Shown here piece by piece: positions 1 through 41,169 of a stretch of 41,169 nucleotides of DNA. Numbering within the stretch: the stretch's first letter is position 1; each line of letters begins with the position of its first letter. A model generated the notes under the pieces. That model saw only the letters and a list, made by a program, of their open reading frames with translations. It was not told where the DNA came from and did not search any database. This DNA comes from a virus. Location of the stretch: IMG/VR virus record IMGVR_UViG_3300005824_000019, positions 1 to 41,169 of that record, one strand, 5' to 3'. Made by a program: the position numbers and the translations under genes.

Positions 1-120
1 CCGATCATGCCCTGGGTCATCTGCTCGTCCAGGGTGGAACGCGAACGATCGCCCAGGAAATTGGAGGAGAAATTGAAGCGTTTCGGGTGGCCGGAGGCGG
101 ACAGCATATCGCCCTGGTTC
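1..120. repeat. Terminal direct repeat. Bases 1-120 are identical to 41050-41169, consistent with the assembly overlap of a circular or circularly permuted genome (unit length 41,049 bp).
   Basis: Compared base by base: 'ccgatcatgccctgggtcatctgctcg...catatcgccctggttc' occurs at both ends. Confidence 0.95.
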
Positions 121-833
121 ATCACCTTGTCGTACATAGCCATATTGCCGGTGACGAATCGGCCACCGATCGGGTGCGGCATCTTGTAGCTGGCATCGGG
201 CGGGGACAGCCCCTGGTTCTGCAGGAAGTTGCCGTAGGTCGCCATCAGCATGTTGCTGCCAGGATCTGCGCCGCCGGTGGTGGCCGCCATCGCGTCGGCG
301 AAGCGTTCCTTGAATTTCGCCATGCCCTGGACCGGGCCCAGCTCGTTGATGAATGCGTCCTGGAGCTGCCCCATCGCGTACCAGTCCCGAGCGTCCGGGT
401 TCTGGTTGCCGCGGTCGAACGCCTCGGACAATGCGCCACGCACCTCCGGCGTATCGAACTGCCCGGCGTACTTGTCGATCGTCGCCTGGGTCTTCGGGAT
501 CGCGTCGGTCAGGGTATTGCCCTGCAGGTTGTAGCTGCTCGGGTCGGCGTAGTAGCGATCCGCCTCGGGGAACATCGGGTCGTAGAGACCGGGCTCGATA
601 ATATTCTTGTTGATCGCCGTGCGGACCTTCTGGAGGTTCTTCTCCTCCTGTGACAGGCCCTTGCCCAAGTATTCCTTGTTCTTCTTCTTGTCGTATTTCA
701 GCAGCGGGTCGCCGAGTTCCGGGTACTGCTGCGCCAGCTTCGCCTGGTCGATCGGGTTCTTGGCGAAGACTTTCGCAATGCGTGCTTCGGCTGCATCAAA
801 CAGGGCACCGACACCCTTCGAGTAGTTTGGCAT
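1..833 (-). CDS. N-terminal part of a 381-aa presumed internal/ejected virion protein. The ORF wraps through the window ends (833->1, then 41049->40737).
   Basis: The ATG at 833-831 shares a base with the TAA stop of the upstream gene (TAATG) and follows SD GGAGGA. I translated 833->1 by hand without meeting a stop (MPNYSKGVGALFDAAEARIAKVF...VMNQGDMLSASGHPKRFNF). It reads through the 120-nt repeat into the ORF listed at 40737..41156. It is absent from the ORF track because it runs off the window edge. No family recognised. Confidence 0.8.
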   Translation of the reverse strand, partial: MPNYSKGVGALFDAAEARIAKVFAKNPIDQAKLAQQYPELGDPLLKYDKKKNKEYLGKGLSQEEKNLQKVRTAINKNIIEPGLYDPMFPEADRYYADPSSYNLQGNTLTDAIPKTQATIDKYAGQFDTPEVRGALSEAFDRGNQNPDARDWYAMGQLQDAFINELGPVQGMAKFKERFADAMAATTGGADPGSNMLMATYGNFLQNQGLSPPDASYKMPHPIGGRFVTGNMAMYDKVMNQGDMLSASGHPKRFNFSSNFLGDRSRSTLDEQMTQGMI

Positions 834-2392
834 TATTCTTCCTCCAGGTAGCCGCGGGCGGCGTTCAGTATTCCAGGGCGAGCAAGGTACTCAGGCACCT
901 CTCGCCCCACACGCATCGCGGCAGGAGCACCCACCATATAGGCGTTTGCCAATGCCGACCCCGCAGCAGGGAGCCCCAATAGGGTAGCCAGGTACATGGG
1001 GTCCGCCAGCGCGGCACCACCGCCCGCTGCGCCAGTGATAAACGGATGTTGCAGTAGCATCCTGCCCGCGGTGCCACTATCGGGCCTGGGCGGAAATGCT
1101 TTACTCGACCTGGCGGCGTCGTATAGCTGCGATGTATTCCCGCCGCGAGCATACCCGCCCTTGTCGGTCCGTCTCAAGTAGTTAGCCAGGAGCGGGCCGG
1201 AGACGTCGCCGGATTCCTTCACCGCGCGCGATCCTTCCAGGGCACTCAAGGTTTTCCACTTCTTCCTGGCGGCCTTCAATCTCTCCAGGGCGACACCGTC
1301 CATGTTGTTCTCCGCCAGGTCATCGAGTGCGGATACGATCCTGCCCAATGAATCCGCGAACAGGGGATCAGGACTATCACCCTTGAACGATTGCCTGATC
1401 TTCGCTTTCAATTCAGAGGACATACTCTGGTAATCGGGCGCGGACAGGACGCCGTTCTCACCGGTCCAATCCATGATCTTGTCGATGGTGTCATTGATCA
1501 CTGGGTCCTTGAACAGTCGACGCCCGGCACTCCCTTCGATGTCTGCCAGGGTATTACCGAAATCATCCGTGAGCGTCAGGTCGCCCTCGAATTTCAGACG
1601 TTCAAATTCATCGGACAGTTGATTAGCTACCCCACCCATATTCTCCTGGGTGAGCCGCGTCTGGCCGGGCAGCCCTATTGATTCTGCGGCAGCCTTGTTG
1701 ACGACGTTTTGTTGCTGCCGGGCGATCCGGTGCATGGGGTTGAACGGTATGGGGGTGGAGTCGATCGCGCTCTCCAGGAGCTGCAGGCCCTTACTGTCGA
1801 AGCGTTGCCCCGGGGTCAACGGATAGCCAGCCTGGTCTGCAATATCGACCGGGGTCCTCGTCTTCACATAATCCGGTACCTGGCCGGCTGCCGCGGTAGT
1901 GGTGCCGGTGCCGAACCCGAACCATTCCTTCGCCATCTCTGGGATTTTCGCCAGATTGCGCGGCCCTGCACCCACCATAGCCCCCGCTACGGGTAGAACA
2001 CCGCCGGCACCGCGCACCACGTCGCGCTCGGTGCCCTCCGGCATGAATCCGCCCTGGGCTCCTGGGACGTTCTCCTCGAACATACCGGTGAGTGTTGGCA
2101 TCTGGTAGTCGCTGCCGGCGAGTCTCAGCCCGGCGTTGACTGCGCCAGGGCCGACATAGTCCAGGCCTTCCAGGAATGAACGGTTGGCCGCGTTGGCGAA
2201 TTCACCGGCGACCTGCAGCGGACCTGTAGGCTGCCGCGGTGCGGGCGGCTCCATCATCTCTGGAGCTGCGGACGTGGGTGCGGGTGCGGGGGCAGGGGCA
2301 GACGCGCTACCCATTGAGACAATCTCGTCTATCTCATCAGGGGTGGCGTCGTCGGGCACATTATAAGGCTTGCCTTCGACGATCACTCTCAT
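833..2392 (-). CDS. Presumed internal/ejected virion protein (519 aa), function unknown.
   Basis: Long ORF. ATGA overlap with the upstream gene at 2389-2392 and TAATG coupling to the downstream gene. Has a Pro/Ala-rich linker 'SASAPAPAPAPTSAAPEMMEPPAP' and a Gly/Ala-rich C-terminal segment 'ITGAAGGGAALADPMY'. Confidence 0.7.
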   Translation of the reverse strand: MRVIVEGKPYNVPDDATPDEIDEIVSMGSASAPAPAPAPTSAAPEMMEPPAPRQPTGPLQVAGEFANAANRSFLEGLDYVGPGAVNAGLRLAGSDYQMPTLTGMFEENVPGAQGGFMPEGTERDVVRGAGGVLPVAGAMVGAGPRNLAKIPEMAKEWFGFGTGTTTAAAGQVPDYVKTRTPVDIADQAGYPLTPGQRFDSKGLQLLESAIDSTPIPFNPMHRIARQQQNVVNKAAAESIGLPGQTRLTQENMGGVANQLSDEFERLKFEGDLTLTDDFGNTLADIEGSAGRRLFKDPVINDTIDKIMDWTGENGVLSAPDYQSMSSELKAKIRQSFKGDSPDPLFADSLGRIVSALDDLAENNMDGVALERLKAARKKWKTLSALEGSRAVKESGDVSGPLLANYLRRTDKGGYARGGNTSQLYDAARSSKAFPPRPDSGTAGRMLLQHPFITGAAGGGAALADPMYLATLLGLPAAGSALANAYMVGAPAAMRVGREVPEYLARPGILNAARGYLEEE

Positions 2393-3651
2393 TGCTGCAG
2401 TACCAGTTTTCCTGTTTCAGGGTCACGCACATACGTCGGCACGTTCCCGGGCTCCGCCGGCTCTGTAGGTTTCGCCCACCGGTTGGTGCCGAATCCGCGC
2501 AGGGTGCCGTTGTTGTTCGCGAAGTATTCGCCCTTCTTGTTGACCAGGGCCTGCTTCTCTTTCAGCACGCGCAGTGCCTCGCCCAGGATCGCCTTGTTCT
2601 GCGCCGGGTCGCTGCCGATGCTCGAGTACAGTTGCTTGATCATCTCGATCTCGTTCTCGGTCACCGGAGCCAGGTTGGTGATCTGCAGGTTCTCCAAGGC
2701 CTGGGCCATCGCGTTGAATTCCAGCTTGGCCGCCTCGGGATCGCCGAAGATCTTCCGCACCGGGCCCTCGAAGTAGCCGGTGTTCTGGTACTCGCCGTTG
2801 TCCATTTCCTGGAGCAGGCGTTCGGTGTTGGCGATGCTCTGCTCCATCCGGTCCAGCTCGCCGGTGTCGACGAAGTCCAGGAATGCCTGGTCGCGCTTCG
2901 CGTACTCGGTGCCCTTAACCTTGGACCCTTCCTCGCCCTCGATCTGCCCCTTGCGGTAGCTGGTCTGGTATTCGTCCAGGGGAGTGAACCGCGGCTCGCC
3001 GCCCGGCAGAGTCTCCTTGACGTATGACACGCCGCCCACGTTGACGATCTCGTTGCCAGGGGGTGATCCCTTCACACCGGTGTCGACCACGTTGCCGGTG
3101 GCGTCCAGGTACATCATGTTGCCGTTCTCGCCGGTCCAGGTCTTCGTCGGGCGGTTGCTTGCCCCGGTGCTGGTGGCCGTCTTGAACTCTTTGAATTTGG
3201 CGAGTTGCTCCTCGAAGGGTAGCTGGTCGAAACCGTTCTGCTTCACAAAATCCTTCAGCTCGTACATCGTGTCCTTGTCGATGTCGAATTTCTCCTGGGC
3301 ACGCTTCTCCTGCTGCTCCTGGATTCGCAGTGCCTGGTTGCGCTGGTTCAAGACCGCGCGCTGCTGCACAGCCTGCTGGTAAGCCTGGATAGGGCTCACC
3401 TGGTTGCCGTACTGCTTCATCGAGGTATTGGCCAGGTTCTGCAAACCTTGGCCGGCCATCGCCGCCCAGGGAGAATTCATCGCCTGGTCCATCGGGCCCT
3501 GGGGTTGCTGCTGCGGGCCGCCCATCATCGCCATCGGGTTCTGGGTCTGCTGCGGCATCATGGGGTTCATCGGGGGAGATCCAGGTGGTTGGTTCTCCTG
3601 GCCGATCATTTCCCACATAGCCCCCGGATTCCACTCCTGGTTGTTAAACAT
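2389..3651 (-). CDS. Presumed internal virion protein (420 aa) with a Met/Pro/Gln-rich low-complexity N-terminus.
   Basis: ORF with SD GGAGAG 4 nt before the ATG. N-terminus 'NQPPGSPPMNPMMPQQTQNPMAMMGGPQQQPQGPMDQAMN', followed by a Q/E/K-rich region that looks like a coiled coil. Confidence 0.7.
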   Translation of the reverse strand: MFNNQEWNPGAMWEMIGQENQPPGSPPMNPMMPQQTQNPMAMMGGPQQQPQGPMDQAMNSPWAAMAGQGLQNLANTSMKQYGNQVSPIQAYQQAVQQRAVLNQRNQALRIQEQQEKRAQEKFDIDKDTMYELKDFVKQNGFDQLPFEEQLAKFKEFKTATSTGASNRPTKTWTGENGNMMYLDATGNVVDTGVKGSPPGNEIVNVGGVSYVKETLPGGEPRFTPLDEYQTSYRKGQIEGEEGSKVKGTEYAKRDQAFLDFVDTGELDRMEQSIANTERLLQEMDNGEYQNTGYFEGPVRKIFGDPEAAKLEFNAMAQALENLQITNLAPVTENEIEMIKQLYSSIGSDPAQNKAILGEALRVLKEKQALVNKKGEYFANNNGTLRGFGTNRWAKPTEPAEPGNVPTYVRDPETGKLVLQQ

Positions 3652-3660
3652 AATGCTCTC

Positions 3661-4743
3661 CTACCAATATCCGTAGCTTTGTCCGTTCCAGCCGCCGCCG
3701 AAGTTAGGGTTGACACCGCCACCGCCACCGCCACCCTGGTTGAACATATTGAACAGGGCCATGCCGGTCTGCGCGCCGTTCATCGCGTTCGAGAAGCCGG
3801 TGTTCGTACCGCCGCCACCAGGTCCGCCTGCGCGGAAGTAGTTCACGCCCTGCATCTGCCGGTTGAACTGATCCCAGGGCTGGTTCTGGTTGAAGTCCCA
3901 GCGCGCCTTCTCGGCGTCGACCAGGCTCTGGTCGTAGGCCTGCTGCTGCCCGCCTGCCAGGTTGCCCATGTTGAGACCGCCCTGCATGATCTGGTGGGAG
4001 TTGTTCAGCAGGTTACCACCCAGCTGCGCGTAGTTGCCGTAGTTCCGCAACAGGTCGCCCTGCATGTTGTTCGCGCTCTGGAGGTTCTGGCCGCCGGCAC
4101 CATACGCTGCCTGGTTGGCCTGGTTCGCTGCGTTGGACCAGATTCCGCTGGCGGTGTCGGCAGCACGATCCTGCAGACCGCGGGAAGCAATCGCGCCCTG
4201 GTTGAAGGCCTTGGTGCCGAAAGATCCACCGGACCCAATCGAGCCCATGTTGATGCCGGGGAGTGTCTGCTCGTTGAACTGCCGGGTCGGGTCCCGCATG
4301 GCGGCGTCGTACTGCCCCTGCATGCCGGGTTGCAAGTTGCCCATCACCTGGTCGTAGGTTCCCTGGTCATACTGGAACTGATTCGGTCCGCCCTGGCGCA
4401 GCTGGTTCATGTAGTCCAGGCCGCCGCCCATGCCCTGCTGCAGGGCGTTCGCGCCTGCCAGGCCTTGCATGGCCGCGTTGTTGTACCCCATGCCGCCCTG
4501 CTGGCCGTAACCGGCCATGCTCTGCAGGTTCTGCTGCAGGTACGGGTTCATGCCCGCGACGGTGTCCTTGTTGAAGTATTCGGGGGCCTGGATGTCCCAC
4601 ATATTGTTGCCGGCGTTCTGCCAGTCTTGCTTCATCCATTTTGGAATGTAATTTCCAGGCCCGAAGTTTTCCTGGCCACCGCCGCCTGTCAGTCCTCCAA
4701 TTACGCCACCAGCTACGGTTGATCCTGTTGCTGCCCAAGTCAT
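3661..4743 (-). CDS. Gly/Gln/Asn/Met-rich low-complexity protein (360 aa), presumed internal virion protein.
   Basis: ORF with ATGA overlap to the upstream gene at 4740-4743. The sequence is dominated by G, Q, N, M and A throughout and ends '...NMFNQGGGGGGGVNPNFGGGWNGQSYGYW'. Confidence 0.7.
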   Translation of the reverse strand: MTWAATGSTVAGGVIGGLTGGGGQENFGPGNYIPKWMKQDWQNAGNNMWDIQAPEYFNKDTVAGMNPYLQQNLQSMAGYGQQGGMGYNNAAMQGLAGANALQQGMGGGLDYMNQLRQGGPNQFQYDQGTYDQVMGNLQPGMQGQYDAAMRDPTRQFNEQTLPGINMGSIGSGGSFGTKAFNQGAIASRGLQDRAADTASGIWSNAANQANQAAYGAGGQNLQSANNMQGDLLRNYGNYAQLGGNLLNNSHQIMQGGLNMGNLAGGQQQAYDQSLVDAEKARWDFNQNQPWDQFNRQMQGVNYFRAGGPGGGGTNTGFSNAMNGAQTGMALFNMFNQGGGGGGGVNPNFGGGWNGQSYGYW

Positions 4744-5228
4744 TGTCCTGCCTCCTGCTCCAGCTGGAGCCTGTCGTACTTCTCAAACGATTCCGCGATG
4801 ACGTACTCCTCGAGTGCTTCCAGGTCTCGAGTCTCGTCCAGGTTCGGGTGGATGGTCAACCACTCGGTGTCCTGGAGGGCGTACACTGCTCGCTTTGTAC
4901 CGGGCTCGCTGATCCAGATCCGCGGCCCCTCGTATAGCTCGTCGCCGAACTCGGTCACCACCTTGATCAATCCGCGGGTGATGACGTTAAGGTGCGCGTG
5001 CTTGTGGATCTTGCCGACAATAACATGGCCGGCGGGGATGAACATCTTGCGACCATACACGGAGGGAGCGAAAAAATGCTCGACCAGCTCGGCGGTCAGT
5101 TGTTCACCTGATTTGGCGTCGGGTAGCTCGCGGATCGCCCGCTCCAGGTTCAGTATATCCTGGCGCACCGGCTGTGGCCGGCCTACCTGATAGCTGAAAC
5201 TGGCGCGTATTTCCACGACTACCTCCAA
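4740..5228 (-). CDS. Cupin-like (double-stranded beta-helix) protein, function unknown.
   Basis: Contains 'PAGHVIVGKIHKHAHLNVITRGLIKV', which resembles cupin metal-site motif 1 (HxH...), plus a later 'ISEPGTKRAVYA'. The track start is TTG at 5228. A GTG at 5216 lies 4 nt after SD GGAGGT and may be the real start. Confidence 0.45.
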   Translation of the reverse strand: MEVVVEIRASFSYQVGRPQPVRQDILNLERAIRELPDAKSGEQLTAELVEHFFAPSVYGRKMFIPAGHVIVGKIHKHAHLNVITRGLIKVVTEFGDELYEGPRIWISEPGTKRAVYALQDTEWLTIHPNLDETRDLEALEEYVIAESFEKYDRLQLEQEAGQ

Positions 5229-5283
5229 TAAAATTAGTTGCCCCGTTTCTGCACCAGGTGGGGCGGCCCTGGAAGGAGCCCTA

Positions 5284-5952
5284 TCAGAGGGCTGCAGTTT
5301 TCTTACGACGTGACCACAACAGGCCCAGCAGGCCGATGCCCATCAGCGGCATCGTCGCGGCTACAGGAACCTGTGCGCGAAACGGCTGCACGTCGGTGAT
5401 ACCGAACACGAAGTCGTTGTAGTCCTGGTCACCACCACCGAACTGGTCCTCGATGCCGACCACGAAGTCGAACACACCGGCCAGGCCCGTGCTGCCCACA
5501 GTATCGAACACCGCGAAGTGATCGAACCCGTCGATGTTCAGGGTCGGGTCAGAGTAGAACGTGCCTTCCGGGCTGGTCAGGAACACGCCGAATATCGGAT
5601 CGACCACCGCCAGGGTGGTGGCACCGATAGCGAACTGCCCAGCGGTGTAGCTCAGGGTGCGACTGGTGCCGACCGAGTCTGCGCCATTGAAGACGGTCAA
5701 CATGCGGCTGGGATCAAGCCAGTCGTAGATCCCCACCTCGTTCACACCGGCGTAGCCAGCAGACTCCAGAAAGATGAAGGCATTGATGTCATCGTTGATG
5801 CCATCGGTATCCGTCAGCTGGAAACCAATAACACCGGCGTCAGCCAGCGGATCTGCGCCTACCACCAGGGTGTTCAGCATCGGTGTTGACATTGCCATCG
5901 GTGCGACCGCCAGGGCGATCAATGTAGTAAATGTTGCGATTAACTTTTTCAT
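5284..5952 (-). CDS. Secreted DUF4114-like protein with an exosortase-type (PEP-CTERM / VPLPA-CTERM-like) C-terminal sorting signal.
   Basis: - Signal peptide: 'MKKLIATFTTLIALAVAPMAMS'.
- Core: 'FGVFLTSPEGTFYSDPTLNIDGFDHF...IEDQFGGGDQDYNDFVFGITDV', matching the DUF4114 signature as I remember it.
- C-terminus: 'VPVAATMPLMGIGLLGLLWSRRKKTAAL' (short motif + TM helix + basic cluster).
- Own SD AAGGA. Confidence 0.6.
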   Translation of the reverse strand: MKKLIATFTTLIALAVAPMAMSTPMLNTLVVGADPLADAGVIGFQLTDTDGINDDINAFIFLESAGYAGVNEVGIYDWLDPSRMLTVFNGADSVGTSRTLSYTAGQFAIGATTLAVVDPIFGVFLTSPEGTFYSDPTLNIDGFDHFAVFDTVGSTGLAGVFDFVVGIEDQFGGGDQDYNDFVFGITDVQPFRAQVPVAATMPLMGIGLLGLLWSRRKKTAAL

Positions 5953-5963
5953 GGTTTTTCCTT

Positions 5964-6140
5964 TTAAGAGATTGAGGGAACTTGCGATCCCATATCATCG
6001 CCGGCACTAGCAGGACGGCGAACATCACTATAGCTTTCAGCACGGTATTTTTTCTCCAAACGCATCATGTAAATACTGACCCCGATGCAGGTCAGACCTA
6101 CAACGAGCAGAATGATCATACCGATGTCGTCCGGGGTCAC
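5964..6140 (-). CDS. Small membrane protein (58 aa). It falls below the ORF-track length cutoff.
   Basis: Hand translation from a GTG 6 nt after SD AGGAGG gives MTPDDIGMIILLVVGLTCIGVSIYMMRLEKKYRAESYSDVRRPASAGDDMGSQVPSIS*. The TAA stop lies 11 nt before the ATG of the next gene. One clear TM segment. A competing +1-frame ORF (5840..6043) also encodes a TM-like segment. Confidence 0.4.
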   Translation of the reverse strand: MTPDDIGMIILLVVGLTCIGVSIYMMRLEKKYRAESYSDVRRPASAGDDMGSQVPSIS

Positions 6141-6231
6141 CGTGCACCTCCTGAACTTATCTTATCCATGTGTATCTCCTTGTTGGGTTTAATTTTTCCC
6201 CCGTAGGGGCCCCTCCATGATACCTATTTCG

Positions 6232-7587
6232 CTACCCCAGGTACATGATGTAGTCAATGACGAAGTAGGGCTGCATCGTCGAGACCGTCGTCGTGTGGTT
6301 GTGGCCACCGGCGGAGCCCGAGCTGGCGGTGTGGCTGTGGCTGCCACCATTGGCCGCGACCGTGATCGTGTGGCTGTGCGCTGCGACGGTGTTGGTGTTC
6401 CCGTGGTTGTGGGCGGATGTCCCGCCGGCGGGTGCCGTGGCACCGATCCCGGACCCAGAGGCGGTGGCCTGCATCTTGTAGGCCCGGTTGTTGCCGACGT
6501 TATCCCCGAAGTAGGTGAGCCTGGAAAGGCCGCCTGGCGTGCCGCCGTCGCCGTTGGTGGACGCCGACAGGAACATGCCGTGCCCGTGCTGCGGCATCTC
6601 GGCCTGCGACAGGGCGTGCGACCCGGTGGTGTGGCTGTGCCCGCCGGCCGTCGCGCTGGTGGCGGTGTGGTTGTGGGTGCCGCCCGTGGCGACAGTCACC
6701 GTGTGGGTGTGGTTGGCGACGGTATTCGAGGTACCTGCGGCCGTCGTGGCACCGCCGGTCGCGCCCCGGGTGTATCCCGAGCCCGAGCCCAGTAGCGTGC
6801 GCCCTGTCAGGTTGGGGGTGCCGTTCTGGCCATCGCACAGGAACCAGCCCGCGGGGTACGCGCCAGGGTCGCCGAAGTAGGCGCGGATCTCGCCGATGAT
6901 GAACCCGCTCTCGCCGGCGGGACCCTGGGGTCCTTCCGGGCCGGTCGGTCCCCTGGGGCCCTCCGGGCCTTCCGGTCCCCGCTCACCCTGGGGCCCCTGA
7001 GCCTGGCCACGGTTGACCCAGTAGCCGGATTCCGTCCAGCTCAACAGGTCGCCAGCGGTCACCTCGACCGGCTGGCTGCCGGTGGTGACCGTGCCTGAAT
7101 CTGTAATCACCCAGGAGTCGCCCACGTTAATCAGGCCGACGTCGATTGCGTTGGCCTGGGCCACCGTCGCCTGGCCGATCAGGGTGATGCCGGAGCCGGT
7201 GTCGCCCTGCTCGCCCTTCTCGCCCTGGGGTCCGGTGTCACCCTTGGGTCCTTGCGGGCCCAGAGGGCCCTGGACGCCCTCTGGTCCCTCCACGCCCTGC
7301 GGGCCTTCCGTACCTGGTGTGCCGGCCGGGCCCTCTGGACCGATTGCTCCCTGGGGCCCTTGCGGGCCTACCGGCCCGACTGGACCGATGGGGCCCAGCG
7401 GGCCCTGGGGACCGGTGTCGCCCTGGAGACCTTGCTCACCGCGCAGCCCCTGGGGACCGATTGGGCCTGGTACGCCCTGCTCGCCCTGGGGTCCTTGGAT
7501 ACCACGCGGACCCTCTGGCCCTTCCGGGCCGACAGGACCCGGCGGGCCCTGGGGTCCGCCAGTAGTTGCTACCGGTGTATCACTCAT
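6232..7587 (-). CDS. Collagen-like tail fibre with a C-terminal phage tail-collar (MdpB-like) domain.
   Basis: About 130 aa of uninterrupted G-X-Y repeats ('[28 protein letters not shown]...') plus a second G-X-Y stretch. Collar motif '[23 protein letters not shown]'. His-rich ladder '[50 protein letters not shown]'. Confidence 0.8.
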
Positions 7588-7808
7588 GACCCGCTCCGGT
7601 TTATCGTCATAGAGTTATCCTCCACGGCGTCGCCGTGCTCGACGCGGACCTGAACGGTGCACTCACCCTCGGGCGTAGCGTGGACGTCGACCTCCCATCT
7701 CCTGTCGGCCGTGTCCCTGGTCGCGAGTCGTGTGCAACCACTGAGCACGATGACCGTGGTGAACATCATGACGAAGATGACCAGGAACTGTCGCGTACTT
7801 TTATCCAT
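7584..7808 (-). CDS. Small lipoprotein (74 aa) nested in the fibre operon.
   Basis: '[25 protein letters not shown]' is a signal peptide with lipobox L-S-G-C. TAATG overlap with the upstream gene (7808) and ATGA overlap with the downstream gene (7584-7587). Confidence 0.7.
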
Positions 7809-8833
7809 TACCCATTCCCCTGGTAGATCTGCTGCACTTCTGCTTGAGACAAAACGCGATTGTACATGCGATAGTCGGCCAGCGCGCCCCAGGGGGTGAG
7901 TGAGGGAGCCGCCCCTTTCTGCGCGTTCATTTGGAAGGTGCAGTCGCTACTATTACGCCAATTCACGGAGGTCGCATTACCGGAGAAGGTCGGTGCTACA
8001 CCGACGGGTTGACCGTCGATATAAAGGTTGTGGTGACTCGGGGTAGCAGTTATCGCCTGCGCGGTAGCGCAGAAATGGTGCCACTGGTTGTCGAGGTAAT
8101 TAGTGACCCCGTCATAGGCTACGGTACGCCGCGTGCTGGTCGTCTCAGAGGTGGAGCCGGATAAATACTCTACTCGAAACCGGTCAGGTTCTATCCTGAA
8201 CGCATGCCCACTGTACCCGCTGCCCGCGGTGTTCGGGTACGCCGCTCCGCTGCACATATACATCGTCTCCTGTGCGGGGTCGCGCTTGAACCAGAAGCAT
8301 ACAGAGTTCGCGTAGAGAACCCCTCCTTTGTATCGGGGCCTGGCGCAGCTGTTGAAAACCGCGGCCATCTGAACCCCACCACCACCTACCTCGGTAGGCC
8401 CGGGCACCATTATCCCGTTCTGGAAAGTCCACATTTCGCTGTCGACCATGTCGGGTGTATCGACCTTGGTCTCGGGGAACTTACCCCATTGGAGGAGTCC
8501 GCTGCTGATCACCGAACCTACATCCAGCATATAACACTCGAACGAGAAATCACCGCTCAGGAAAGACGATCCGTTTCTCCATGCTATCCTGGCGGTGTTG
8601 CCTGTTACGTCATATATCTGGCAACAGTACCGCTGGCTCCGATACGATGTTCCGGTGACGAAGGGGCGGGCCCACATGATCCGCTCGTTGATCGCGACAC
8701 CGAACGGTTGAGGGAAGGTGATCTCGTATATGCCGGTACTAACCCAACGGCCACTCCACCCACCTAAAGGGTCCTGCCACAGCATGGCCCCGTTGGTGCC
8801 GCTGACCGTGCACCCTCGCTGTATATAGTTCAT
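7808..8833 (-). CDS. Tail fibre / receptor-binding protein with a C-terminal LamG (concanavalin-A-like lectin) domain.
   Basis: C-terminal '...NQWHHFCATAQ...HNLYIDGQPVG...ALADYRMYNRVLSQAEVQQIY' matches the Laminin_G_3 pattern (W.H...LY.DG...D.R.YNR.LS..E). ATGA-type overlap at 8830-8833. Confidence 0.6.
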   Translation of the reverse strand: MNYIQRGCTVSGTNGAMLWQDPLGGWSGRWVSTGIYEITFPQPFGVAINERIMWARPFVTGTSYRSQRYCCQIYDVTGNTARIAWRNGSSFLSGDFSFECYMLDVGSVISSGLLQWGKFPETKVDTPDMVDSEMWTFQNGIMVPGPTEVGGGGVQMAAVFNSCARPRYKGGVLYANSVCFWFKRDPAQETMYMCSGAAYPNTAGSGYSGHAFRIEPDRFRVEYLSGSTSETTSTRRTVAYDGVTNYLDNQWHHFCATAQAITATPSHHNLYIDGQPVGVAPTFSGNATSVNWRNSSDCTFQMNAQKGAAPSLTPWGALADYRMYNRVLSQAEVQQIYQGNG

Positions 8834-9615
8834 TTAAGTACCGCCGTTATGACGATGTCTGTAACGGTGTCCGGGGCATATATGCTGCCGCCGCTGATGT
8901 AGCTGAGATACGTCGAAAGTCTGACTGTGTTTGCTCCATTAATCCCGAACTCGTCGAGGACAGGCACCAGGTAAGAATTAGCGTTATTAGTCCTGATAAC
9001 ATGGGCGTCCGCCATGTTGCTCTCGAAATCTCGAGGCGCAGTGATTCGGTATTTACCGTTGGATTCATAGGTGCAGGTCCACACTCCTCCTTGGCTGGCC
9101 CAAACGGTGACAGGGGCCGTAGCGGTGGGGAAAGAAAACCGCGCGACTTCCTCTGACCACCCACTATCGCGCTCCAGGGCGACCCGTTGCCGGACGCCCA
9201 TGTTGTAGCCGACATAGGCCTGGCCGGTGTCCATCTGCTGGTACAGCGCAGAGGTCTGCGTCGGGATGGTCGTGCTCACGTTGATTATCTGCAGACCGTT
9301 TATCCAGGTGGTGACGCTACTGCTTGCGGTTATAAACGCTGTGGCCCCAGCGAGCCCCATCGTGTCGCCCCAACTGAGACCTCTCTTACCTACCGTCGTT
9401 GCGCTGGAGGTGGTCTGCACATTGTGCGGGCCTGTGGCTGGTAGCGTGACTGCGGCCCCGCTGGACCACATCTGTACGGTAGCCCATTGCGTTCCAAAAA
9501 GTTTTGTGTACCAGCCCGTCGGCCAGACCTTAACGTCGCCGACATAAACTGCGGACAGTTTTGTACCACCCAGGTGCGGCGTGATCGGGGTGGAGCCTTG
9601 GAATATACCGGGCAT
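8830..9615 (-). CDS. Tail fibre-associated protein (261 aa), function unknown.
   Basis: ORF in the fibre cluster, tightly abutted on both sides. The C-terminal 'GKYRITAPRDF' beta-rich segment resembles 'GIYEITFPQPF' at the N-terminus of the next protein. Confidence 0.6.
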   Translation of the reverse strand: MPGIFQGSTPITPHLGGTKLSAVYVGDVKVWPTGWYTKLFGTQWATVQMWSSGAAVTLPATGPHNVQTTSSATTVGKRGLSWGDTMGLAGATAFITASSSVTTWINGLQIINVSTTIPTQTSALYQQMDTGQAYVGYNMGVRQRVALERDSGWSEEVARFSFPTATAPVTVWASQGGVWTCTYESNGKYRITAPRDFESNMADAHVIRTNNANSYLVPVLDEFGINGANTVRLSTYLSYISGGSIYAPDTVTDIVITAVLK

Positions 9616-10262
9616 CAGAACGGTCCGTTATCTTCCCACAACGTGCTGTTAGCCGGGGTCGGCTCCCATACATTGGCAGCGACCAGGCTGGTCCACAGGT
9701 GGACCTCTGTGAATTCCGCGGGCTGGTGGGTGACCTGCACCCCGTCGCCGTAGGCGTCTTCCGATCCGAGGGGTTGCACCCAGGGCTGCGGCCCCTCAGA
9801 TATTGGAACGTAGAATTTCCATAGTGCTGGCGTGACCGGCGGTGCCCATTGCGCCTGGGTTGTGTGCGCCTGGATGCACTCGTACCCGGTGTTCTCGTAG
9901 ATGCGGATGTCACCGACAGATACCGCCACACCGACGGCCCACAAGGGGTATGCTTCCTGCCAGGGTCTGCCGGTGCTCACAGTCGGTTGCGCCAATTCGG
10001 CGATCCGCGCATCCAGCTGGGCCTCGATGCTTGTCTGGTCTTCCAGGTCGATGACCCAGTCGATACAGTCCAGCTCGGTGACGTCCTGGTACGGTTTATC
10101 AGCAGGTGAGTAGTCTCCAGGAATGCGCGTACCGCGCCCGCTCAACGTCGCCGATAGTGTCTCCTGGTTCTTGGTCGCGTTCCACAGGACCAGGTTGATC
10201 CGCCCGGGAGTACCGTCGGGGTTCACACTGAACCTGGTCTCTATAATGTTGTAACTGATCAT
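9615..10262 (-). CDS. Fibre protein with CBM5/12-like (chitin-binding type) carbohydrate-binding repeats.
   Basis: 'WAVGVAVSVGDIRIYENTGYECIQAHTTQAQWAPPVTPALWKF' fits the CBM5/12 pattern (W..G..Y..GD.V.Y.G..Y.C...H.....W.P.....LW). A weaker second copy is 'YGDGVQVTHQ...LWTSLVAANVWEPTPANSTLWED'. I chose the ATG at 10262 (MISYNIIE), 4 nt after the upstream TGA. The track start at 10352 overlaps the upstream gene. Confidence 0.55.
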   Translation of the reverse strand: MISYNIIETRFSVNPDGTPGRINLVLWNATKNQETLSATLSGRGTRIPGDYSPADKPYQDVTELDCIDWVIDLEDQTSIEAQLDARIAELAQPTVSTGRPWQEAYPLWAVGVAVSVGDIRIYENTGYECIQAHTTQAQWAPPVTPALWKFYVPISEGPQPWVQPLGSEDAYGDGVQVTHQPAEFTEVHLWTSLVAANVWEPTPANSTLWEDNGPF

Positions 10263-10266
10263 CAGA

Positions 10267-11364
10267 TCACCCCGTGACGAAGTAGATAGTGTTGGCTTCG
10301 GGCGTGCCCGGGAGAGCGTCCACCACCTCGAACTTGTTTGTCTGCGCGCCATGCACCCCGTTGATCTTGAACAGCCCGGTAATCGACCCGTCGGGCCACA
10401 GATTCATAATCTGGGTCAGCTTCGTTTCCCCTTCGAAATTCACGTTGAACCGCATGTAGGACGGAGTGTTGCCTACTGTCCAATCGGACGCGGCGTTGCA
10501 GATTATGCGACCGCCGTTGGTTACTAACCCGCTCGGATCATTCCCTCTGAAGTCGATGCGGCCCAACGTCTGCCCGCTAGGGATTACACTGGCACCGTTC
10601 TCACGGGTCATCGTCATGGTGCCAGCTTCGTTATCCCCCTTCACATCGAGGACGGGCGCGTCGGCACTGAGTATTTCCAGCTTCGCCTGCGGATTGAGCG
10701 TGCCGATACCGACCAGGCCCTCCGCGGTAAACGTCACCCGCTCGGTCCCGTTGTAGGTGTATCGCATGCGGCCGGTGGCTATGTCGTGCTGGATTCCCCA
10801 CCTGTTGGTCTCGGCGGCGTCCCACAGGGCGAGGGTGGAGCCCGTGTCGTCGGAGATGCGAATCGTGCCTCCGTATAAACTACCCGCTACATGCAGCTGG
10901 TTCTTCGGGTCGGGCGTGCCGATGCCGACGTTACCGGTGTTGGTGTTGACGATGTCATCGGGAAGCGTGCCCGCCTCCCAGCCTATGCCGGTGTCGCCCT
11001 TCACGCCCTGGGGACCTATCGGGCCCTCTGGACCTACCGGGCCCTCCGGACCTACTGGACCGGTGTCACCAGGTATGCCCTGGATACCTTCGGGGCCTTG
11101 TGGCCCCTCATCGCCCTGGGGCCCTTCCGGGCCTGTCTGACCAGTCGAGCCCTGTTCACCCTGGGGGCCCTGGATACCCTGCGGTCCCGTGGGGCCTTCC
11201 GGTCCGACAAAGTTATAGTCCAGGGTGACCCAATCGGTCACGCCGTCGCCCACCTTCGCCTGGAGGGTGTCGGTCTCCAGGCCCATCTCGCCCTGCGCCA
11301 GGACGGGATTGGCCGTGGTCCAGTTGGCCGCGGTGTCGCGCCGTAGTTGAATTATCGAAGCCAT
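10267..11364 (-). CDS. Collagen-like tail fibre with an Mtd/HylP-type N-terminal domain.
   Basis: N-terminus '[45 protein letters not shown]' is the widespread fibre N-terminal motif (major tropism determinant N-terminal-like). It is followed by about 75 aa of G-X-Y repeats and a globular C-terminus. Confidence 0.7.
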
Positions 11365-12689
11365 TATGGCCCTCCTGCTGCGCTACCGCCGTCGATCAGC
11401 TGCGGCGGGGTATACACACTGTTAGCAAAGCCGCCGTCAACCATACCGCCGCCACCGCCCACACCACCAGGCACCCACTCGCCAGAATCAGATAGGACAT
11501 AACCTTCCTCCGTAATCGGGTCCGGCACCAGGCCGGTTGTGCCAGCACCCGCAAATATCGGGAACTGGTCGTCGTTCGGGTACGTCGGTCGATAGGCGTA
11601 CACGGTGAAATAGTTCGCGTTCTCGGCGTAGACCAGGGGCTGCGAAATGTCCGGCTCGACCTGGGTCAATGCCCCGGGCGTATCCTCGGACAGGTAGAAC
11701 CACTCATCCTGCTGGAGCCCGTGCGCGCGATTGTACCGCCCGGTGATCGCGTAGATGAACGTGTTCGCGTCCAGGATCTCCACCACCACACCCAGGGCGG
11801 TCGTCTCGACGTCGTTGGCCTGCGCCAGGACGAACCTGGTGCCGTCCCAGCGGATAGCGTCCAGGAACTGGAACCCGTGCCCTATCTGGACGACAGGGGC
11901 CTCGGTGGGGCCGCCTGAGCCGGTTCCTGGCGGTCCTTGCGGCCCTGGGTCGCCCTGGTCGCCTTTCGGGCCCTCTGGCCCCTCTGGCCCCTCCGGGCCT
12001 TCTGGTCCTGGGTCGCCCTGGATACCCCGGTCACCCTGGACACCCTGCGGGCCCTCAGATCCCTGGAGACCTTGCTCACCCTGGACGCCTTGCGGGCCCT
12101 CGGGCCCTGGCGGGCCGGGTACAGTTGATTCTGGGCCCTCTGGTCCCTGGGGGCCTTGTGGGCCGGCAGGACCTTGCGATCCCTGGGGCCCGGTCAGACC
12201 GCGGGGACCCTGGACGCCTTGCGGCCCTGGGGGCCCTGCTGGGCCGTCTTCTCCCGGCGGACCGGGTTCTCCTGGGGCACCCTCGGGTCCTGGGTCACCC
12301 TGCGGGCCCTCGGGTCCTGTCTCGCCCTGGGGGCCCTCTGGGCCTTCAGGACCGGTCGGTCCGGGGTTTCCCTGGGGTCCGGGTGGCCCGATAGCTCCCT
12401 GGGGCCCAGACGGCCCTGGCGGCCCTGCAGGGCCTGCTGCGGCCGCCCAGCTGCCGTCGTCGCGCAGGAACAGGGCGTTTTCGTTGACTGGATCAGGGAC
12501 CACACCGCTGGTGCCGGCACCCTCGAAGGTGGGCACGTTGCCGGAGGCGTTCTCTACCACCTCGGTGATGCCCTCGATCGAGCCACCGATCTGCTGCAGC
12601 TCGCGGTTCAGGTACCGGCGCAGCTCCTGGTCGTCGGCGGGCGCAGCCTGGGAAGGGCGGTAGGGGCGGAGTTTTATCTTATCGGCCAT
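11364..12689 (-). CDS. Collagen-like tail fibre (441 aa).
   Basis: About 175 aa of G-X-Y repeats with one break ('PESTVPGP'). The repeats are flanked by two copies of the motif '[11 protein letters not shown]...FLRDDGSW' / '[11 protein letters not shown]...VLSDSGEW'. Start taken at ATG 12689 ([10 protein letters not shown]); the track start at 12758 lies inside the upstream gene. Confidence 0.75.
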
Positions 12690-14409
12690 AGACTGGCAAC
12701 ACGTCGATGTCGATGCCAGTGAAGCGCATCGCGCGCACCTCGGCGAAATCCCACTCAATCGCCAGGTATCGGCCCGTGGTCCGGCAGTCGATCTTCACGT
12801 CGGACAGGGGGCCGTCTTCTGGCGCGGCATTTTCGGTCAGCATCCGGTAATCCTTCCACTCACCCCAGGCCGGTGCCGTCTCCAGGTTGGGAGACCAGCC
12901 CAGGCGGACCCGTAGCAGGCCCAGGCCGACAATATGCGGGTAGATCTGGCGGATATGCTTCCACAGGTTAGTTGTCAGCTGCGGGTTGATCTCGTCCAGG
13001 TCCATGTTGCTCTTGGTGACGATGAATCGCTTGTTCGGGGCCGGCGTTGACAGTTTGTTGGCCCGATACAGTCCGGTGGCGGTCAACCAGAACATCGAGA
13101 TCCGCACCGTCTGGCTGGTAGCACCGCCCTGGAGCTGGCCCCAGCGGGCGTCGCCGAATTCATCCCACCGCAACGTCTGGTCGTCCCAGGTCGGCCCCAG
13201 CTCGGTGAATTCATCCAGGTCGAGCCCGTAAACCATGCAGACGACGCGGTCCAGGCTCGGGCCGTTGTCGCGGTCGACCGCCGCGTCGATCACAGTGTAG
13301 TTATCGTCGTCGTAGTTGTAGACCAGCCCCAGGCGGACCGACTCCGGTATGCTTATATCCCGGCTCAGGACGTCCGGCAGGGCATCGTACTGGACGATCA
13401 CCTCGCGGTTGGTGTAATCGGTGATCACGCGGACGGAAGATTCCAGGTTTTTCACGTTGCGGTAGAACCAGTTGCGGACCCGGTCCTCCGAGACCTGCTT
13501 CACCGTGTTGCCGTCGTGGATGTACATGACGTCGGAGCCAACAACATAGTGTTGGTTCAAGAATTCAGCCGCACCGTAGAGCCCGACGCAGCCATAATCG
13601 AACAGCCGGCGGAAATCCATCACGAATCCGCCGCCCGTGAACAACATCTGGGTCGCCGCGCTGGAATTGTAGATGATCAGGCCCTCGCCCAGGGTCGCCG
13701 CCCACTGAATAGGCCCAGCCTCGAGCCCGATCTGGTTTTTACCGGCCAAATTGGTGGTCGAATTGTAATCCCAGACGTTGCCCTGGTCCTCCCAGAGGTC
13801 CGGAGACTGAAATCCGTCGCTCCACCACACCGTATTCGGCTGGAAGCTGTCATTCTGGGCCCCGATGCTCTCGGTGACGTTGCACGCGACCAGGAATGAC
13901 TTGTAGGGCACGATGAAACGCGCCCTGGCCTGGGTGTCGAAGTTTTCCGTACCGGTATCGCTCGTGATGATGCCCCAGTTGGGCATGTCGATGAACTTAT
14001 CGGTGACCGGGTCGAAGACCTGGGGGGCGTCGGTGCCGTTGTTGAAGACGCAGGTCAGGCCCCAGGCGAATGACTGCCAGTATCCGTCCTCCGGCGTGAG
14101 ATACCCGCTGCCTTCCCGGGTGACGTCCACCCAGGAGGATGTGTCCGAAGACGATAACCACAGTGATGCCCGGGTCGCGACCACGATCCGCACGATGTTG
14201 CCGTCGTAAAATTGCTGGGCCCACATCGCGCCGGCGGGGAAGTTACTGGTTTCTGTGTCGCTTACCAGATCTGGCTCCAGGCACTTCTCGATGTAGTTGC
14301 CCTTGAAGCGCACATTCCGCACCTGGTTCCAGGCACCGATCGGCAGCATCGACGCTGGGGTATCGTCAATGAACCCGAACTTGCCGTAGTTCCTCATCGG
14401 TACGAACAT
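12679..14409 (-). CDS. Large tail structural protein (576 aa), possibly a nozzle / tail-tubular-B analogue.
   Basis: Long ORF between the fibre genes and the collar protein. Assigned by size and position only; no motif recognised. Confidence 0.4.
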
Positions 14410-14412
14410 GGA

Positions 14413-15258
14413 TCACCCCGCGACGTAGCAGATGTAGTACAGGCAGCAAAACGGCTGCGTGGCGTTGAAGCTGTGGCTGTGGTTACCCGCGCTGCTGCTG
14501 TTGGTCGTCGGGTGGGTGTGCGCCTGGTCCGCGCCCGCGATAGAGGTCGCGCCGTTACCAGGTGACGTGGTCGTTTTCACGATGGTGTAAGCGAAGGGCC
14601 CGTTGGAGTTGGTCAGTTTCACCGCGGCATATTCCAGGAAACCCACCGGTGTGGGGTTGCTGCCGCTGATGCTCGCCGATCCACCGAACATGCCGTGGCC
14701 GTGACGTGGCATCTGGCCGGATGTCAGAGTGTGCCCTGGCGTCGCGACGGAGTGCGTGTGCGCGCCGGCGTTCTCGGTGTTGCGGTTTTGCTCGCCGGCG
14801 GTGTAGCGCAGCCCGCCCGTCTGGCCCTGGGAGAGTCCGGTCCAGTCGGGGTTCAGCACAAACCGGCCGCGCAGGTCGGGGGTGGTGATCGTCCTCAAGA
14901 CGCCATTACCATCACGGTACTGGTGGGTGCCGCCGTCACACTTGGCCCAGCCCACAGGGATCGTCGCCGCGGTGCCGTACCAGATCGCGATACCACCCAC
15001 AGGAATGCTCGTGCCATCGGGAGAGGTCGCCAGGGCCTCGAGGGCCTTGATCCTCGCCTCCCAGGACGACATGATCCTGGCGGACAGCAGCGTGCTGCCG
15101 TTGTCGCCGGCAATGTCCGCGTCTTCGTAGACCGGCCCGTCGAGCCCGCCCAGGGTGTTCTTCACGTCGGCCTTCAGGGCGTTGAACTGCTCATCGCCCT
15201 GGGCCACCAGATCCTGGCCCGTCGGGGTTCCAGGTTGGATGTCCTTGATATATGTCAT
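14413..15258 (-). CDS. Tail-collar domain fibre protein (281 aa).
   Basis: 'IPVGWAKCDGG...ITTPDLRGRFVL' and 'GQMPRHGHGM', 'AHTHS', 'AHTHP', 'GNHSHS' are the collar motif plus a His ladder, as in 6232..7587. The ATG at 15258 forms an ATGA overlap with the upstream gene. Confidence 0.7.
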   Translation of the reverse strand: MTYIKDIQPGTPTGQDLVAQGDEQFNALKADVKNTLGGLDGPVYEDADIAGDNGSTLLSARIMSSWEARIKALEALATSPDGTSIPVGGIAIWYGTAATIPVGWAKCDGGTHQYRDGNGVLRTITTPDLRGRFVLNPDWTGLSQGQTGGLRYTAGEQNRNTENAGAHTHSVATPGHTLTSGQMPRHGHGMFGGSASISGSNPTPVGFLEYAAVKLTNSNGPFAYTIVKTTTSPGNGATSIAGADQAHTHPTTNSSSAGNHSHSFNATQPFCCLYYICYVAG

Positions 15259-15680
15259 GCCGGTATCACTCCGTACTGGACCAGTTTCTGCTCGAACGCG
15301 AGTATCTTGTCGAGCAGGGCCTGGGAGGCACCTGCAGGAAGCACCACGCTCGGCTCCCACATCTGGTTGTTGGCGTTCCAGGTGAGCACCGCCAGGTCGT
15401 CGGGAGCCATGTTGCTCACGTCCACCAGGTCGCCCAGCAGGAGCGAATCCAGTTTATCAGCTGACTCAGCCGCCTCGGCGGCCGATGCCGCGGATTGGCC
15501 GGCGGATGCTGCTGAAGCTGTGGCAAAGTCCTGGGCCAGGTTGGCGTTGTATGCGCTGGAGTAGTTGTCTCCCTCGACGGGTCCGTCGAGCTTGATTGCC
15601 CAGGCTTGCGCCAGGGCGACCGCTTCGCCTGCTCCGCTGTAGTCGACATCCGGGTCATTCCCTTGGTAGAAGCTGCTCAT
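15255..15680 (-). CDS. Fibre-proximal / adaptor-type protein (141 aa).
   Basis: Ala/Ser-rich segment 'FATASAASAGQSAASAAEAAESADKL', typical of N-terminal parts of phage fibre proteins. Tightly coupled on both sides. Confidence 0.45.
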   Translation of the reverse strand: MSSFYQGNDPDVDYSGAGEAVALAQAWAIKLDGPVEGDNYSSAYNANLAQDFATASAASAGQSAASAAEAAESADKLDSLLLGDLVDVSNMAPDDLAVLTWNANNQMWEPSVVLPAGASQALLDKILAFEQKLVQYGVIPA

Positions 15681-16348
15681 CAGTAGATGTTCCTCACTGT
15701 TACGGTGGAGCCACCCACCTCGTCTTCATCGGTCTGGCCGTTGGTGGCGTCCATGATCTCACGGAATTGCGCGGCCCACACCGGGATTCTCTCGTCGCCG
15801 ATCAGGTAGGCCTGGGCCTGCAGTAGCGCGCCGTACAAGTACAGCCCGGGTGCGTAGCGCAGGGTCCTGGTCCAGTCGTTGTCGTTGACCAGGGGGCCCT
15901 GGGTCTCATAGTAATACAGGGTCACATCCTCGTTGGTTGCGGCCCTGGGGAAGAAGTAGATGTTGTCCTTGATCCGGCCGAACTCGACAGGAACGCCGGC
16001 GGGCACGTTGCCAGTGATCGCCGCGGCGTTCTGCCCGGTGAATCGCTGATCGGTGACCCTGGTCAGGGGTTTGTCGTTGTACAAGACCAGTTTGGCTTCG
16101 AGGTAGTTGTTGGGGATCTCGATCTTGATCTGGTTGGCGAACTTCGCGCCGATGCCGCCGACAGGTGGTTGGTACAGGCCGGTCTCGGATGCAGGGTAGA
16201 CGGCGATCTGCTCGTTACCCGGGCACCGCAATTCGCGGAAAATCATATTCTCCGCCAGCAGAATAAAGTCTGGGATTTTGTCGGTCAGATCAGTACGGTC
16301 GAGCCAATTAGCTATCGACGTTTTGAGCGTTCCGTAGTCCGTTATCAT
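15680..16348 (-). CDS. Virion structural protein, possibly a head-tail adaptor.
   Basis: N-terminus 'MITDYGTLKTSIANWLDRTDLTDKIPDFILLAENMIFRELR' resembles adaptor/connector-type proteins I have seen downstream of capsid genes (memory only). The ATG at 16348 is preferred over the GTG at 16354. Confidence 0.35.
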   Translation of the reverse strand: MITDYGTLKTSIANWLDRTDLTDKIPDFILLAENMIFRELRCPGNEQIAVYPASETGLYQPPVGGIGAKFANQIKIEIPNNYLEAKLVLYNDKPLTRVTDQRFTGQNAAAITGNVPAGVPVEFGRIKDNIYFFPRAATNEDVTLYYYETQGPLVNDNDWTRTLRYAPGLYLYGALLQAQAYLIGDERIPVWAAQFREIMDATNGQTDEDEVGGSTVTVRNIY

Positions 16349-16739
16349 GTGCACCGCCTATGTGATTGGGCACCACGATACGGTTGCCTGTGCCGACGCG
16401 GGTGGTGCTGTGTTGAGTATGCAGCTTCGAGAAATCCCTGGACAGGAAATACTTCATGAACTCCTGGCGGACGGTCCCCTCTCTGCGCGCAAATTGCTCC
16501 ATCGTATAGCCTTTGGACTTCAACCAATCGGTGAGTACCACCACCGGGACGCTACCGATGAACTGCCTGCCCGTGGGATTGACCTTCGGGGTCTGTAACT
16601 CCTGGGCCTGGCGAATCCGTGCCACGCGATCCATAGCGGGCTGTAACTCTTGAGTCTGGTGCCGATAATCGACACCAGACTCATGAGCAAAGCTGCGAAC
16701 GTAATCGCCCACAGCTCTGGTTATGTGCTTCTGAGCCAT
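16308..16739 (-). CDS. Hypothetical protein (143 aa) directly downstream of the capsid gene.
   Basis: ORF whose start abuts the MCP stop. Its 3' end overlaps the next gene by about 41 nt. Confidence 0.5.
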   Translation of the reverse strand: MAQKHITRAVGDYVRSFAHESGVDYRHQTQELQPAMDRVARIRQAQELQTPKVNPTGRQFIGSVPVVVLTDWLKSKGYTMEQFARREGTVRQEFMKYFLSRDFSKLHTQHSTTRVGTGNRIVVPNHIGGAHDNGLRNAQNVDS

Positions 16740-17662
16740 TATACGGTCAGGTTCTTCGGCACATTGTCCACGATGGCGTGGGCCTGGGTGTTCAACACGG
16801 CGAAGGTCGATTCGCGCAGGATCTGCCGCTTCTCGTTGTCGCCGGTCTTGGCAATCGGCCAGTCGCGAGTAGCTCGCAAGACCGGGGTCGCCAGGTAGTT
16901 GAAGTCCAGGAGCAGGATTGCGTTGTTGGCCTGGGACATTTGACGGTCCAGAACAACATCCAGCTCACCGTAGGTGGAGACGTACAGGTCGATCACGTTG
17001 ACCAGCATCTTGTCGTTGCGGATGTCGCGGTTGCGACCTGCGCTCAGAGCAAAACCGGCGAAGTAGCCAGCGGTCAGGGGATCGGTCACTGCGTAGCCGG
17101 GGTTGCCGCCCACAGTGTACGTCGCCAGGTGCGCTTCCAGGAGGAAAGTCTCCAGGTCCGCTACCGTGGTCGCGCCAGTAGCGTCAACGATGTTGGCCGC
17201 GTCCACCTGGGCGTAGATGGATGCCATCTCGCGTGCAGTAGTCGCGTCACCGGCGACAGCAGTCTGGCGGGCACCACCAGGTGCGCCGACGATTGCCATC
17301 TCCTCGTCATTGGCCAGCTCGCCGTAACGCAGCTCAAGCTGGTACGCCATTTCTGAATTACGCCCGTACTTCTTGACGTCTTCCAGGGTGCCGGTTACCT
17401 GAGCCACTTTGTCCATGATCTGGCAGTAGTTCTGCAGCTCAGTGACGGGCTCTGACACGTCGTCGCCGGCGTCCGCGCCTTCCACTTTAGCGTTCTTGCC
17501 AGAAGGCTGGAGAACGTCCTGGGTCCACTCGTGGATCTTACCGGTGGCCTGGGTGGTGCGTGACATCGAGGCAACAGGGTTGTCGATGGGTGAAATGTTG
17601 TAGATGTCGTCTACAACGTCCTCTGCTTGGCGCAGCTGCTCGTATGTATCAAAACCAGGCAT
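16739..17662 (-). CDS. Major capsid protein (SU10/P22-class HK97 fold).
   Basis: 'VVDDIYNISPIDNPVASMSRTTQATGKIHEWTQDVL' matches the N-terminal signature of this MCP family (d.iyniSP.dtP....a....HEW..D.L). Strong SD GGAGGG. Positioned after the scaffold gene. Confidence 0.75.
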   Translation of the reverse strand: MPGFDTYEQLRQAEDVVDDIYNISPIDNPVASMSRTTQATGKIHEWTQDVLQPSGKNAKVEGADAGDDVSEPVTELQNYCQIMDKVAQVTGTLEDVKKYGRNSEMAYQLELRYGELANDEEMAIVGAPGGARQTAVAGDATTAREMASIYAQVDAANIVDATGATTVADLETFLLEAHLATYTVGGNPGYAVTDPLTAGYFAGFALSAGRNRDIRNDKMLVNVIDLYVSTYGELDVVLDRQMSQANNAILLLDFNYLATPVLRATRDWPIAKTGDNEKRQILRESTFAVLNTQAHAIVDNVPKNLTV

Positions 17663-17694
17663 GGTATGCCCTCCAAAAATAAACCATTACAAGA

Positions 17695-18726
17695 TCAACG
17701 GCCCCTGCTTTCCCTCTCCAGTCGCTGCCTGGCCTTCTCTGCGAAGGTGCCACGTTGGTTGGGCACTACTTCCGCAAATCGTCCTCTGGCGTCTCTGGAC
17801 ACACGGCCTGTTTTGCCGCGGGGTGCCTGAGCCTTCCGTTTAAACTTCGTCTGGACGTTTTTGCCGGCGGTACGCAGGGTCATCAGTGCATGCAGAGCCT
17901 CGATTACCACCGGATCGGTGGTGTCGTTGAACTGCTTTACGGGCATACCCTGGTTGACTGCAAACTCGCGGAGTTTTGCGTAGGTCTCGTTCCCCCAGTT
18001 GGGGATCGTGCGCCGGAGCCGAATCTTCGCAATGGCAGCTTCTCGCTGCTTCACATGCGCCATCGTTTCCTCGCGCTGACCTTGGATCTGCTCCCAGGCG
18101 GCTTTGGCTTGTTGCTCCATCGCTAGTGCCTGTTGAGCCTGGGCTTGTAGCTGCGGCAGTTGCTCCGCAGGTACCTGGGACCAGTTGATATTGCGGTACT
18201 GATTCGCGTTGCCGCTCATCACGTTCGCCATATACTCGGCCCTGCCAGCCGCCTCGTTCAGGCGGTCCTCCAGGTCAAACCTTAAACGGAGAGTCTCGCC
18301 CATCGCTTGCGAGTGCTCCTCCGTAATTTCTCCGCGTTCCTGCGCCATGCGGGTATATTCCGCCTGGAGATCCTGGTAACGCTTCTGCCACTTGCCGCTT
18401 TCCTCGTAGCCTTCCTCGTCGTCGTCGGAGGGTGTCCCTTCGTCGGGGTCCTCGAACAGATCGCCTTGGTCGTCTCCTTCGTACTCGTCGTCAGCTTCGA
18501 GGTCCTGGCCGTCCTCCTCGAAGTCTTCAGTTGATCCTGCAGGCTGGGAGGGTGTCCGCTCGCGTCGAGTCGGGTTCTCACGGTCTGTAGGTGGTCGTCC
18601 TTCCTGCTCTCGCCGGGTCCCGCTCTCTGCTGCGAGTTCTGCGGCCTTGCGCTCTCTGAACGACTGCTGGGGTGCTTCCCCAGATACTGCTGCGGGGCCT
18701 TGGCCCTGCGGTGGTGCTATAGGCAT
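17695..18726 (-). CDS. Scaffolding protein (343 aa).
   Basis: Highly charged (E/D/R/Q-rich) with apparent coiled-coil character. Located between the portal side and the MCP gene. Confidence 0.6.
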   Translation of the reverse strand: MPIAPPQGQGPAAVSGEAPQQSFRERKAAELAAESGTRREQEGRPPTDRENPTRRERTPSQPAGSTEDFEEDGQDLEADDEYEGDDQGDLFEDPDEGTPSDDDEEGYEESGKWQKRYQDLQAEYTRMAQERGEITEEHSQAMGETLRLRFDLEDRLNEAAGRAEYMANVMSGNANQYRNINWSQVPAEQLPQLQAQAQQALAMEQQAKAAWEQIQGQREETMAHVKQREAAIAKIRLRRTIPNWGNETYAKLREFAVNQGMPVKQFNDTTDPVVIEALHALMTLRTAGKNVQTKFKRKAQAPRGKTGRVSRDARGRFAEVVPNQRGTFAEKARQRLERESRGR

Positions 18727-18763
18727 GGTAATACTCCTCTACTCGTGTGTAAACCTGCCGGGT

Positions 18764-19123
18764 TTATTGGATTCCGAATCCCTGGGTGTCCAGGTACTCG
18801 TTACGCTTGTGCTCCTCGCTTTGCTTTGTATCTTGCTCGGCGCGCAGCATTTCTGCTTGCTCGACGAAGCTCTGCATCCTGGTCGCCATTGCTACCTGCG
18901 CCTGGGCCTGGTGGTACAGACTGTCCCGCTTGTTGGTTTCCTTCGGCTCGGACGTCAACCACTGGTTGATCGTGTCCTCCATCTGAGCCCGGTACGCCAG
19001 GTTGAAGACCGGGCTGTTCAGCAGGCGAGCTGCTTCCTCCCCGGCCCGCATCATTTCCTGTGCGGCTTGCCAATAGTCTTGCTGCGAGTGCTCGCCGTTT
19101 GGCGAGTTTTTGCTTCGGTCCAT
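18764..19123 (-). CDS. Hypothetical protein (119 aa).
   Basis: ORF with an SD-like 'CGGAGAGAGAAAAATG', the same GGAGAGA-type SD used elsewhere in this genome. Confidence 0.5.
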   Translation of the reverse strand: MDRSKNSPNGEHSQQDYWQAAQEMMRAGEEAARLLNSPVFNLAYRAQMEDTINQWLTSEPKETNKRDSLYHQAQAQVAMATRMQSFVEQAEMLRAEQDTKQSEEHKRNEYLDTQGFGIQ

Positions 19124-19231
19124 TTTTCTCTCTCCGTTTATGGGCCACTACAATCGTCGGGTGCACAGTAAGCGCGAACTCTTTCGGCCCCGCGTCCCGA
19201 CGCAATTTATTCTCGAAAATTCTCTTATCCA

Positions 19232-21313
19232 TTAGCCCTGAACGGTCACCTCTTTCTTGAGTTTCGCTTCCAGGTCGATCTCCTGCTGCTGGATGTCCTC
19301 GAGCCAGGTCTGCTTCTGCTCGGCCAGGAGGTTGTCGGCCATGTCGTCGGTCTGATCCCAGGTGAACTTCGCCCACTCACGCTGCTCGCGTGACCGGGTC
19401 GCCTCGGTCTGCGCCTGGAGGTTCTCGACCTGGATACCGGTGAGCTGGTCCTGCTTCTGCTGGGCCTGCTGCGCCTGCTGGCCTTGCTGCTGCGCCTTCT
19501 GCTGGTACTGCGGATCGGACGGTGCCAGCAGGATCTTGCTGGTGTCGCTTACGCCCATCATGTCGTAGATCATGTCGAACAGGGCGTGCTTCTGCTCCAC
19601 GCCGTAGGACAGGGCCATCTCGGGGTCCTGGGATACCACACCGTGCATGGTCAGGAGCTTGTTGCTCATGATCGCGCCTTCCTCGGGGGTGAGCGCGACC
19701 GCGGTCTCCATGTGGTTCTCGGTATCCTGCCACTGCTTCGGTACGATCGGGATCTGCTGCCCGGCGTATTCCTGGAGGGACTGGCTGTTATCGTTCTCCA
19801 TCCCCAGCTTCACAACGTACTGGCACAAAGGGATCAAGAAGGTATTCGCAAAATCCCGGGCTGCCGCAGTCACACGACGGGTACCGGCATTGGTAAGCCG
19901 GGCAATCATGTCGTCCGCGTTCTGGTACTTCACCGCGTCGGAGTTCATGCCCTTCGCCAGGGAAGACATGCCTGACCGTTCCTCGCCGTCCATCTTGAAC
20001 AGGTTGATCGCATCCATCGTCATCGGCGACAGCTGCGGTGTGGGCAGGGCCGCAACGGCGTCCATGCGCTTGGTCCATATCGTGGCACCGATCTTGTTGT
20101 CCAGGAGGTCCCTGGGGTTCTTGAGGGCACCGGATAGGGCCAGGGTGCGTGAGCTGTTGGCCATACTCTGGTTGTCGTAGACCATCCGCTTCAGGCCGGA
20201 CTGCGCCTTCTGGGTGAACGCCACGACGTCGGAGGTACACATACCGTGCTCGGCGTGCGAGATCTTCATCTCGGCCCACTCGAAGAAAGGCATCTCCTCC
20301 ACCACCTTGATGGCGTAGGGGTGTTCCTGGTCGTCGTGCTCCTCCTCCCATCGGAGGATCTCGCCGTGGCACCAATGGATCTCGTACAGGTTGAACCCTT
20401 CCTCGGGCTCAAAACCCTCCAGGTTCGCGCCCTCGAAATCCTCGGCCGATAGCCAGGTCCAGGTGCGGTAGAACGTGACCTGCTCCTGGGAATTTACCCG
20501 GCTGGTCCTGCCGTGCTGTGTCCAGGAGGAGTCGTGCGCCTTACGCGCGAAGTCTTCCTGGTTCCTACGCCACCGGTAATCGAGCTTGAGCCCCATCACC
20601 TGGTCGTATTCGTAGCCCATGTCGGTGAGCATGCCGCGGGAGATGGTCTCCTCGTAGCTGCACCACATGGAATCCTGGATGTAGGTCGCCTCGGGGTCGC
20701 GGTAGAAATTCTCGGGCTTGATCAGGGACAGGCGGGTGTAGCTGTCGTCCAGCTCGAGCTTGAGCATGCCGGAGACGATCTGCATCGGTCCCTGCGGGCT
20801 GGGCATCTCCTGGATCTCGGCAGCGGACGTGTCGACGCCGCGGATCTGCTCGCCCATCTGCTGCAGCTGCTGGTTGATCATGGGGGCCGGCATGCCGTTG
20901 ACCTGGATCTCCTGGACCCGGGTGTCGTCGTACCATTCCGCCAGGACCACGCACCGCTTGCCGACGAATGCGTCGTGCCAGGCGTCGCGGAAGATCGCCT
21001 CGTGCTTGTTGCGCTTGAATACCCGGTTGACGTAGACCGTCTTGCCCTCTGCCTCGCCAGGGTAGGGGCAGTTGCTGAACTTCACCACCTCCCGGCTGGA
21101 CAGGAACGTCTCGGAGAACACGGCCTTCTTGCTCTCGACCGCGTCCAGGACGTCGGGCGAGATGTAGGCCGACCGGCCAGGTATTTCATTCCCAATGGGC
21201 TGCAGCGAGTAGTAGCGCATGTTGCGCTCTCGCTGCTCGCCGACCTCGAAGCTGGTCGTGTCTGATTCGTTGACCTGGCCTTCGAGTACCTTGATCAACG
21301 TCATGTCAGACAT
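19232..21313 (-). CDS. Portal protein (693 aa).
   Basis: Size and position fit. N-terminal 'RERNMRYYSLQPIGNEIPGRSAYISPDVLDAVES' fits the P22-like portal N-terminal pattern. Q-rich C-terminal barrel-like tail 'QYQQKAQQQGQQAQQAQQKQDQ'. Confidence 0.8.
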   Translation of the reverse strand: MSDMTLIKVLEGQVNESDTTSFEVGEQRERNMRYYSLQPIGNEIPGRSAYISPDVLDAVESKKAVFSETFLSSREVVKFSNCPYPGEAEGKTVYVNRVFKRNKHEAIFRDAWHDAFVGKRCVVLAEWYDDTRVQEIQVNGMPAPMINQQLQQMGEQIRGVDTSAAEIQEMPSPQGPMQIVSGMLKLELDDSYTRLSLIKPENFYRDPEATYIQDSMWCSYEETISRGMLTDMGYEYDQVMGLKLDYRWRRNQEDFARKAHDSSWTQHGRTSRVNSQEQVTFYRTWTWLSAEDFEGANLEGFEPEEGFNLYEIHWCHGEILRWEEEHDDQEHPYAIKVVEEMPFFEWAEMKISHAEHGMCTSDVVAFTQKAQSGLKRMVYDNQSMANSSRTLALSGALKNPRDLLDNKIGATIWTKRMDAVAALPTPQLSPMTMDAINLFKMDGEERSGMSSLAKGMNSDAVKYQNADDMIARLTNAGTRRVTAAARDFANTFLIPLCQYVVKLGMENDNSQSLQEYAGQQIPIVPKQWQDTENHMETAVALTPEEGAIMSNKLLTMHGVVSQDPEMALSYGVEQKHALFDMIYDMMGVSDTSKILLAPSDPQYQQKAQQQGQQAQQAQQKQDQLTGIQVENLQAQTEATRSREQREWAKFTWDQTDDMADNLLAEQKQTWLEDIQQQEIDLEAKLKKEVTVQG

Positions 21314-21314
21314 A

Positions 21315-21884
21315 TCAGCTCACCGATACAGAGGAGACCAGGCTGTAGTCAGGATCAGCAGGGCTCAAGGTCAGTACATTGCCAGCGGCAACCGCGCGGA
21401 TGTGGACCTGCGGGTCCAGGGACGCCGCGCACACACCGGCTACCGTCGCGCCACTGTGCTGCCCTGGGGGCAGGGTGATCGGGTAGACGTGGGTGTCGGA
21501 CTGCCCGTCCGGGTCGGTCACGGTGCAGGTGAAGGTGATCACGGTGCCGCCTGGCCAGGTGCCGGTCGCGGTGTAGACGTTGTCCACCTCGGTGATGCTC
21601 GGCTGGTCGGGGACGCCGCCGGTGTTGGCCGCCAGGGCGATCAGGAACTCGGAGCCGCGCGGGCCCATATGGTTCAGGAAACCGTCCACGGCCGCCAGGG
21701 TCGGGAAGGTGTAGGTCTGGAGCATGGTCGCCAGGGATAGCGGCGGGGTGGTCGTGGTGTCGCCGTACTGGGCGATCAGGTTGAACCCACGCTGGCCGCG
21801 GTTGTTCGCCGCCGCCAGGATCGCGTCCCGGCCGGCTGCCTCTACCAGGAAGGGCACGCCTACGAAGTCACTCTTGAGGTACAT
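21315..21884 (-). CDS. Hypothetical protein (189 aa) between the terminase and portal genes.
   Basis: ORF with strong SD GGGAGGAAG. The C-terminal half is beta-rich ('TFTCTVTDPDGQSDTHVYPITLPPG'). Confidence 0.55.
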   Translation of the reverse strand: MYLKSDFVGVPFLVEAAGRDAILAAANNRGQRGFNLIAQYGDTTTTPPLSLATMLQTYTFPTLAAVDGFLNHMGPRGSEFLIALAANTGGVPDQPSITEVDNVYTATGTWPGGTVITFTCTVTDPDGQSDTHVYPITLPPGQHSGATVAGVCAASLDPQVHIRAVAAGNVLTLSPADPDYSLVSSVSVS

Positions 21885-21886
21885 GG

Positions 21887-22024
21887 TTACTTCCTCCCGG
21901 CGGGCATGCCGTCGTTAGTACGAGCTTTGCGCCCGCCTGGTACGAGTACCGGCCGCCCCTTGGGGCTGGTAGCCATTGATTTGTTGGGACCTGCGCTGCG
22001 TCGTACTGATCGTGTTTTTGCCAT
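21887..22024 (-). CDS. Tiny, highly basic protein (45 aa). It falls below the ORF-track length cutoff.
   Basis: Hand translation: MAKTRSVRRSAGPNKSMATSPKGRPVLVPGGRKARTNDGMPAGRK*. It has 12 K/R against 1 acidic residue. SD GAGGG lies 8 nt upstream, and the TAA stop lies 2 nt before the next ATG. Confidence 0.4.
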   Translation of the reverse strand: MAKTRSVRRSAGPNKSMATSPKGRPVLVPGGRKARTNDGMPAGRK

Positions 22025-22037
22025 GATGCTGCCCTCG

Positions 22038-23516
22038 TTACTCGAAGTATTTATCGGGTGGTGCCCAGGATTCTATACCAGCTGTCTCTAATTCCCAACT
22101 CTGCTCGAACAGGGCCTCACCCTCGCCTGCTCCCAGGAGCAGGTAATGGGACGCCTCGCAGACGTGCGAGGTCGGGCCTTTGTCGGGCTTATCGGTGAAC
22201 CGTTCGGCCCCGACCACCTGGATACGCCTGAAACAATACTCCCCTGCCAGGCCTCTGATCAAGGTGGTGCAGCTGGGGTCGACCAGGAGCCCGGGCTGCC
22301 CCTCGATCAGGACGGACAGCTGCGCGTCCAGGGCCGCGTAGCGGATCTGCGGGTCGTTGGTGTAGGCCGGGGTGCCGTAGATGCCGCCCATCGCCAGGAG
22401 GTCGAAGGCGGTGTCGTCGCTCGATTGCGTACCGTAGTCGCCGCTCGGGTCGCCGGTCACGTCGGCGATCTCGAAGCCCTGGAAGTGTTCGTTGAGGTAG
22501 TCCTTCAGCAGGGGCCCGAACTTGTCCGCGCCCATGTTGGTGGTCACCAGCTCCTTGAGGAAGTACCACTGCCCGTTGACCTGGCGTTGGCCGATGACCG
22601 CGGCCGGCGTGCGCCCGAAGTCGATGCCGACGTACAGGGGCAGGCCGTAGGTGGCCTTGACCGGGGCGACGTGGATCTGCTCGTTGAAGCTGGGATGGAC
22701 AGGCCGGCCGTCGCTGTGGTGGACGAACTCGTTGGCCAGGTTCTGCCTGATCCAGGACTCCTTCTTGCCGGAGCACTGGTCCAGGTAGTAATTCTTGGGC
22801 AGGTTCTTGCGGTTCTCTGCCAGGGGGTTCTCGACCCAGGTGTTGCCCTTCATGATCACGCCGCCAGGCTGGATGCCGATCCACCAGTTGGGTGGTGGTG
22901 TGTGCGCCAGGGCGATCTCAGCCAGCCAGTGATCCTTCGCCACCGCGTTGCTGGTGCCCAGGCACTCGAACTTGGCGTTCGGCACCTCGACCTTGGCCGG
23001 GAATCGCTTCACCCGGCCGATCAGCATGTCCAGGTTGGTCTTGTGGAACTCGCCCAGCTCGTCGACCCAGATCCCGGACAGCTGCATGCCGCGGGCCTTG
23101 ACCACATCCTGCTCGCCGTCGAAGGACCTGAACATGATCTCGCCCTCGACGGTGGTGCCGTCGGCGCGTCGGTACTTGCACCGCCAGGCGATGACCTTAC
23201 CCATGCCCCACTCACCGATGCCCATGTCATCGACCACCGCCTTGACGTCGGGGATGGTGGTGGACAGCAGGTCCGGCAGGCTGTTACGGGCGATGCACCA
23301 CCTGGACTTGCGGACGCCGGCGGCGTTGGGTGTCTGCTCATGGATCGAGCGCAGGACCTGGGAGATCGCCGCGAAGGTCTTGCCGCTGCCCAGGGGGCCG
23401 ACGACGATACGCACAAACTCGTTGCGCCGGTGGAACTCCGCCAGGACCGAGCCCTGGGGCTTGTACTTGAGCTTGACGCCAGGGGCGTCGACGCTCCTGC
23501 CGGCGGCCGCGCTCAA
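22038..23516 (-). CDS. terL: Terminase large subunit.
   Basis: Walker A 'VVGPLGSGKTFA', Walker B 'GIWVDELGEF', and a C-terminal nuclease-sized domain. TTG start overlapping the upstream stop (TTGA). Confidence 0.85.
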   Translation of the reverse strand: MSAAAGRSVDAPGVKLKYKPQGSVLAEFHRRNEFVRIVVGPLGSGKTFAAISQVLRSIHEQTPNAAGVRKSRWCIARNSLPDLLSTTIPDVKAVVDDMGIGEWGMGKVIAWRCKYRRADGTTVEGEIMFRSFDGEQDVVKARGMQLSGIWVDELGEFHKTNLDMLIGRVKRFPAKVEVPNAKFECLGTSNAVAKDHWLAEIALAHTPPPNWWIGIQPGGVIMKGNTWVENPLAENRKNLPKNYYLDQCSGKKESWIRQNLANEFVHHSDGRPVHPSFNEQIHVAPVKATYGLPLYVGIDFGRTPAAVIGQRQVNGQWYFLKELVTTNMGADKFGPLLKDYLNEHFQGFEIADVTGDPSGDYGTQSSDDTAFDLLAMGGIYGTPAYTNDPQIRYAALDAQLSVLIEGQPGLLVDPSCTTLIRGLAGEYCFRRIQVVGAERFTDKPDKGPTSHVCEASHYLLLGAGEGEALFEQSWELETAGIESWAPPDKYFE

Positions 23517-23689
23517 CTGTAGTCTCTCACGTTGGCGTCCTCTGCCGCCTCCCTGGCGTCGCGCTCCTGGGATTCCAGGGTGAGGCAGGGCACATCCTTC
23601 CAGGGGGCGTAGGCCGCGTCCCTGGTCTGCAGGATGCGACGCAGGGTGCCGCTCTCGTCGATGCGCTCGATAAACCGCAGCTCGATCAT
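23513..23689 (-). CDS. Hypothetical protein (58 aa) between terS and terL. It falls below the ORF-track length cutoff.
   Basis: Hand translation: MIELRFIERIDESGTLRRILQTRDAAYAPWKDVPCLTLESQERDAREAAEDANVRDYS*. ATGA overlap upstream and TTGA overlap with terL. Confidence 0.4.
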   Translation of the reverse strand: MIELRFIERIDESGTLRRILQTRDAAYAPWKDVPCLTLESQERDAREAAEDANVRDYS

Positions 23690-23958
23690 CGCAGCACCGC
23701 CTGCTCGTTACCGCAGCTGGTGCACTGCCAGACGAATGCGCCAGGGCGCGTCTCCATCCGCAGGTACTTGTCGCTGCAGCCGTTGGCGCACTTGTTGCTG
23801 TTGGTCATGAACCCGACCATGTTGGGTGTGGAGCGGAAGGTGTGACACTTCTGCCTGGCCAGCTCGTGCTTGAGTGCCAGGATCTCCTCGTGCTGCTCCA
23901 GGATCACGCGCTTCTGCAGGTCGATGACCCGCTGCGCTTGCTCAATCTGTTCCGTCAT
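23686..23958 (-). CDS. Protein with a coiled coil plus a Cys-rich putative zinc ribbon (90 aa).
   Basis: 'MTEQIEQAQRVIDLQKRVILEQHEEILALKHELARQKCHTF...KCANGCSDKY...WQCTSCGNE'. The ATG at 23958 lies 6 nt after GAGGGGG. The longer track ORF overlaps terS. Confidence 0.55.
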   Translation of the reverse strand: MTEQIEQAQRVIDLQKRVILEQHEEILALKHELARQKCHTFRSTPNMVGFMTNSNKCANGCSDKYLRMETRPGAFVWQCTSCGNEQAVLR

Positions 23959-24379
23959 CGGCATCCCCCTCGAACCCGCTGAAGTCGATCTCCACCAGGC
24001 GCAGCTCACCGCTGTGATCAATCTCGCGGCGGTCGCGGTACTGATCCGGATGTTGATTTTTGAGCATGAACGCCAGGGTGTTGCCGTTGGCTCCATCGTA
24101 CTTGCCGCGGGCCTGGCCCTGGGCCGTCGACTCCCACCACTCGAGGCTGTGCCCCCGCGCGCGCGTTAAGGCGTCGGAAAACGCGGGATGCACTTCCGCC
24201 CACTCGTACAGCGTGTCACGGTGCACGCCGCAGACGTTGGCCATCGCTGTAATGGATTTACCCTGCTTGCCGATCTTGACTACCAGGTCGCAATACTCAG
24301 GTTTGTAGGCCGTCGGGCGGCCCGTCCTGTTGGGTTGGTTGCGCTTGAGCGCGGGGTTTTTCTTCGCTGCTCCGGCCAT
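23942..24379 (-). CDS. terS: Terminase small subunit.
   Basis: 'NRTGRPTAYKPEYCDLVVKIGKQGKSITAMANVCGVHRDTLYEWAEVHPAFSDALTRARGHSLEWWE' matches the common HTH-type TerS pattern (GRP..Y.PEY...G.s....A...gV...T.Y.W...hp.F..A......WWE). The ATG at 24379 lies 5 nt after GGAGGA. Confidence 0.75.
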   Translation of the reverse strand: MAGAAKKNPALKRNQPNRTGRPTAYKPEYCDLVVKIGKQGKSITAMANVCGVHRDTLYEWAEVHPAFSDALTRARGHSLEWWESTAQGQARGKYDGANGNTLAFMLKNQHPDQYRDRREIDHSGELRLVEIDFSGFEGDADDGTD

Positions 24380-24380
24380 G

Positions 24381-24635
24381 TCAGTCCTCCAACTCATCCG
24401 CGCGCATGTCGATCTCCTCGCGCTCTGCCGGGTAGACTATCACAGGTTGGCTGCCGTCGGCGATGTAGGCCAGGCCGCGGATCACGTTGAACTCTACCCA
24501 CTCGACGCCACTGTCCCGGTCGCCCTTGTTCGCGAAGACGTCGATCAGCTTCTCGTAATCGTACACCACGCGAAACGGATCATCGGCATACCCGATGATC
24601 GCGTCGTCGGCCCCATCAATCACGATGGCACTCAT
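24381..24635 (-). CDS. Acidic hypothetical protein (84 aa).
   Basis: ORF with an ATGA overlap upstream. D/E-rich. Confidence 0.55.
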   Translation of the reverse strand: MSAIVIDGADDAIIGYADDPFRVVYDYEKLIDVFANKGDRDSGVEWVEFNVIRGLAYIADGSQPVIVYPAEREEIDMRADELED

Positions 24636-24805
24636 GCGGCGGTAGGGGGTTCAGGTTTGGACAGGTCGGCGTACAACCGCTCCAGGGCGTAGAGTTTGTT
24701 CTCCAGCTCCAGGATGCGATCCTCCAGGTCCTTGTACCCTGGCGGCCGGGTGTTCAACTCGGTGGGCGCGCCCTTGCTGGTGGTGTTGGTGTAACTCGAT
24801 CTCAC
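24632..24805 (-). CDS. Hypothetical protein (57 aa) that looks like a coiled coil. It falls below the ORF-track length cutoff.
   Basis: Hand translation codon by codon: (GTG)MRSSYTNTTSKGAPTELNTRPPGYKDLEDRILELENKLYALERLYADLSKPEPPTAA*. GTGA overlap upstream and ATGA overlap downstream. Confidence 0.4.
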   Translation of the reverse strand: MRSSYTNTTSKGAPTELNTRPPGYKDLEDRILELENKLYALERLYADLSKPEPPTAA

Positions 24806-25065
24806 GGTTTCATCTCCTCGCCTGTGACCGGGTCTACCATCGTACCCTGGGCAGCCTGCCGTTGTACATCCTCGTCCCTGGCCAGCTTGAACAGCTCCAG
24901 GGAAACGCGCAGCACGTCATCGTCCCCCAGCTCGAGCCCCTCACGCTCGGCGATGCCGTGCAGGGCCACCGCCTGGCTGGTGACCCAGTACCCCGCGTGC
25001 ATCTGCCACTCCATCATCGCCTTGACCTGGTCATCAGTCAGTTGCAGTCCGTCTGGTTTTTCCAT
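24802..25065 (-). CDS. Hypothetical protein (87 aa).
   Basis: ATG at 25065 (MEKPDGLQLTDDQVKAMMEW...), 2 nt after the upstream TGA and preceded by GAGGAGAAG. Confidence 0.5.
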   Translation of the reverse strand: MEKPDGLQLTDDQVKAMMEWQMHAGYWVTSQAVALHGIAEREGLELGDDDVLRVSLELFKLARDEDVQRQAAQGTMVDPVTGEEMKP

Positions 25066-25067
25066 GC

Positions 25068-25376
25068 TCACTTCTCCTCGAAGTAATTGCGCTGCCGCAG
25101 CAGCTTGTTGTCGACGGCGAAGATGCCGTCGGGTTCCTGGACCACATCGGTGATGCACACCGCCTGGTCCTCGAATTGGGTCACCACCTTGCCCGGGTCG
25201 TTCAAGGCCCGGGTCAGGTCGGTCAGCAGATCCTCCTGGCCGGGTGACAGGCTGCCACCGGTGAACGACATCATCGTGTTGGCCGAGATCAGCTGCCCGT
25301 CACACTGCTGCCCCCAGGCCGGCCTGCTGGCCAGGGTCGCCAACACCGCCACCTGAATTAATTTCCTGCGTTCCAC
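25068..25376 (-). CDS. Putative secreted/periplasmic protein (102 aa).
   Basis: The GTG at 25376, 5 nt after GGAG, gives '(M)ERRKLIQVAVLATLASRPAWGQQ...', which looks like a signal peptide. The track start at 25424 adds 16 residues. Confidence 0.45.
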   Translation of the reverse strand: MERRKLIQVAVLATLASRPAWGQQCDGQLISANTMMSFTGGSLSPGQEDLLTDLTRALNDPGKVVTQFEDQAVCITDVVQEPDGIFAVDNKLLRQRNYFEEK

Positions 25377-25421
25377 TCGTGCTCCACTCCCCAGTAATAT
25401 CTCGCGGTTCCGCGGTGTGTA

Positions 25422-25446
25422 CACGCTCCCCCTAAAGGGGGGCGTG
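25422..25446. other. GC-rich stem-loop (10 bp with one bulge, 4-nt loop) between the primase-helicase gene and the next gene.
   Basis: CACGC(T)CCCCC-TAAA-GGGGGGCGTG, paired by hand. There is no U-tract on either strand, so it is not a canonical intrinsic terminator. Confidence 0.6.
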
Positions 25447-25502
25447 TCACACCACTAGTAGGACAGTATGACGTCATACTCTGTCATACTCTGTCACACT
25501 CT
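25446..25502. repeat. Iteron-like cluster of five GTCA(C/T)AC(T/C) half-sites, including a 16-bp perfect palindrome and three tandem 10-bp repeats.
   Basis: - GTCACACC at 25446.
- Palindrome AGTATGAC|GTCATACT at 25465-25480.
- GTCATACTCT at 25473 and 25483, and GTCACACTCT at 25493 (10-bp period).
- The cluster overlaps the stop codon of the primase-helicase gene. Confidence 0.8.
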
Positions 25503-27544
25503 GGAATAACGTGCCATCTGCACCCGTTTCCAGGCCGTCCATTGGTGCCCAGAACACCCCTATCAAGGCCGAACTGACGCACCGCATCCACCCTCCTCTC
25601 ACCAATACTTAACAGCTGCGCCAACCGCGCCTTTCCAATGCTCGGGTCGGCCAGGGTCGCATGCACCATACGCTCCAGATCCGCCTCCAGGTCGAGCCTG
25701 GCGCGCTCCTCCTCGGCACTCTCGCGCTCGGCCTGGCCCATATCCAGCTCCATCTGGGAGACCTGGCGGACCACAGGGGCCGTCTCGAGCTTCCCGAAGT
25801 TGTTGGTCCGACCCGTCTCGGCCGACTCGATCAGGTAGAAGAACTCCTCGTTCTTGGATGCCAGACCGCGCTGCTGCCGGATGTGGGCGACGATGCAGCC
25901 GCGATTGTCATGTCCCTCGGTCTCGCCGTCCAGGTCCGTTTCGTCCCAGATCACGATCTCGGTGTCGACGATGGCCCCGAACACGCCGGAGCCAGAGTAC
26001 GACGTGCCGGCCTTGGTCGTGTGGTGCACCAGGATGACGTGGACGCCCAGCTCGTGCGCCATGCGGTGCAGGTAGGTCACCACCGGCGAGATCTCCTTCG
26101 CGTCGGACTCGTCGATGCCTGGGGTCGCGGACCGGAAGGTGTCCACGATGATCAGGTTGGTCCCTGGCAGCTCGCGCAGGGTCGCCTTCATCTTGCCGCT
26201 GAACAGGCTCCGGTCGGCCTCGGTCGTCAACGTGATCGGGTCATAGGTGCCGTACAGGGGGACGCTGCCGCCCCGCCTGGCGCGGATCGCGCGCATCCTG
26301 GACTCGATGGTGGCCGGTGACTCCGCGCAGACGTACAGGGCCGTGCACTGCTCCACCAGCTTGCCGTGCCAGGGATCGCCGGCCGCGACGTGCTCGGCCA
26401 GGTCCAGGGCGAAGGCAGACTTGCCGGTGTTGGGCTGCGCGCTGATCAGGGTCATCTCGCCGTAGACGAGCACATCCTCCACCAGCTGCCGCGGGGGCGG
26501 GGTCGCCGGGTCCAGGTTGTCATAGCTGAATAGCTTGAAACCCGTCGCCGGCTCAGGCTTTGGGGGCTCGTACTCCAGGTCGACGTCCTCCAGGCCGGCG
26601 AAGTCGGCCGCGGCGTCCGTCTTGCCGAACCCCTGCTCCCGGCACCAGGACATGAAATCGTTGAGCGTGCGGTCCTGGCAGCTGCCGTGGTGGCACTTGA
26701 ACCAGAACCCGGGCAGCTCAGGGTGGGAGCCTGGCTTGCCGATCGCGCACCCGTCGTCACGGTCCTCGCTGTGACCATCGACCCAGGGGCAGGTCAGCTC
26801 GAACTTGTCCGGGGTCTCCTCCTTCAGGCTGCCCAGCTGGGCGTACCAGTCCAGGGCCTCGACCACCGGGCCGCCCTCCGGGTACTTCTCGGTATCGAAC
26901 AGGACAGGCTTCGGCTTCTCGATCAGGGCCTCGTAGTCCAGGTCGTAGGCAGCGCACAGCTCGCGCACGGTGTAGGTGCGCTCAGGGTGCCACCCCTTCA
27001 TCCGGTTGACGTGCCCGTGCTTGCCGTTCACGCCCTGGGGGAGCTTGGCGTACCGGGTGACGCCCAGCATGCCCGGGTCCGTCTCGTCCGGGCTCACCCG
27101 CTTGGCGATGCCGGCGATCAGGCGGGTGGCGATGGTCAGGTCGGTCACCGGCTCGGTGAGCTTGTAGCCCACCTGGGCGTTGCCCGGCGACGTCTCGATG
27201 GCGTAGGTCGGGGGCAGGGCGATCGCCTCCCTGGGGATCTTGCCGCCGACGTGGGTCCCGTTCAGGATCACGTCGTCGACCATCACCACATGCAGGGCGA
27301 CGAAGTCGCGCTTGCGCCGGTTCTTGCCGGTGAAGGTGCTGACGGTGAAGTAGTTGTTGGCCTGGTCGTCCCAGGCGTAGTCCTCGCGCCACTTGAACGG
27401 GACCCAGGCGGACTGCGGTGCATCCTTGGGGTGGCCCTTGAAACTGCAGACCAGGATGGTATTATGAGTTTCCCCGAACACTCCCGCCAGGAACTGTTCA
27501 TTTGTAGGCCCCTTCCCCGGGGCCTGTTTTTTACTTCCCATCAC
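25484..27544 (-). CDS. Bifunctional AEP primase-polymerase / RecA-fold (AAA_25/RepA-like) helicase.
   Basis: - AEP-like motifs 'FVALHVVMVDDV' and 'ETSPGNAQVGY'.
- Cys/His cluster 'CPWVDGHSEDRDDGC...FKCHHGSC'.
- Walker A 'ISAQPNTGKSAF' and Walker B-like 'NLIIVDTF'.
- wHTH-like C-terminus. Confidence 0.75.
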   Translation of the reverse strand: MMGSKKQAPGKGPTNEQFLAGVFGETHNTILVCSFKGHPKDAPQSAWVPFKWREDYAWDDQANNYFTVSTFTGKNRRKRDFVALHVVMVDDVILNGTHVGGKIPREAIALPPTYAIETSPGNAQVGYKLTEPVTDLTIATRLIAGIAKRVSPDETDPGMLGVTRYAKLPQGVNGKHGHVNRMKGWHPERTYTVRELCAAYDLDYEALIEKPKPVLFDTEKYPEGGPVVEALDWYAQLGSLKEETPDKFELTCPWVDGHSEDRDDGCAIGKPGSHPELPGFWFKCHHGSCQDRTLNDFMSWCREQGFGKTDAAADFAGLEDVDLEYEPPKPEPATGFKLFSYDNLDPATPPPRQLVEDVLVYGEMTLISAQPNTGKSAFALDLAEHVAAGDPWHGKLVEQCTALYVCAESPATIESRMRAIRARRGGSVPLYGTYDPITLTTEADRSLFSGKMKATLRELPGTNLIIVDTFRSATPGIDESDAKEISPVVTYLHRMAHELGVHVILVHHTTKAGTSYSGSGVFGAIVDTEIVIWDETDLDGETEGHDNRGCIVAHIRQQRGLASKNEEFFYLIESAETGRTNNFGKLETAPVVRQVSQMELDMGQAERESAEEERARLDLEADLERMVHATLADPSIGKARLAQLLSIGERRVDAVRQFGLDRGVLGTNGRPGNGCRWHVIPECDRV

Positions 27545-27580
27545 GCATTATCTCCTCTGTTGTTATGCTGCGGGTCGGTC

Positions 27581-27610
27581 AGTATATGCCCAGGCGTTGC
27601 ATCCCTGCAA
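27581..27610 (-). promoter_or_regulatory. Sigma70-type promoter for the minus-strand arm (primase-helicase onward).
   Basis: On the minus strand: TTGCAG (27610-27605), an 18-nt spacer, then TATACT (27586-27581). It lies about 37 nt upstream of the primase-helicase start region. Confidence 0.5.
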
Positions 27611-27626
27611 CTGTTTCGTGTATAGT
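27597..27626 (+). promoter_or_regulatory. Sigma70-type promoter for the plus-strand early/replication arm.
   Basis: TTGCAT (27597-27602), an 18-nt spacer, then TATAGT (27621-27626). It lies 44 nt upstream of the RHH gene ATG. Its -35 box is one arm of the palindrome GTTGCAtcccTGCAAC. Confidence 0.55.
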
Positions 27627-27669
27627 GCATCCCGTCGAACTACGACGCCACACTAACGAGGAGATAGAC

Positions 27670-27831
27670 ATGCCCAAAGCACCAGCAGAGCACGACTCAC
27701 AGATAGCAATCAGAATGCCGGCCGCCATGCGCCTGGAGCTGGACAAGATCGCCAGGAAAGAACGCCGCAAGACCACCCAGGTCATCCGTATCGCCATCGA
27801 GGACTACCTGGCAAGGAGCAAGAAGAAGTGA
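27670..27831 (+). CDS. Ribbon-helix-helix (CopG/Arc/MetJ-type) DNA-binding protein (53 aa).
   Basis: 'SQIAIRMPAAMRLELDKIARKERRKTTQVIRIAIEDYL' has the beta-strand / helix / helix RHH pattern. The ATG at 27670 follows GAGGAG. It is the first gene of the plus-strand arm. Confidence 0.7.
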   Translation: MPKAPAEHDSQIAIRMPAAMRLELDKIARKERRKTTQVIRIAIEDYLARSKKK

Positions 27832-28154
27832 ACGCACCGGTGATCTTCAGGCGGCCCATGTGGGTGGCCTTCAAGCGGTTCCACCGGGAGAACCCGCACG
27901 TCTACCGACTGATCGAGCGGTTCGCCCATGAGGCGTACAACGCCGGCCGGACGAACTTCAGTATCTCGATGGTAGTCGAGCGCATCCGCTGGGAGACGGC
28001 GATCGTCACCCGGTCCGACGACGGGTTCAAGATCCCGAACGACCACCGGGCGTACTACGCCAGGCTGTACATGGCCAAGCACGACCGCATCGGTTTCTTC
28101 CGCACCAGGAAGCAGACCCAACCCGCCACGAAAGAGGAGTACCTGGCACTATGA
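27828..28154 (+). CDS. Hypothetical protein (108 aa).
   Basis: GTG start overlapping the RHH stop (GTGA), and ATGA overlap with the next gene. No family recognised. Confidence 0.55.
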   Translation: MNAPVIFRRPMWVAFKRFHRENPHVYRLIERFAHEAYNAGRTNFSISMVVERIRWETAIVTRSDDGFKIPNDHRAYYARLYMAKHDRIGFFRTRKQTQPATKEEYLAL

Positions 28155-29218
28155 TTAATGGACACGCGAAGTGGAGCCCGAGCGGTTCCCCCAGGTGGTT
28201 GAAGTGTTCCGCCTCCGTCACCGCGGTATCGCCCGAGGCCCTGGCCAGGGACACCAGCTCCCCGGCGGCAGAGCGCGGGACCATGCTGCACGAGCTGGCC
28301 GCCGACGTACTGACCGGGCAGATCGACCAGAACGATCCGGCCGCGGCCCTGGATGTCATGGCGATCGTCGACTACGTCAATTACGTCCGCGACCACGAGG
28401 AAGACTTCAACAACCAGATCCACATCGAGGTCAACTGCCACCTCACGCCGATCACCGGCGAGGATGGGGCGACCGGCGCAATCGACGCCCTGGTGGTGAA
28501 CGACAAGCTGCTGAAGGTCATCGACCTGAAGACCGGCATGCACCCGGTGGAGCCCAGCTCCAGCCAGCTCATGATCTACGGCGCGGCCTGCTGCTACGAG
28601 ATCGAGTACAACGGGCCGGTGGAGTTGATCGTCCACCAGGGCGGGCACGCGAAGGTGCACGAGACGCACAGCGAGACGCTCCTGGCGTATGCGGCCGGTG
28701 TCCGGCAGTACGTCGCCCTGGCAGAGCAGGCGGCCCTCAAGGGCAAGCACAGCTACAACGCCGGCGAGGACCAGTGCCGGTTCTGCCCGCACGTCATCGA
28801 GTGCCAGGAGCTGCAGTCATACCGCAACGCCCTGGCCGCCCAGGAGTTCAGCGTGCCGGAGGATACCGACAAGCTGGCCGACGACCTGGAGATGATCCCG
28901 CCGCTGATGGCGTGGGCGAAGGCCGTGCAGGAACACGCCCAGGGGCTCGCGCTCAAGGGTAACGAGATCCCTGGCTACAAGTTGGTCCGGGCTAATACGA
29001 TGCGGAAGTGGGTCGGCGAAGAAGAACTTGTTGCCGTACTTGGGGATGCAGCGTATGATCGAAAACTCATCGGCATAGGAGCCGGTGAGAAACTGTTGGA
29101 CGCTGAGACGATGAACGCATTGACGATAAAACCCGAAGGGCAGCCTGTGCTGGTGTCCGCGAAGGACAAACGCCCTGCGATCACCACCGACGCCGCCGAC
29201 GATTTTAAAGACGCCTAA
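28151..29218 (+). CDS. PD-(D/E)XK nuclease, DUF2800 / Cas4-like.
   Basis: N-terminal 'KWSPSGSPRWLKCSAS', 'AIDALVV...LKVIDLKTG' (D...D.K), 'SQLMIYG', and C-terminal Cys motif 'CRFCPHVIEC'. Sits in the conserved DUF2800-DUF2815-PolA neighbourhood. Confidence 0.75.
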   Translation: MINGHAKWSPSGSPRWLKCSASVTAVSPEALARDTSSPAAERGTMLHELAADVLTGQIDQNDPAAALDVMAIVDYVNYVRDHEEDFNNQIHIEVNCHLTPITGEDGATGAIDALVVNDKLLKVIDLKTGMHPVEPSSSQLMIYGAACCYEIEYNGPVELIVHQGGHAKVHETHSETLLAYAAGVRQYVALAEQAALKGKHSYNAGEDQCRFCPHVIECQELQSYRNALAAQEFSVPEDTDKLADDLEMIPPLMAWAKAVQEHAQGLALKGNEIPGYKLVRANTMRKWVGEEELVAVLGDAAYDRKLIGIGAGEKLLDAETMNALTIKPEGQPVLVSAKDKRPAITTDAADDFKDA

Positions 29219-29234
29219 AACGAGGAACACTCAC

Positions 29235-29825
29235 ATGGCAAAGCTAATCACACCTCCCTTCAAGGGATCATTCGTCCACCTGGTAGAACCGAAGGCACCC
29301 GCCGCCGGTGCAGACCCGGTGTATTCTATCGCCATCGTCCTGCCCAAGGGTGACGCCGCCACCAAGAAGTTTATGAAGGAACTGAAGTCGATCTGCGACG
29401 CGAAAGCGAAGGAGAAATTCGGCACGCTCCCGAAGAAACTGAAGTACCCCTGGAAGGACGGCGACCAGGAAGACGACCGTCCCGAGTGGGCCGGTGCCTG
29501 GATCGTCAACGCCAAGAGCAAGTCGCGCCCCGGCATCGTGATGAAGAACCTCAAGCCGGTGATGGACGAGGAGCTGCTCTACTCAGGCGCAATGTACCGC
29601 GCGTCCGTGAGCGAGTGGTCCTGGACCCACCCCACCGGTGGTAAGGGCGTGAGCCTGAACCTGGACAACGTCATGTGGTTGGAGCACGGCGACCGGTTCG
29701 ACGGCCGCAGCGCAGCCGATGACGACTTCGCCGACTTCGCCGAGGAAGTGGTCGAGGAGGAGAACGTCTCCGAGTCCGACTTCGCCGCGGAAGACGAAAC
29801 CGACGAAGAAGACGCATTTGCGTGA
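29235..29825 (+). CDS. Single-stranded DNA-binding protein, DUF2815 type.
   Basis: 'TPPFKGSFVHLVEPK...YSIAIVLPKGD...' OB-fold pattern, plus an acidic C-terminal tail 'DDDFADFAEEVVEEENVSESDFAAEDETDEEDAFA'. Located between the DUF2800 gene and the polymerase gene. Confidence 0.7.
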   Translation: MAKLITPPFKGSFVHLVEPKAPAAGADPVYSIAIVLPKGDAATKKFMKELKSICDAKAKEKFGTLPKKLKYPWKDGDQEDDRPEWAGAWIVNAKSKSRPGIVMKNLKPVMDEELLYSGAMYRASVSEWSWTHPTGGKGVSLNLDNVMWLEHGDRFDGRSAADDDFADFAEEVVEEENVSESDFAAEDETDEEDAFA

Positions 29826-29828
29826 ACA

Positions 29829-29851
29829 CCAGGGGGACATGACCCCCCTGG
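29829..29851 (+). other. GC-rich stem-loop 4 nt after the SSB stop codon. Possible attenuator, processing site or mRNA-stability element.
   Basis: CCAGGGGG-acatgac-CCCCCTGG: 8 bp with a 7-nt loop. No following T-tract. A second 7-bp hairpin lies at 29882-29909. Confidence 0.5.
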
Positions 29852-29932
29852 GATAGGCCGAGTCTGACTCCTAACTGGTACTGATCCCACCAGGGCCGCA
29901 CAGGGATCACTTCCTCCCTTGGAGAGATAAAC

Positions 29933-31816
29933 ATGAAAGATGCCTCGATTGACTTCGAGACCCGTAGTCTCGTCGATATTAAACTGGGTGCCTGGCGATA
30001 CGCCGAGGACCCCTCCACCGAAATTCTCTGCATGGCGTGGCAACTGCCCGGCATGAAATCCCCCGGCCTGTGGTGGCCGAAGACCGACCCCTTCCCGATC
30101 GCCCTGCGTGAGCACGTCCAGGCCGGTGGGACTGTGCGCGCGTTCAACGCCGAGTTCGAGCTGGCGATCTGGACCCATCACTTGGCCCAGTACCACGGCC
30201 CGCTGCGCCTGGACCAGCTGCGCTGCACCCAGGCCGAAGGTCACGCGATGGCCCTGCCGAGCAAGCTCGAGGAGTGCGGCCTGGCCCTGGGCGTCGCTGA
30301 GAAGCACCTGAAAGATCCCCAGGGCAAGAAGCTGATCCAGTACCTGTGCCGGCCGTTCCGCGGGAAATTCCGCGAGGACCCGGTGCGCCTGGCGGCCCTG
30401 GGTGACTACTGTATCCAGGACGTCGTCGCCGAGATCGGCATCATGCGGAAGGTCCGACGCCTCTCCACCATCGAGCTGAACACCTGGCGGTTGACCCTGG
30501 ACATGAACCGCAAGGGCATGCCGGTCAACATGGACCTGGTCCGCAGGATGGGCAAGCGCGTCTCCGAGCAGCAGGCCCTGGGCGTCGCCGAGTGCGTGGC
30601 GATCACCGGCGGGATCAAGCCGAGCCAGCGCGAGCAGCTCCTGCTGTGGCTCCAGGAGCGCGGGGTCGACATCGAGGACATGCAGAAGCAGACCCTGGAG
30701 CGCGCGGTCGCGAACTTCGACCACGACGGGCCACACCCGGACGCCTGCCGGGTGATGAACCTGCGGCTCCTGGTCAACCAGACGTCCCTGGCGAAGCTCA
30801 AGAAGCTGCCCCTGGCGGTCTGCGCCGACGCTACCATGAAGGGCCTGTTCGCCTACCACGCCGCCAGCACGGGCCGGTACGCCAGCCGCGGCGGGTTCAA
30901 CACCCAGAACCTGCCCCGGGGCACGTTCGAGACGGTGGAGCAGTACATCGAGGTCCTGCGTAACATCGAGGGCGCGACCCTGGGTGACCTGGTGAGCGTG
31001 CTGCGGGCGGTGTTCCAATTCGACATCACCTCCGTCGACTACTCCCAGATCGAGACCCGGGTGATCCTGTGGATGGCCGGCGACGAGGCCGGGCTCCAGG
31101 AATTCCGCGAGAACCTGGACCCCTACAAGACGATGGCCGCCCGGATTTACCTCACCACCTACGACGCGGTCGAGAAGTGGCAGCGGCAGATCGGGAAGTC
31201 CGCGGTCCTGGGTGCCGGCTACCAGCTGGGGTGGCGCGGCTACATCGCCTACTGCGACAAGCAGGACATCGTGGTGGACCAGGAGACGGCCGTGCGAGCG
31301 ATCGACACCTTCCGGTCCAAGTACCGCAAGGTCGAGAAGGCCTGGAAGAACTTCCAGACCGCGGGCGTGCGAGCGATCGACAACCCGGGCACCGCGTTCC
31401 ACACCAACCGGTGCCAGCTCCAGGTGCGCCACGGTTACCTGTGGCTGAAGCTGCCCTCCGGCCGCGAGATCGCCTACAAGGACCCGGTGCTCAAGCCAGG
31501 GCGCGAGGACTGGATGGGCCCGGAGATCACGTTCATGGGCCGCGACCGCTACACCAGGAAGTGGAGCCGGCAGTCGACATACGGCGGGAGCATCTTCCAG
31601 TCCGCGGTCCAGGGCACCGCCCGGGATCTCATGACGTCGGCCATGCTCCGGGCTCACCGCCAGGGGATCGACCTGCGCGGCACCGTACACGATGAGGTCA
31701 TCGCCCTGGGACACTGCTCCGATGAGCTGGGCGAGATCATGTGCACGTTACCACCCTGGGCCGCCGGATTGCCGGTGAAGGTCGACGGGTGGGAAGGAGA
31801 TTTTTACAGGAAATGA
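29933..31816 (+). CDS. Family A DNA polymerase with an N-terminal 3'-5' exonuclease.
   Basis: - Exo motifs 'IDFETRS', 'FNAEFELAIW' and 'YCIQDV'.
- Pol motif A 'VDYSQIETRV'.
- Motif B 'RQIGKSAVLGAGYQ'.
- Motif C 'TVHDEV'. Confidence 0.9.
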   Translation: MKDASIDFETRSLVDIKLGAWRYAEDPSTEILCMAWQLPGMKSPGLWWPKTDPFPIALREHVQAGGTVRAFNAEFELAIWTHHLAQYHGPLRLDQLRCTQAEGHAMALPSKLEECGLALGVAEKHLKDPQGKKLIQYLCRPFRGKFREDPVRLAALGDYCIQDVVAEIGIMRKVRRLSTIELNTWRLTLDMNRKGMPVNMDLVRRMGKRVSEQQALGVAECVAITGGIKPSQREQLLLWLQERGVDIEDMQKQTLERAVANFDHDGPHPDACRVMNLRLLVNQTSLAKLKKLPLAVCADATMKGLFAYHAASTGRYASRGGFNTQNLPRGTFETVEQYIEVLRNIEGATLGDLVSVLRAVFQFDITSVDYSQIETRVILWMAGDEAGLQEFRENLDPYKTMAARIYLTTYDAVEKWQRQIGKSAVLGAGYQLGWRGYIAYCDKQDIVVDQETAVRAIDTFRSKYRKVEKAWKNFQTAGVRAIDNPGTAFHTNRCQLQVRHGYLWLKLPSGREIAYKDPVLKPGREDWMGPEITFMGRDRYTRKWSRQSTYGGSIFQSAVQGTARDLMTSAMLRAHRQGIDLRGTVHDEVIALGHCSDELGEIMCTLPPWAAGLPVKVDGWEGDFYRK

Positions 31817-32373
31817 GACCAGACGAGAAAGTCCTCGAGCGACGATTCGCCAAGGCGATCAAAGACCGCGGCGGGCTGTGTATCAAGATGGGGTTCCTCA
31901 TCCACATACCCGACCGCCTGGTGCTGATGCCTGGGGCGATCATCGAGTTCATCGAGTTCAAGCGCGAGGGTGTAGTGCCCCGCGAGGGGCAGCTGGCGAT
32001 GCACACCAGGCTGCGGAAATTAGGGTTCAAGGTATCGGTAATTGACAATGACCTACAAGCTAACTGCGCCATTGCACGACTATCAAAAGCGAGTGGCGTC
32101 GCATGTAACAAGGGGAAAAGGAAACGCCCTGTTCCTGGAGATGGGCCTGGGCAAGACGCTCACGACCCTGGAGATCCTGGCCTGGCGGATGTGGAAGGGA
32201 AAGACCCGGCGGACCCTGGTGATCGCGCCCAAGCGGATCTGCGACCAGGTCTGGCGACAGGAGGTGACCCACTGGAAGTACCCGCTTTCTGTGAGCCTGT
32301 TAAACCAGAGTCCCGCAAAGCGCGTGGCCGAACTAAAGAAGCCGCAAGCCGACGTCTACCTCCTGACCTATGA
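31813..32373 (+). CDS. VRR-NUC nuclease. The domain occupies the first ~80 aa; the ORF then stays open for 330 nt into the SNF2 gene.
   Basis: The ATG at 31813 overlaps the polymerase stop (ATGA). 'IPDRLVLMPGAIIEFIEFKREGVVPREGQLAMHTRLRKLGFKVSVI' contains the VRR-NUC D...ExK...Q core. The tail after ~32040 looks like an out-of-frame translation of the helicase gene. Confidence 0.65.
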   Translation: MRPDEKVLERRFAKAIKDRGGLCIKMGFLIHIPDRLVLMPGAIIEFIEFKREGVVPREGQLAMHTRLRKLGFKVSVIDNDLQANCAIARLSKASGVACNKGKRKRPVPGDGPGQDAHDPGDPGLADVEGKDPADPGDRAQADLRPGLATGGDPLEVPAFCEPVKPESRKARGRTKEAASRRLPPDL

Positions 32374-33412
32374 GAAGCTGCAATGGCTCGAGGAGACCGG
32401 GCTGTTCCCGTTCGACACCGTTGTCCTGGACGAGCTGTCCAAGATGAAGAACTCCGGCAGCATGCGCTGGCGCGCGTTCAAGCGCATCCTGGCCAGGCAC
32501 AAACCCTACCGGCTCGGGCTCACCGGCACGCCGGCACCGAACGGTTACCCGGACCTGTGGGCGCAGATGTACTGCCTCGATGAGGGGCGCGCCCTGGGGC
32601 CGGTGAAGGGTCGGTACCTGAACAAGTATTTCATCGACACCAGCAGCGACCCCAGGCGATACCACCGCTGGGTGCCGCGGCCGGGGGCGATAAACGCAAT
32701 AAACGAAACGCTCAGGAAGGCCGGCGTGATCAGCATGCGCGCCTCCGACGTCCTGGGACAGCTGCCCCCGGTGCAGTTGCCCAGCGTGCGCCTGGAGCTG
32801 CCGGCGAAGGTCCGGGCGATCTACCAGGAGCTGGAGAACGACCTGGTCGCGAACATGCCGGACGGCACCGTCGTGCTGCCCAGCCACATGGCGGTGGTAC
32901 AGACGAAGCTGCGCCAGGTCTCCTCCGGGTTCATGCTCGACGAGGACGGCGGTGTCCACAGGTTACACACAGGAAAGGTCCGCGCCCTGGAGGAGGTCCT
33001 CGAGGAGATGGACGGCGAGCCCCTGCTGGTGGTCTACACCTACCAGGAGGAGCTGGCGATGATCAAGGAGCAGCTGGGGCACGTCCCCTGGCTGGGCGGT
33101 GGCACCAAGGACCGCGACGCCGACGCATGGATCGCCGCCTGGAATAAACGCGAGCTGCCGCTGCTCCTGGTACAGCCACAGTCCGCGGGGCACGGCCTGA
33201 ACCTGCAGAAGGGCGGGCACAACGTCCTGTTCTACTCCGCCGACTGGAACCTGGAGACCTACCAGCAGGTGATCGCCAGGCTCGATCGCCAGGGCCAGGA
33301 GTCCACGGTGTTCGTCCGGCACCTGGTCGCCGGCGAGGTCGAGGACAAGATCACCAGGAGCCTGACCCAGAAGGCCGGGGTCCAGGACGGGCTCATGGTG
33401 GCGTTAAAATAA
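32042..33412 (+). CDS. SNF2-family helicase.
   Basis: Motif I 'EMGLGKT', motif II 'VVLDELSKM', 'LTGTP', 'QSAGHGLNLQ', and motif VI 'ARLDRQGQ'. The track start is TTG at 32042; there is an ATG at 32048. Confidence 0.85.
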   Translation: MTMTYKLTAPLHDYQKRVASHVTRGKGNALFLEMGLGKTLTTLEILAWRMWKGKTRRTLVIAPKRICDQVWRQEVTHWKYPLSVSLLNQSPAKRVAELKKPQADVYLLTYEKLQWLEETGLFPFDTVVLDELSKMKNSGSMRWRAFKRILARHKPYRLGLTGTPAPNGYPDLWAQMYCLDEGRALGPVKGRYLNKYFIDTSSDPRRYHRWVPRPGAINAINETLRKAGVISMRASDVLGQLPPVQLPSVRLELPAKVRAIYQELENDLVANMPDGTVVLPSHMAVVQTKLRQVSSGFMLDEDGGVHRLHTGKVRALEEVLEEMDGEPLLVVYTYQEELAMIKEQLGHVPWLGGGTKDRDADAWIAAWNKRELPLLLVQPQSAGHGLNLQKGGHNVLFYSADWNLETYQQVIARLDRQGQESTVFVRHLVAGEVEDKITRSLTQKAGVQDGLMVALK

Positions 33413-33416
33413 GTTG

Positions 33417-33467
33417 TTGCATTGCATCGCACCCCATGAGAAGATGGGTTTCCCCTGGAGACAGGGG
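33417..33467 (+). promoter_or_regulatory. Promoter P-acc1 with a 5'-leader hairpin.
   Basis: TTGCAT (33417-22), a 17-nt spacer containing TG, GAAGAT (33440-45), then hairpin CCCCTG-GAGA-CAGGGG (33452-67). A near-identical cassette lies at 34016-34068. Confidence 0.45.
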
Positions 33468-33493
33468 CCAACGAAATCAGACGGAGAGACGAG

Positions 33494-33850
33494 ATGGACC
33501 TGACAAACTTTAACTACCGCCACCACAACCTGCAGCTGGAGATTCTCCAGGGCGACCTGGTCGAGACCGAGGACGGGATCTTCCCCCTGGTCCACATCAT
33601 GCTCTGGAACGACGACTACCAGTACGCCCTGAAGCACGCATTCGTGGGTTTCAAGATGTTTGATGACGACGGCGTCGAGCACATCGTCACCGGCGAGAAC
33701 CAGGCCAAGGCGGTGGTCCGCAGGATCGAGCACAAGGGCCGGGTGAACCTGGAGAACTGGAAAGCGGCAGACGACGCCCTCCTGGCCTCTATGGGCATCG
33801 GTTGCGGTATCGAGGTCGGTACCCTGGGCAGCCTGGACGGTCTGATATGA
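33494..33850 (+). CDS. Hypothetical protein (118 aa).
   Basis: ORF preceded by SD 'GACGGAGAGACGAG' + ATG. Confidence 0.6.
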   Translation: MDLTNFNYRHHNLQLEILQGDLVETEDGIFPLVHIMLWNDDYQYALKHAFVGFKMFDDDGVEHIVTGENQAKAVVRRIEHKGRVNLENWKAADDALLASMGIGCGIEVGTLGSLDGLI

Positions 33851-33987
33851 TCTACCTGCTGCTGACATTGATCCTGATCACCCTGGTATTCGGCCGCACG
33901 GCCGGATGCCTGGCCACACTCCTGGCCCTGGGTGGTTTCATATTCATCCTCGCGGTCCTGGTTCAGGCCCTGGGGGCATCTGCCTGA
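33847..33987 (+). CDS. Small two-TM membrane protein (46 aa).
   Basis: The ATG at 33847 overlaps the upstream stop (ATGA). 'MIYLLLTLILITLVFGRTAGCLATLLALGGFIFILAVLVQALGASA'. Confidence 0.5.
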   Translation: MIYLLLTLILITLVFGRTAGCLATLLALGGFIFILAVLVQALGASA

Positions 33988-34015
33988 AAAGGCGACAGGT
34001 GGTAAAATAAAAGGG

Positions 34016-34068
34016 TTGCAAGGCATCCCGAAGGTATGAGAGAATTGCACTTCCCCTGGAGACAGGGG
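34016..34068 (+). promoter_or_regulatory. Promoter P-acc2 with a 5'-leader hairpin (paralogue of 33417-33467).
   Basis: TTGCAA (34016-21), an 18-nt spacer ending in TGA, GAGAAT (34040-45), then hairpin CCCCTG-GAGA-CAGGGG (34053-68). Downstream SD 'GACGGAGAGACGTT' + ATG. Confidence 0.45.
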
Positions 34069-34099
34069 CTTTACTTAGACGATACGACGGAGAGACGTT

Positions 34100-34378
34100 A
34101 TGAAAGCAGTAGATAGATTGGGTCGGGTGCAGGCGGAAATCGCTGCACTGCGTGAGGAAGAAGCAGCACTGAAGGCGCAGGTCCTGGCCTCTGGTGACGT
34201 TGAAGGCCAGCTGTTCAAGGCGGCCATCATCGAGCAGAACCGCAAGACCACCAACTGGCAGAACATCTGCAAGAAGCTGAACCCCAGCTTCCAGCTGATC
34301 GCTGCTCACACCAAGGTTTCCCTGGTCACTTCGATCAAGGTCACCGCCCGTTCAACTGCCGCGCGTCGCGCGGCTTAA
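34100..34378 (+). CDS. Hypothetical protein (92 aa).
   Basis: ORF with the duplicated SD context. The N-terminus looks like a coiled coil ('RVQAEIAALREEEAALKAQV'). Confidence 0.6.
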   Translation: MKAVDRLGRVQAEIAALREEEAALKAQVLASGDVEGQLFKAAIIEQNRKTTNWQNICKKLNPSFQLIAAHTKVSLVTSIKVTARSTAARRAA

Positions 34379-34400
34379 TCTACTGATCGAGGAGATCAAC

Positions 34401-35153
34401 ATGGCACGTTTAATGTACTCAGCCCAGGACCAGATCCTGACCGCAGACCAGCTGGCCCTGGTCCCGACCCCTGCACCCCAGGGACGTTTCCACCAGCCCG
34501 TCGGCTTCGGGGACTTCATGGACCTGATCCGCATGCGCCTGGACCGCGTGGGCATCACCGTCGAGGCAGAGGAATACTGCCTGGACAAGGCCGGCGACAC
34601 GTTCTTCGGCACGCTCCAGCTCGGCCTGGACGGGTTCCAGCGTGATGACATGAGCATCACCCTGGGTGTCCGCGGCAGCCACAGCCAGAAGACGCCGCGT
34701 GCGATCTGCCTGGGCAACCGCGTCATCGTCTGCAGCAATATGTGCTTCAACGGTGACATGGCTAACCTGTCGACCAAGCAGACCACCAACGTGTGGAACC
34801 GCTTGCCGGCGATGGTTGACCAGGCTGTATCTCGCATCCCGGCCCTGGCCGAGCGCGAGAACGAGCGCGCCGATGCGTACCGCCTGTTCGACATGCGCCC
34901 TCGCTGGGGCGATGCTGCCCTGGTCGAGATGACCCGCCAGGGTGCCATGACCAGCGCGCAGCTGGGCCGTGCGATCCAGGAGTGGGACCGTCCGTCCTAC
35001 GCCGAGCACGCCGAGGACGGGTTCACCGCCTGGCGTCTGCTGCAGGCCGTGACCGAGGCTAACAAGCCTACCGGCGAGCAGTGCAACATGGACCTGGTCC
35101 GCGCTCGCACCAGCAAGGCCGTCGGATTCATCGACGAGGTGGTGGGACTGTGA
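34401..35153 (+). CDS. DUF932-like protein (250 aa).
   Basis: Size and the central 'RAICLGNRVIVCSNMCFNGD' motif resemble the DUF932 (phage/plasmid-like) family as I recall it. Not verified. Confidence 0.4.
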   Translation: MARLMYSAQDQILTADQLALVPTPAPQGRFHQPVGFGDFMDLIRMRLDRVGITVEAEEYCLDKAGDTFFGTLQLGLDGFQRDDMSITLGVRGSHSQKTPRAICLGNRVIVCSNMCFNGDMANLSTKQTTNVWNRLPAMVDQAVSRIPALAERENERADAYRLFDMRPRWGDAALVEMTRQGAMTSAQLGRAIQEWDRPSYAEHAEDGFTAWRLLQAVTEANKPTGEQCNMDLVRARTSKAVGFIDEVVGL

Positions 35154-35404
35154 GCCTCGGGATCGCGATCTGCTTCGGCATCGTGATCGCCCTCCTCCAG
35201 AGCATTGCTCTGGAGGTAGGACGGCCCGCCAGGGAGCGTGCTGCCCGTGAAGCTGCGATAGAGCGCGCTGCGTGCCTGGCCTACGACCGCCAGAAGGTGT
35301 TGGACGATATTCAATTCGCCAAGGAAGACGCCGAAGAACTGGCGGACCGGATGGCCGCGCCTTGCCCTAACCCGGTGTGGGAACCGGACTACATGCCCGA
35401 GTAA
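35150..35404 (+). CDS. N-terminally anchored membrane protein (84 aa).
   Basis: The GTG at 35150 overlaps the upstream stop (GTGA). '(M)SLGIAICFGIVIALLQSIAL', followed by a charged helical region. Confidence 0.45.
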   Translation: MSLGIAICFGIVIALLQSIALEVGRPARERAAREAAIERAACLAYDRQKVLDDIQFAKEDAEELADRMAAPCPNPVWEPDYMPE

Positions 35405-35409
35405 TCGGG

Positions 35410-35533
35410 CCCTTCTTGAAGCACCTGGGCGGGACAGAATTCTCACCGTTCCAAGGCCAGGACGACATCGCAGGTTAGGAGCCCAGGGGGAGTAGCTACC
35501 CCCGCGCGGTGGAGCCGGGTGCTTCAAGAAGGG
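35410..35533 (+). other. Long-range inverted repeat (19 bp, one G-U) enclosing 86 nt. Candidate structured RNA or RNase III-type processing site.
   Basis: 35410-35428 'cccttcttgaagcacctgg' pairs with 35515-35533 'ccgggtgcttcaagaaggg'. An inner hairpin GGGGG(35486-90)/CCCCC(35499-503) and the palindrome AGAATTCT lie inside. The whole element is intergenic. Confidence 0.6.
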
Positions 35534-35556
35534 ATTAACTGATCGAGGAGATCATC

Positions 35557-35898
35557 ATGGATTACGAAACAAGGGATAAGATCGACTTCGCCGTGCAGCT
35601 GTACCTGTCCCAGGTCAGCAACGACGTGAAGCTGGTCTTCAGCATGGATAAGACCGGCCCGGAGTCGGTCCAGCAACTGGAGATGCCGGCGCAGCTGTCC
35701 GGCGTCCTGGAGTACGACGGGTGGGGCGACGACGAGAGCAAGGTCTACCGCCACCATGTCCTGCCACACTACACCTGGTACCGCATCATGGAGCTGGTGA
35801 ACGATGCGATCAACCACACCGGTGATTTCCACCACATATTCCTGGAGCGGATCTACCCCCAGGAAGATGGCACCATCACATTGTACATGGGGAGCTGA
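35557..35898 (+). CDS. Hypothetical protein (113 aa).
   Basis: ORF with the SD context ACTGATCGAGGAGATCA, identical to that of 34401. Confidence 0.6.
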   Translation: MDYETRDKIDFAVQLYLSQVSNDVKLVFSMDKTGPESVQQLEMPAQLSGVLEYDGWGDDESKVYRHHVLPHYTWYRIMELVNDAINHTGDFHHIFLERIYPQEDGTITLYMGS

Positions 35899-35900
35899 TC

Positions 35901-36086
35901 ATGACCACCTGGGAATGCCTGGAAGATGTTCTGCGGGCCGTCGCGAAGAAGCGCGGCCCCAACACACTGGTGACCTACGCCGACCTGATCCAGGTCGTGC
36001 AGATCACCAACAACACCCTGGAAAGGGAAAACGCGAGCGTGGAACGGGAGGAAGCACTCCAGGAACTGCGGTCTGAAAACTGGTAG
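35901..36086 (+). CDS. Hypothetical protein (61 aa).
   Basis: ORF 2 nt after the upstream stop. Confidence 0.45.
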   Translation: MTTWECLEDVLRAVAKKRGPNTLVTYADLIQVVQITNNTLERENASVEREEALQELRSENW

Positions 36087-36099
36087 CAAGGAGCTATTT

Positions 36100-36489
36100 A
36101 TGGACGTACTCATCACAGTAAAGGTTGACCAGGCGGATGCCCTGCAGACCATCATGGACCTGCAGGAGCTGGGCTACACCCTGGCCGCCTTCGACGTCGG
36201 CTCGGTCGTTGTGCCGATGCCGAAGAATAAGAAGGCCACCCGCACCAGCAAGGGCCCGAAGTGGCCCGGCCACACCCGGCTGCGCCTGGTACGGATTCCC
36301 CAGGCGGCGAAGGTGCGCTCCGGTGCTGTCGTGGTGCCGGTGCTGAAGGAGCTGGGCGTCGGCTGGGAGGGCACCTACGACGAGCTGAAGGACGCGATGC
36401 GCGAGCGCATGCCTGGTGTCGTCGACTCCTCGATCCGCGCCTACGGCGGCTACGCCAAGAACGCCGGGTGCCTGGAGGTGCTGTCGTGA
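36100..36489 (+). CDS. Hypothetical protein (129 aa).
   Basis: ORF; no family recognised. Confidence 0.55.
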   Translation: MDVLITVKVDQADALQTIMDLQELGYTLAAFDVGSVVVPMPKNKKATRTSKGPKWPGHTRLRLVRIPQAAKVRSGAVVVPVLKELGVGWEGTYDELKDAMRERMPGVVDSSIRAYGGYAKNAGCLEVLS

Positions 36490-36626
36490 CCTCCGAGCGC
36501 GGACGTTACGAGCAGGTCGGCCGCCGGTTCGACGACCAGCCCACGCCCCTGGCGGGCAAGATCATTCTGTTCCTGGCCGGGTTCGTCCTGGCCGGCATGA
36601 TCTTTCTGCTGCTCATGTGGGGGTGA
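36486..36626 (+). CDS. Small C-terminally anchored membrane protein (46 aa).
   Basis: The GTG at 36486 overlaps the upstream stop (GTGA). '...PLAGKIILFLAGFVLAGMIFLLLMWG'. Confidence 0.4.
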   Translation: MTSERGRYEQVGRRFDDQPTPLAGKIILFLAGFVLAGMIFLLLMWG

Positions 36627-36630
36627 AGGG

Positions 36631-36819
36631 GTGACCGACCTGGCGAAGAAACCGTGCAGTATCTGCTACCAGCCGGCGGGGGAGGTTATCCACGCCGGTA
36701 GCAAAACCCGCAAGGGTTGGTACTGCCCGAACTGTAAACATTTTATGCCCGCGATCGGGCGAGAGAGAATGATATGCGAAGCAACTATGGCACCAGGCGA
36801 AACGCCACCATCACAGTGA
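36631..36819 (+). CDS. Small putative zinc-ribbon protein (62 aa).
   Basis: 'CSIC...(23 aa)...CPNC' is a pair of CxxC motifs. GTG start. Confidence 0.45.
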   Translation: MTDLAKKPCSICYQPAGEVIHAGSKTRKGWYCPNCKHFMPAIGRERMICEATMAPGETPPSQ

Positions 36820-36998
36820 GGCCGGGCTGCCGCGGCACGCCCTACCTGTCGGTGAAGACCGGTAACTACTCACTGCGAAATGCAAAGGACCTGGCCGCGC
36901 TCCAGGATCTGATAAACCGGCTGCAGAACATCCACAGCTGGCAGAAGAAGATCCACGCGCACCGGAAGCGTCAATCCAGCGCGCCGTCGTCCTCTTGA
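36774..36998 (+). CDS. Basic hypothetical protein (74 aa), the last gene of the plus-strand arm.
   Basis: ATG preceded by GAGAGA. Overlaps the previous ORF by 46 nt. Its 3' end overlaps the convergent minus-strand gene by 28 nt. Confidence 0.4.
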   Translation: MRSNYGTRRNATITVRPGCRGTPYLSVKTGNYSLRNAKDLAALQDLINRLQNIHSWQKKIHAHRKRQSSAPSSS

Positions 36999-38248
36999 CC
37001 AAGTACCGCGGCTCCACCCATAACATAATAGGGGATGCCGCTTTCCTTCAGCCTGGCCTTCGTTTCAGGCGTTAGCTGTACCACCCAATACTTGCCCAGC
37101 GGGCGACTACCATCACCCGGGCTCGAGGGGCTCCAGCCTTTCGGCCTGGTGTTGCTCAGGTCCACCAGCTTCGGCTCCAGGCCGAGCTGCTTCCACCGCT
37201 TGTCCCTGGGCATCCGCTTGTCGTACTGGTTCTTGTACATCTGCAGTGAGCCCAGGGCCTGCTTCGCCTCGGCCTGCTCGCGTCGCACGCCCTCCCGGCC
37301 GAAGGAGTTACCCTCGAACAGTTTGGCGTCCGCCGCCGCGGTGTCCAGGACTGACTGGTAATGCTCCGGGCTGCGCTTGAAGTAGCGACGGTACTGGACG
37401 TCCGAGCTGGGCCAGGCCAGCGCGCCCATGTCGCCCTCCACCGCGTCGTTCAGGTAGTTGGCCATCGCCTGCCACTCCATGCGGTCCTTGCCTGGCATGT
37501 TCGCCCGGCCGCGGGTAGCCACGTCCTGGTTGTAGCTCGCCAGCTCCTGGAGCCCCCAGTCCAGGTCGCCGCCCTGGGGGATCTCCTGGCGCAGCTGCTC
37601 GATCTCGTACTGGGCCTGCCCCAGGTCGTCGGACATCGACCCGGGCATGTAGGTCATCTCCTCGATCGGGGTGGAGTCGTAGCCCAGGTAGGGATTCACA
37701 CGCCGCCAGGGGCCCGTCCTGGCCCCCTCCGGGGTGTACAGGGCCGCCTCGCTCTGGGTCATACCCTCCGGGTCCCACCGGTCGCGAATGTTGCCCTTGA
37801 GATCGCTCTGGACCTCGTCCAGGACCTGGGTGCGCCCGACGTTGGTGTTCTCCAACATGCCGCCGCGAGTGTGCTGCCGGTAGCCAGGGTAACCGCTGAA
37901 GTGATCGGAAGGATCTCGCGGGTCCCACATGGGCTCCGCCTCCACATAGTTGCGGTACTGGGACAGGCCGGGTGTGGCGTACTCGTCGTAGTCGTTGCCG
38001 GCTCCCAACCGTTGGGGCATCGGCATCGGTTGCTCACTGAGCCAGCCCTGGATGTCCTCCTTGGCGATCGCCCGGCCACCGGACCGGTCGTACTGCCCGC
38101 CCAGGAATTCGTCCAGGCCGCGATCCTCGATCTCGTTCATGTTCGCCAGGGGCGATTTCTTGAGCTGGGCCATCCACTGCTGCGCGGTGGCCTTCGCCTG
38201 GGGCAACTCGTTGATTGCTTTCTCGAGCCAGGAAACAAAACGCGGCAT
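36971..38248 (-). CDS. Presumed ejected/internal protein (425 aa), the last gene of the minus-strand arm. Resembles a domain associated with polyvalent proteins.
   Basis: The ATG at 38248 (MPRFVSWLEKAINELPQAKATAQQWMAQLKK...) is coupled by TAATG to the upstream ORF. 'TQVLDEVQSD' and the N-terminal 'AxxWxxxL...EDIQGWL' pattern recall domains seen in large phage/plasmid polyvalent proteins (memory only). Confidence 0.6.
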   Translation of the reverse strand: MPRFVSWLEKAINELPQAKATAQQWMAQLKKSPLANMNEIEDRGLDEFLGGQYDRSGGRAIAKEDIQGWLSEQPMPMPQRLGAGNDYDEYATPGLSQYRNYVEAEPMWDPRDPSDHFSGYPGYRQHTRGGMLENTNVGRTQVLDEVQSDLKGNIRDRWDPEGMTQSEAALYTPEGARTGPWRRVNPYLGYDSTPIEEMTYMPGSMSDDLGQAQYEIEQLRQEIPQGGDLDWGLQELASYNQDVATRGRANMPGKDRMEWQAMANYLNDAVEGDMGALAWPSSDVQYRRYFKRSPEHYQSVLDTAAADAKLFEGNSFGREGVRREQAEAKQALGSLQMYKNQYDKRMPRDKRWKQLGLEPKLVDLSNTRPKGWSPSSPGDGSRPLGKYWVVQLTPETKARLKESGIPYYVMGGAAVLGQEDDGALD

Positions 38249-38559
38249 TATCGGCCCCTCCGCCAGGGGTTCTGCGATACGCGCTCGCCCCACTTCTGCA
38301 GGCCCTTACCGACGCCGTAGCCGAGCCCGCCACCCAGGCCGGCGTTGATCAGTCGATCTGTGGGGTCCTCCTGGTAGTACAGGGCACCCTCGGCTGCGGC
38401 GGTGGCTCCAGCACCCAGCGGGCCCAGGGTGCCGTACAGCGCGCCTGTGGCCAGGTAGGGCAGCATACTGCCTGCCATAGTCGCTCCGACGTACTCGTCC
38501 TCCACAGGCGCGAACACGCGGTCGTTGGCCTTCTGCCGCGCCTGGTTCTGCCGCGCCAC
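38248..38559 (-). CDS. Gly/Ala-rich ORF (103 aa from a GTG; 76 aa from the ATG at 38478). It lies in the -1 frame relative to the 3' tail of the 795-aa gene, and its status is unresolved.
   Basis: Coding-like sequence ('ARQNQARQKANDRVFAPVEDEYVGATMAGSMLPYLATGALYGTLGPLGAGATAAAEGALYYQEDPTDRLINAGLGGGLGYGVGKG'). It ends in TAATG coupling to the next gene. The ATG at 38478 lies 5 nt after GGAG. Confidence 0.45.
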   Translation of the reverse strand: MARQNQARQKANDRVFAPVEDEYVGATMAGSMLPYLATGALYGTLGPLGAGATAAAEGALYYQEDPTDRLINAGLGGGLGYGVGKGLQKWGERVSQNPWRRGR

Positions 38560-40736
38560 TCCTCGTCGATGCCCAGGGCGGACCCGAACAGGTCCCGGGC
38601 CCCGGTGATCAGCTTGTCGGTCTCCTTGCCGGCGGCCAGGATACCCGCCTGCAAGCTCTCAGGGAGCCCTCCCAGGGCCCCTTCCATTAGGGCGGGGCGT
38701 TCGTACATCCAGGCGTCGGGGTCCGCCAGGGGCGCGCCAGGCTGCCCTGTGCCGTAGTCGTAGGCCTGGGCCTCCTGTGTGTCTGTAAGAGCACCCAGGC
38801 CCACTGCCGCGGCTGTACCGCCTGCCAGTATATTTTCAGAACCCGGGTCCTTGAACTGTGCGTTGACTGACCGGATGCGTGCCGGGTCATGGGTCGCCTG
38901 GGCGATCACCCCGTCATCCTCCTTGAACCGGAAACTGTCGTAGCCCATACCCTGCAGGTCGAACAGCAGACCGGTCTCAGGGTCGTCCAGGATCTCCCAG
39001 TCCATGTCCAGCTCCGGGTCGTACAGGTAACTGTCCCGCCTGGGCGCATCATCCCCCAACATTTCATCCCAGAAATTCTGTGCCTCGTCTGGGCCATGAC
39101 CATCCATCTCGGCCCGGTTTGCCCAGCCGCCTTTCTCATTGAACAGGTCTATGGCGAGCTGCCTGTGCTCTGGGTTGTCTACCATGTCCAACTGGTTGCC
39201 GGGGCGCATGTACAGCGGCATCACGTTGGCCCCCTCCCGAACACCGGCGAACATCGAGGCGTAGTCTGGGTCATCTTCCGCTGCGTAGATCATCCCAGCG
39301 CGACCAGGATCGAACGCCTCGATGTCGTTGGCGGTGCCGTGGAACAGCCGCCTGCTTGTATCAAACCCTTGCTCGGCAGCACGGCCCAAGCGATCGGCGA
39401 CGTACTTGCCGCTGTCAGGTATGACCGTCGGGGGCTCGCGCCAGGCATTATCCTCGCCGAGGGAGTTGGCCGGGTGCTCTCCGAATGCCGGGGACACCTG
39501 GCCCTCGTCGAACGGGCGGAACTCCACCTGGTCGTAGTTGTCACCATACCCGGCGGTGATGCCGCCGTCGTAGCCGTTGGCCTTCATCAGCTGGATAGTC
39601 TCGGGGTCGTTGAAGACCTCGAAAGCTGGCACGTCCAGCTGGCGCAGGGCGTCGTCGGGCAGCTGGTCGATGCTGTCCACGCCGTACTCCTCCAGCATAT
39701 CGTCGATGTACTCTGACTCGTTCAGGCCGGCCAGGTCAGTGAACACCTTCTTGGCATGATCGAACCCGGTGGCCTTCTCCAGGTCAGTGAACGGCAGAAA
39801 CGGGTCCTCCGGGTTGTTGATCACCGGGTTGTCGATACGCACGTTGGAAGGGTAGACGCGCGGCTGCACTGGTACGTCGCTGCTTACATTCGGGCTCATG
39901 GCGTAGTGGTTAGCCGTTTTGGCGTCGCCGAAGGATAGCGCGCCCAGGCGCGTTTGGAATTTCTCGCCAAGGTCGGCGAGCGCGCCGTGCTCCCCGCGGA
40001 ACGCCCGGTACAGGGGCATCGCCTCCGCCTCCTCGGTATCAGACAGCGCGCCAGCACCGACTGCCGTCGCCGCCAGGGCGGGGACATATCCTTTCCGTTT
40101 CTGCAGGTTACGGAGCCTGGGCAGGTCCTCGGAGCCAGAGCCCCTGTTCAGGTCCCGTACTTCTGCGTCGTCCAGGATACGGTTCACCCGCATATCGCCG
40201 CCGATCAACCAGTCCCCGGTCATGTTGGGGTTGGTCTTGTATCGGTAGTGGCCACCGTAGGGCACCTGGTCGGTGATGTGTGCTGTTCTCGATAGGGGCT
40301 TACCCGCCTTGGTCATCTCGGCGCGGCTGTTGGCCACCTTCTGCCAGTCGACTATGCCGGGCATCTCGATCTCGGCCCACACCTGGTCGTCGGGGCGGTA
40401 GTTGGGCTTCGTCGGGATCTTGCCGTGCTCGGTGGCCTTGCCGCCGATGTGGGTCGCCAGGGGATACTCGCCCGCGTGCCAGCCCGGGCGATACGCCAGG
40501 GGCCCTATGCTCGACTTCACCTTGCCGGTGTCAGTCAGTGCGCCGGCCTCCGCCTTGAGCCACTCGCCCAGGGGGACCTTCTGGTCGGCATTGACGAATA
40601 GCGGGAACAGGTCGTCGCCCTTCTTGCGGAACAGCTTGTAGGCTTTGACAGGGTCGGCTGTGGCGTCCATCAGCTCGTCGGGGTCCAGGCCGGCAGCCTT
40701 GAGCATGCGGGCCAGAGTGCTGGTGTATTTGGACAT
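38349..40736 (-). CDS. Large multidomain presumed ejected protein (795 aa as read) with two tandem ART-like (ADP-ribosyltransferase, polyvalent-protein type) modules. This assignment is a hypothesis.
   Basis: - Module 2: 'RRLFHGTANDIEAFDPGRAGMIYAAEDDPDYASMFAG...GYDSFRFKEDDGVIAQATHDPARIRSVNAQF'. This is an H...Y...E-like layout resembling 'FHGT...YF...E..vF.p.qI.S'.
- Module 1 (paralogous): 'MPLYRAFRGEHG...LSFGDAKTANHYA...GYDGGITAGYGDNYDQVEFRPFDEGQV'.
- The final ~70 aa (RGRTRRGRRPTTACSRLW...) look non-coding. Confidence 0.55.
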   Translation of the reverse strand: MSKYTSTLARMLKAAGLDPDELMDATADPVKAYKLFRKKGDDLFPLFVNADQKVPLGEWLKAEAGALTDTGKVKSSIGPLAYRPGWHAGEYPLATHIGGKATEHGKIPTKPNYRPDDQVWAEIEMPGIVDWQKVANSRAEMTKAGKPLSRTAHITDQVPYGGHYRYKTNPNMTGDWLIGGDMRVNRILDDAEVRDLNRGSGSEDLPRLRNLQKRKGYVPALAATAVGAGALSDTEEAEAMPLYRAFRGEHGALADLGEKFQTRLGALSFGDAKTANHYAMSPNVSSDVPVQPRVYPSNVRIDNPVINNPEDPFLPFTDLEKATGFDHAKKVFTDLAGLNESEYIDDMLEEYGVDSIDQLPDDALRQLDVPAFEVFNDPETIQLMKANGYDGGITAGYGDNYDQVEFRPFDEGQVSPAFGEHPANSLGEDNAWREPPTVIPDSGKYVADRLGRAAEQGFDTSRRLFHGTANDIEAFDPGRAGMIYAAEDDPDYASMFAGVREGANVMPLYMRPGNQLDMVDNPEHRQLAIDLFNEKGGWANRAEMDGHGPDEAQNFWDEMLGDDAPRRDSYLYDPELDMDWEILDDPETGLLFDLQGMGYDSFRFKEDDGVIAQATHDPARIRSVNAQFKDPGSENILAGGTAAAVGLGALTDTQEAQAYDYGTGQPGAPLADPDAWMYERPALMEGALGGLPESLQAGILAAGKETDKLITGARDLFGSALGIDEEWRGRTRRGRRPTTACSRLWRTSTSERLWQAVCCPTWPQARCTAPWARWVLEPPPQPRVPCTTRRTPQID

Positions 40737-41169: not shown

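Follow-up and report, generated by a model that had tools for sequence, protein, structure and literature searches.

The gene at positions 5284-5952 of the window (the whole stretch of 41,169 nucleotides analysed here, IMG/VR record IMGVR_UViG_3300005824_000019) probably encodes a secreted LecB-like glycan-binding protein with a PEP-CTERM-class tail, which would be sorted by a host exosortase and would act on the surface or the EPS of the infected cell (estimated probability around 0.6). Exosortase/PEP-CTERM sorting is widespread in environmental, floc- and biofilm-forming Gram-negative bacteria. Exosortases normally cleave at P-E-P and then pass the protein to the cell surface or the exopolysaccharide matrix, and it is not yet settled what the PEP motif does, what the acceptor is or what becomes of the cargo. 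In the searchable literature, no report of such exosortase-sorted proteins in tailed phages was found.

Gene architecture and the lectin-like core

The open reading frame list and the sequence placed the gene exactly where the sequence-only reading had put it, on the minus strand, with an ATG start and a product of 222 amino acids. The three parts named there, a signal peptide, a DUF4114 core and a PEP-CTERM-class tail, were all recovered by Pfam scans, hydrophobicity, an AF2 model and alignment. The features of the gene are the following:

5284..5952, minus strand: gene of the pre-protein, 222 aa, stop codon included (ORF list and sequence; Pfam DUF4114 and PEP-CTERM above gathering thresholds)
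5887..5952, minus strand: predicted signal peptide, residues 1-22, with MKK, hydrophobic core and AMS/TP (hydrophobicity, AF2 helix, alignment)
5374..5886, minus strand: all-beta lectin-like core, residues 23-193, in which the DUF4114 match at residues 130-185 corresponds to 5398-5565 (AF2 and Foldseek)
5413..5451, minus strand: putative two-calcium/sugar-binding loop, E168-D169-QFGGG-D175-Q-D177-Y-N179-D180 (BLASTP against LecB; conservation)
5287..5373, minus strand: whole sorting tail, residues 194-222 (codon comparison with P0016; blastn boundary against L010; same tail on P0063)
5359..5370, minus strand: sorting motif V195-P196-V197-A198, at the V-P-E-P position (alignment of homologues)
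5311..5358, minus strand: C-terminal transmembrane helix A199-S214 (hydrophobic segment 195-213; AF2 helix 200-221; L203 and G207 invariant)
5299..5310, minus strand: basic cluster R215-R-K-K218, cytoplasmic stop-transfer element (direct reading; conserved in every homologue)

A protein identical to this product (P0001) is present on three contigs. Its N-terminus does contain the cleavable-looking signal peptide described earlier, in which an MKK n-region and a hydrophobic core precede A-M-S, a site of small residues (MKKLIATFTTLIALAVAPMAMS, followed by TP). The Kyte-Doolittle scale detected a hydrophobic segment at residues 4-22, the AF2 helix of residues 2-19 stands apart from the core, and the A-M-S site lines up with an A-x-A-type site in 29 homologues. 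The signal-peptide call was made by heuristics and alignment only, and predicts cleavage after A-M-S.

HMM searches with the DUF4114 and PEP-CTERM models both exceeded the Pfam thresholds. The DUF4114 model (PF13448) matched residues 130-185 with 34.5 bits (gathering threshold 27), in agreement with the proposal of a core ending in an acidic signature, which reads GGGDQDYNDFVFG. This domain is precomputed for all 31 homologues, which have the same three-part layout in common, and a family-wide profile gathered 611 clusters (50% identity) at E<=1e-30, with a recognisable tail in 150 of the 150 best representatives. Because the layout and the tail recur in these homologues and representatives, the three-part architecture is not a chance resemblance.

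The AF2 model of the product (pLDDT 87.6, pTM 0.79) has its strands at residues 41-193, and the top PDB matches found by Foldseek were the lectins LecB/PA-IIL, CV-IIL and RS-IIL (probability 0.94-1.0, E about 1e-3, TM-score on the target 0.41-0.58). Matches in the viral structure library were DUF4114 proteins of giant viruses. BLASTP aligned the loop at residues 164-182, VVGIEDQFGGGDQDYNDFV, with residues 91-106 of LecB (LVGSED---GTDNDYNDAV; sequence verified against 1OUR_A), with 11 of 19 positions identical, and the aligned loop includes what we take to be the calcium-ligand residues of LecB. Across 29 homologues, E168, D169, D175, D177 and D180 do not vary, and the loop pattern is EDxxGGGDxDYND. 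The likeness to LecB is one of fold and loop only, and a profile search of PDB sequences did not reach LecB.

The LecB/PA-IIL lectins (PDB 1GZT, 1OUR, 1UQX, 2BOI) are the best structural matches of the protein and have the ED...D-x-D-Y-N-D loop in common with it, whereas those lectins are soluble proteins of 114 aa without signal peptide or sorting tail and the core described here has about 170 aa. In LecB, a neighbouring subunit contributes its C-terminal carboxylate to the calcium site; here the core is followed by a 30-residue tail and has no free C-terminus, so that calcium ligation of this type is impossible. The core is best explained as a LecB-like, putatively calcium-dependent glycan-binding domain. 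The DUF4114 domain of Myxococcus xanthus PilY1.1 shows calcium-dependent binding of EPS or sugar (PMC9109919), and mannose is bound via DUF4114 in the Acanthamoeba MBP (PMC11934332).

The sorting tail and the exchange of cargo

The C-terminus had been described as tripartite, and the motif VPVA, a hydrophobic helix and RRKK were indeed found in a layout conserved in all homologues. The Pfam PEP-CTERM model (PF07589) matched residues 194-216 with 22.7 bits (gathering threshold 20.7). The NCBIfam model TIGR02595 scored 14.1 bits, just below its cut-off of 16, and the relatives P0033 and P0013 were above it with 22.2 and 24.7 bits, respectively. Alignment of the homologues revealed that P196 is invariant and V195 at least 90% conserved, and that the near-invariant Pro-Glu-Pro is not present in this protein, which has V-P-V-A and keeps the first proline alone. 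Among the top 150 family representatives, PEP occurs in roughly three-quarters, nearly all others have P-x-P and a single one has VPVA; about 148 retain the second proline. Proline-less tails elsewhere are all phage-linked (VPVA in P0005, P0016 and P0063, VPVI in P0006), and other phage-borne members carry canonical VPEP (P0007, P0008, P0033, P0034) or VPVP/VPAP.

The tail can accordingly be described, from this comparison, as a rare variant of PEP (P-E-P to P-V-A) in which the second proline is absent. Since P-E-P is replaced by P-V-A and the TIGR02595 score lies below its cut-off, exosortase cleavage of the VPVA tail is not assured; the role of VPEP has itself been stated as undefined (PMC9850573). 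The suggestion that VPVAA is closer to the VPLPA-CTERM type did not hold. The corresponding model (TIGR03370) gave no match at E<=10, canonical relatives matched it weakly, with 17 bits against a cut-off of 25.35, and this identity was rejected.

Two syntenic relatives keep the tail on other cargo. In L010, the protein P0016 is identical to the product at 21 of 25 tail residues, with synonymous changes in nine of those codons, whereas all 11 residues preceding the tail differ and the cores are 41% identical; the blastn homology between L010 and the window begins exactly at 5373. At the same locus of L094, an unrelated cargo (P0063) lies between the same signal peptide and tail (95% nucleotide identity). 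Conservation of the tail while the cargo has diverged or is unrelated indicates that the sorting signal, variant motif included, is under purifying selection, and the cassette in this phage lineage appears to exchange its cargo between export and sorting ends that stay the same.

Phage context, relatives and mobility

At 41 kb and with a 120-nt terminal overlap, the window represents the complete genome of a podovirus-like phage, and its terminase, portal, capsid, fibre and ejection genes share one strand. A tRNA scan of it found none, and a lipoprotein gene is located at 7584-7808, near the cassette. The lectin gene has a collagen-like fibre gene upstream (6232-7587) and genes of DNA-ejection proteins downstream (3661-4743 and 833-2392). 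The location first given, between the last fibre gene and the internal-protein genes, stands as far as fibre and ejection genes are concerned; it needs correction in that a 158-aa gene (4743-5216), matching the PHROG families 'short tail fiber / tail fiber adhesin', intervenes before the ejection genes. Neighbours of the cassette include receptor-binding genes and further small proteins directed to the envelope.

No multi-pass membrane protein, as a possible exosortase, was found on the coding strand of the window. The phage genome is complete and has no exosortase candidate, and therefore the protein would depend on the enzyme of the host, as had been claimed. A homology search for a host protein with the 40-aa tail gave no candidates, and the back-translated tail pattern VPVAATMPLMGIG recovered a sibling contig of the window, and no other, in JGI metagenomes and nothing in IMG/VR. 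The region upstream of the gene contains four features:

5959..5963, minus strand: Shine-Dalgarno AAGGA, 6 nt before the ATG (direct reading)
5953..6231, no strand: AT-richer spacer from the fibre gene to the lectin gene (GC 0.47-0.51, against 0.625 for the window)
5840..6043, minus strand: small ORF, 67 aa, GTG start, +2 frame relative to the lectin gene (8/8 phage loci; codon statistics)
5964..6140, minus strand: candidate single-TM ORF, 58 aa, GTG start, strong AGGAGG Shine-Dalgarno (ORF list; JGI gene call in L001/L002)

The gene's own Shine-Dalgarno and the AT-richer stretch with its small TM ORFs were thus as first reported. No sigma-70-like promoter was found at 4600-6600, terminator-like sites were not above those of shuffled sequences, and the own promoter and terminator of an independently expressed moron were not detected around the lectin gene. 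A candidate hairpin or terminator conserved downstream of the gene, compensatory by eye, was rejected as not significant (z = -1.0 and +1.6).

The 67-aa ORF, which has no JGI gene call, shares 113 nt with the lectin gene and contains a TM helix, the motif W-D-R-K-F-P-Q-S and a basic tail. An equivalent with the motif [WY]-x-[RK]-[RK]-[FY]-P-Q-S is present in all eight phage loci that have the cassette and in two of 11 bacterial homologue loci, being absent from most of the latter. Codon-position mismatch was 0.58/0.51/0.74, and T occupies 44% of second positions. These data point to a predicted overlapping membrane-protein ORF, newly found here, which accompanies the lectin gene in phages. The 58-aa ORF overlaps it by 80 nt and has a TM segment at residues 6-24; its GC3 is 0.52, against 0.65-0.90 for other genes, no equivalent was found in L094, and its status as a real gene is uncertain. 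Neither small ORF had a match in PADLOC, PHROGs, Pfam or NCBIfam.

The nearest relatives of the lectin gene, with 55-81% identity, come from no fewer than six other phage backbones and occupy differing positions of the late region: in L004 the gene adjoins an SU10-type portal, in L005 it precedes connector genes, in L003 it lies in a region of small genes and in L097 it follows a large terminase. Another, L091, is a 46-kb contig encoding a 3417-aa protein, where lipoprotein-like genes flank the lectin gene. At least eight phage loci carry the gene with its frame uninterrupted. The product itself belongs to a separate clade found only on phage-like or short metagenomic contigs, and it matched no phage protein family or phage structure. 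Among deposited phage genomes, no nucleotide relative of the window DNA was found, nor any tblastn match to the product, to P0033 or to the L096 protein. In IMG/VR scans, the alignments of clades A and B gave no match, and a broad alignment brought up one distant, shorter protein with DUF4114 and VPEP (L096).

In a scan of GTDB species representatives, the best bacterial match, from Deltaproteobacteria MAGs, was 47% identical, and the scan did not yield a close donor among bacteria. The distant homologues in bacteria, at about 45% identity, belong to EPS/PEP-CTERM loci, where further PEP-CTERM proteins, UDP-glucose dehydrogenase, glycosyltransferases, Wzy_C, CapK_C and an AsnB-type amidotransferase are their neighbours; the association with EPS that had been put forward is thus supported by the neighbours of the bacterial homologues. 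Bacterial proteins with DUF4114 and PEP-CTERM (P0013 from a Deltaproteobacteria MAG, P0018 and P0019, each annotated as 'DUF4114 domain-containing protein') resemble the phage product in size (about 220-250 aa), three-part layout and invariant calcium loop, with 41-48% identity for the P0013 type, but have canonical VPEP, lie beside EPS biosynthesis genes and mostly lack an upstream small ORF.

The gene had been taken for a host-derived moron, and this was borne out in part. Its sites vary as expected of a moron, differing in at least six other backbones, the cargo differs in L010 and L094, and the type is ultimately bacterial. It is not a recent capture from a host, given the best bacterial match of 47% and a GC and GC3 like those of the neighbouring phage genes. 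Many close homologues lie in phage structural modules, and homologues confined to such modules had been named as grounds for refutation, but not all of them are so placed; together with the variable positions, this fits a moron rather than a conserved virion part. Because the nearest relatives are on phage contigs, the composition is phage-like and the best bacterial match is distant, the gene is best regarded as a phage-adapted cassette of ultimately bacterial type that moves from phage to phage.

Proposed function and competing explanations

In the proposed pathway, the lectin would be made from the late (structural) gene block of the phage and exported by the Sec system of the host, and its C-terminal helix and RRKK cluster would hold it in the inner membrane. 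It would then be handed over to an exosortase of the host, since the phage has none, and at the cell surface or in the matrix its core may bind EPS or a surface glycan of the host. The likeliest benefit would be the retention or cross-linking of EPS on infected cells, whereby a glycan receptor would be masked, so that superinfection and the loss of progeny to debris would be countered; a further or alternative benefit may be that the infected cell is kept in a floc of susceptible neighbours. Such surface remodelling, with binding of EPS or receptor at the surface of the infected cell, may be the effect of the lectin as one member of a mobile two-gene cassette, composed of the overprinted small membrane-protein ORF and the PEP-CTERM cargo, which passes between unrelated phages. 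As a counterpoint, late expression near lysis leaves little time for remodelling against superinfection.

Small exported non-virion proteins encoded beside tail or fibre genes, which alter or mask receptors, are known from T5 (Llp), phi80/T1 (Cor) and lambda (Bor/Lom). They reach their site by the Lol/Bam routes, as lipoproteins or outer-membrane proteins, and we know of none with an exosortase sorting signal or a lectin domain. Receptor masking is theirs, whereas for the phage lectin it is proposed. A further comparison is offered by PepA (NF033554; Zoogloea resiniphila and Aquincola tertiaricarbonis), a secreted PEP-CTERM protein whose NCBIfam model, floc_PepA, covers the C-terminal half of the core and the tail (residues 89-219, E 7.6e-7). 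This match is partial, at 29.2 bits against a cut-off of 80 and on model positions 136-261 only, and does not reach equivalog status; moreover, the N-terminal half differs, and PepA is a chromosomal, RpoN-regulated host gene. PepA has a functional signal peptide, its overexpression lowers soluble and raises bound EPS, and it keeps EPS on cells and drives flocculation (PMC9850573). This retention of EPS is the same activity as that proposed for the phage lectin.

The variant motif lends itself to another explanation, rather unlikely in our estimate, in which the VPVA tail is an exosortase decoy or a permanent anchor that docks or stays in the inner membrane uncleaved. Host PEP-CTERM sorting would then be jammed, with a looser matrix and escape of virions, or a periplasmic lectin tethered to the inner membrane would disturb EPS export. 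Consistent with this are the loss of a second proline that about 148 of the 150 best family representatives retain, the phage linkage of all other proline-less tails (P0005, P0016, P0063, P0006), the purifying selection on the variant motif, which implies a maintained state and not decay, and a late expression that would suit an effect at or after lysis. However, other phage members keep VPEP or VPVP/VPAP, so that the phage clade is not defined by an uncleavable motif; the conserved lectin core and calcium loop would be superfluous in a pure decoy, the swapping of cargo implies that cargo matters, and the residues needed by the exosortase are not experimentally established (PMC9850573).

The position in the late structural block, from fibre to ejection genes, and the constant occurrence in structural regions of other phages could also be explained by a minor structural or decoration lectin that sticks particles to EPS, with hydrophobic ends that are no export or sorting signals; phage receptor-binding proteins commonly have lectin-like domains. 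Such a virion adhesin is improbable, since signal peptide, TM helix and basic cluster are conserved in phage and bacterial members alike, the gene position differs in every backbone, the same ends occur on unrelated cargo, no phage protein family or structure matched, and Sec export separates proteins from virion assembly in the cytoplasm. A role in lysis, with holin/antiholin-like small TM ORFs and a doubly anchored protein modulating the envelope, would account for the two small TM ORFs directly upstream, one of them overprinted on the lectin gene, for the lipoprotein gene nearby, and for the failure of PHROG/Pfam scans of 40 ORFs to recognise an endolysin, holin or spanin in any part of the genome. 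It is nevertheless very improbable for a core with a lectin fold whose bacterial homologues lie in EPS loci, and for a cassette that adjoins no lytic enzyme and has varied insertion sites unrelated to any lysis module. That the gene is a selectively neutral passenger, acquired by accident from a bacterium, is scarcely credible: no function has been demonstrated and cultured phages lack the gene, but at least eight phage loci have kept the frame open, purifying selection acts on the tail, the base composition is ameliorated to that of the phage genome, and a phage-specific partner ORF is conserved alongside.

If the preferred reading of a secreted, host-sorted lectin is correct, the gene is a host-range marker, because the host must possess an exosortase, and it may represent an undescribed route by which phages alter the matrix or surface of infected cells, with a bearing on activated-sludge flocs, biofilms and phage receptor masking. 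More tentatively, the exosortase pathway could serve tailed phages as a delivery platform, in which a mobile cassette carries a host-matched tail and cargo is exchanged by recombination at conserved ends; VPVA would then be a phage-specific tuning, of cleavage fate or of interference with the exosortase, and the small ORF possibly an unrecognised sorting partner. The phage-borne substrate family, with its tail kept, its cargo swapped and its variant motifs selected, provides natural experiments on signal specificity. The literature search found a single PEP-CTERM report for a virus-like mobile element, the PEP-CTERM-domain protein HOG10 of the Dehalococcoides element IME1, a putative filamentous or budding virus (bioRxiv 10.64898/2026.09.15.751708). 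By its description, HOG10 is set apart from the phage lectin in belonging to an integrative element and not to a tailed phage, in a host without a Gram-negative outer membrane, and in having no DUF4114.

Exported architecture and selected sorting tail

The open reading frame of the lectin gene had been placed exactly by the sequence-only reading, and its start and length were confirmed. An AAGGA Shine-Dalgarno (SD) sequence was read 6 nt 5' of the start codon. The gene and its surroundings are as follows:

4743-5216, minus: gene of 158 aa directly 3' of the cassette (the lectin gene with its overlapping small membrane-protein ORF); GTG start, GGAGG SD
5284-5952, minus: lectin gene; ATG start, 222 aa
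5840-6043, minus: partner ORF, the small ORF of the cassette; 67 aa, MLKAIVMFAVLLVPAMIWDRKFPQSLKRKNHEK..., +2 frame
5964-6140, minus: single-TM ORF of 58 aa; JGI-called, strong AGGAGG SD
6232-7587, minus: collagen-like tail fibre with Gly-X-Y repeats
7584-7808, minus: predicted lipoprotein; 74 aa, lipobox VLSGC

Judged from its residues, the N-terminus (MKKLIATFTTLIALAVAPMAMS/TP) is built like a Sec signal peptide, with a hydrophobic segment at residues 4-22, a helix at residues 2-19 that stands apart from the core in the structure model, and an A-M-S site aligned with the A-x-A sites of relatives. Both domains expected by the sequence-only reading scored above the Pfam gathering thresholds, namely DUF4114 (residues 130-185, 34.5 bits, gathering 27) and PEP-CTERM (residues 194-216, 22.7 bits, gathering 20.7), and an exported-protein architecture is established for the lectin protein. 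The NCBIfam PEP_CTERM model fell slightly short of its cut-off (14.1 vs 16), and the model of the flocculation protein PepA matched residues 89-219 (E 7.6e-7) with 29 bits against an equivalog cut-off of 80. The tail had been called VPLPA-like, which was wrong: the VPLPA-CTERM model gave no match whatever in the NCBIfam profile scan. The AT-richer stretch upstream (5953-6231) was verified, with a GC of 0.47-0.51 against 0.625 overall. The lectin gene has a GC of 0.59 and a GC3 of 0.74, similar to neighbouring genes, and is therefore not a fresh acquisition; recent host capture was thus not borne out, the gene being a phage-adapted mobile cassette. Save for these two errors, the earlier view of a host-derived moron that needs a host exosortase was essentially right.

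Comparison with L010, a contig carrying a syntenic relative in which the gene downstream shares 70% identity with that of the 158-aa protein, revealed DNA homology of 76% over 427 nt that starts exactly at the first tail codon (5373). The L010 protein, P0016, shares only 41% identity with the window protein overall, and 21/25 residues match in the tail (QVPVAATMPLMGIG...LLWSRR.K). Nine of the matching tail codons are synonymously changed, and 11/11 residues just 5' of the tail differ. The conservation of tail residues despite synonymous changes is the mark of purifying selection and not of a recent exchange of DNA.

Among the best 150 family representatives, P-E-P directly precedes the helix in roughly three-quarters, nearly all the others carry P-x-P (VPLP, VPVP, VPAP, VPIP, VPTP), and VPVA, the motif of the window, occurs once. 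Tails without the second proline recurred in phage-linked sequences only (VPVA in P0005, P0016 and P0063; VPVI in P0006), and other phage members retain VPEP or VPVP. The very similar tail of P0122 (VPVPATMPLFGMGLMGLAWLRRRK) suggests that VPVA was derived from VPVP. The window protein lacks the strict PEP motif and carries the sorting signal overall, and its tail is therefore termed PEP-CTERM-class, not canonical.

Fold and calcium/sugar loop of the core

The AlphaFold model of the lectin protein, built from 29 homologues, was confident (pLDDT 87.6, pTM 0.79) and showed an all-beta core (residues ~24-193) flanked by N-terminal and C-terminal helices. Against solved structures, the model matched best the two-calcium fucose/mannose lectins LecB/PA-IIL, CV-IIL and RS-IIL, with probabilities of 0.94-1.0, E values of about 1e-3 and TM-scores of 0.41-0.58 on the target; malectin came next. 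Giant-virus DUF4114 proteins were the only matches in the viral structure library, where no tailed-phage protein matched. After the LecB sequence had been checked against PDB chain 1OUR_A, BLASTP aligned residues 164-182 of the window protein (VVGIEDQFGGGDQDYNDFV) with LecB 91-106 (LVGSED---GTDNDYNDAV), 11/19 being identical. The calcium/sugar ligands of LecB we take to be E95, D99, D101, N103 and D104. The window residues E168, D175, D177 and D180, aligned to this loop, are invariant across the 29-sequence family, and N179 is so in two sub-alignments of closer relatives only. The link to LecB is one of fold and loop, not of family membership, because a sequence profile alone does not reach LecB. 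As modelled, the core is shown to be LecB-like, a predicted lectin with a conserved metal/sugar loop. The literature is consistent with such a core, since DUF4114 is the proposed calcium-activated EPS-binding module of Myxococcus PilY1.1 (PMC9109919) and experiments have identified it as the domain of the Acanthamoeba mannose-binding protein that binds mannose (PMC11934332).

Relatives, partner ORF and cargo of the cassette

A first homology search recovered 31 proteins of equal size and layout, and a profile scan of 1.84 billion representatives returned 611 clusters at E<=1e-30, rising to 3,089 at E<=1e-10, most of the matches being full-length, at 220-270 aa. Members at a greater distance (41-48% identity) are on bacterial contigs, and the top match in species-representative genomes (47%) came from Deltaproteobacteria MAGs. 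The bacterial P0013, P0018 and P0019 adjoin other PEP-CTERM proteins, UDP-glucose dehydrogenase, glycosyltransferases, Wzy_C, CapK_C and an AsnB-type amidotransferase, which is a classical EPS/PEP-CTERM neighbourhood. The closest members (55-81%) are on phage-like contigs having little or nothing else in common with the window, and a second clade, recovered with P0016 as query, was likewise phage-borne. The placements are:

L003: P0009, gene within a small-gene region
L004: P0006, gene 5' of an SU10-type portal and capsid gene
L005: P0004, gene ahead of head-tail connector genes
L091: P0033, on a 46-kb contig; on one side lies a 2,854-aa LamG/Gly-rich protein, on the other a 3,417-aa protein similar in size to an N4-type virion RNA polymerase
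L097: P0032, immediately after the large terminase

The only IMG/VR match was L096 (IMGVR_UViG_3300048580_000159), a 17.8-kb viral contig encoding at about 9720-10270 a ~183-aa protein with signal peptide, DUF4114 and canonical VPEP-CTERM. The window protein, P0033 and the L096 protein, three divergent members, had no relatives in deposited phage genomes by tblastn. The phage-borne members always lie in late/structural regions, co-oriented with them. The bacterial and phage-borne placements together therefore identify a bacterial-type family with phage branches that move between backbones.

The partner ORF, absent from the JGI gene calls of the window, has a +2-frame counterpart just 5' of the lectin gene in 8/8 phage loci, starting 76-172 nt ahead of the lectin ATG and extending 107-143 nt into the gene. 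The counterparts are:

L003 4178-4456
L004 97-354
L005 94-312
L010 504-716
L091 9925-10116
L094 198-422
L097 about 3775-3985

The ORF encodes a hydrophobic helix at every locus, which in all loci except L003 (7/8) is followed by [WY]-x-[RK]-[RK]-[FY]-P-Q-S-x-[KR]-R-K. A purine-rich ribosome-binding site and ATG-AAA, when read in a different frame, can account for KRK-H-E but not for the helix and [FY]-P-Q-S, both of which lie upstream of it. Across six loci, the mismatch fractions by codon position (0.58/0.51/0.74) and the 44% of second positions occupied by T support a coding membrane-helix frame. A comparable ORF was found in 2/11 bacterial homologues with an inferable start, a difference from the phage loci that is indicative only, the loci being non-independent (one-sided Fisher p about 6e-4, or about 0.005 when the weak L091 helix is discounted). 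No profile library scanned matched the partner ORF. The status of the 58-aa ORF, which overlaps the partner ORF by 80 nt, is uncertain because its GC3, at just 0.52, falls below the 0.65-0.90 of all other genes, and L094 has no counterpart; it could have been inserted recently or miscalled.

In L094, a second syntenic relative whose 5' fragment matches the C-terminus of the window fibre gene, the PEP-CTERM protein P0063 (292-900) has an unrelated, non-DUF4114 core. Its signal peptide and tail share 95% DNA identity with those of P0016 (L010 595-1305), and nothing is shared in between. With constant ends and differing cores, the locus in this phage lineage therefore holds a cassette with fixed export/sorting ends and variable cargo, and the alignments indicate that cargo was probably swapped by recombination at the conserved ends. 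An additional secreted protein is encoded downstream in L094 (902-1258). The genes 5' of the cassette in L010 (3-497) and L005 (1-90) share the terminal motif EFYWDE..RLYDV[KR]*; these upstream ends and the downstream gene common to L010 and the window show mosaic relationships around the cassette. Mobility among phages is established.

Phage genome and proposed function

All long ORFs of the window are on the minus strand. Among their products are the small and large terminase, the portal, scaffold and major capsid proteins, a LamG-type protein and several collagen-like tail fibres, as well as DNA-ejection proteins and a DnaB-like helicase. Two further genes concern the ends and a large protein:

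about 831-1 joined to 41049-40737, minus: gene across the ends; ~380 aa
38349-40736, minus: large protein with ART-PolyVal domain; 795 aa, 32.1 bits, gathering 31.2

Positions 1-120 recur at 41050-41169, and this 120-nt overlap and the gene spanning the junction, of which the ORF list holds the C-terminal part only (40737-41156), mark the genome as complete or circularly permuted. The capsid protein shares only ~35% identity with those of uncultured Caudoviricetes and PaP3-type Pseudomonas podophages, no nucleotide relatives were found among 50,697 deposited phage genomes, and the tRNA scan found none. The coding strand encodes no multi-pass membrane protein, and the phage therefore has no exosortase of its own.

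PEP-CTERM proteins are found in genomes that also encode exosortases and EPS loci; on the prevailing view they are cut at the motif before transfer to the surface or matrix. Overexpression of PepA in Aquincola lowered soluble EPS, raised bound EPS and restored flocs (PMC9850573). The lectin protein would be exported late in infection, be processed by a host exosortase and bind host EPS or a surface glycan. The receptor-masking genes llp of T5 and cor are placed beside receptor-binding genes. The lectin gene likewise lies beside receptor-binding genes, among envelope-directed small proteins, and the 158-aa protein matched the PHROG families 'short tail fiber' and 'tail fiber adhesin' (E 6e-32), with no Pfam match. 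EPS retention or receptor masking is therefore favoured as the probable benefit to the phage, the alternative being that the infected cell would be kept within the floc.

The main rival is that the tail acts as an exosortase decoy or an uncleaved anchor, for which the missing strict PEP motif of the window tail speaks. A role as virion adhesin carries less weight and one as lysis accessory less again, the neutral passenger coming last. The literature search found no tailed phage with a reported exosortase-type cargo; the only virus-like case found was a Dehalococcoides integrative element that carries a PEP-CTERM protein, and one cultured-phage paper names a DUF4114 protein but gives no more detail. 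Through the lectin cassette, the exosortase pathway, itself poorly understood, becomes accessible to experiments with phages.

The lipoprotein gene at 7584-7808 is wedged between two tail/fibre genes, its start and stop overlapping them; apart from a weak, probably spurious PADLOC match it has no family match, and its product is a candidate o-spanin or Cor/Llp-like receptor-blocking lipoprotein. The L091 copy is flanked by two lipoprotein-like ORFs (9716-9904 and 10666-10875; MLNGC and AVAC lipoboxes), and a 94-aa signal-peptide protein lies near the L097 cassette (4549-4833). The cassette with its flanking small envelope-directed genes suggests small 'envelope islands'. The intergenic stretch after the lectin gene (5217-5290, minus) is conserved with L010 1296-1370 and shows an apparent compensatory change (CCAGG..CCTGG vs CCGGG..CCCGG); a conserved hairpin was rejected, as folding was no better than for shuffled sequences (z = -1.0, +1.6). 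The C-terminal region of the fibre at 6232-7587 has many repeated H-x-H motifs, with GC up to 0.70-0.75, and may be a metal-binding or beta-helical repeat. The 795-aa protein, whose ART-PolyVal domain is the ADP-ribosyltransferase of polyvalent proteins, is encoded next to the ejection-protein genes and could be an enzyme that is injected to modify the host.

Follow-up and report, generated by a model that had tools for sequence, protein, structure and literature searches.

Polyvalent proteins and related ADP-ribosyltransferases

Of the enzymes predicted to modify macromolecules in phage polyvalent proteins, ART-PolyVal domains have been described as the most common. The published signature of ART-PolyVal/Tox-ART-HYD2 domains is H-Y-D (Iyer et al. 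2017, PMC5512222). Polyvalent proteins with 1 to 12 ADP-ribosyltransferase (ART) copies are on record, and the ART-PolyVal family has been grouped with protein-modifying clades (PMC5512222). Injection of polyvalent proteins together with the phage DNA, to modify host molecules, has been predicted but never shown, and no experimental study of any ART-PolyVal domain, substrates included, was found in the literature searched.

A functional precedent for an ART delivered from the capsid is T4 Alt, an R-S-E enzyme that travels in the head and, once injected, modifies proteins of the host as infection begins. Other effectors, such as T4 ModA and ModB and the anti-CRISPR protein AcrIF11, act in the infected cell after their own synthesis. 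AcrIF11 (PDB 6KYF), of phage and plasmid origin, is a small diphtheria-toxin-like mono-ADP-ribosyltransferase with a variable helical insert and a catalytic Asp; its H-F-H-D site is non-canonical, and the enzyme is active (PMC12421852). MbcT (PDB 6FKG) has an ART-like NAD+-binding fold and is an NAD+ phosphorylase toxin that degrades NAD+ as part of a toxin-antitoxin pair. The pre-ejectosome of cyanophage A4, a podovirus in which an internal ejection protein has been visualised experimentally, has a DNA-binding outer layer; no enzymatic function was proposed there.

The gene described here lies on the minus strand of the window, the complete 41,169-nt viral stretch analysed (IMG/VR record IMGVR_UViG_3300005824_000019). 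It probably encodes a phage polyvalent protein with two ART domains, M1 and M2, which would be packaged, ejected and used to ADP-ribosylate host targets. In its multi-domain layout, its possession of more than one ART copy, its phage origin and its virion-gene context, the product resembles the polyvalent proteins with ART-PolyVal (PF18760) domains. M1 departs from these in having an invariant Arg, which may occupy the strand-1 position, with a His three residues further on, and in an E/Q-x-E motif before the last core strand.

Gene boundaries and reading frame

The mechanical ORF of the polyvalent protein (38349..40736, minus strand) translates to 795 aa and contains every string quoted in an earlier sequence-only reading of this DNA. 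That reading also took 38349 as the end of the gene. Frame analysis places the final ~66 residues of the ORF, from about aa 730, in the wrong frame. At 38550/38549 the window reads GGCAGAAC; a near-identical JGI contig, L005, reads GGCAAGAAC there, and in L005/P0273 the gene is read continuously through the frame break, with 98% identity across the junction. A 1-nt deletion in the window copy, between 38550 and 38549, thus throws the tail of the ORF out of frame, and downstream of it the gene continues in the frame of ORF 38248..38559. By comparison with L005, the end at 38349 is an artefact, and the intact gene, with the deletion mended, occupies 38248..40736 (minus strand) and encodes 829 aa. 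P0273/L005 alone decided the question; a GC3 frame plot of the gene gave no discrimination between frames. A programmed -1 frameshift was considered and rejected, as GAG GAG TGG CGC GGC AGA contains no slippery heptamer and the near-identical contig has one more A. If real, the frameshift in the window would cut short the C-terminal tail of the protein.

Domain organization and linkers

From its N-terminus the protein consists of an N-domain, linker 1, M1, M2, linker 2 and a tail. The N-domain, M1 and M2 are three globular modules; the protein has at least two effector-type domains, with free recombination, as in the definition of polyvalent proteins by Iyer et al. (2017).

The N-domain (40101..40661, minus strand; aa 26-212) is a strongly conserved module with the motifs AYRPGWHAG...ATHIGGK and GGHYRYKTNPNMTG. 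It matches phrog_30118 (E 1.9e-58), and copies of it with 60-67% identity occur in at least 120 proteins and in no fewer than 558 IMG/VR stretches; no match was found in Pfam, NCBIfam or PDB sequences. Within multi-domain proteins it is found at variable positions, from 17 to about 1000. The domains that accompany it include ART-PolyVal, zeta toxin, M15 peptidases, GNAT and InPase, among others, and the Pfam models concerned include PF18760, PF06414, PF05951/PF08291, PF00583, PF18823, PF19846 and PF23802.

Linker 1 (AVGAGALSDTEEAEA; 40020..40064, minus strand; aa 225-239) stands ahead of the ART pair and linker 2 (AVGLGALTDTQEAQA; 38763..38807, minus strand; aa 644-658) behind it. The sequence-only reading had put a linker ahead of each module; linker 2 in fact follows M2, and the two linkers, both conserved, Gly/Ala-rich and acidic, bracket the pair. 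Of their 15 residues, 11 are alike, as are only 29 of the 45 bases. The codons differ for nine of the 11 identical residues, so the linkers are a conserved peptide rather than a recent duplication at the DNA level. Such linkers number 30 in the 120 best homologues, against 5.1 in shuffled sequences. In P0002 and P0003 a linker of the first type again follows the N-domain, and analogous second linkers are present there too. No Pfam model matched the linkers.

The C-terminal tail (38248..38762, minus strand), as delimited by frame analysis and L005/P0273, is Gly/Ala-rich and shows no similarity to P0002 or P0003. Linker-like ends are also seen in the neighbouring ORFs, GLGAGTVAGGGLLADQEPQP in the 381-aa gene upstream and GGAAVLGQEDDGALD in the gene downstream.

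The M2 domain

M2 (38817..39428, minus strand; aa 437-640) matches PF18760 over aa 463-625 (38862..39350). In the whole protein the match scores 32.1 bits (E 2.3e-7), against a gathering threshold of 31.2; scanned alone, M2 scores 27.0 bits, under that cut-off. On these profile scores it is an ordinary but borderline ART-PolyVal domain. The profile of the M2 family was built with fixed model columns; a first iteration had taken in adjoining domains and was dropped.

The candidate site residues of M2 are H466 in strand 1, Y484 in strand 2, D600 and E606. Among 54 relatives the first position is His in 46 and Thr in eight, and the second is aromatic in 44 (F in 40, Y in 4). Within the subfamily, D600, the Asp of a G-Y-D that precedes a late core strand, is found in 27 of 37 sequences and E606 in 32 of 36; both are candidate catalytic residues. 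Where M1, PARPs and some ART-PolyVal relatives carry a strand-initial Glu, M2 has no acidic residue but A612 (mostly N in relatives). The sequence-only reading had named an H/Y/E set as catalytic candidates, and of these the His and the Glu are well conserved, while the supposed Tyr is mostly Phe; its H-Y-E signature for the family gives way to the published H-Y-D (PMC5512222).

An AlphaFold (AF2) model of M2 (pLDDT 83.4) was compared with the PDB by Foldseek. The closest solved structure was AcrIF11 (E 1.9e-3, prob 0.99), followed by MbcT (E 1.2e-2), with tankyrases, Arr, Tpt1/KptA, PARP1 and CRM197 as further neighbours. AcrIF11 differs in being a stand-alone expressed protein with no detectable sequence similarity to M1 or M2, and nothing in the analysis suggests that the polyvalent protein targets Cas8f. 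MbcT likewise has no sequence similarity to M2.

The presence of MbcT, Arr and Tpt1/KptA among these neighbours raises a different use of NAD+ by M1 and M2, namely NAD+ breakdown as in MbcT, modification of nucleic acids or small molecules as in DarT and Arr, or RNA 2'-phosphotransfer as in Tpt1/KptA. The lack of an experimental ART-PolyVal substrate in the literature searched is also compatible with such chemistry. We regard it as quite unlikely, given that AcrIF11, the best neighbour, modifies proteins, as do the tankyrases and diphtheria toxin that were also matched, that the clades with which the family has been placed are protein-modifying (PMC5512222), and that degradation of NAD+ would harm a phage in need of a living host.

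The M1 domain

M1 (39429..40019, minus strand; aa 240-436) matches phrog_8642. A word-index homologue search with M1 returned 3 matches only, and an exhaustive search was used instead; this gave a family that, clustered at 50%, has 354 representatives. Domains of this type occur as stand-alone proteins of ~200 aa as well as within proteins of up to 5812 aa. The motifs of the family are [YF]RGEHG, S-F-G, A..YA, GYDG and E-x-E-[YF]-R-V-F, and the candidate site residues in the window are R247, H250, S268-F269, Y278, D390 and Q403-x-E405. In 31 diverse relatives, with about 35% identity overall, R247, F269, Y278, D390 and E405 are invariant and H250 is near-invariant. F269 follows S/T268 in strand 2, Y278 lies in the next helix, and D390 is the Asp of G-Y-D just ahead of a late core strand.

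M1 itself has no match to PF18760 at E<=10 and lies below the gathering threshold of 31.2 bits. The model is matched at E<=1 by 20 of the 31 sampled family members, with a best E-value of 9e-10. By these profile matches, M1 is an ART-PolyVal homologue beyond the reach of the Pfam model, and belongs to a distinct, large sister subfamily of ART-PolyVal domains. In this phage it has been inserted after linker 1 and ahead of M2, the sole ART module of the nearest relatives.

The sequence-only reading had described one copy as having R in place of H and as possibly divergent or inactive. One HMMER alignment of a family member and the strand register do place R247 at the position of the M2 His, while hhalign pairs H250 with that residue. 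Inactivity seems unlikely from the conservation pattern: the Arg is invariant across a large family, which points to function rather than decay, the Glu is invariant as well, and a near-invariant His follows three residues after the Arg. The family also has motifs resembling those of R-S-E enzymes (YRG, S-x-S-F, and E-x-E, which is Q-x-E in the window). The R-S-E ARTs, of the Alt/VIP2 or cholera-toxin-like kinds, are marked by an Arg in strand 1, S-T-S in strand 2 and [QE]-x-E ahead of strand 5. An assignment of M1 to them was rejected, as all significant profile and fold matches were to the ART-PolyVal/H-Y-E clade and none was to Alt, VIP2, C3 or cholera toxin. T4 Alt, of the Alt/VIP2 clade (R-S-E-2), stands outside the polyvalent proteins, and no sequence or fold match to it was obtained.

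The AlphaFold (AF2) model of M1 has a pLDDT of 91.6. Its neighbours in BFVD, found at E-values of 1e-6 to 1e-3 (best 1.6e-6), are viral models named ART-PolyVal-like. In the PDB, the best Foldseek match is chain B of the cyanophage A4 pre-ejectosome (9k3a; E 5.8e-4), with a TM-score of only 0.41 and no significant sequence similarity to M1; AcrIF11 comes second (E 0.1), and more than 40 tankyrase chains and CRM197 are also matched. Chain B is probably gp27 of A4. In A-4L gp27 the motifs LYHGT, GTYFS and GVD occur within residues about 1420-1615, a segment that matches the profile of the M2 family (P 3.3e-4). A-4L gp28 was also considered as the source of the chain and was set aside; unlike gp27, it has no ART motif or HMM signal.

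The domain in the A4 pre-ejectosome could be purely structural, and one or both modules of the polyvalent protein might similarly be structural or DNA-binding parts of an internal core, with no catalysis. In addition to the A4 match of M1, the missing strand-initial Glu of M2 and the Thr at the His position in eight of its relatives would fit such a role. We consider it improbable. The canonical NAD+-site positions are invariant in the 31 diverse relatives of M1, and M2 retains H466, Y484, D600 and E606; further, M1-type domains that stand alone or belong to giant non-core proteins are ill-suited to a core architecture.

Relationship and fold of M1 and M2

The two modules, proposed earlier as paralogues of ~200 aa, are ~190 aa each and match one another by three methods. 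In BLASTP they are collinear, with 22% identity over 187 aa (E 0.032 in a single comparison). Aligned by hhalign, the two family profiles match with P 1.3e-5 over 155 columns in global mode and with P 2.5e-5 in local mode, and the HMM of the M2 family finds the window M1 at E 3.3e-5 and 42 of 63 M1-family proteins under the inclusion threshold. M1 and M2 are, on these comparisons, remote homologues.

When PDB sequences were searched with profiles of the M1, M2 and N-domain families, nothing meaningful came up, and fold comparison alone was informative. The TM-scores of the two models to solved ARTs are low (0.3-0.4), with Foldseek E-values mostly above 1e-3; over the fold matches as a whole, viral models included, they are modest (0.3-0.5). 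The models, both of them confident, support an ADP-ribosyltransferase fold for both modules, of the ART-PolyVal/Tox-ART-HYD2 kind. The sequence-only reading had called the modules ART-like and of polyvalent type, and had named a Pfam/HMM search of the ART clan and structure prediction as checks. Both came out in its favour: PF18760 is matched narrowly by M2 and also by M1-family members, and the solved neighbours of both models are ADP-ribosyltransferase-fold proteins.

Genomic context and proposed packaging

The gene stands in a minus-strand late operon. Directly upstream is a gene for 381 aa, the 3' part of which lies at 40737..41169 (minus strand) and which continues over the circular junction to an ATG at 833 (121..833); its stop abuts the ATG of the polyvalent gene. 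Downstream, a gene for about 425 aa (36971..38248, minus strand), with no family match, is the last of the operon, and its ATG at 38248 overlaps the corrected stop of the polyvalent gene. A search of 36971..41169 for promoter-like and terminator-like sites on the strand of the gene found none. Of three genes just upstream (360, 420 and 519 aa; 833..4743, minus strand), two match 'DNA ejection protein' PHROGs, phrog_4287 (E 1.4e-8) and phrog_26400 (E 2.2e-20). A search of NCBIfam gave nothing for six proteins of the operon.

In a relative, L001, homologues of the three upstream genes occur in the same order, upstream of its polyvalent gene, and the cluster also encodes a homologue of the 381-aa protein (61% identity), two genes beyond the polyvalent gene on its downstream side. 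The position of the polyvalent gene varies between relatives. According to precomputed Pfam annotation of three long contigs, a gene with the N-domain lies directly behind the portal gene in two unrelated phages and behind the large-terminase gene in a third. When the structural proteins of the window were compared by BLAST with 80 N-domain IMG/VR loci, the adaptor was found in 1 locus and the 381-aa ORF in 4. Beyond those isolated matches no structural protein was matched in the 80 loci, the phages being too different.

From gene context only, we infer that the polyvalent protein is packaged and ejected; that the best solved match of M1 is a pre-ejectosome chain also fits packaging. M1 and M2 might instead be real ART-fold enzymes of an unpackaged protein, acting in the infected cell after late synthesis or in the next host through lysogeny or pseudolysogeny. 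Consistent with this, the polyvalent protein showed neither a packaging signal nor a MuF domain, AcrIF11 is expressed rather than packaged, and the gene is not fixed in position between relatives. We hold this to be unlikely, in that an effector made from a late operon just before lysis would have little time to act, and the places next to portal or terminase genes, or behind ejection-like genes, are those of minor head or ejected proteins.

Proposed role and significance

Under the favoured reading, that of a packaged and ejected dual ART, the polyvalent protein would be made alongside the virion proteins, would share the capsid with the ejection proteins and would be released into the cell together with the DNA. 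There, M1 and M2, using NAD+, would each ADP-ribosylate a host target of their own, for instance a component of defence, transcription or translation, in a manner perhaps akin to that of T4 Alt or AcrIF11. Activity of both modules is likely because their candidate site residues are conserved and AcrIF11 is active with a non-canonical site.

A more speculative proposal, which we think unlikely to be correct, is that M1 represents an undescribed catalytic variant, in which an HYD2/PolyVal scaffold carries a cholera-toxin-like Arg(+His)/Ser/E/Q-x-E arrangement, and that the linkers are functional elements. If so, the target chemistry of M1 would be unlike that of M2, and two mechanistically different ADP-ribosyltransferases would be injected in one protein. 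The linkers would then be, for example, proteolytic release sites or cassette-exchange junctions that let phages swap effector modules.

The polyvalent protein adds a member to a described class (Iyer et al. 2017) and leaves the existing picture unchanged. Being small (829 aa) and cleanly bounded, with two divergent ART copies, it could be a test case for the packaging, activity and targets of such proteins. Further, the M1 subfamily, with 354 representatives, many of them in giant proteins, is missed by the current Pfam model, and the ART content of phage genomes is therefore probably under-annotated.

Architecture of the polyvalent protein

A small polyvalent protein of the phage, carrying two divergent domains of the ART-PolyVal type, is encoded at 38349..40736 (minus strand). 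It belongs to a known class, which the sequence-only reading had recognized correctly; all of the strings quoted in that reading are present in this ORF of 795 aa. Domain searches divide the protein into an N-terminal module, hereafter the N-domain (aa 26-212; 40101..40661, minus strand; phrog_30118, E 1.9e-58), and two ART-like modules on the same strand, M1 (aa 240-436; phrog_8642, E 8.2e-14) and M2 (aa 437-640), the latter matching Pfam ART-PolyVal (PF18760) over aa 463-625 (E 2.3e-7, 32.1 bits; cut-off 31.2). The end at 38349, as previously taken, needs correction. The window lacks 1 base at 38549/38550 (minus strand) that a near-identical JGI contig has (GGCAGAAC against GGCAAGAAC); in the contig this extra A (38550/38549) keeps the frame open through to a stop at 38248, giving 829 aa. 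The frame of the 795-aa ORF is wrong from about aa 730, i.e. over the last ~66 codons. The deletion may reflect faulty assembly or true variation.

The N-domain is the sole region common to the 120 best homologues (60-67% identity), in which its position varies from residue 17 to ~1000 and its partners include ART-PolyVal, zeta toxin, M15 peptidases, acetyltransferases and InPase. It is very strongly conserved, is encoded in at least 558 IMG/VR stretches and occurs in many unrelated phages, yet showed no match to Pfam, NCBIfam or PDB sequences. Its invariant His, Arg, Trp and Glu suggest a putative enzyme or capsid-targeting domain.

The two ART-like modules

In M2, the AlphaFold model (pLDDT 83.4) has AcrIF11 (6KYF, E 1.9e-3, prob 0.99) and MbcT as its best solved neighbours, followed by tankyrases, Arr, Tpt1/KptA, PARP1 and CRM197, every one an ADP-ribosyltransferase fold. 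Together, the Pfam and structural results bear out the ART assignment of M2. The H-Y-E signature invoked for it is not that of this family, whose defining residues are a strand-1 His, a strand-2 Tyr and a strand-5 Asp and which belongs to the Tox-ART-HYD2 clade (Iyer et al., PMC5512222); the site of AcrIF11 is H-F-H-D, with an essential Asp (PMC12421852). The candidate site of M2 comprises H466 within strand 1, Y484 in strand 2 and two acidic residues flanking a late strand, D600 immediately ahead of it and E606 immediately behind, and its relatives have His in 46/54, Phe or Tyr in 44/54, Asp in 27/37 and Glu in 32/36 at the aligned positions. Two aligned relatives without E606 have Glu at position 612 instead, the position of E405 in M1, which suggests that the acidic residue has moved.

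For the M1 model (pLDDT 91.6), the best match among solved structures is one chain of the pre-ejectosome of cyanophage A4 (E 5.8e-4; PDB 9k3a chain B), with AcrIF11, dozens of tankyrase domains and CRM197 next. Among predicted viral structures, its own family in jumbo phages comes first (TM 0.83), and after it many proteins that bear the name ART-PolyVal-like or the name PolyVal ADP-ribosyltransferase (E 1e-6 to 1e-3). M1 of the window has no match in Pfam, but 20 of 31 sampled family members match PF18760 (best E 9e-10); M1 is thus a sister subfamily only partly reached by the Pfam model. That the modules are NAD+-using enzymes with non-protein substrates is a minor possibility.

Residues R247, G248, F269, Y278, D390, G391 and E405 are invariant in the M1 family, and E249, H250 and G251 nearly so. 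There is a likeness, useful as a lead only, of the segment ALSFGDAKTANHYA and the strand VEFRPFD to the PARP sequences GIYFAD..SKSANY and NEYIVYD. The proposed replacement of His by Arg in M1 agrees with the strand register and with one HMMER alignment, in which member P0241 pairs its equivalent of R247 with the family His, but hhalign instead pairs H250 with it. That this copy is inactive, a further idea, is unlikely: under either pairing, residues at site positions are invariant in a family of ~35% overall identity, which argues for a predicted working site rather than a decayed one. Structural, inactive modules are improbable as a reading of M1 and M2.

The two modules had been described as paralogues of ~200 aa. 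By BLASTP their similarity is weak and collinear (22% over 187 aa, E 0.032). Comparison of the M1-family profile, built from an exhaustive search (354 representatives), with the M2-family profile, built from the hits of a first search, gave P 1.3e-5 over 155 columns, and the M2-family HMM scored M1 of the window at E 3.3e-5. Thus, M1 and M2 are real, if remote, paralogues.

Linkers and relatives

Linker 1 (40020..40064, minus strand) and linker 2 (38763..38807, minus strand) share 11/15 residues but only 29/45 bases. They were thought to precede each module; linker 2 in fact comes after M2, so the linkers bracket the M1-M2 pair. Linkers of this type are ~6-fold enriched in homologues over shuffled sequence, frequently at domain borders, and are candidates for a flexible linker, a cleavage site or a recombination junction. 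Their pattern, a run rich in Gly, Ala and Leu that leads into an acidic (S/T)D/P-E-E/D-A motif, recurs at module borders and at the C-termini of neighbouring ORFs (ends 40737 and 36971).

M1-type domains are stand-alone or form part of larger proteins, the longest of 5812 aa. In P0002 and P0003, the nearest relatives, the layout is N-domain, linker, M2-type ART, linker and an unrelated tail; with the M2-type ART alone between their linkers, M1 looks like an insertion in the window phage. It is already known that one polyvalent protein can hold several ART copies, as many as twelve (PMC5512222). An alternative way to carry two ARTs is seen at the locus of homologue P0099 (ENA ERZ1426856), where two adjoining ART-PolyVal genes (489 and 866 aa) directly follow an SU10-type portal gene, the 866-aa protein also having an inorganic pyrophosphatase domain.

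Late operon and probable packaging

The window is the complete genome of a metagenomic phage, and the polyvalent protein is on record from a JGI contig of 41,169 bp. Bases 1..120 are identical to 41050..41169; this exact 120-bp overlap leaves a unit of 41,049 bp and makes the genome circular or terminally redundant. The phage is podovirus-like and without a close cultured relative, its portal having at most ~25% identity to that of any cultured phage. The replication module lies on the plus strand. A single long minus-strand operon runs from the large terminase (22038-23516) and portal (19232-21313) through scaffold, major head protein and SU10-type adaptor to tail proteins and collagen-like fibres; three tail-fibre genes, consecutive or nearby (6232..7587, 10267..11364 and 11364..12758), match PHROGs collagen-like fibre families. 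Next in the operon come three genes (360, 420 and 519 aa), of which two have matches in 'DNA ejection protein' PHROG families. The operon continues with a 381-aa gene that spans the contig junction (ATG at 833), the polyvalent gene and a final gene of ~425 aa ending at 36971. In a 222-aa ORF between the tail-fibre genes (5284..5952, minus strand), DUF4114 (E 4e-8) is accompanied by a PEP-CTERM sorting motif at the C-terminus that scores above the Pfam cut-off (E 9.8e-5), unusual in a phage gene.

The polyvalent gene follows the ejection-protein-like genes in this late operon, and no promoter-like or terminator-like sites were found on its strand within 36971..41169. In L001, the locus of a relative, homologues of the 360-, 420- and 519-aa genes lie upstream of the polyvalent gene with their order kept. 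The surrounding gene order is rearranged (L001 4308..8154 against 36971..41169 plus 121..833 of the window): relative to the polyvalent gene, the 381-aa-gene homologue is downstream in L001 and the 381-aa gene itself upstream in the window, and the last gene of the window has no counterpart in L001 4308..8154.

Elsewhere, an N-domain gene is the immediate successor of the portal gene in two unrelated phages and of the large-terminase gene in a third, in line with an argument already published for head-packaged ARTs (PMC9503650). The best solved match of M1 is itself part of a visualized podovirus pre-ejectosome; the A4 structure paper makes no mention of an ADP-ribosyltransferase-like domain. 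In Anabaena phage A-4L, the pre-ejectosome protein gp27 (20116..25269, minus strand) has LYHGT, GTYFS and GVDALTDGD motifs at aa ~1420-1615, a region that aligns with the M2-family profile (hhalign P 3.3e-4). A non-packaged effector is unlikely. From gene context and the fold match we infer packaging, and this dual-ART polyvalent protein is probably delivered with the phage DNA.
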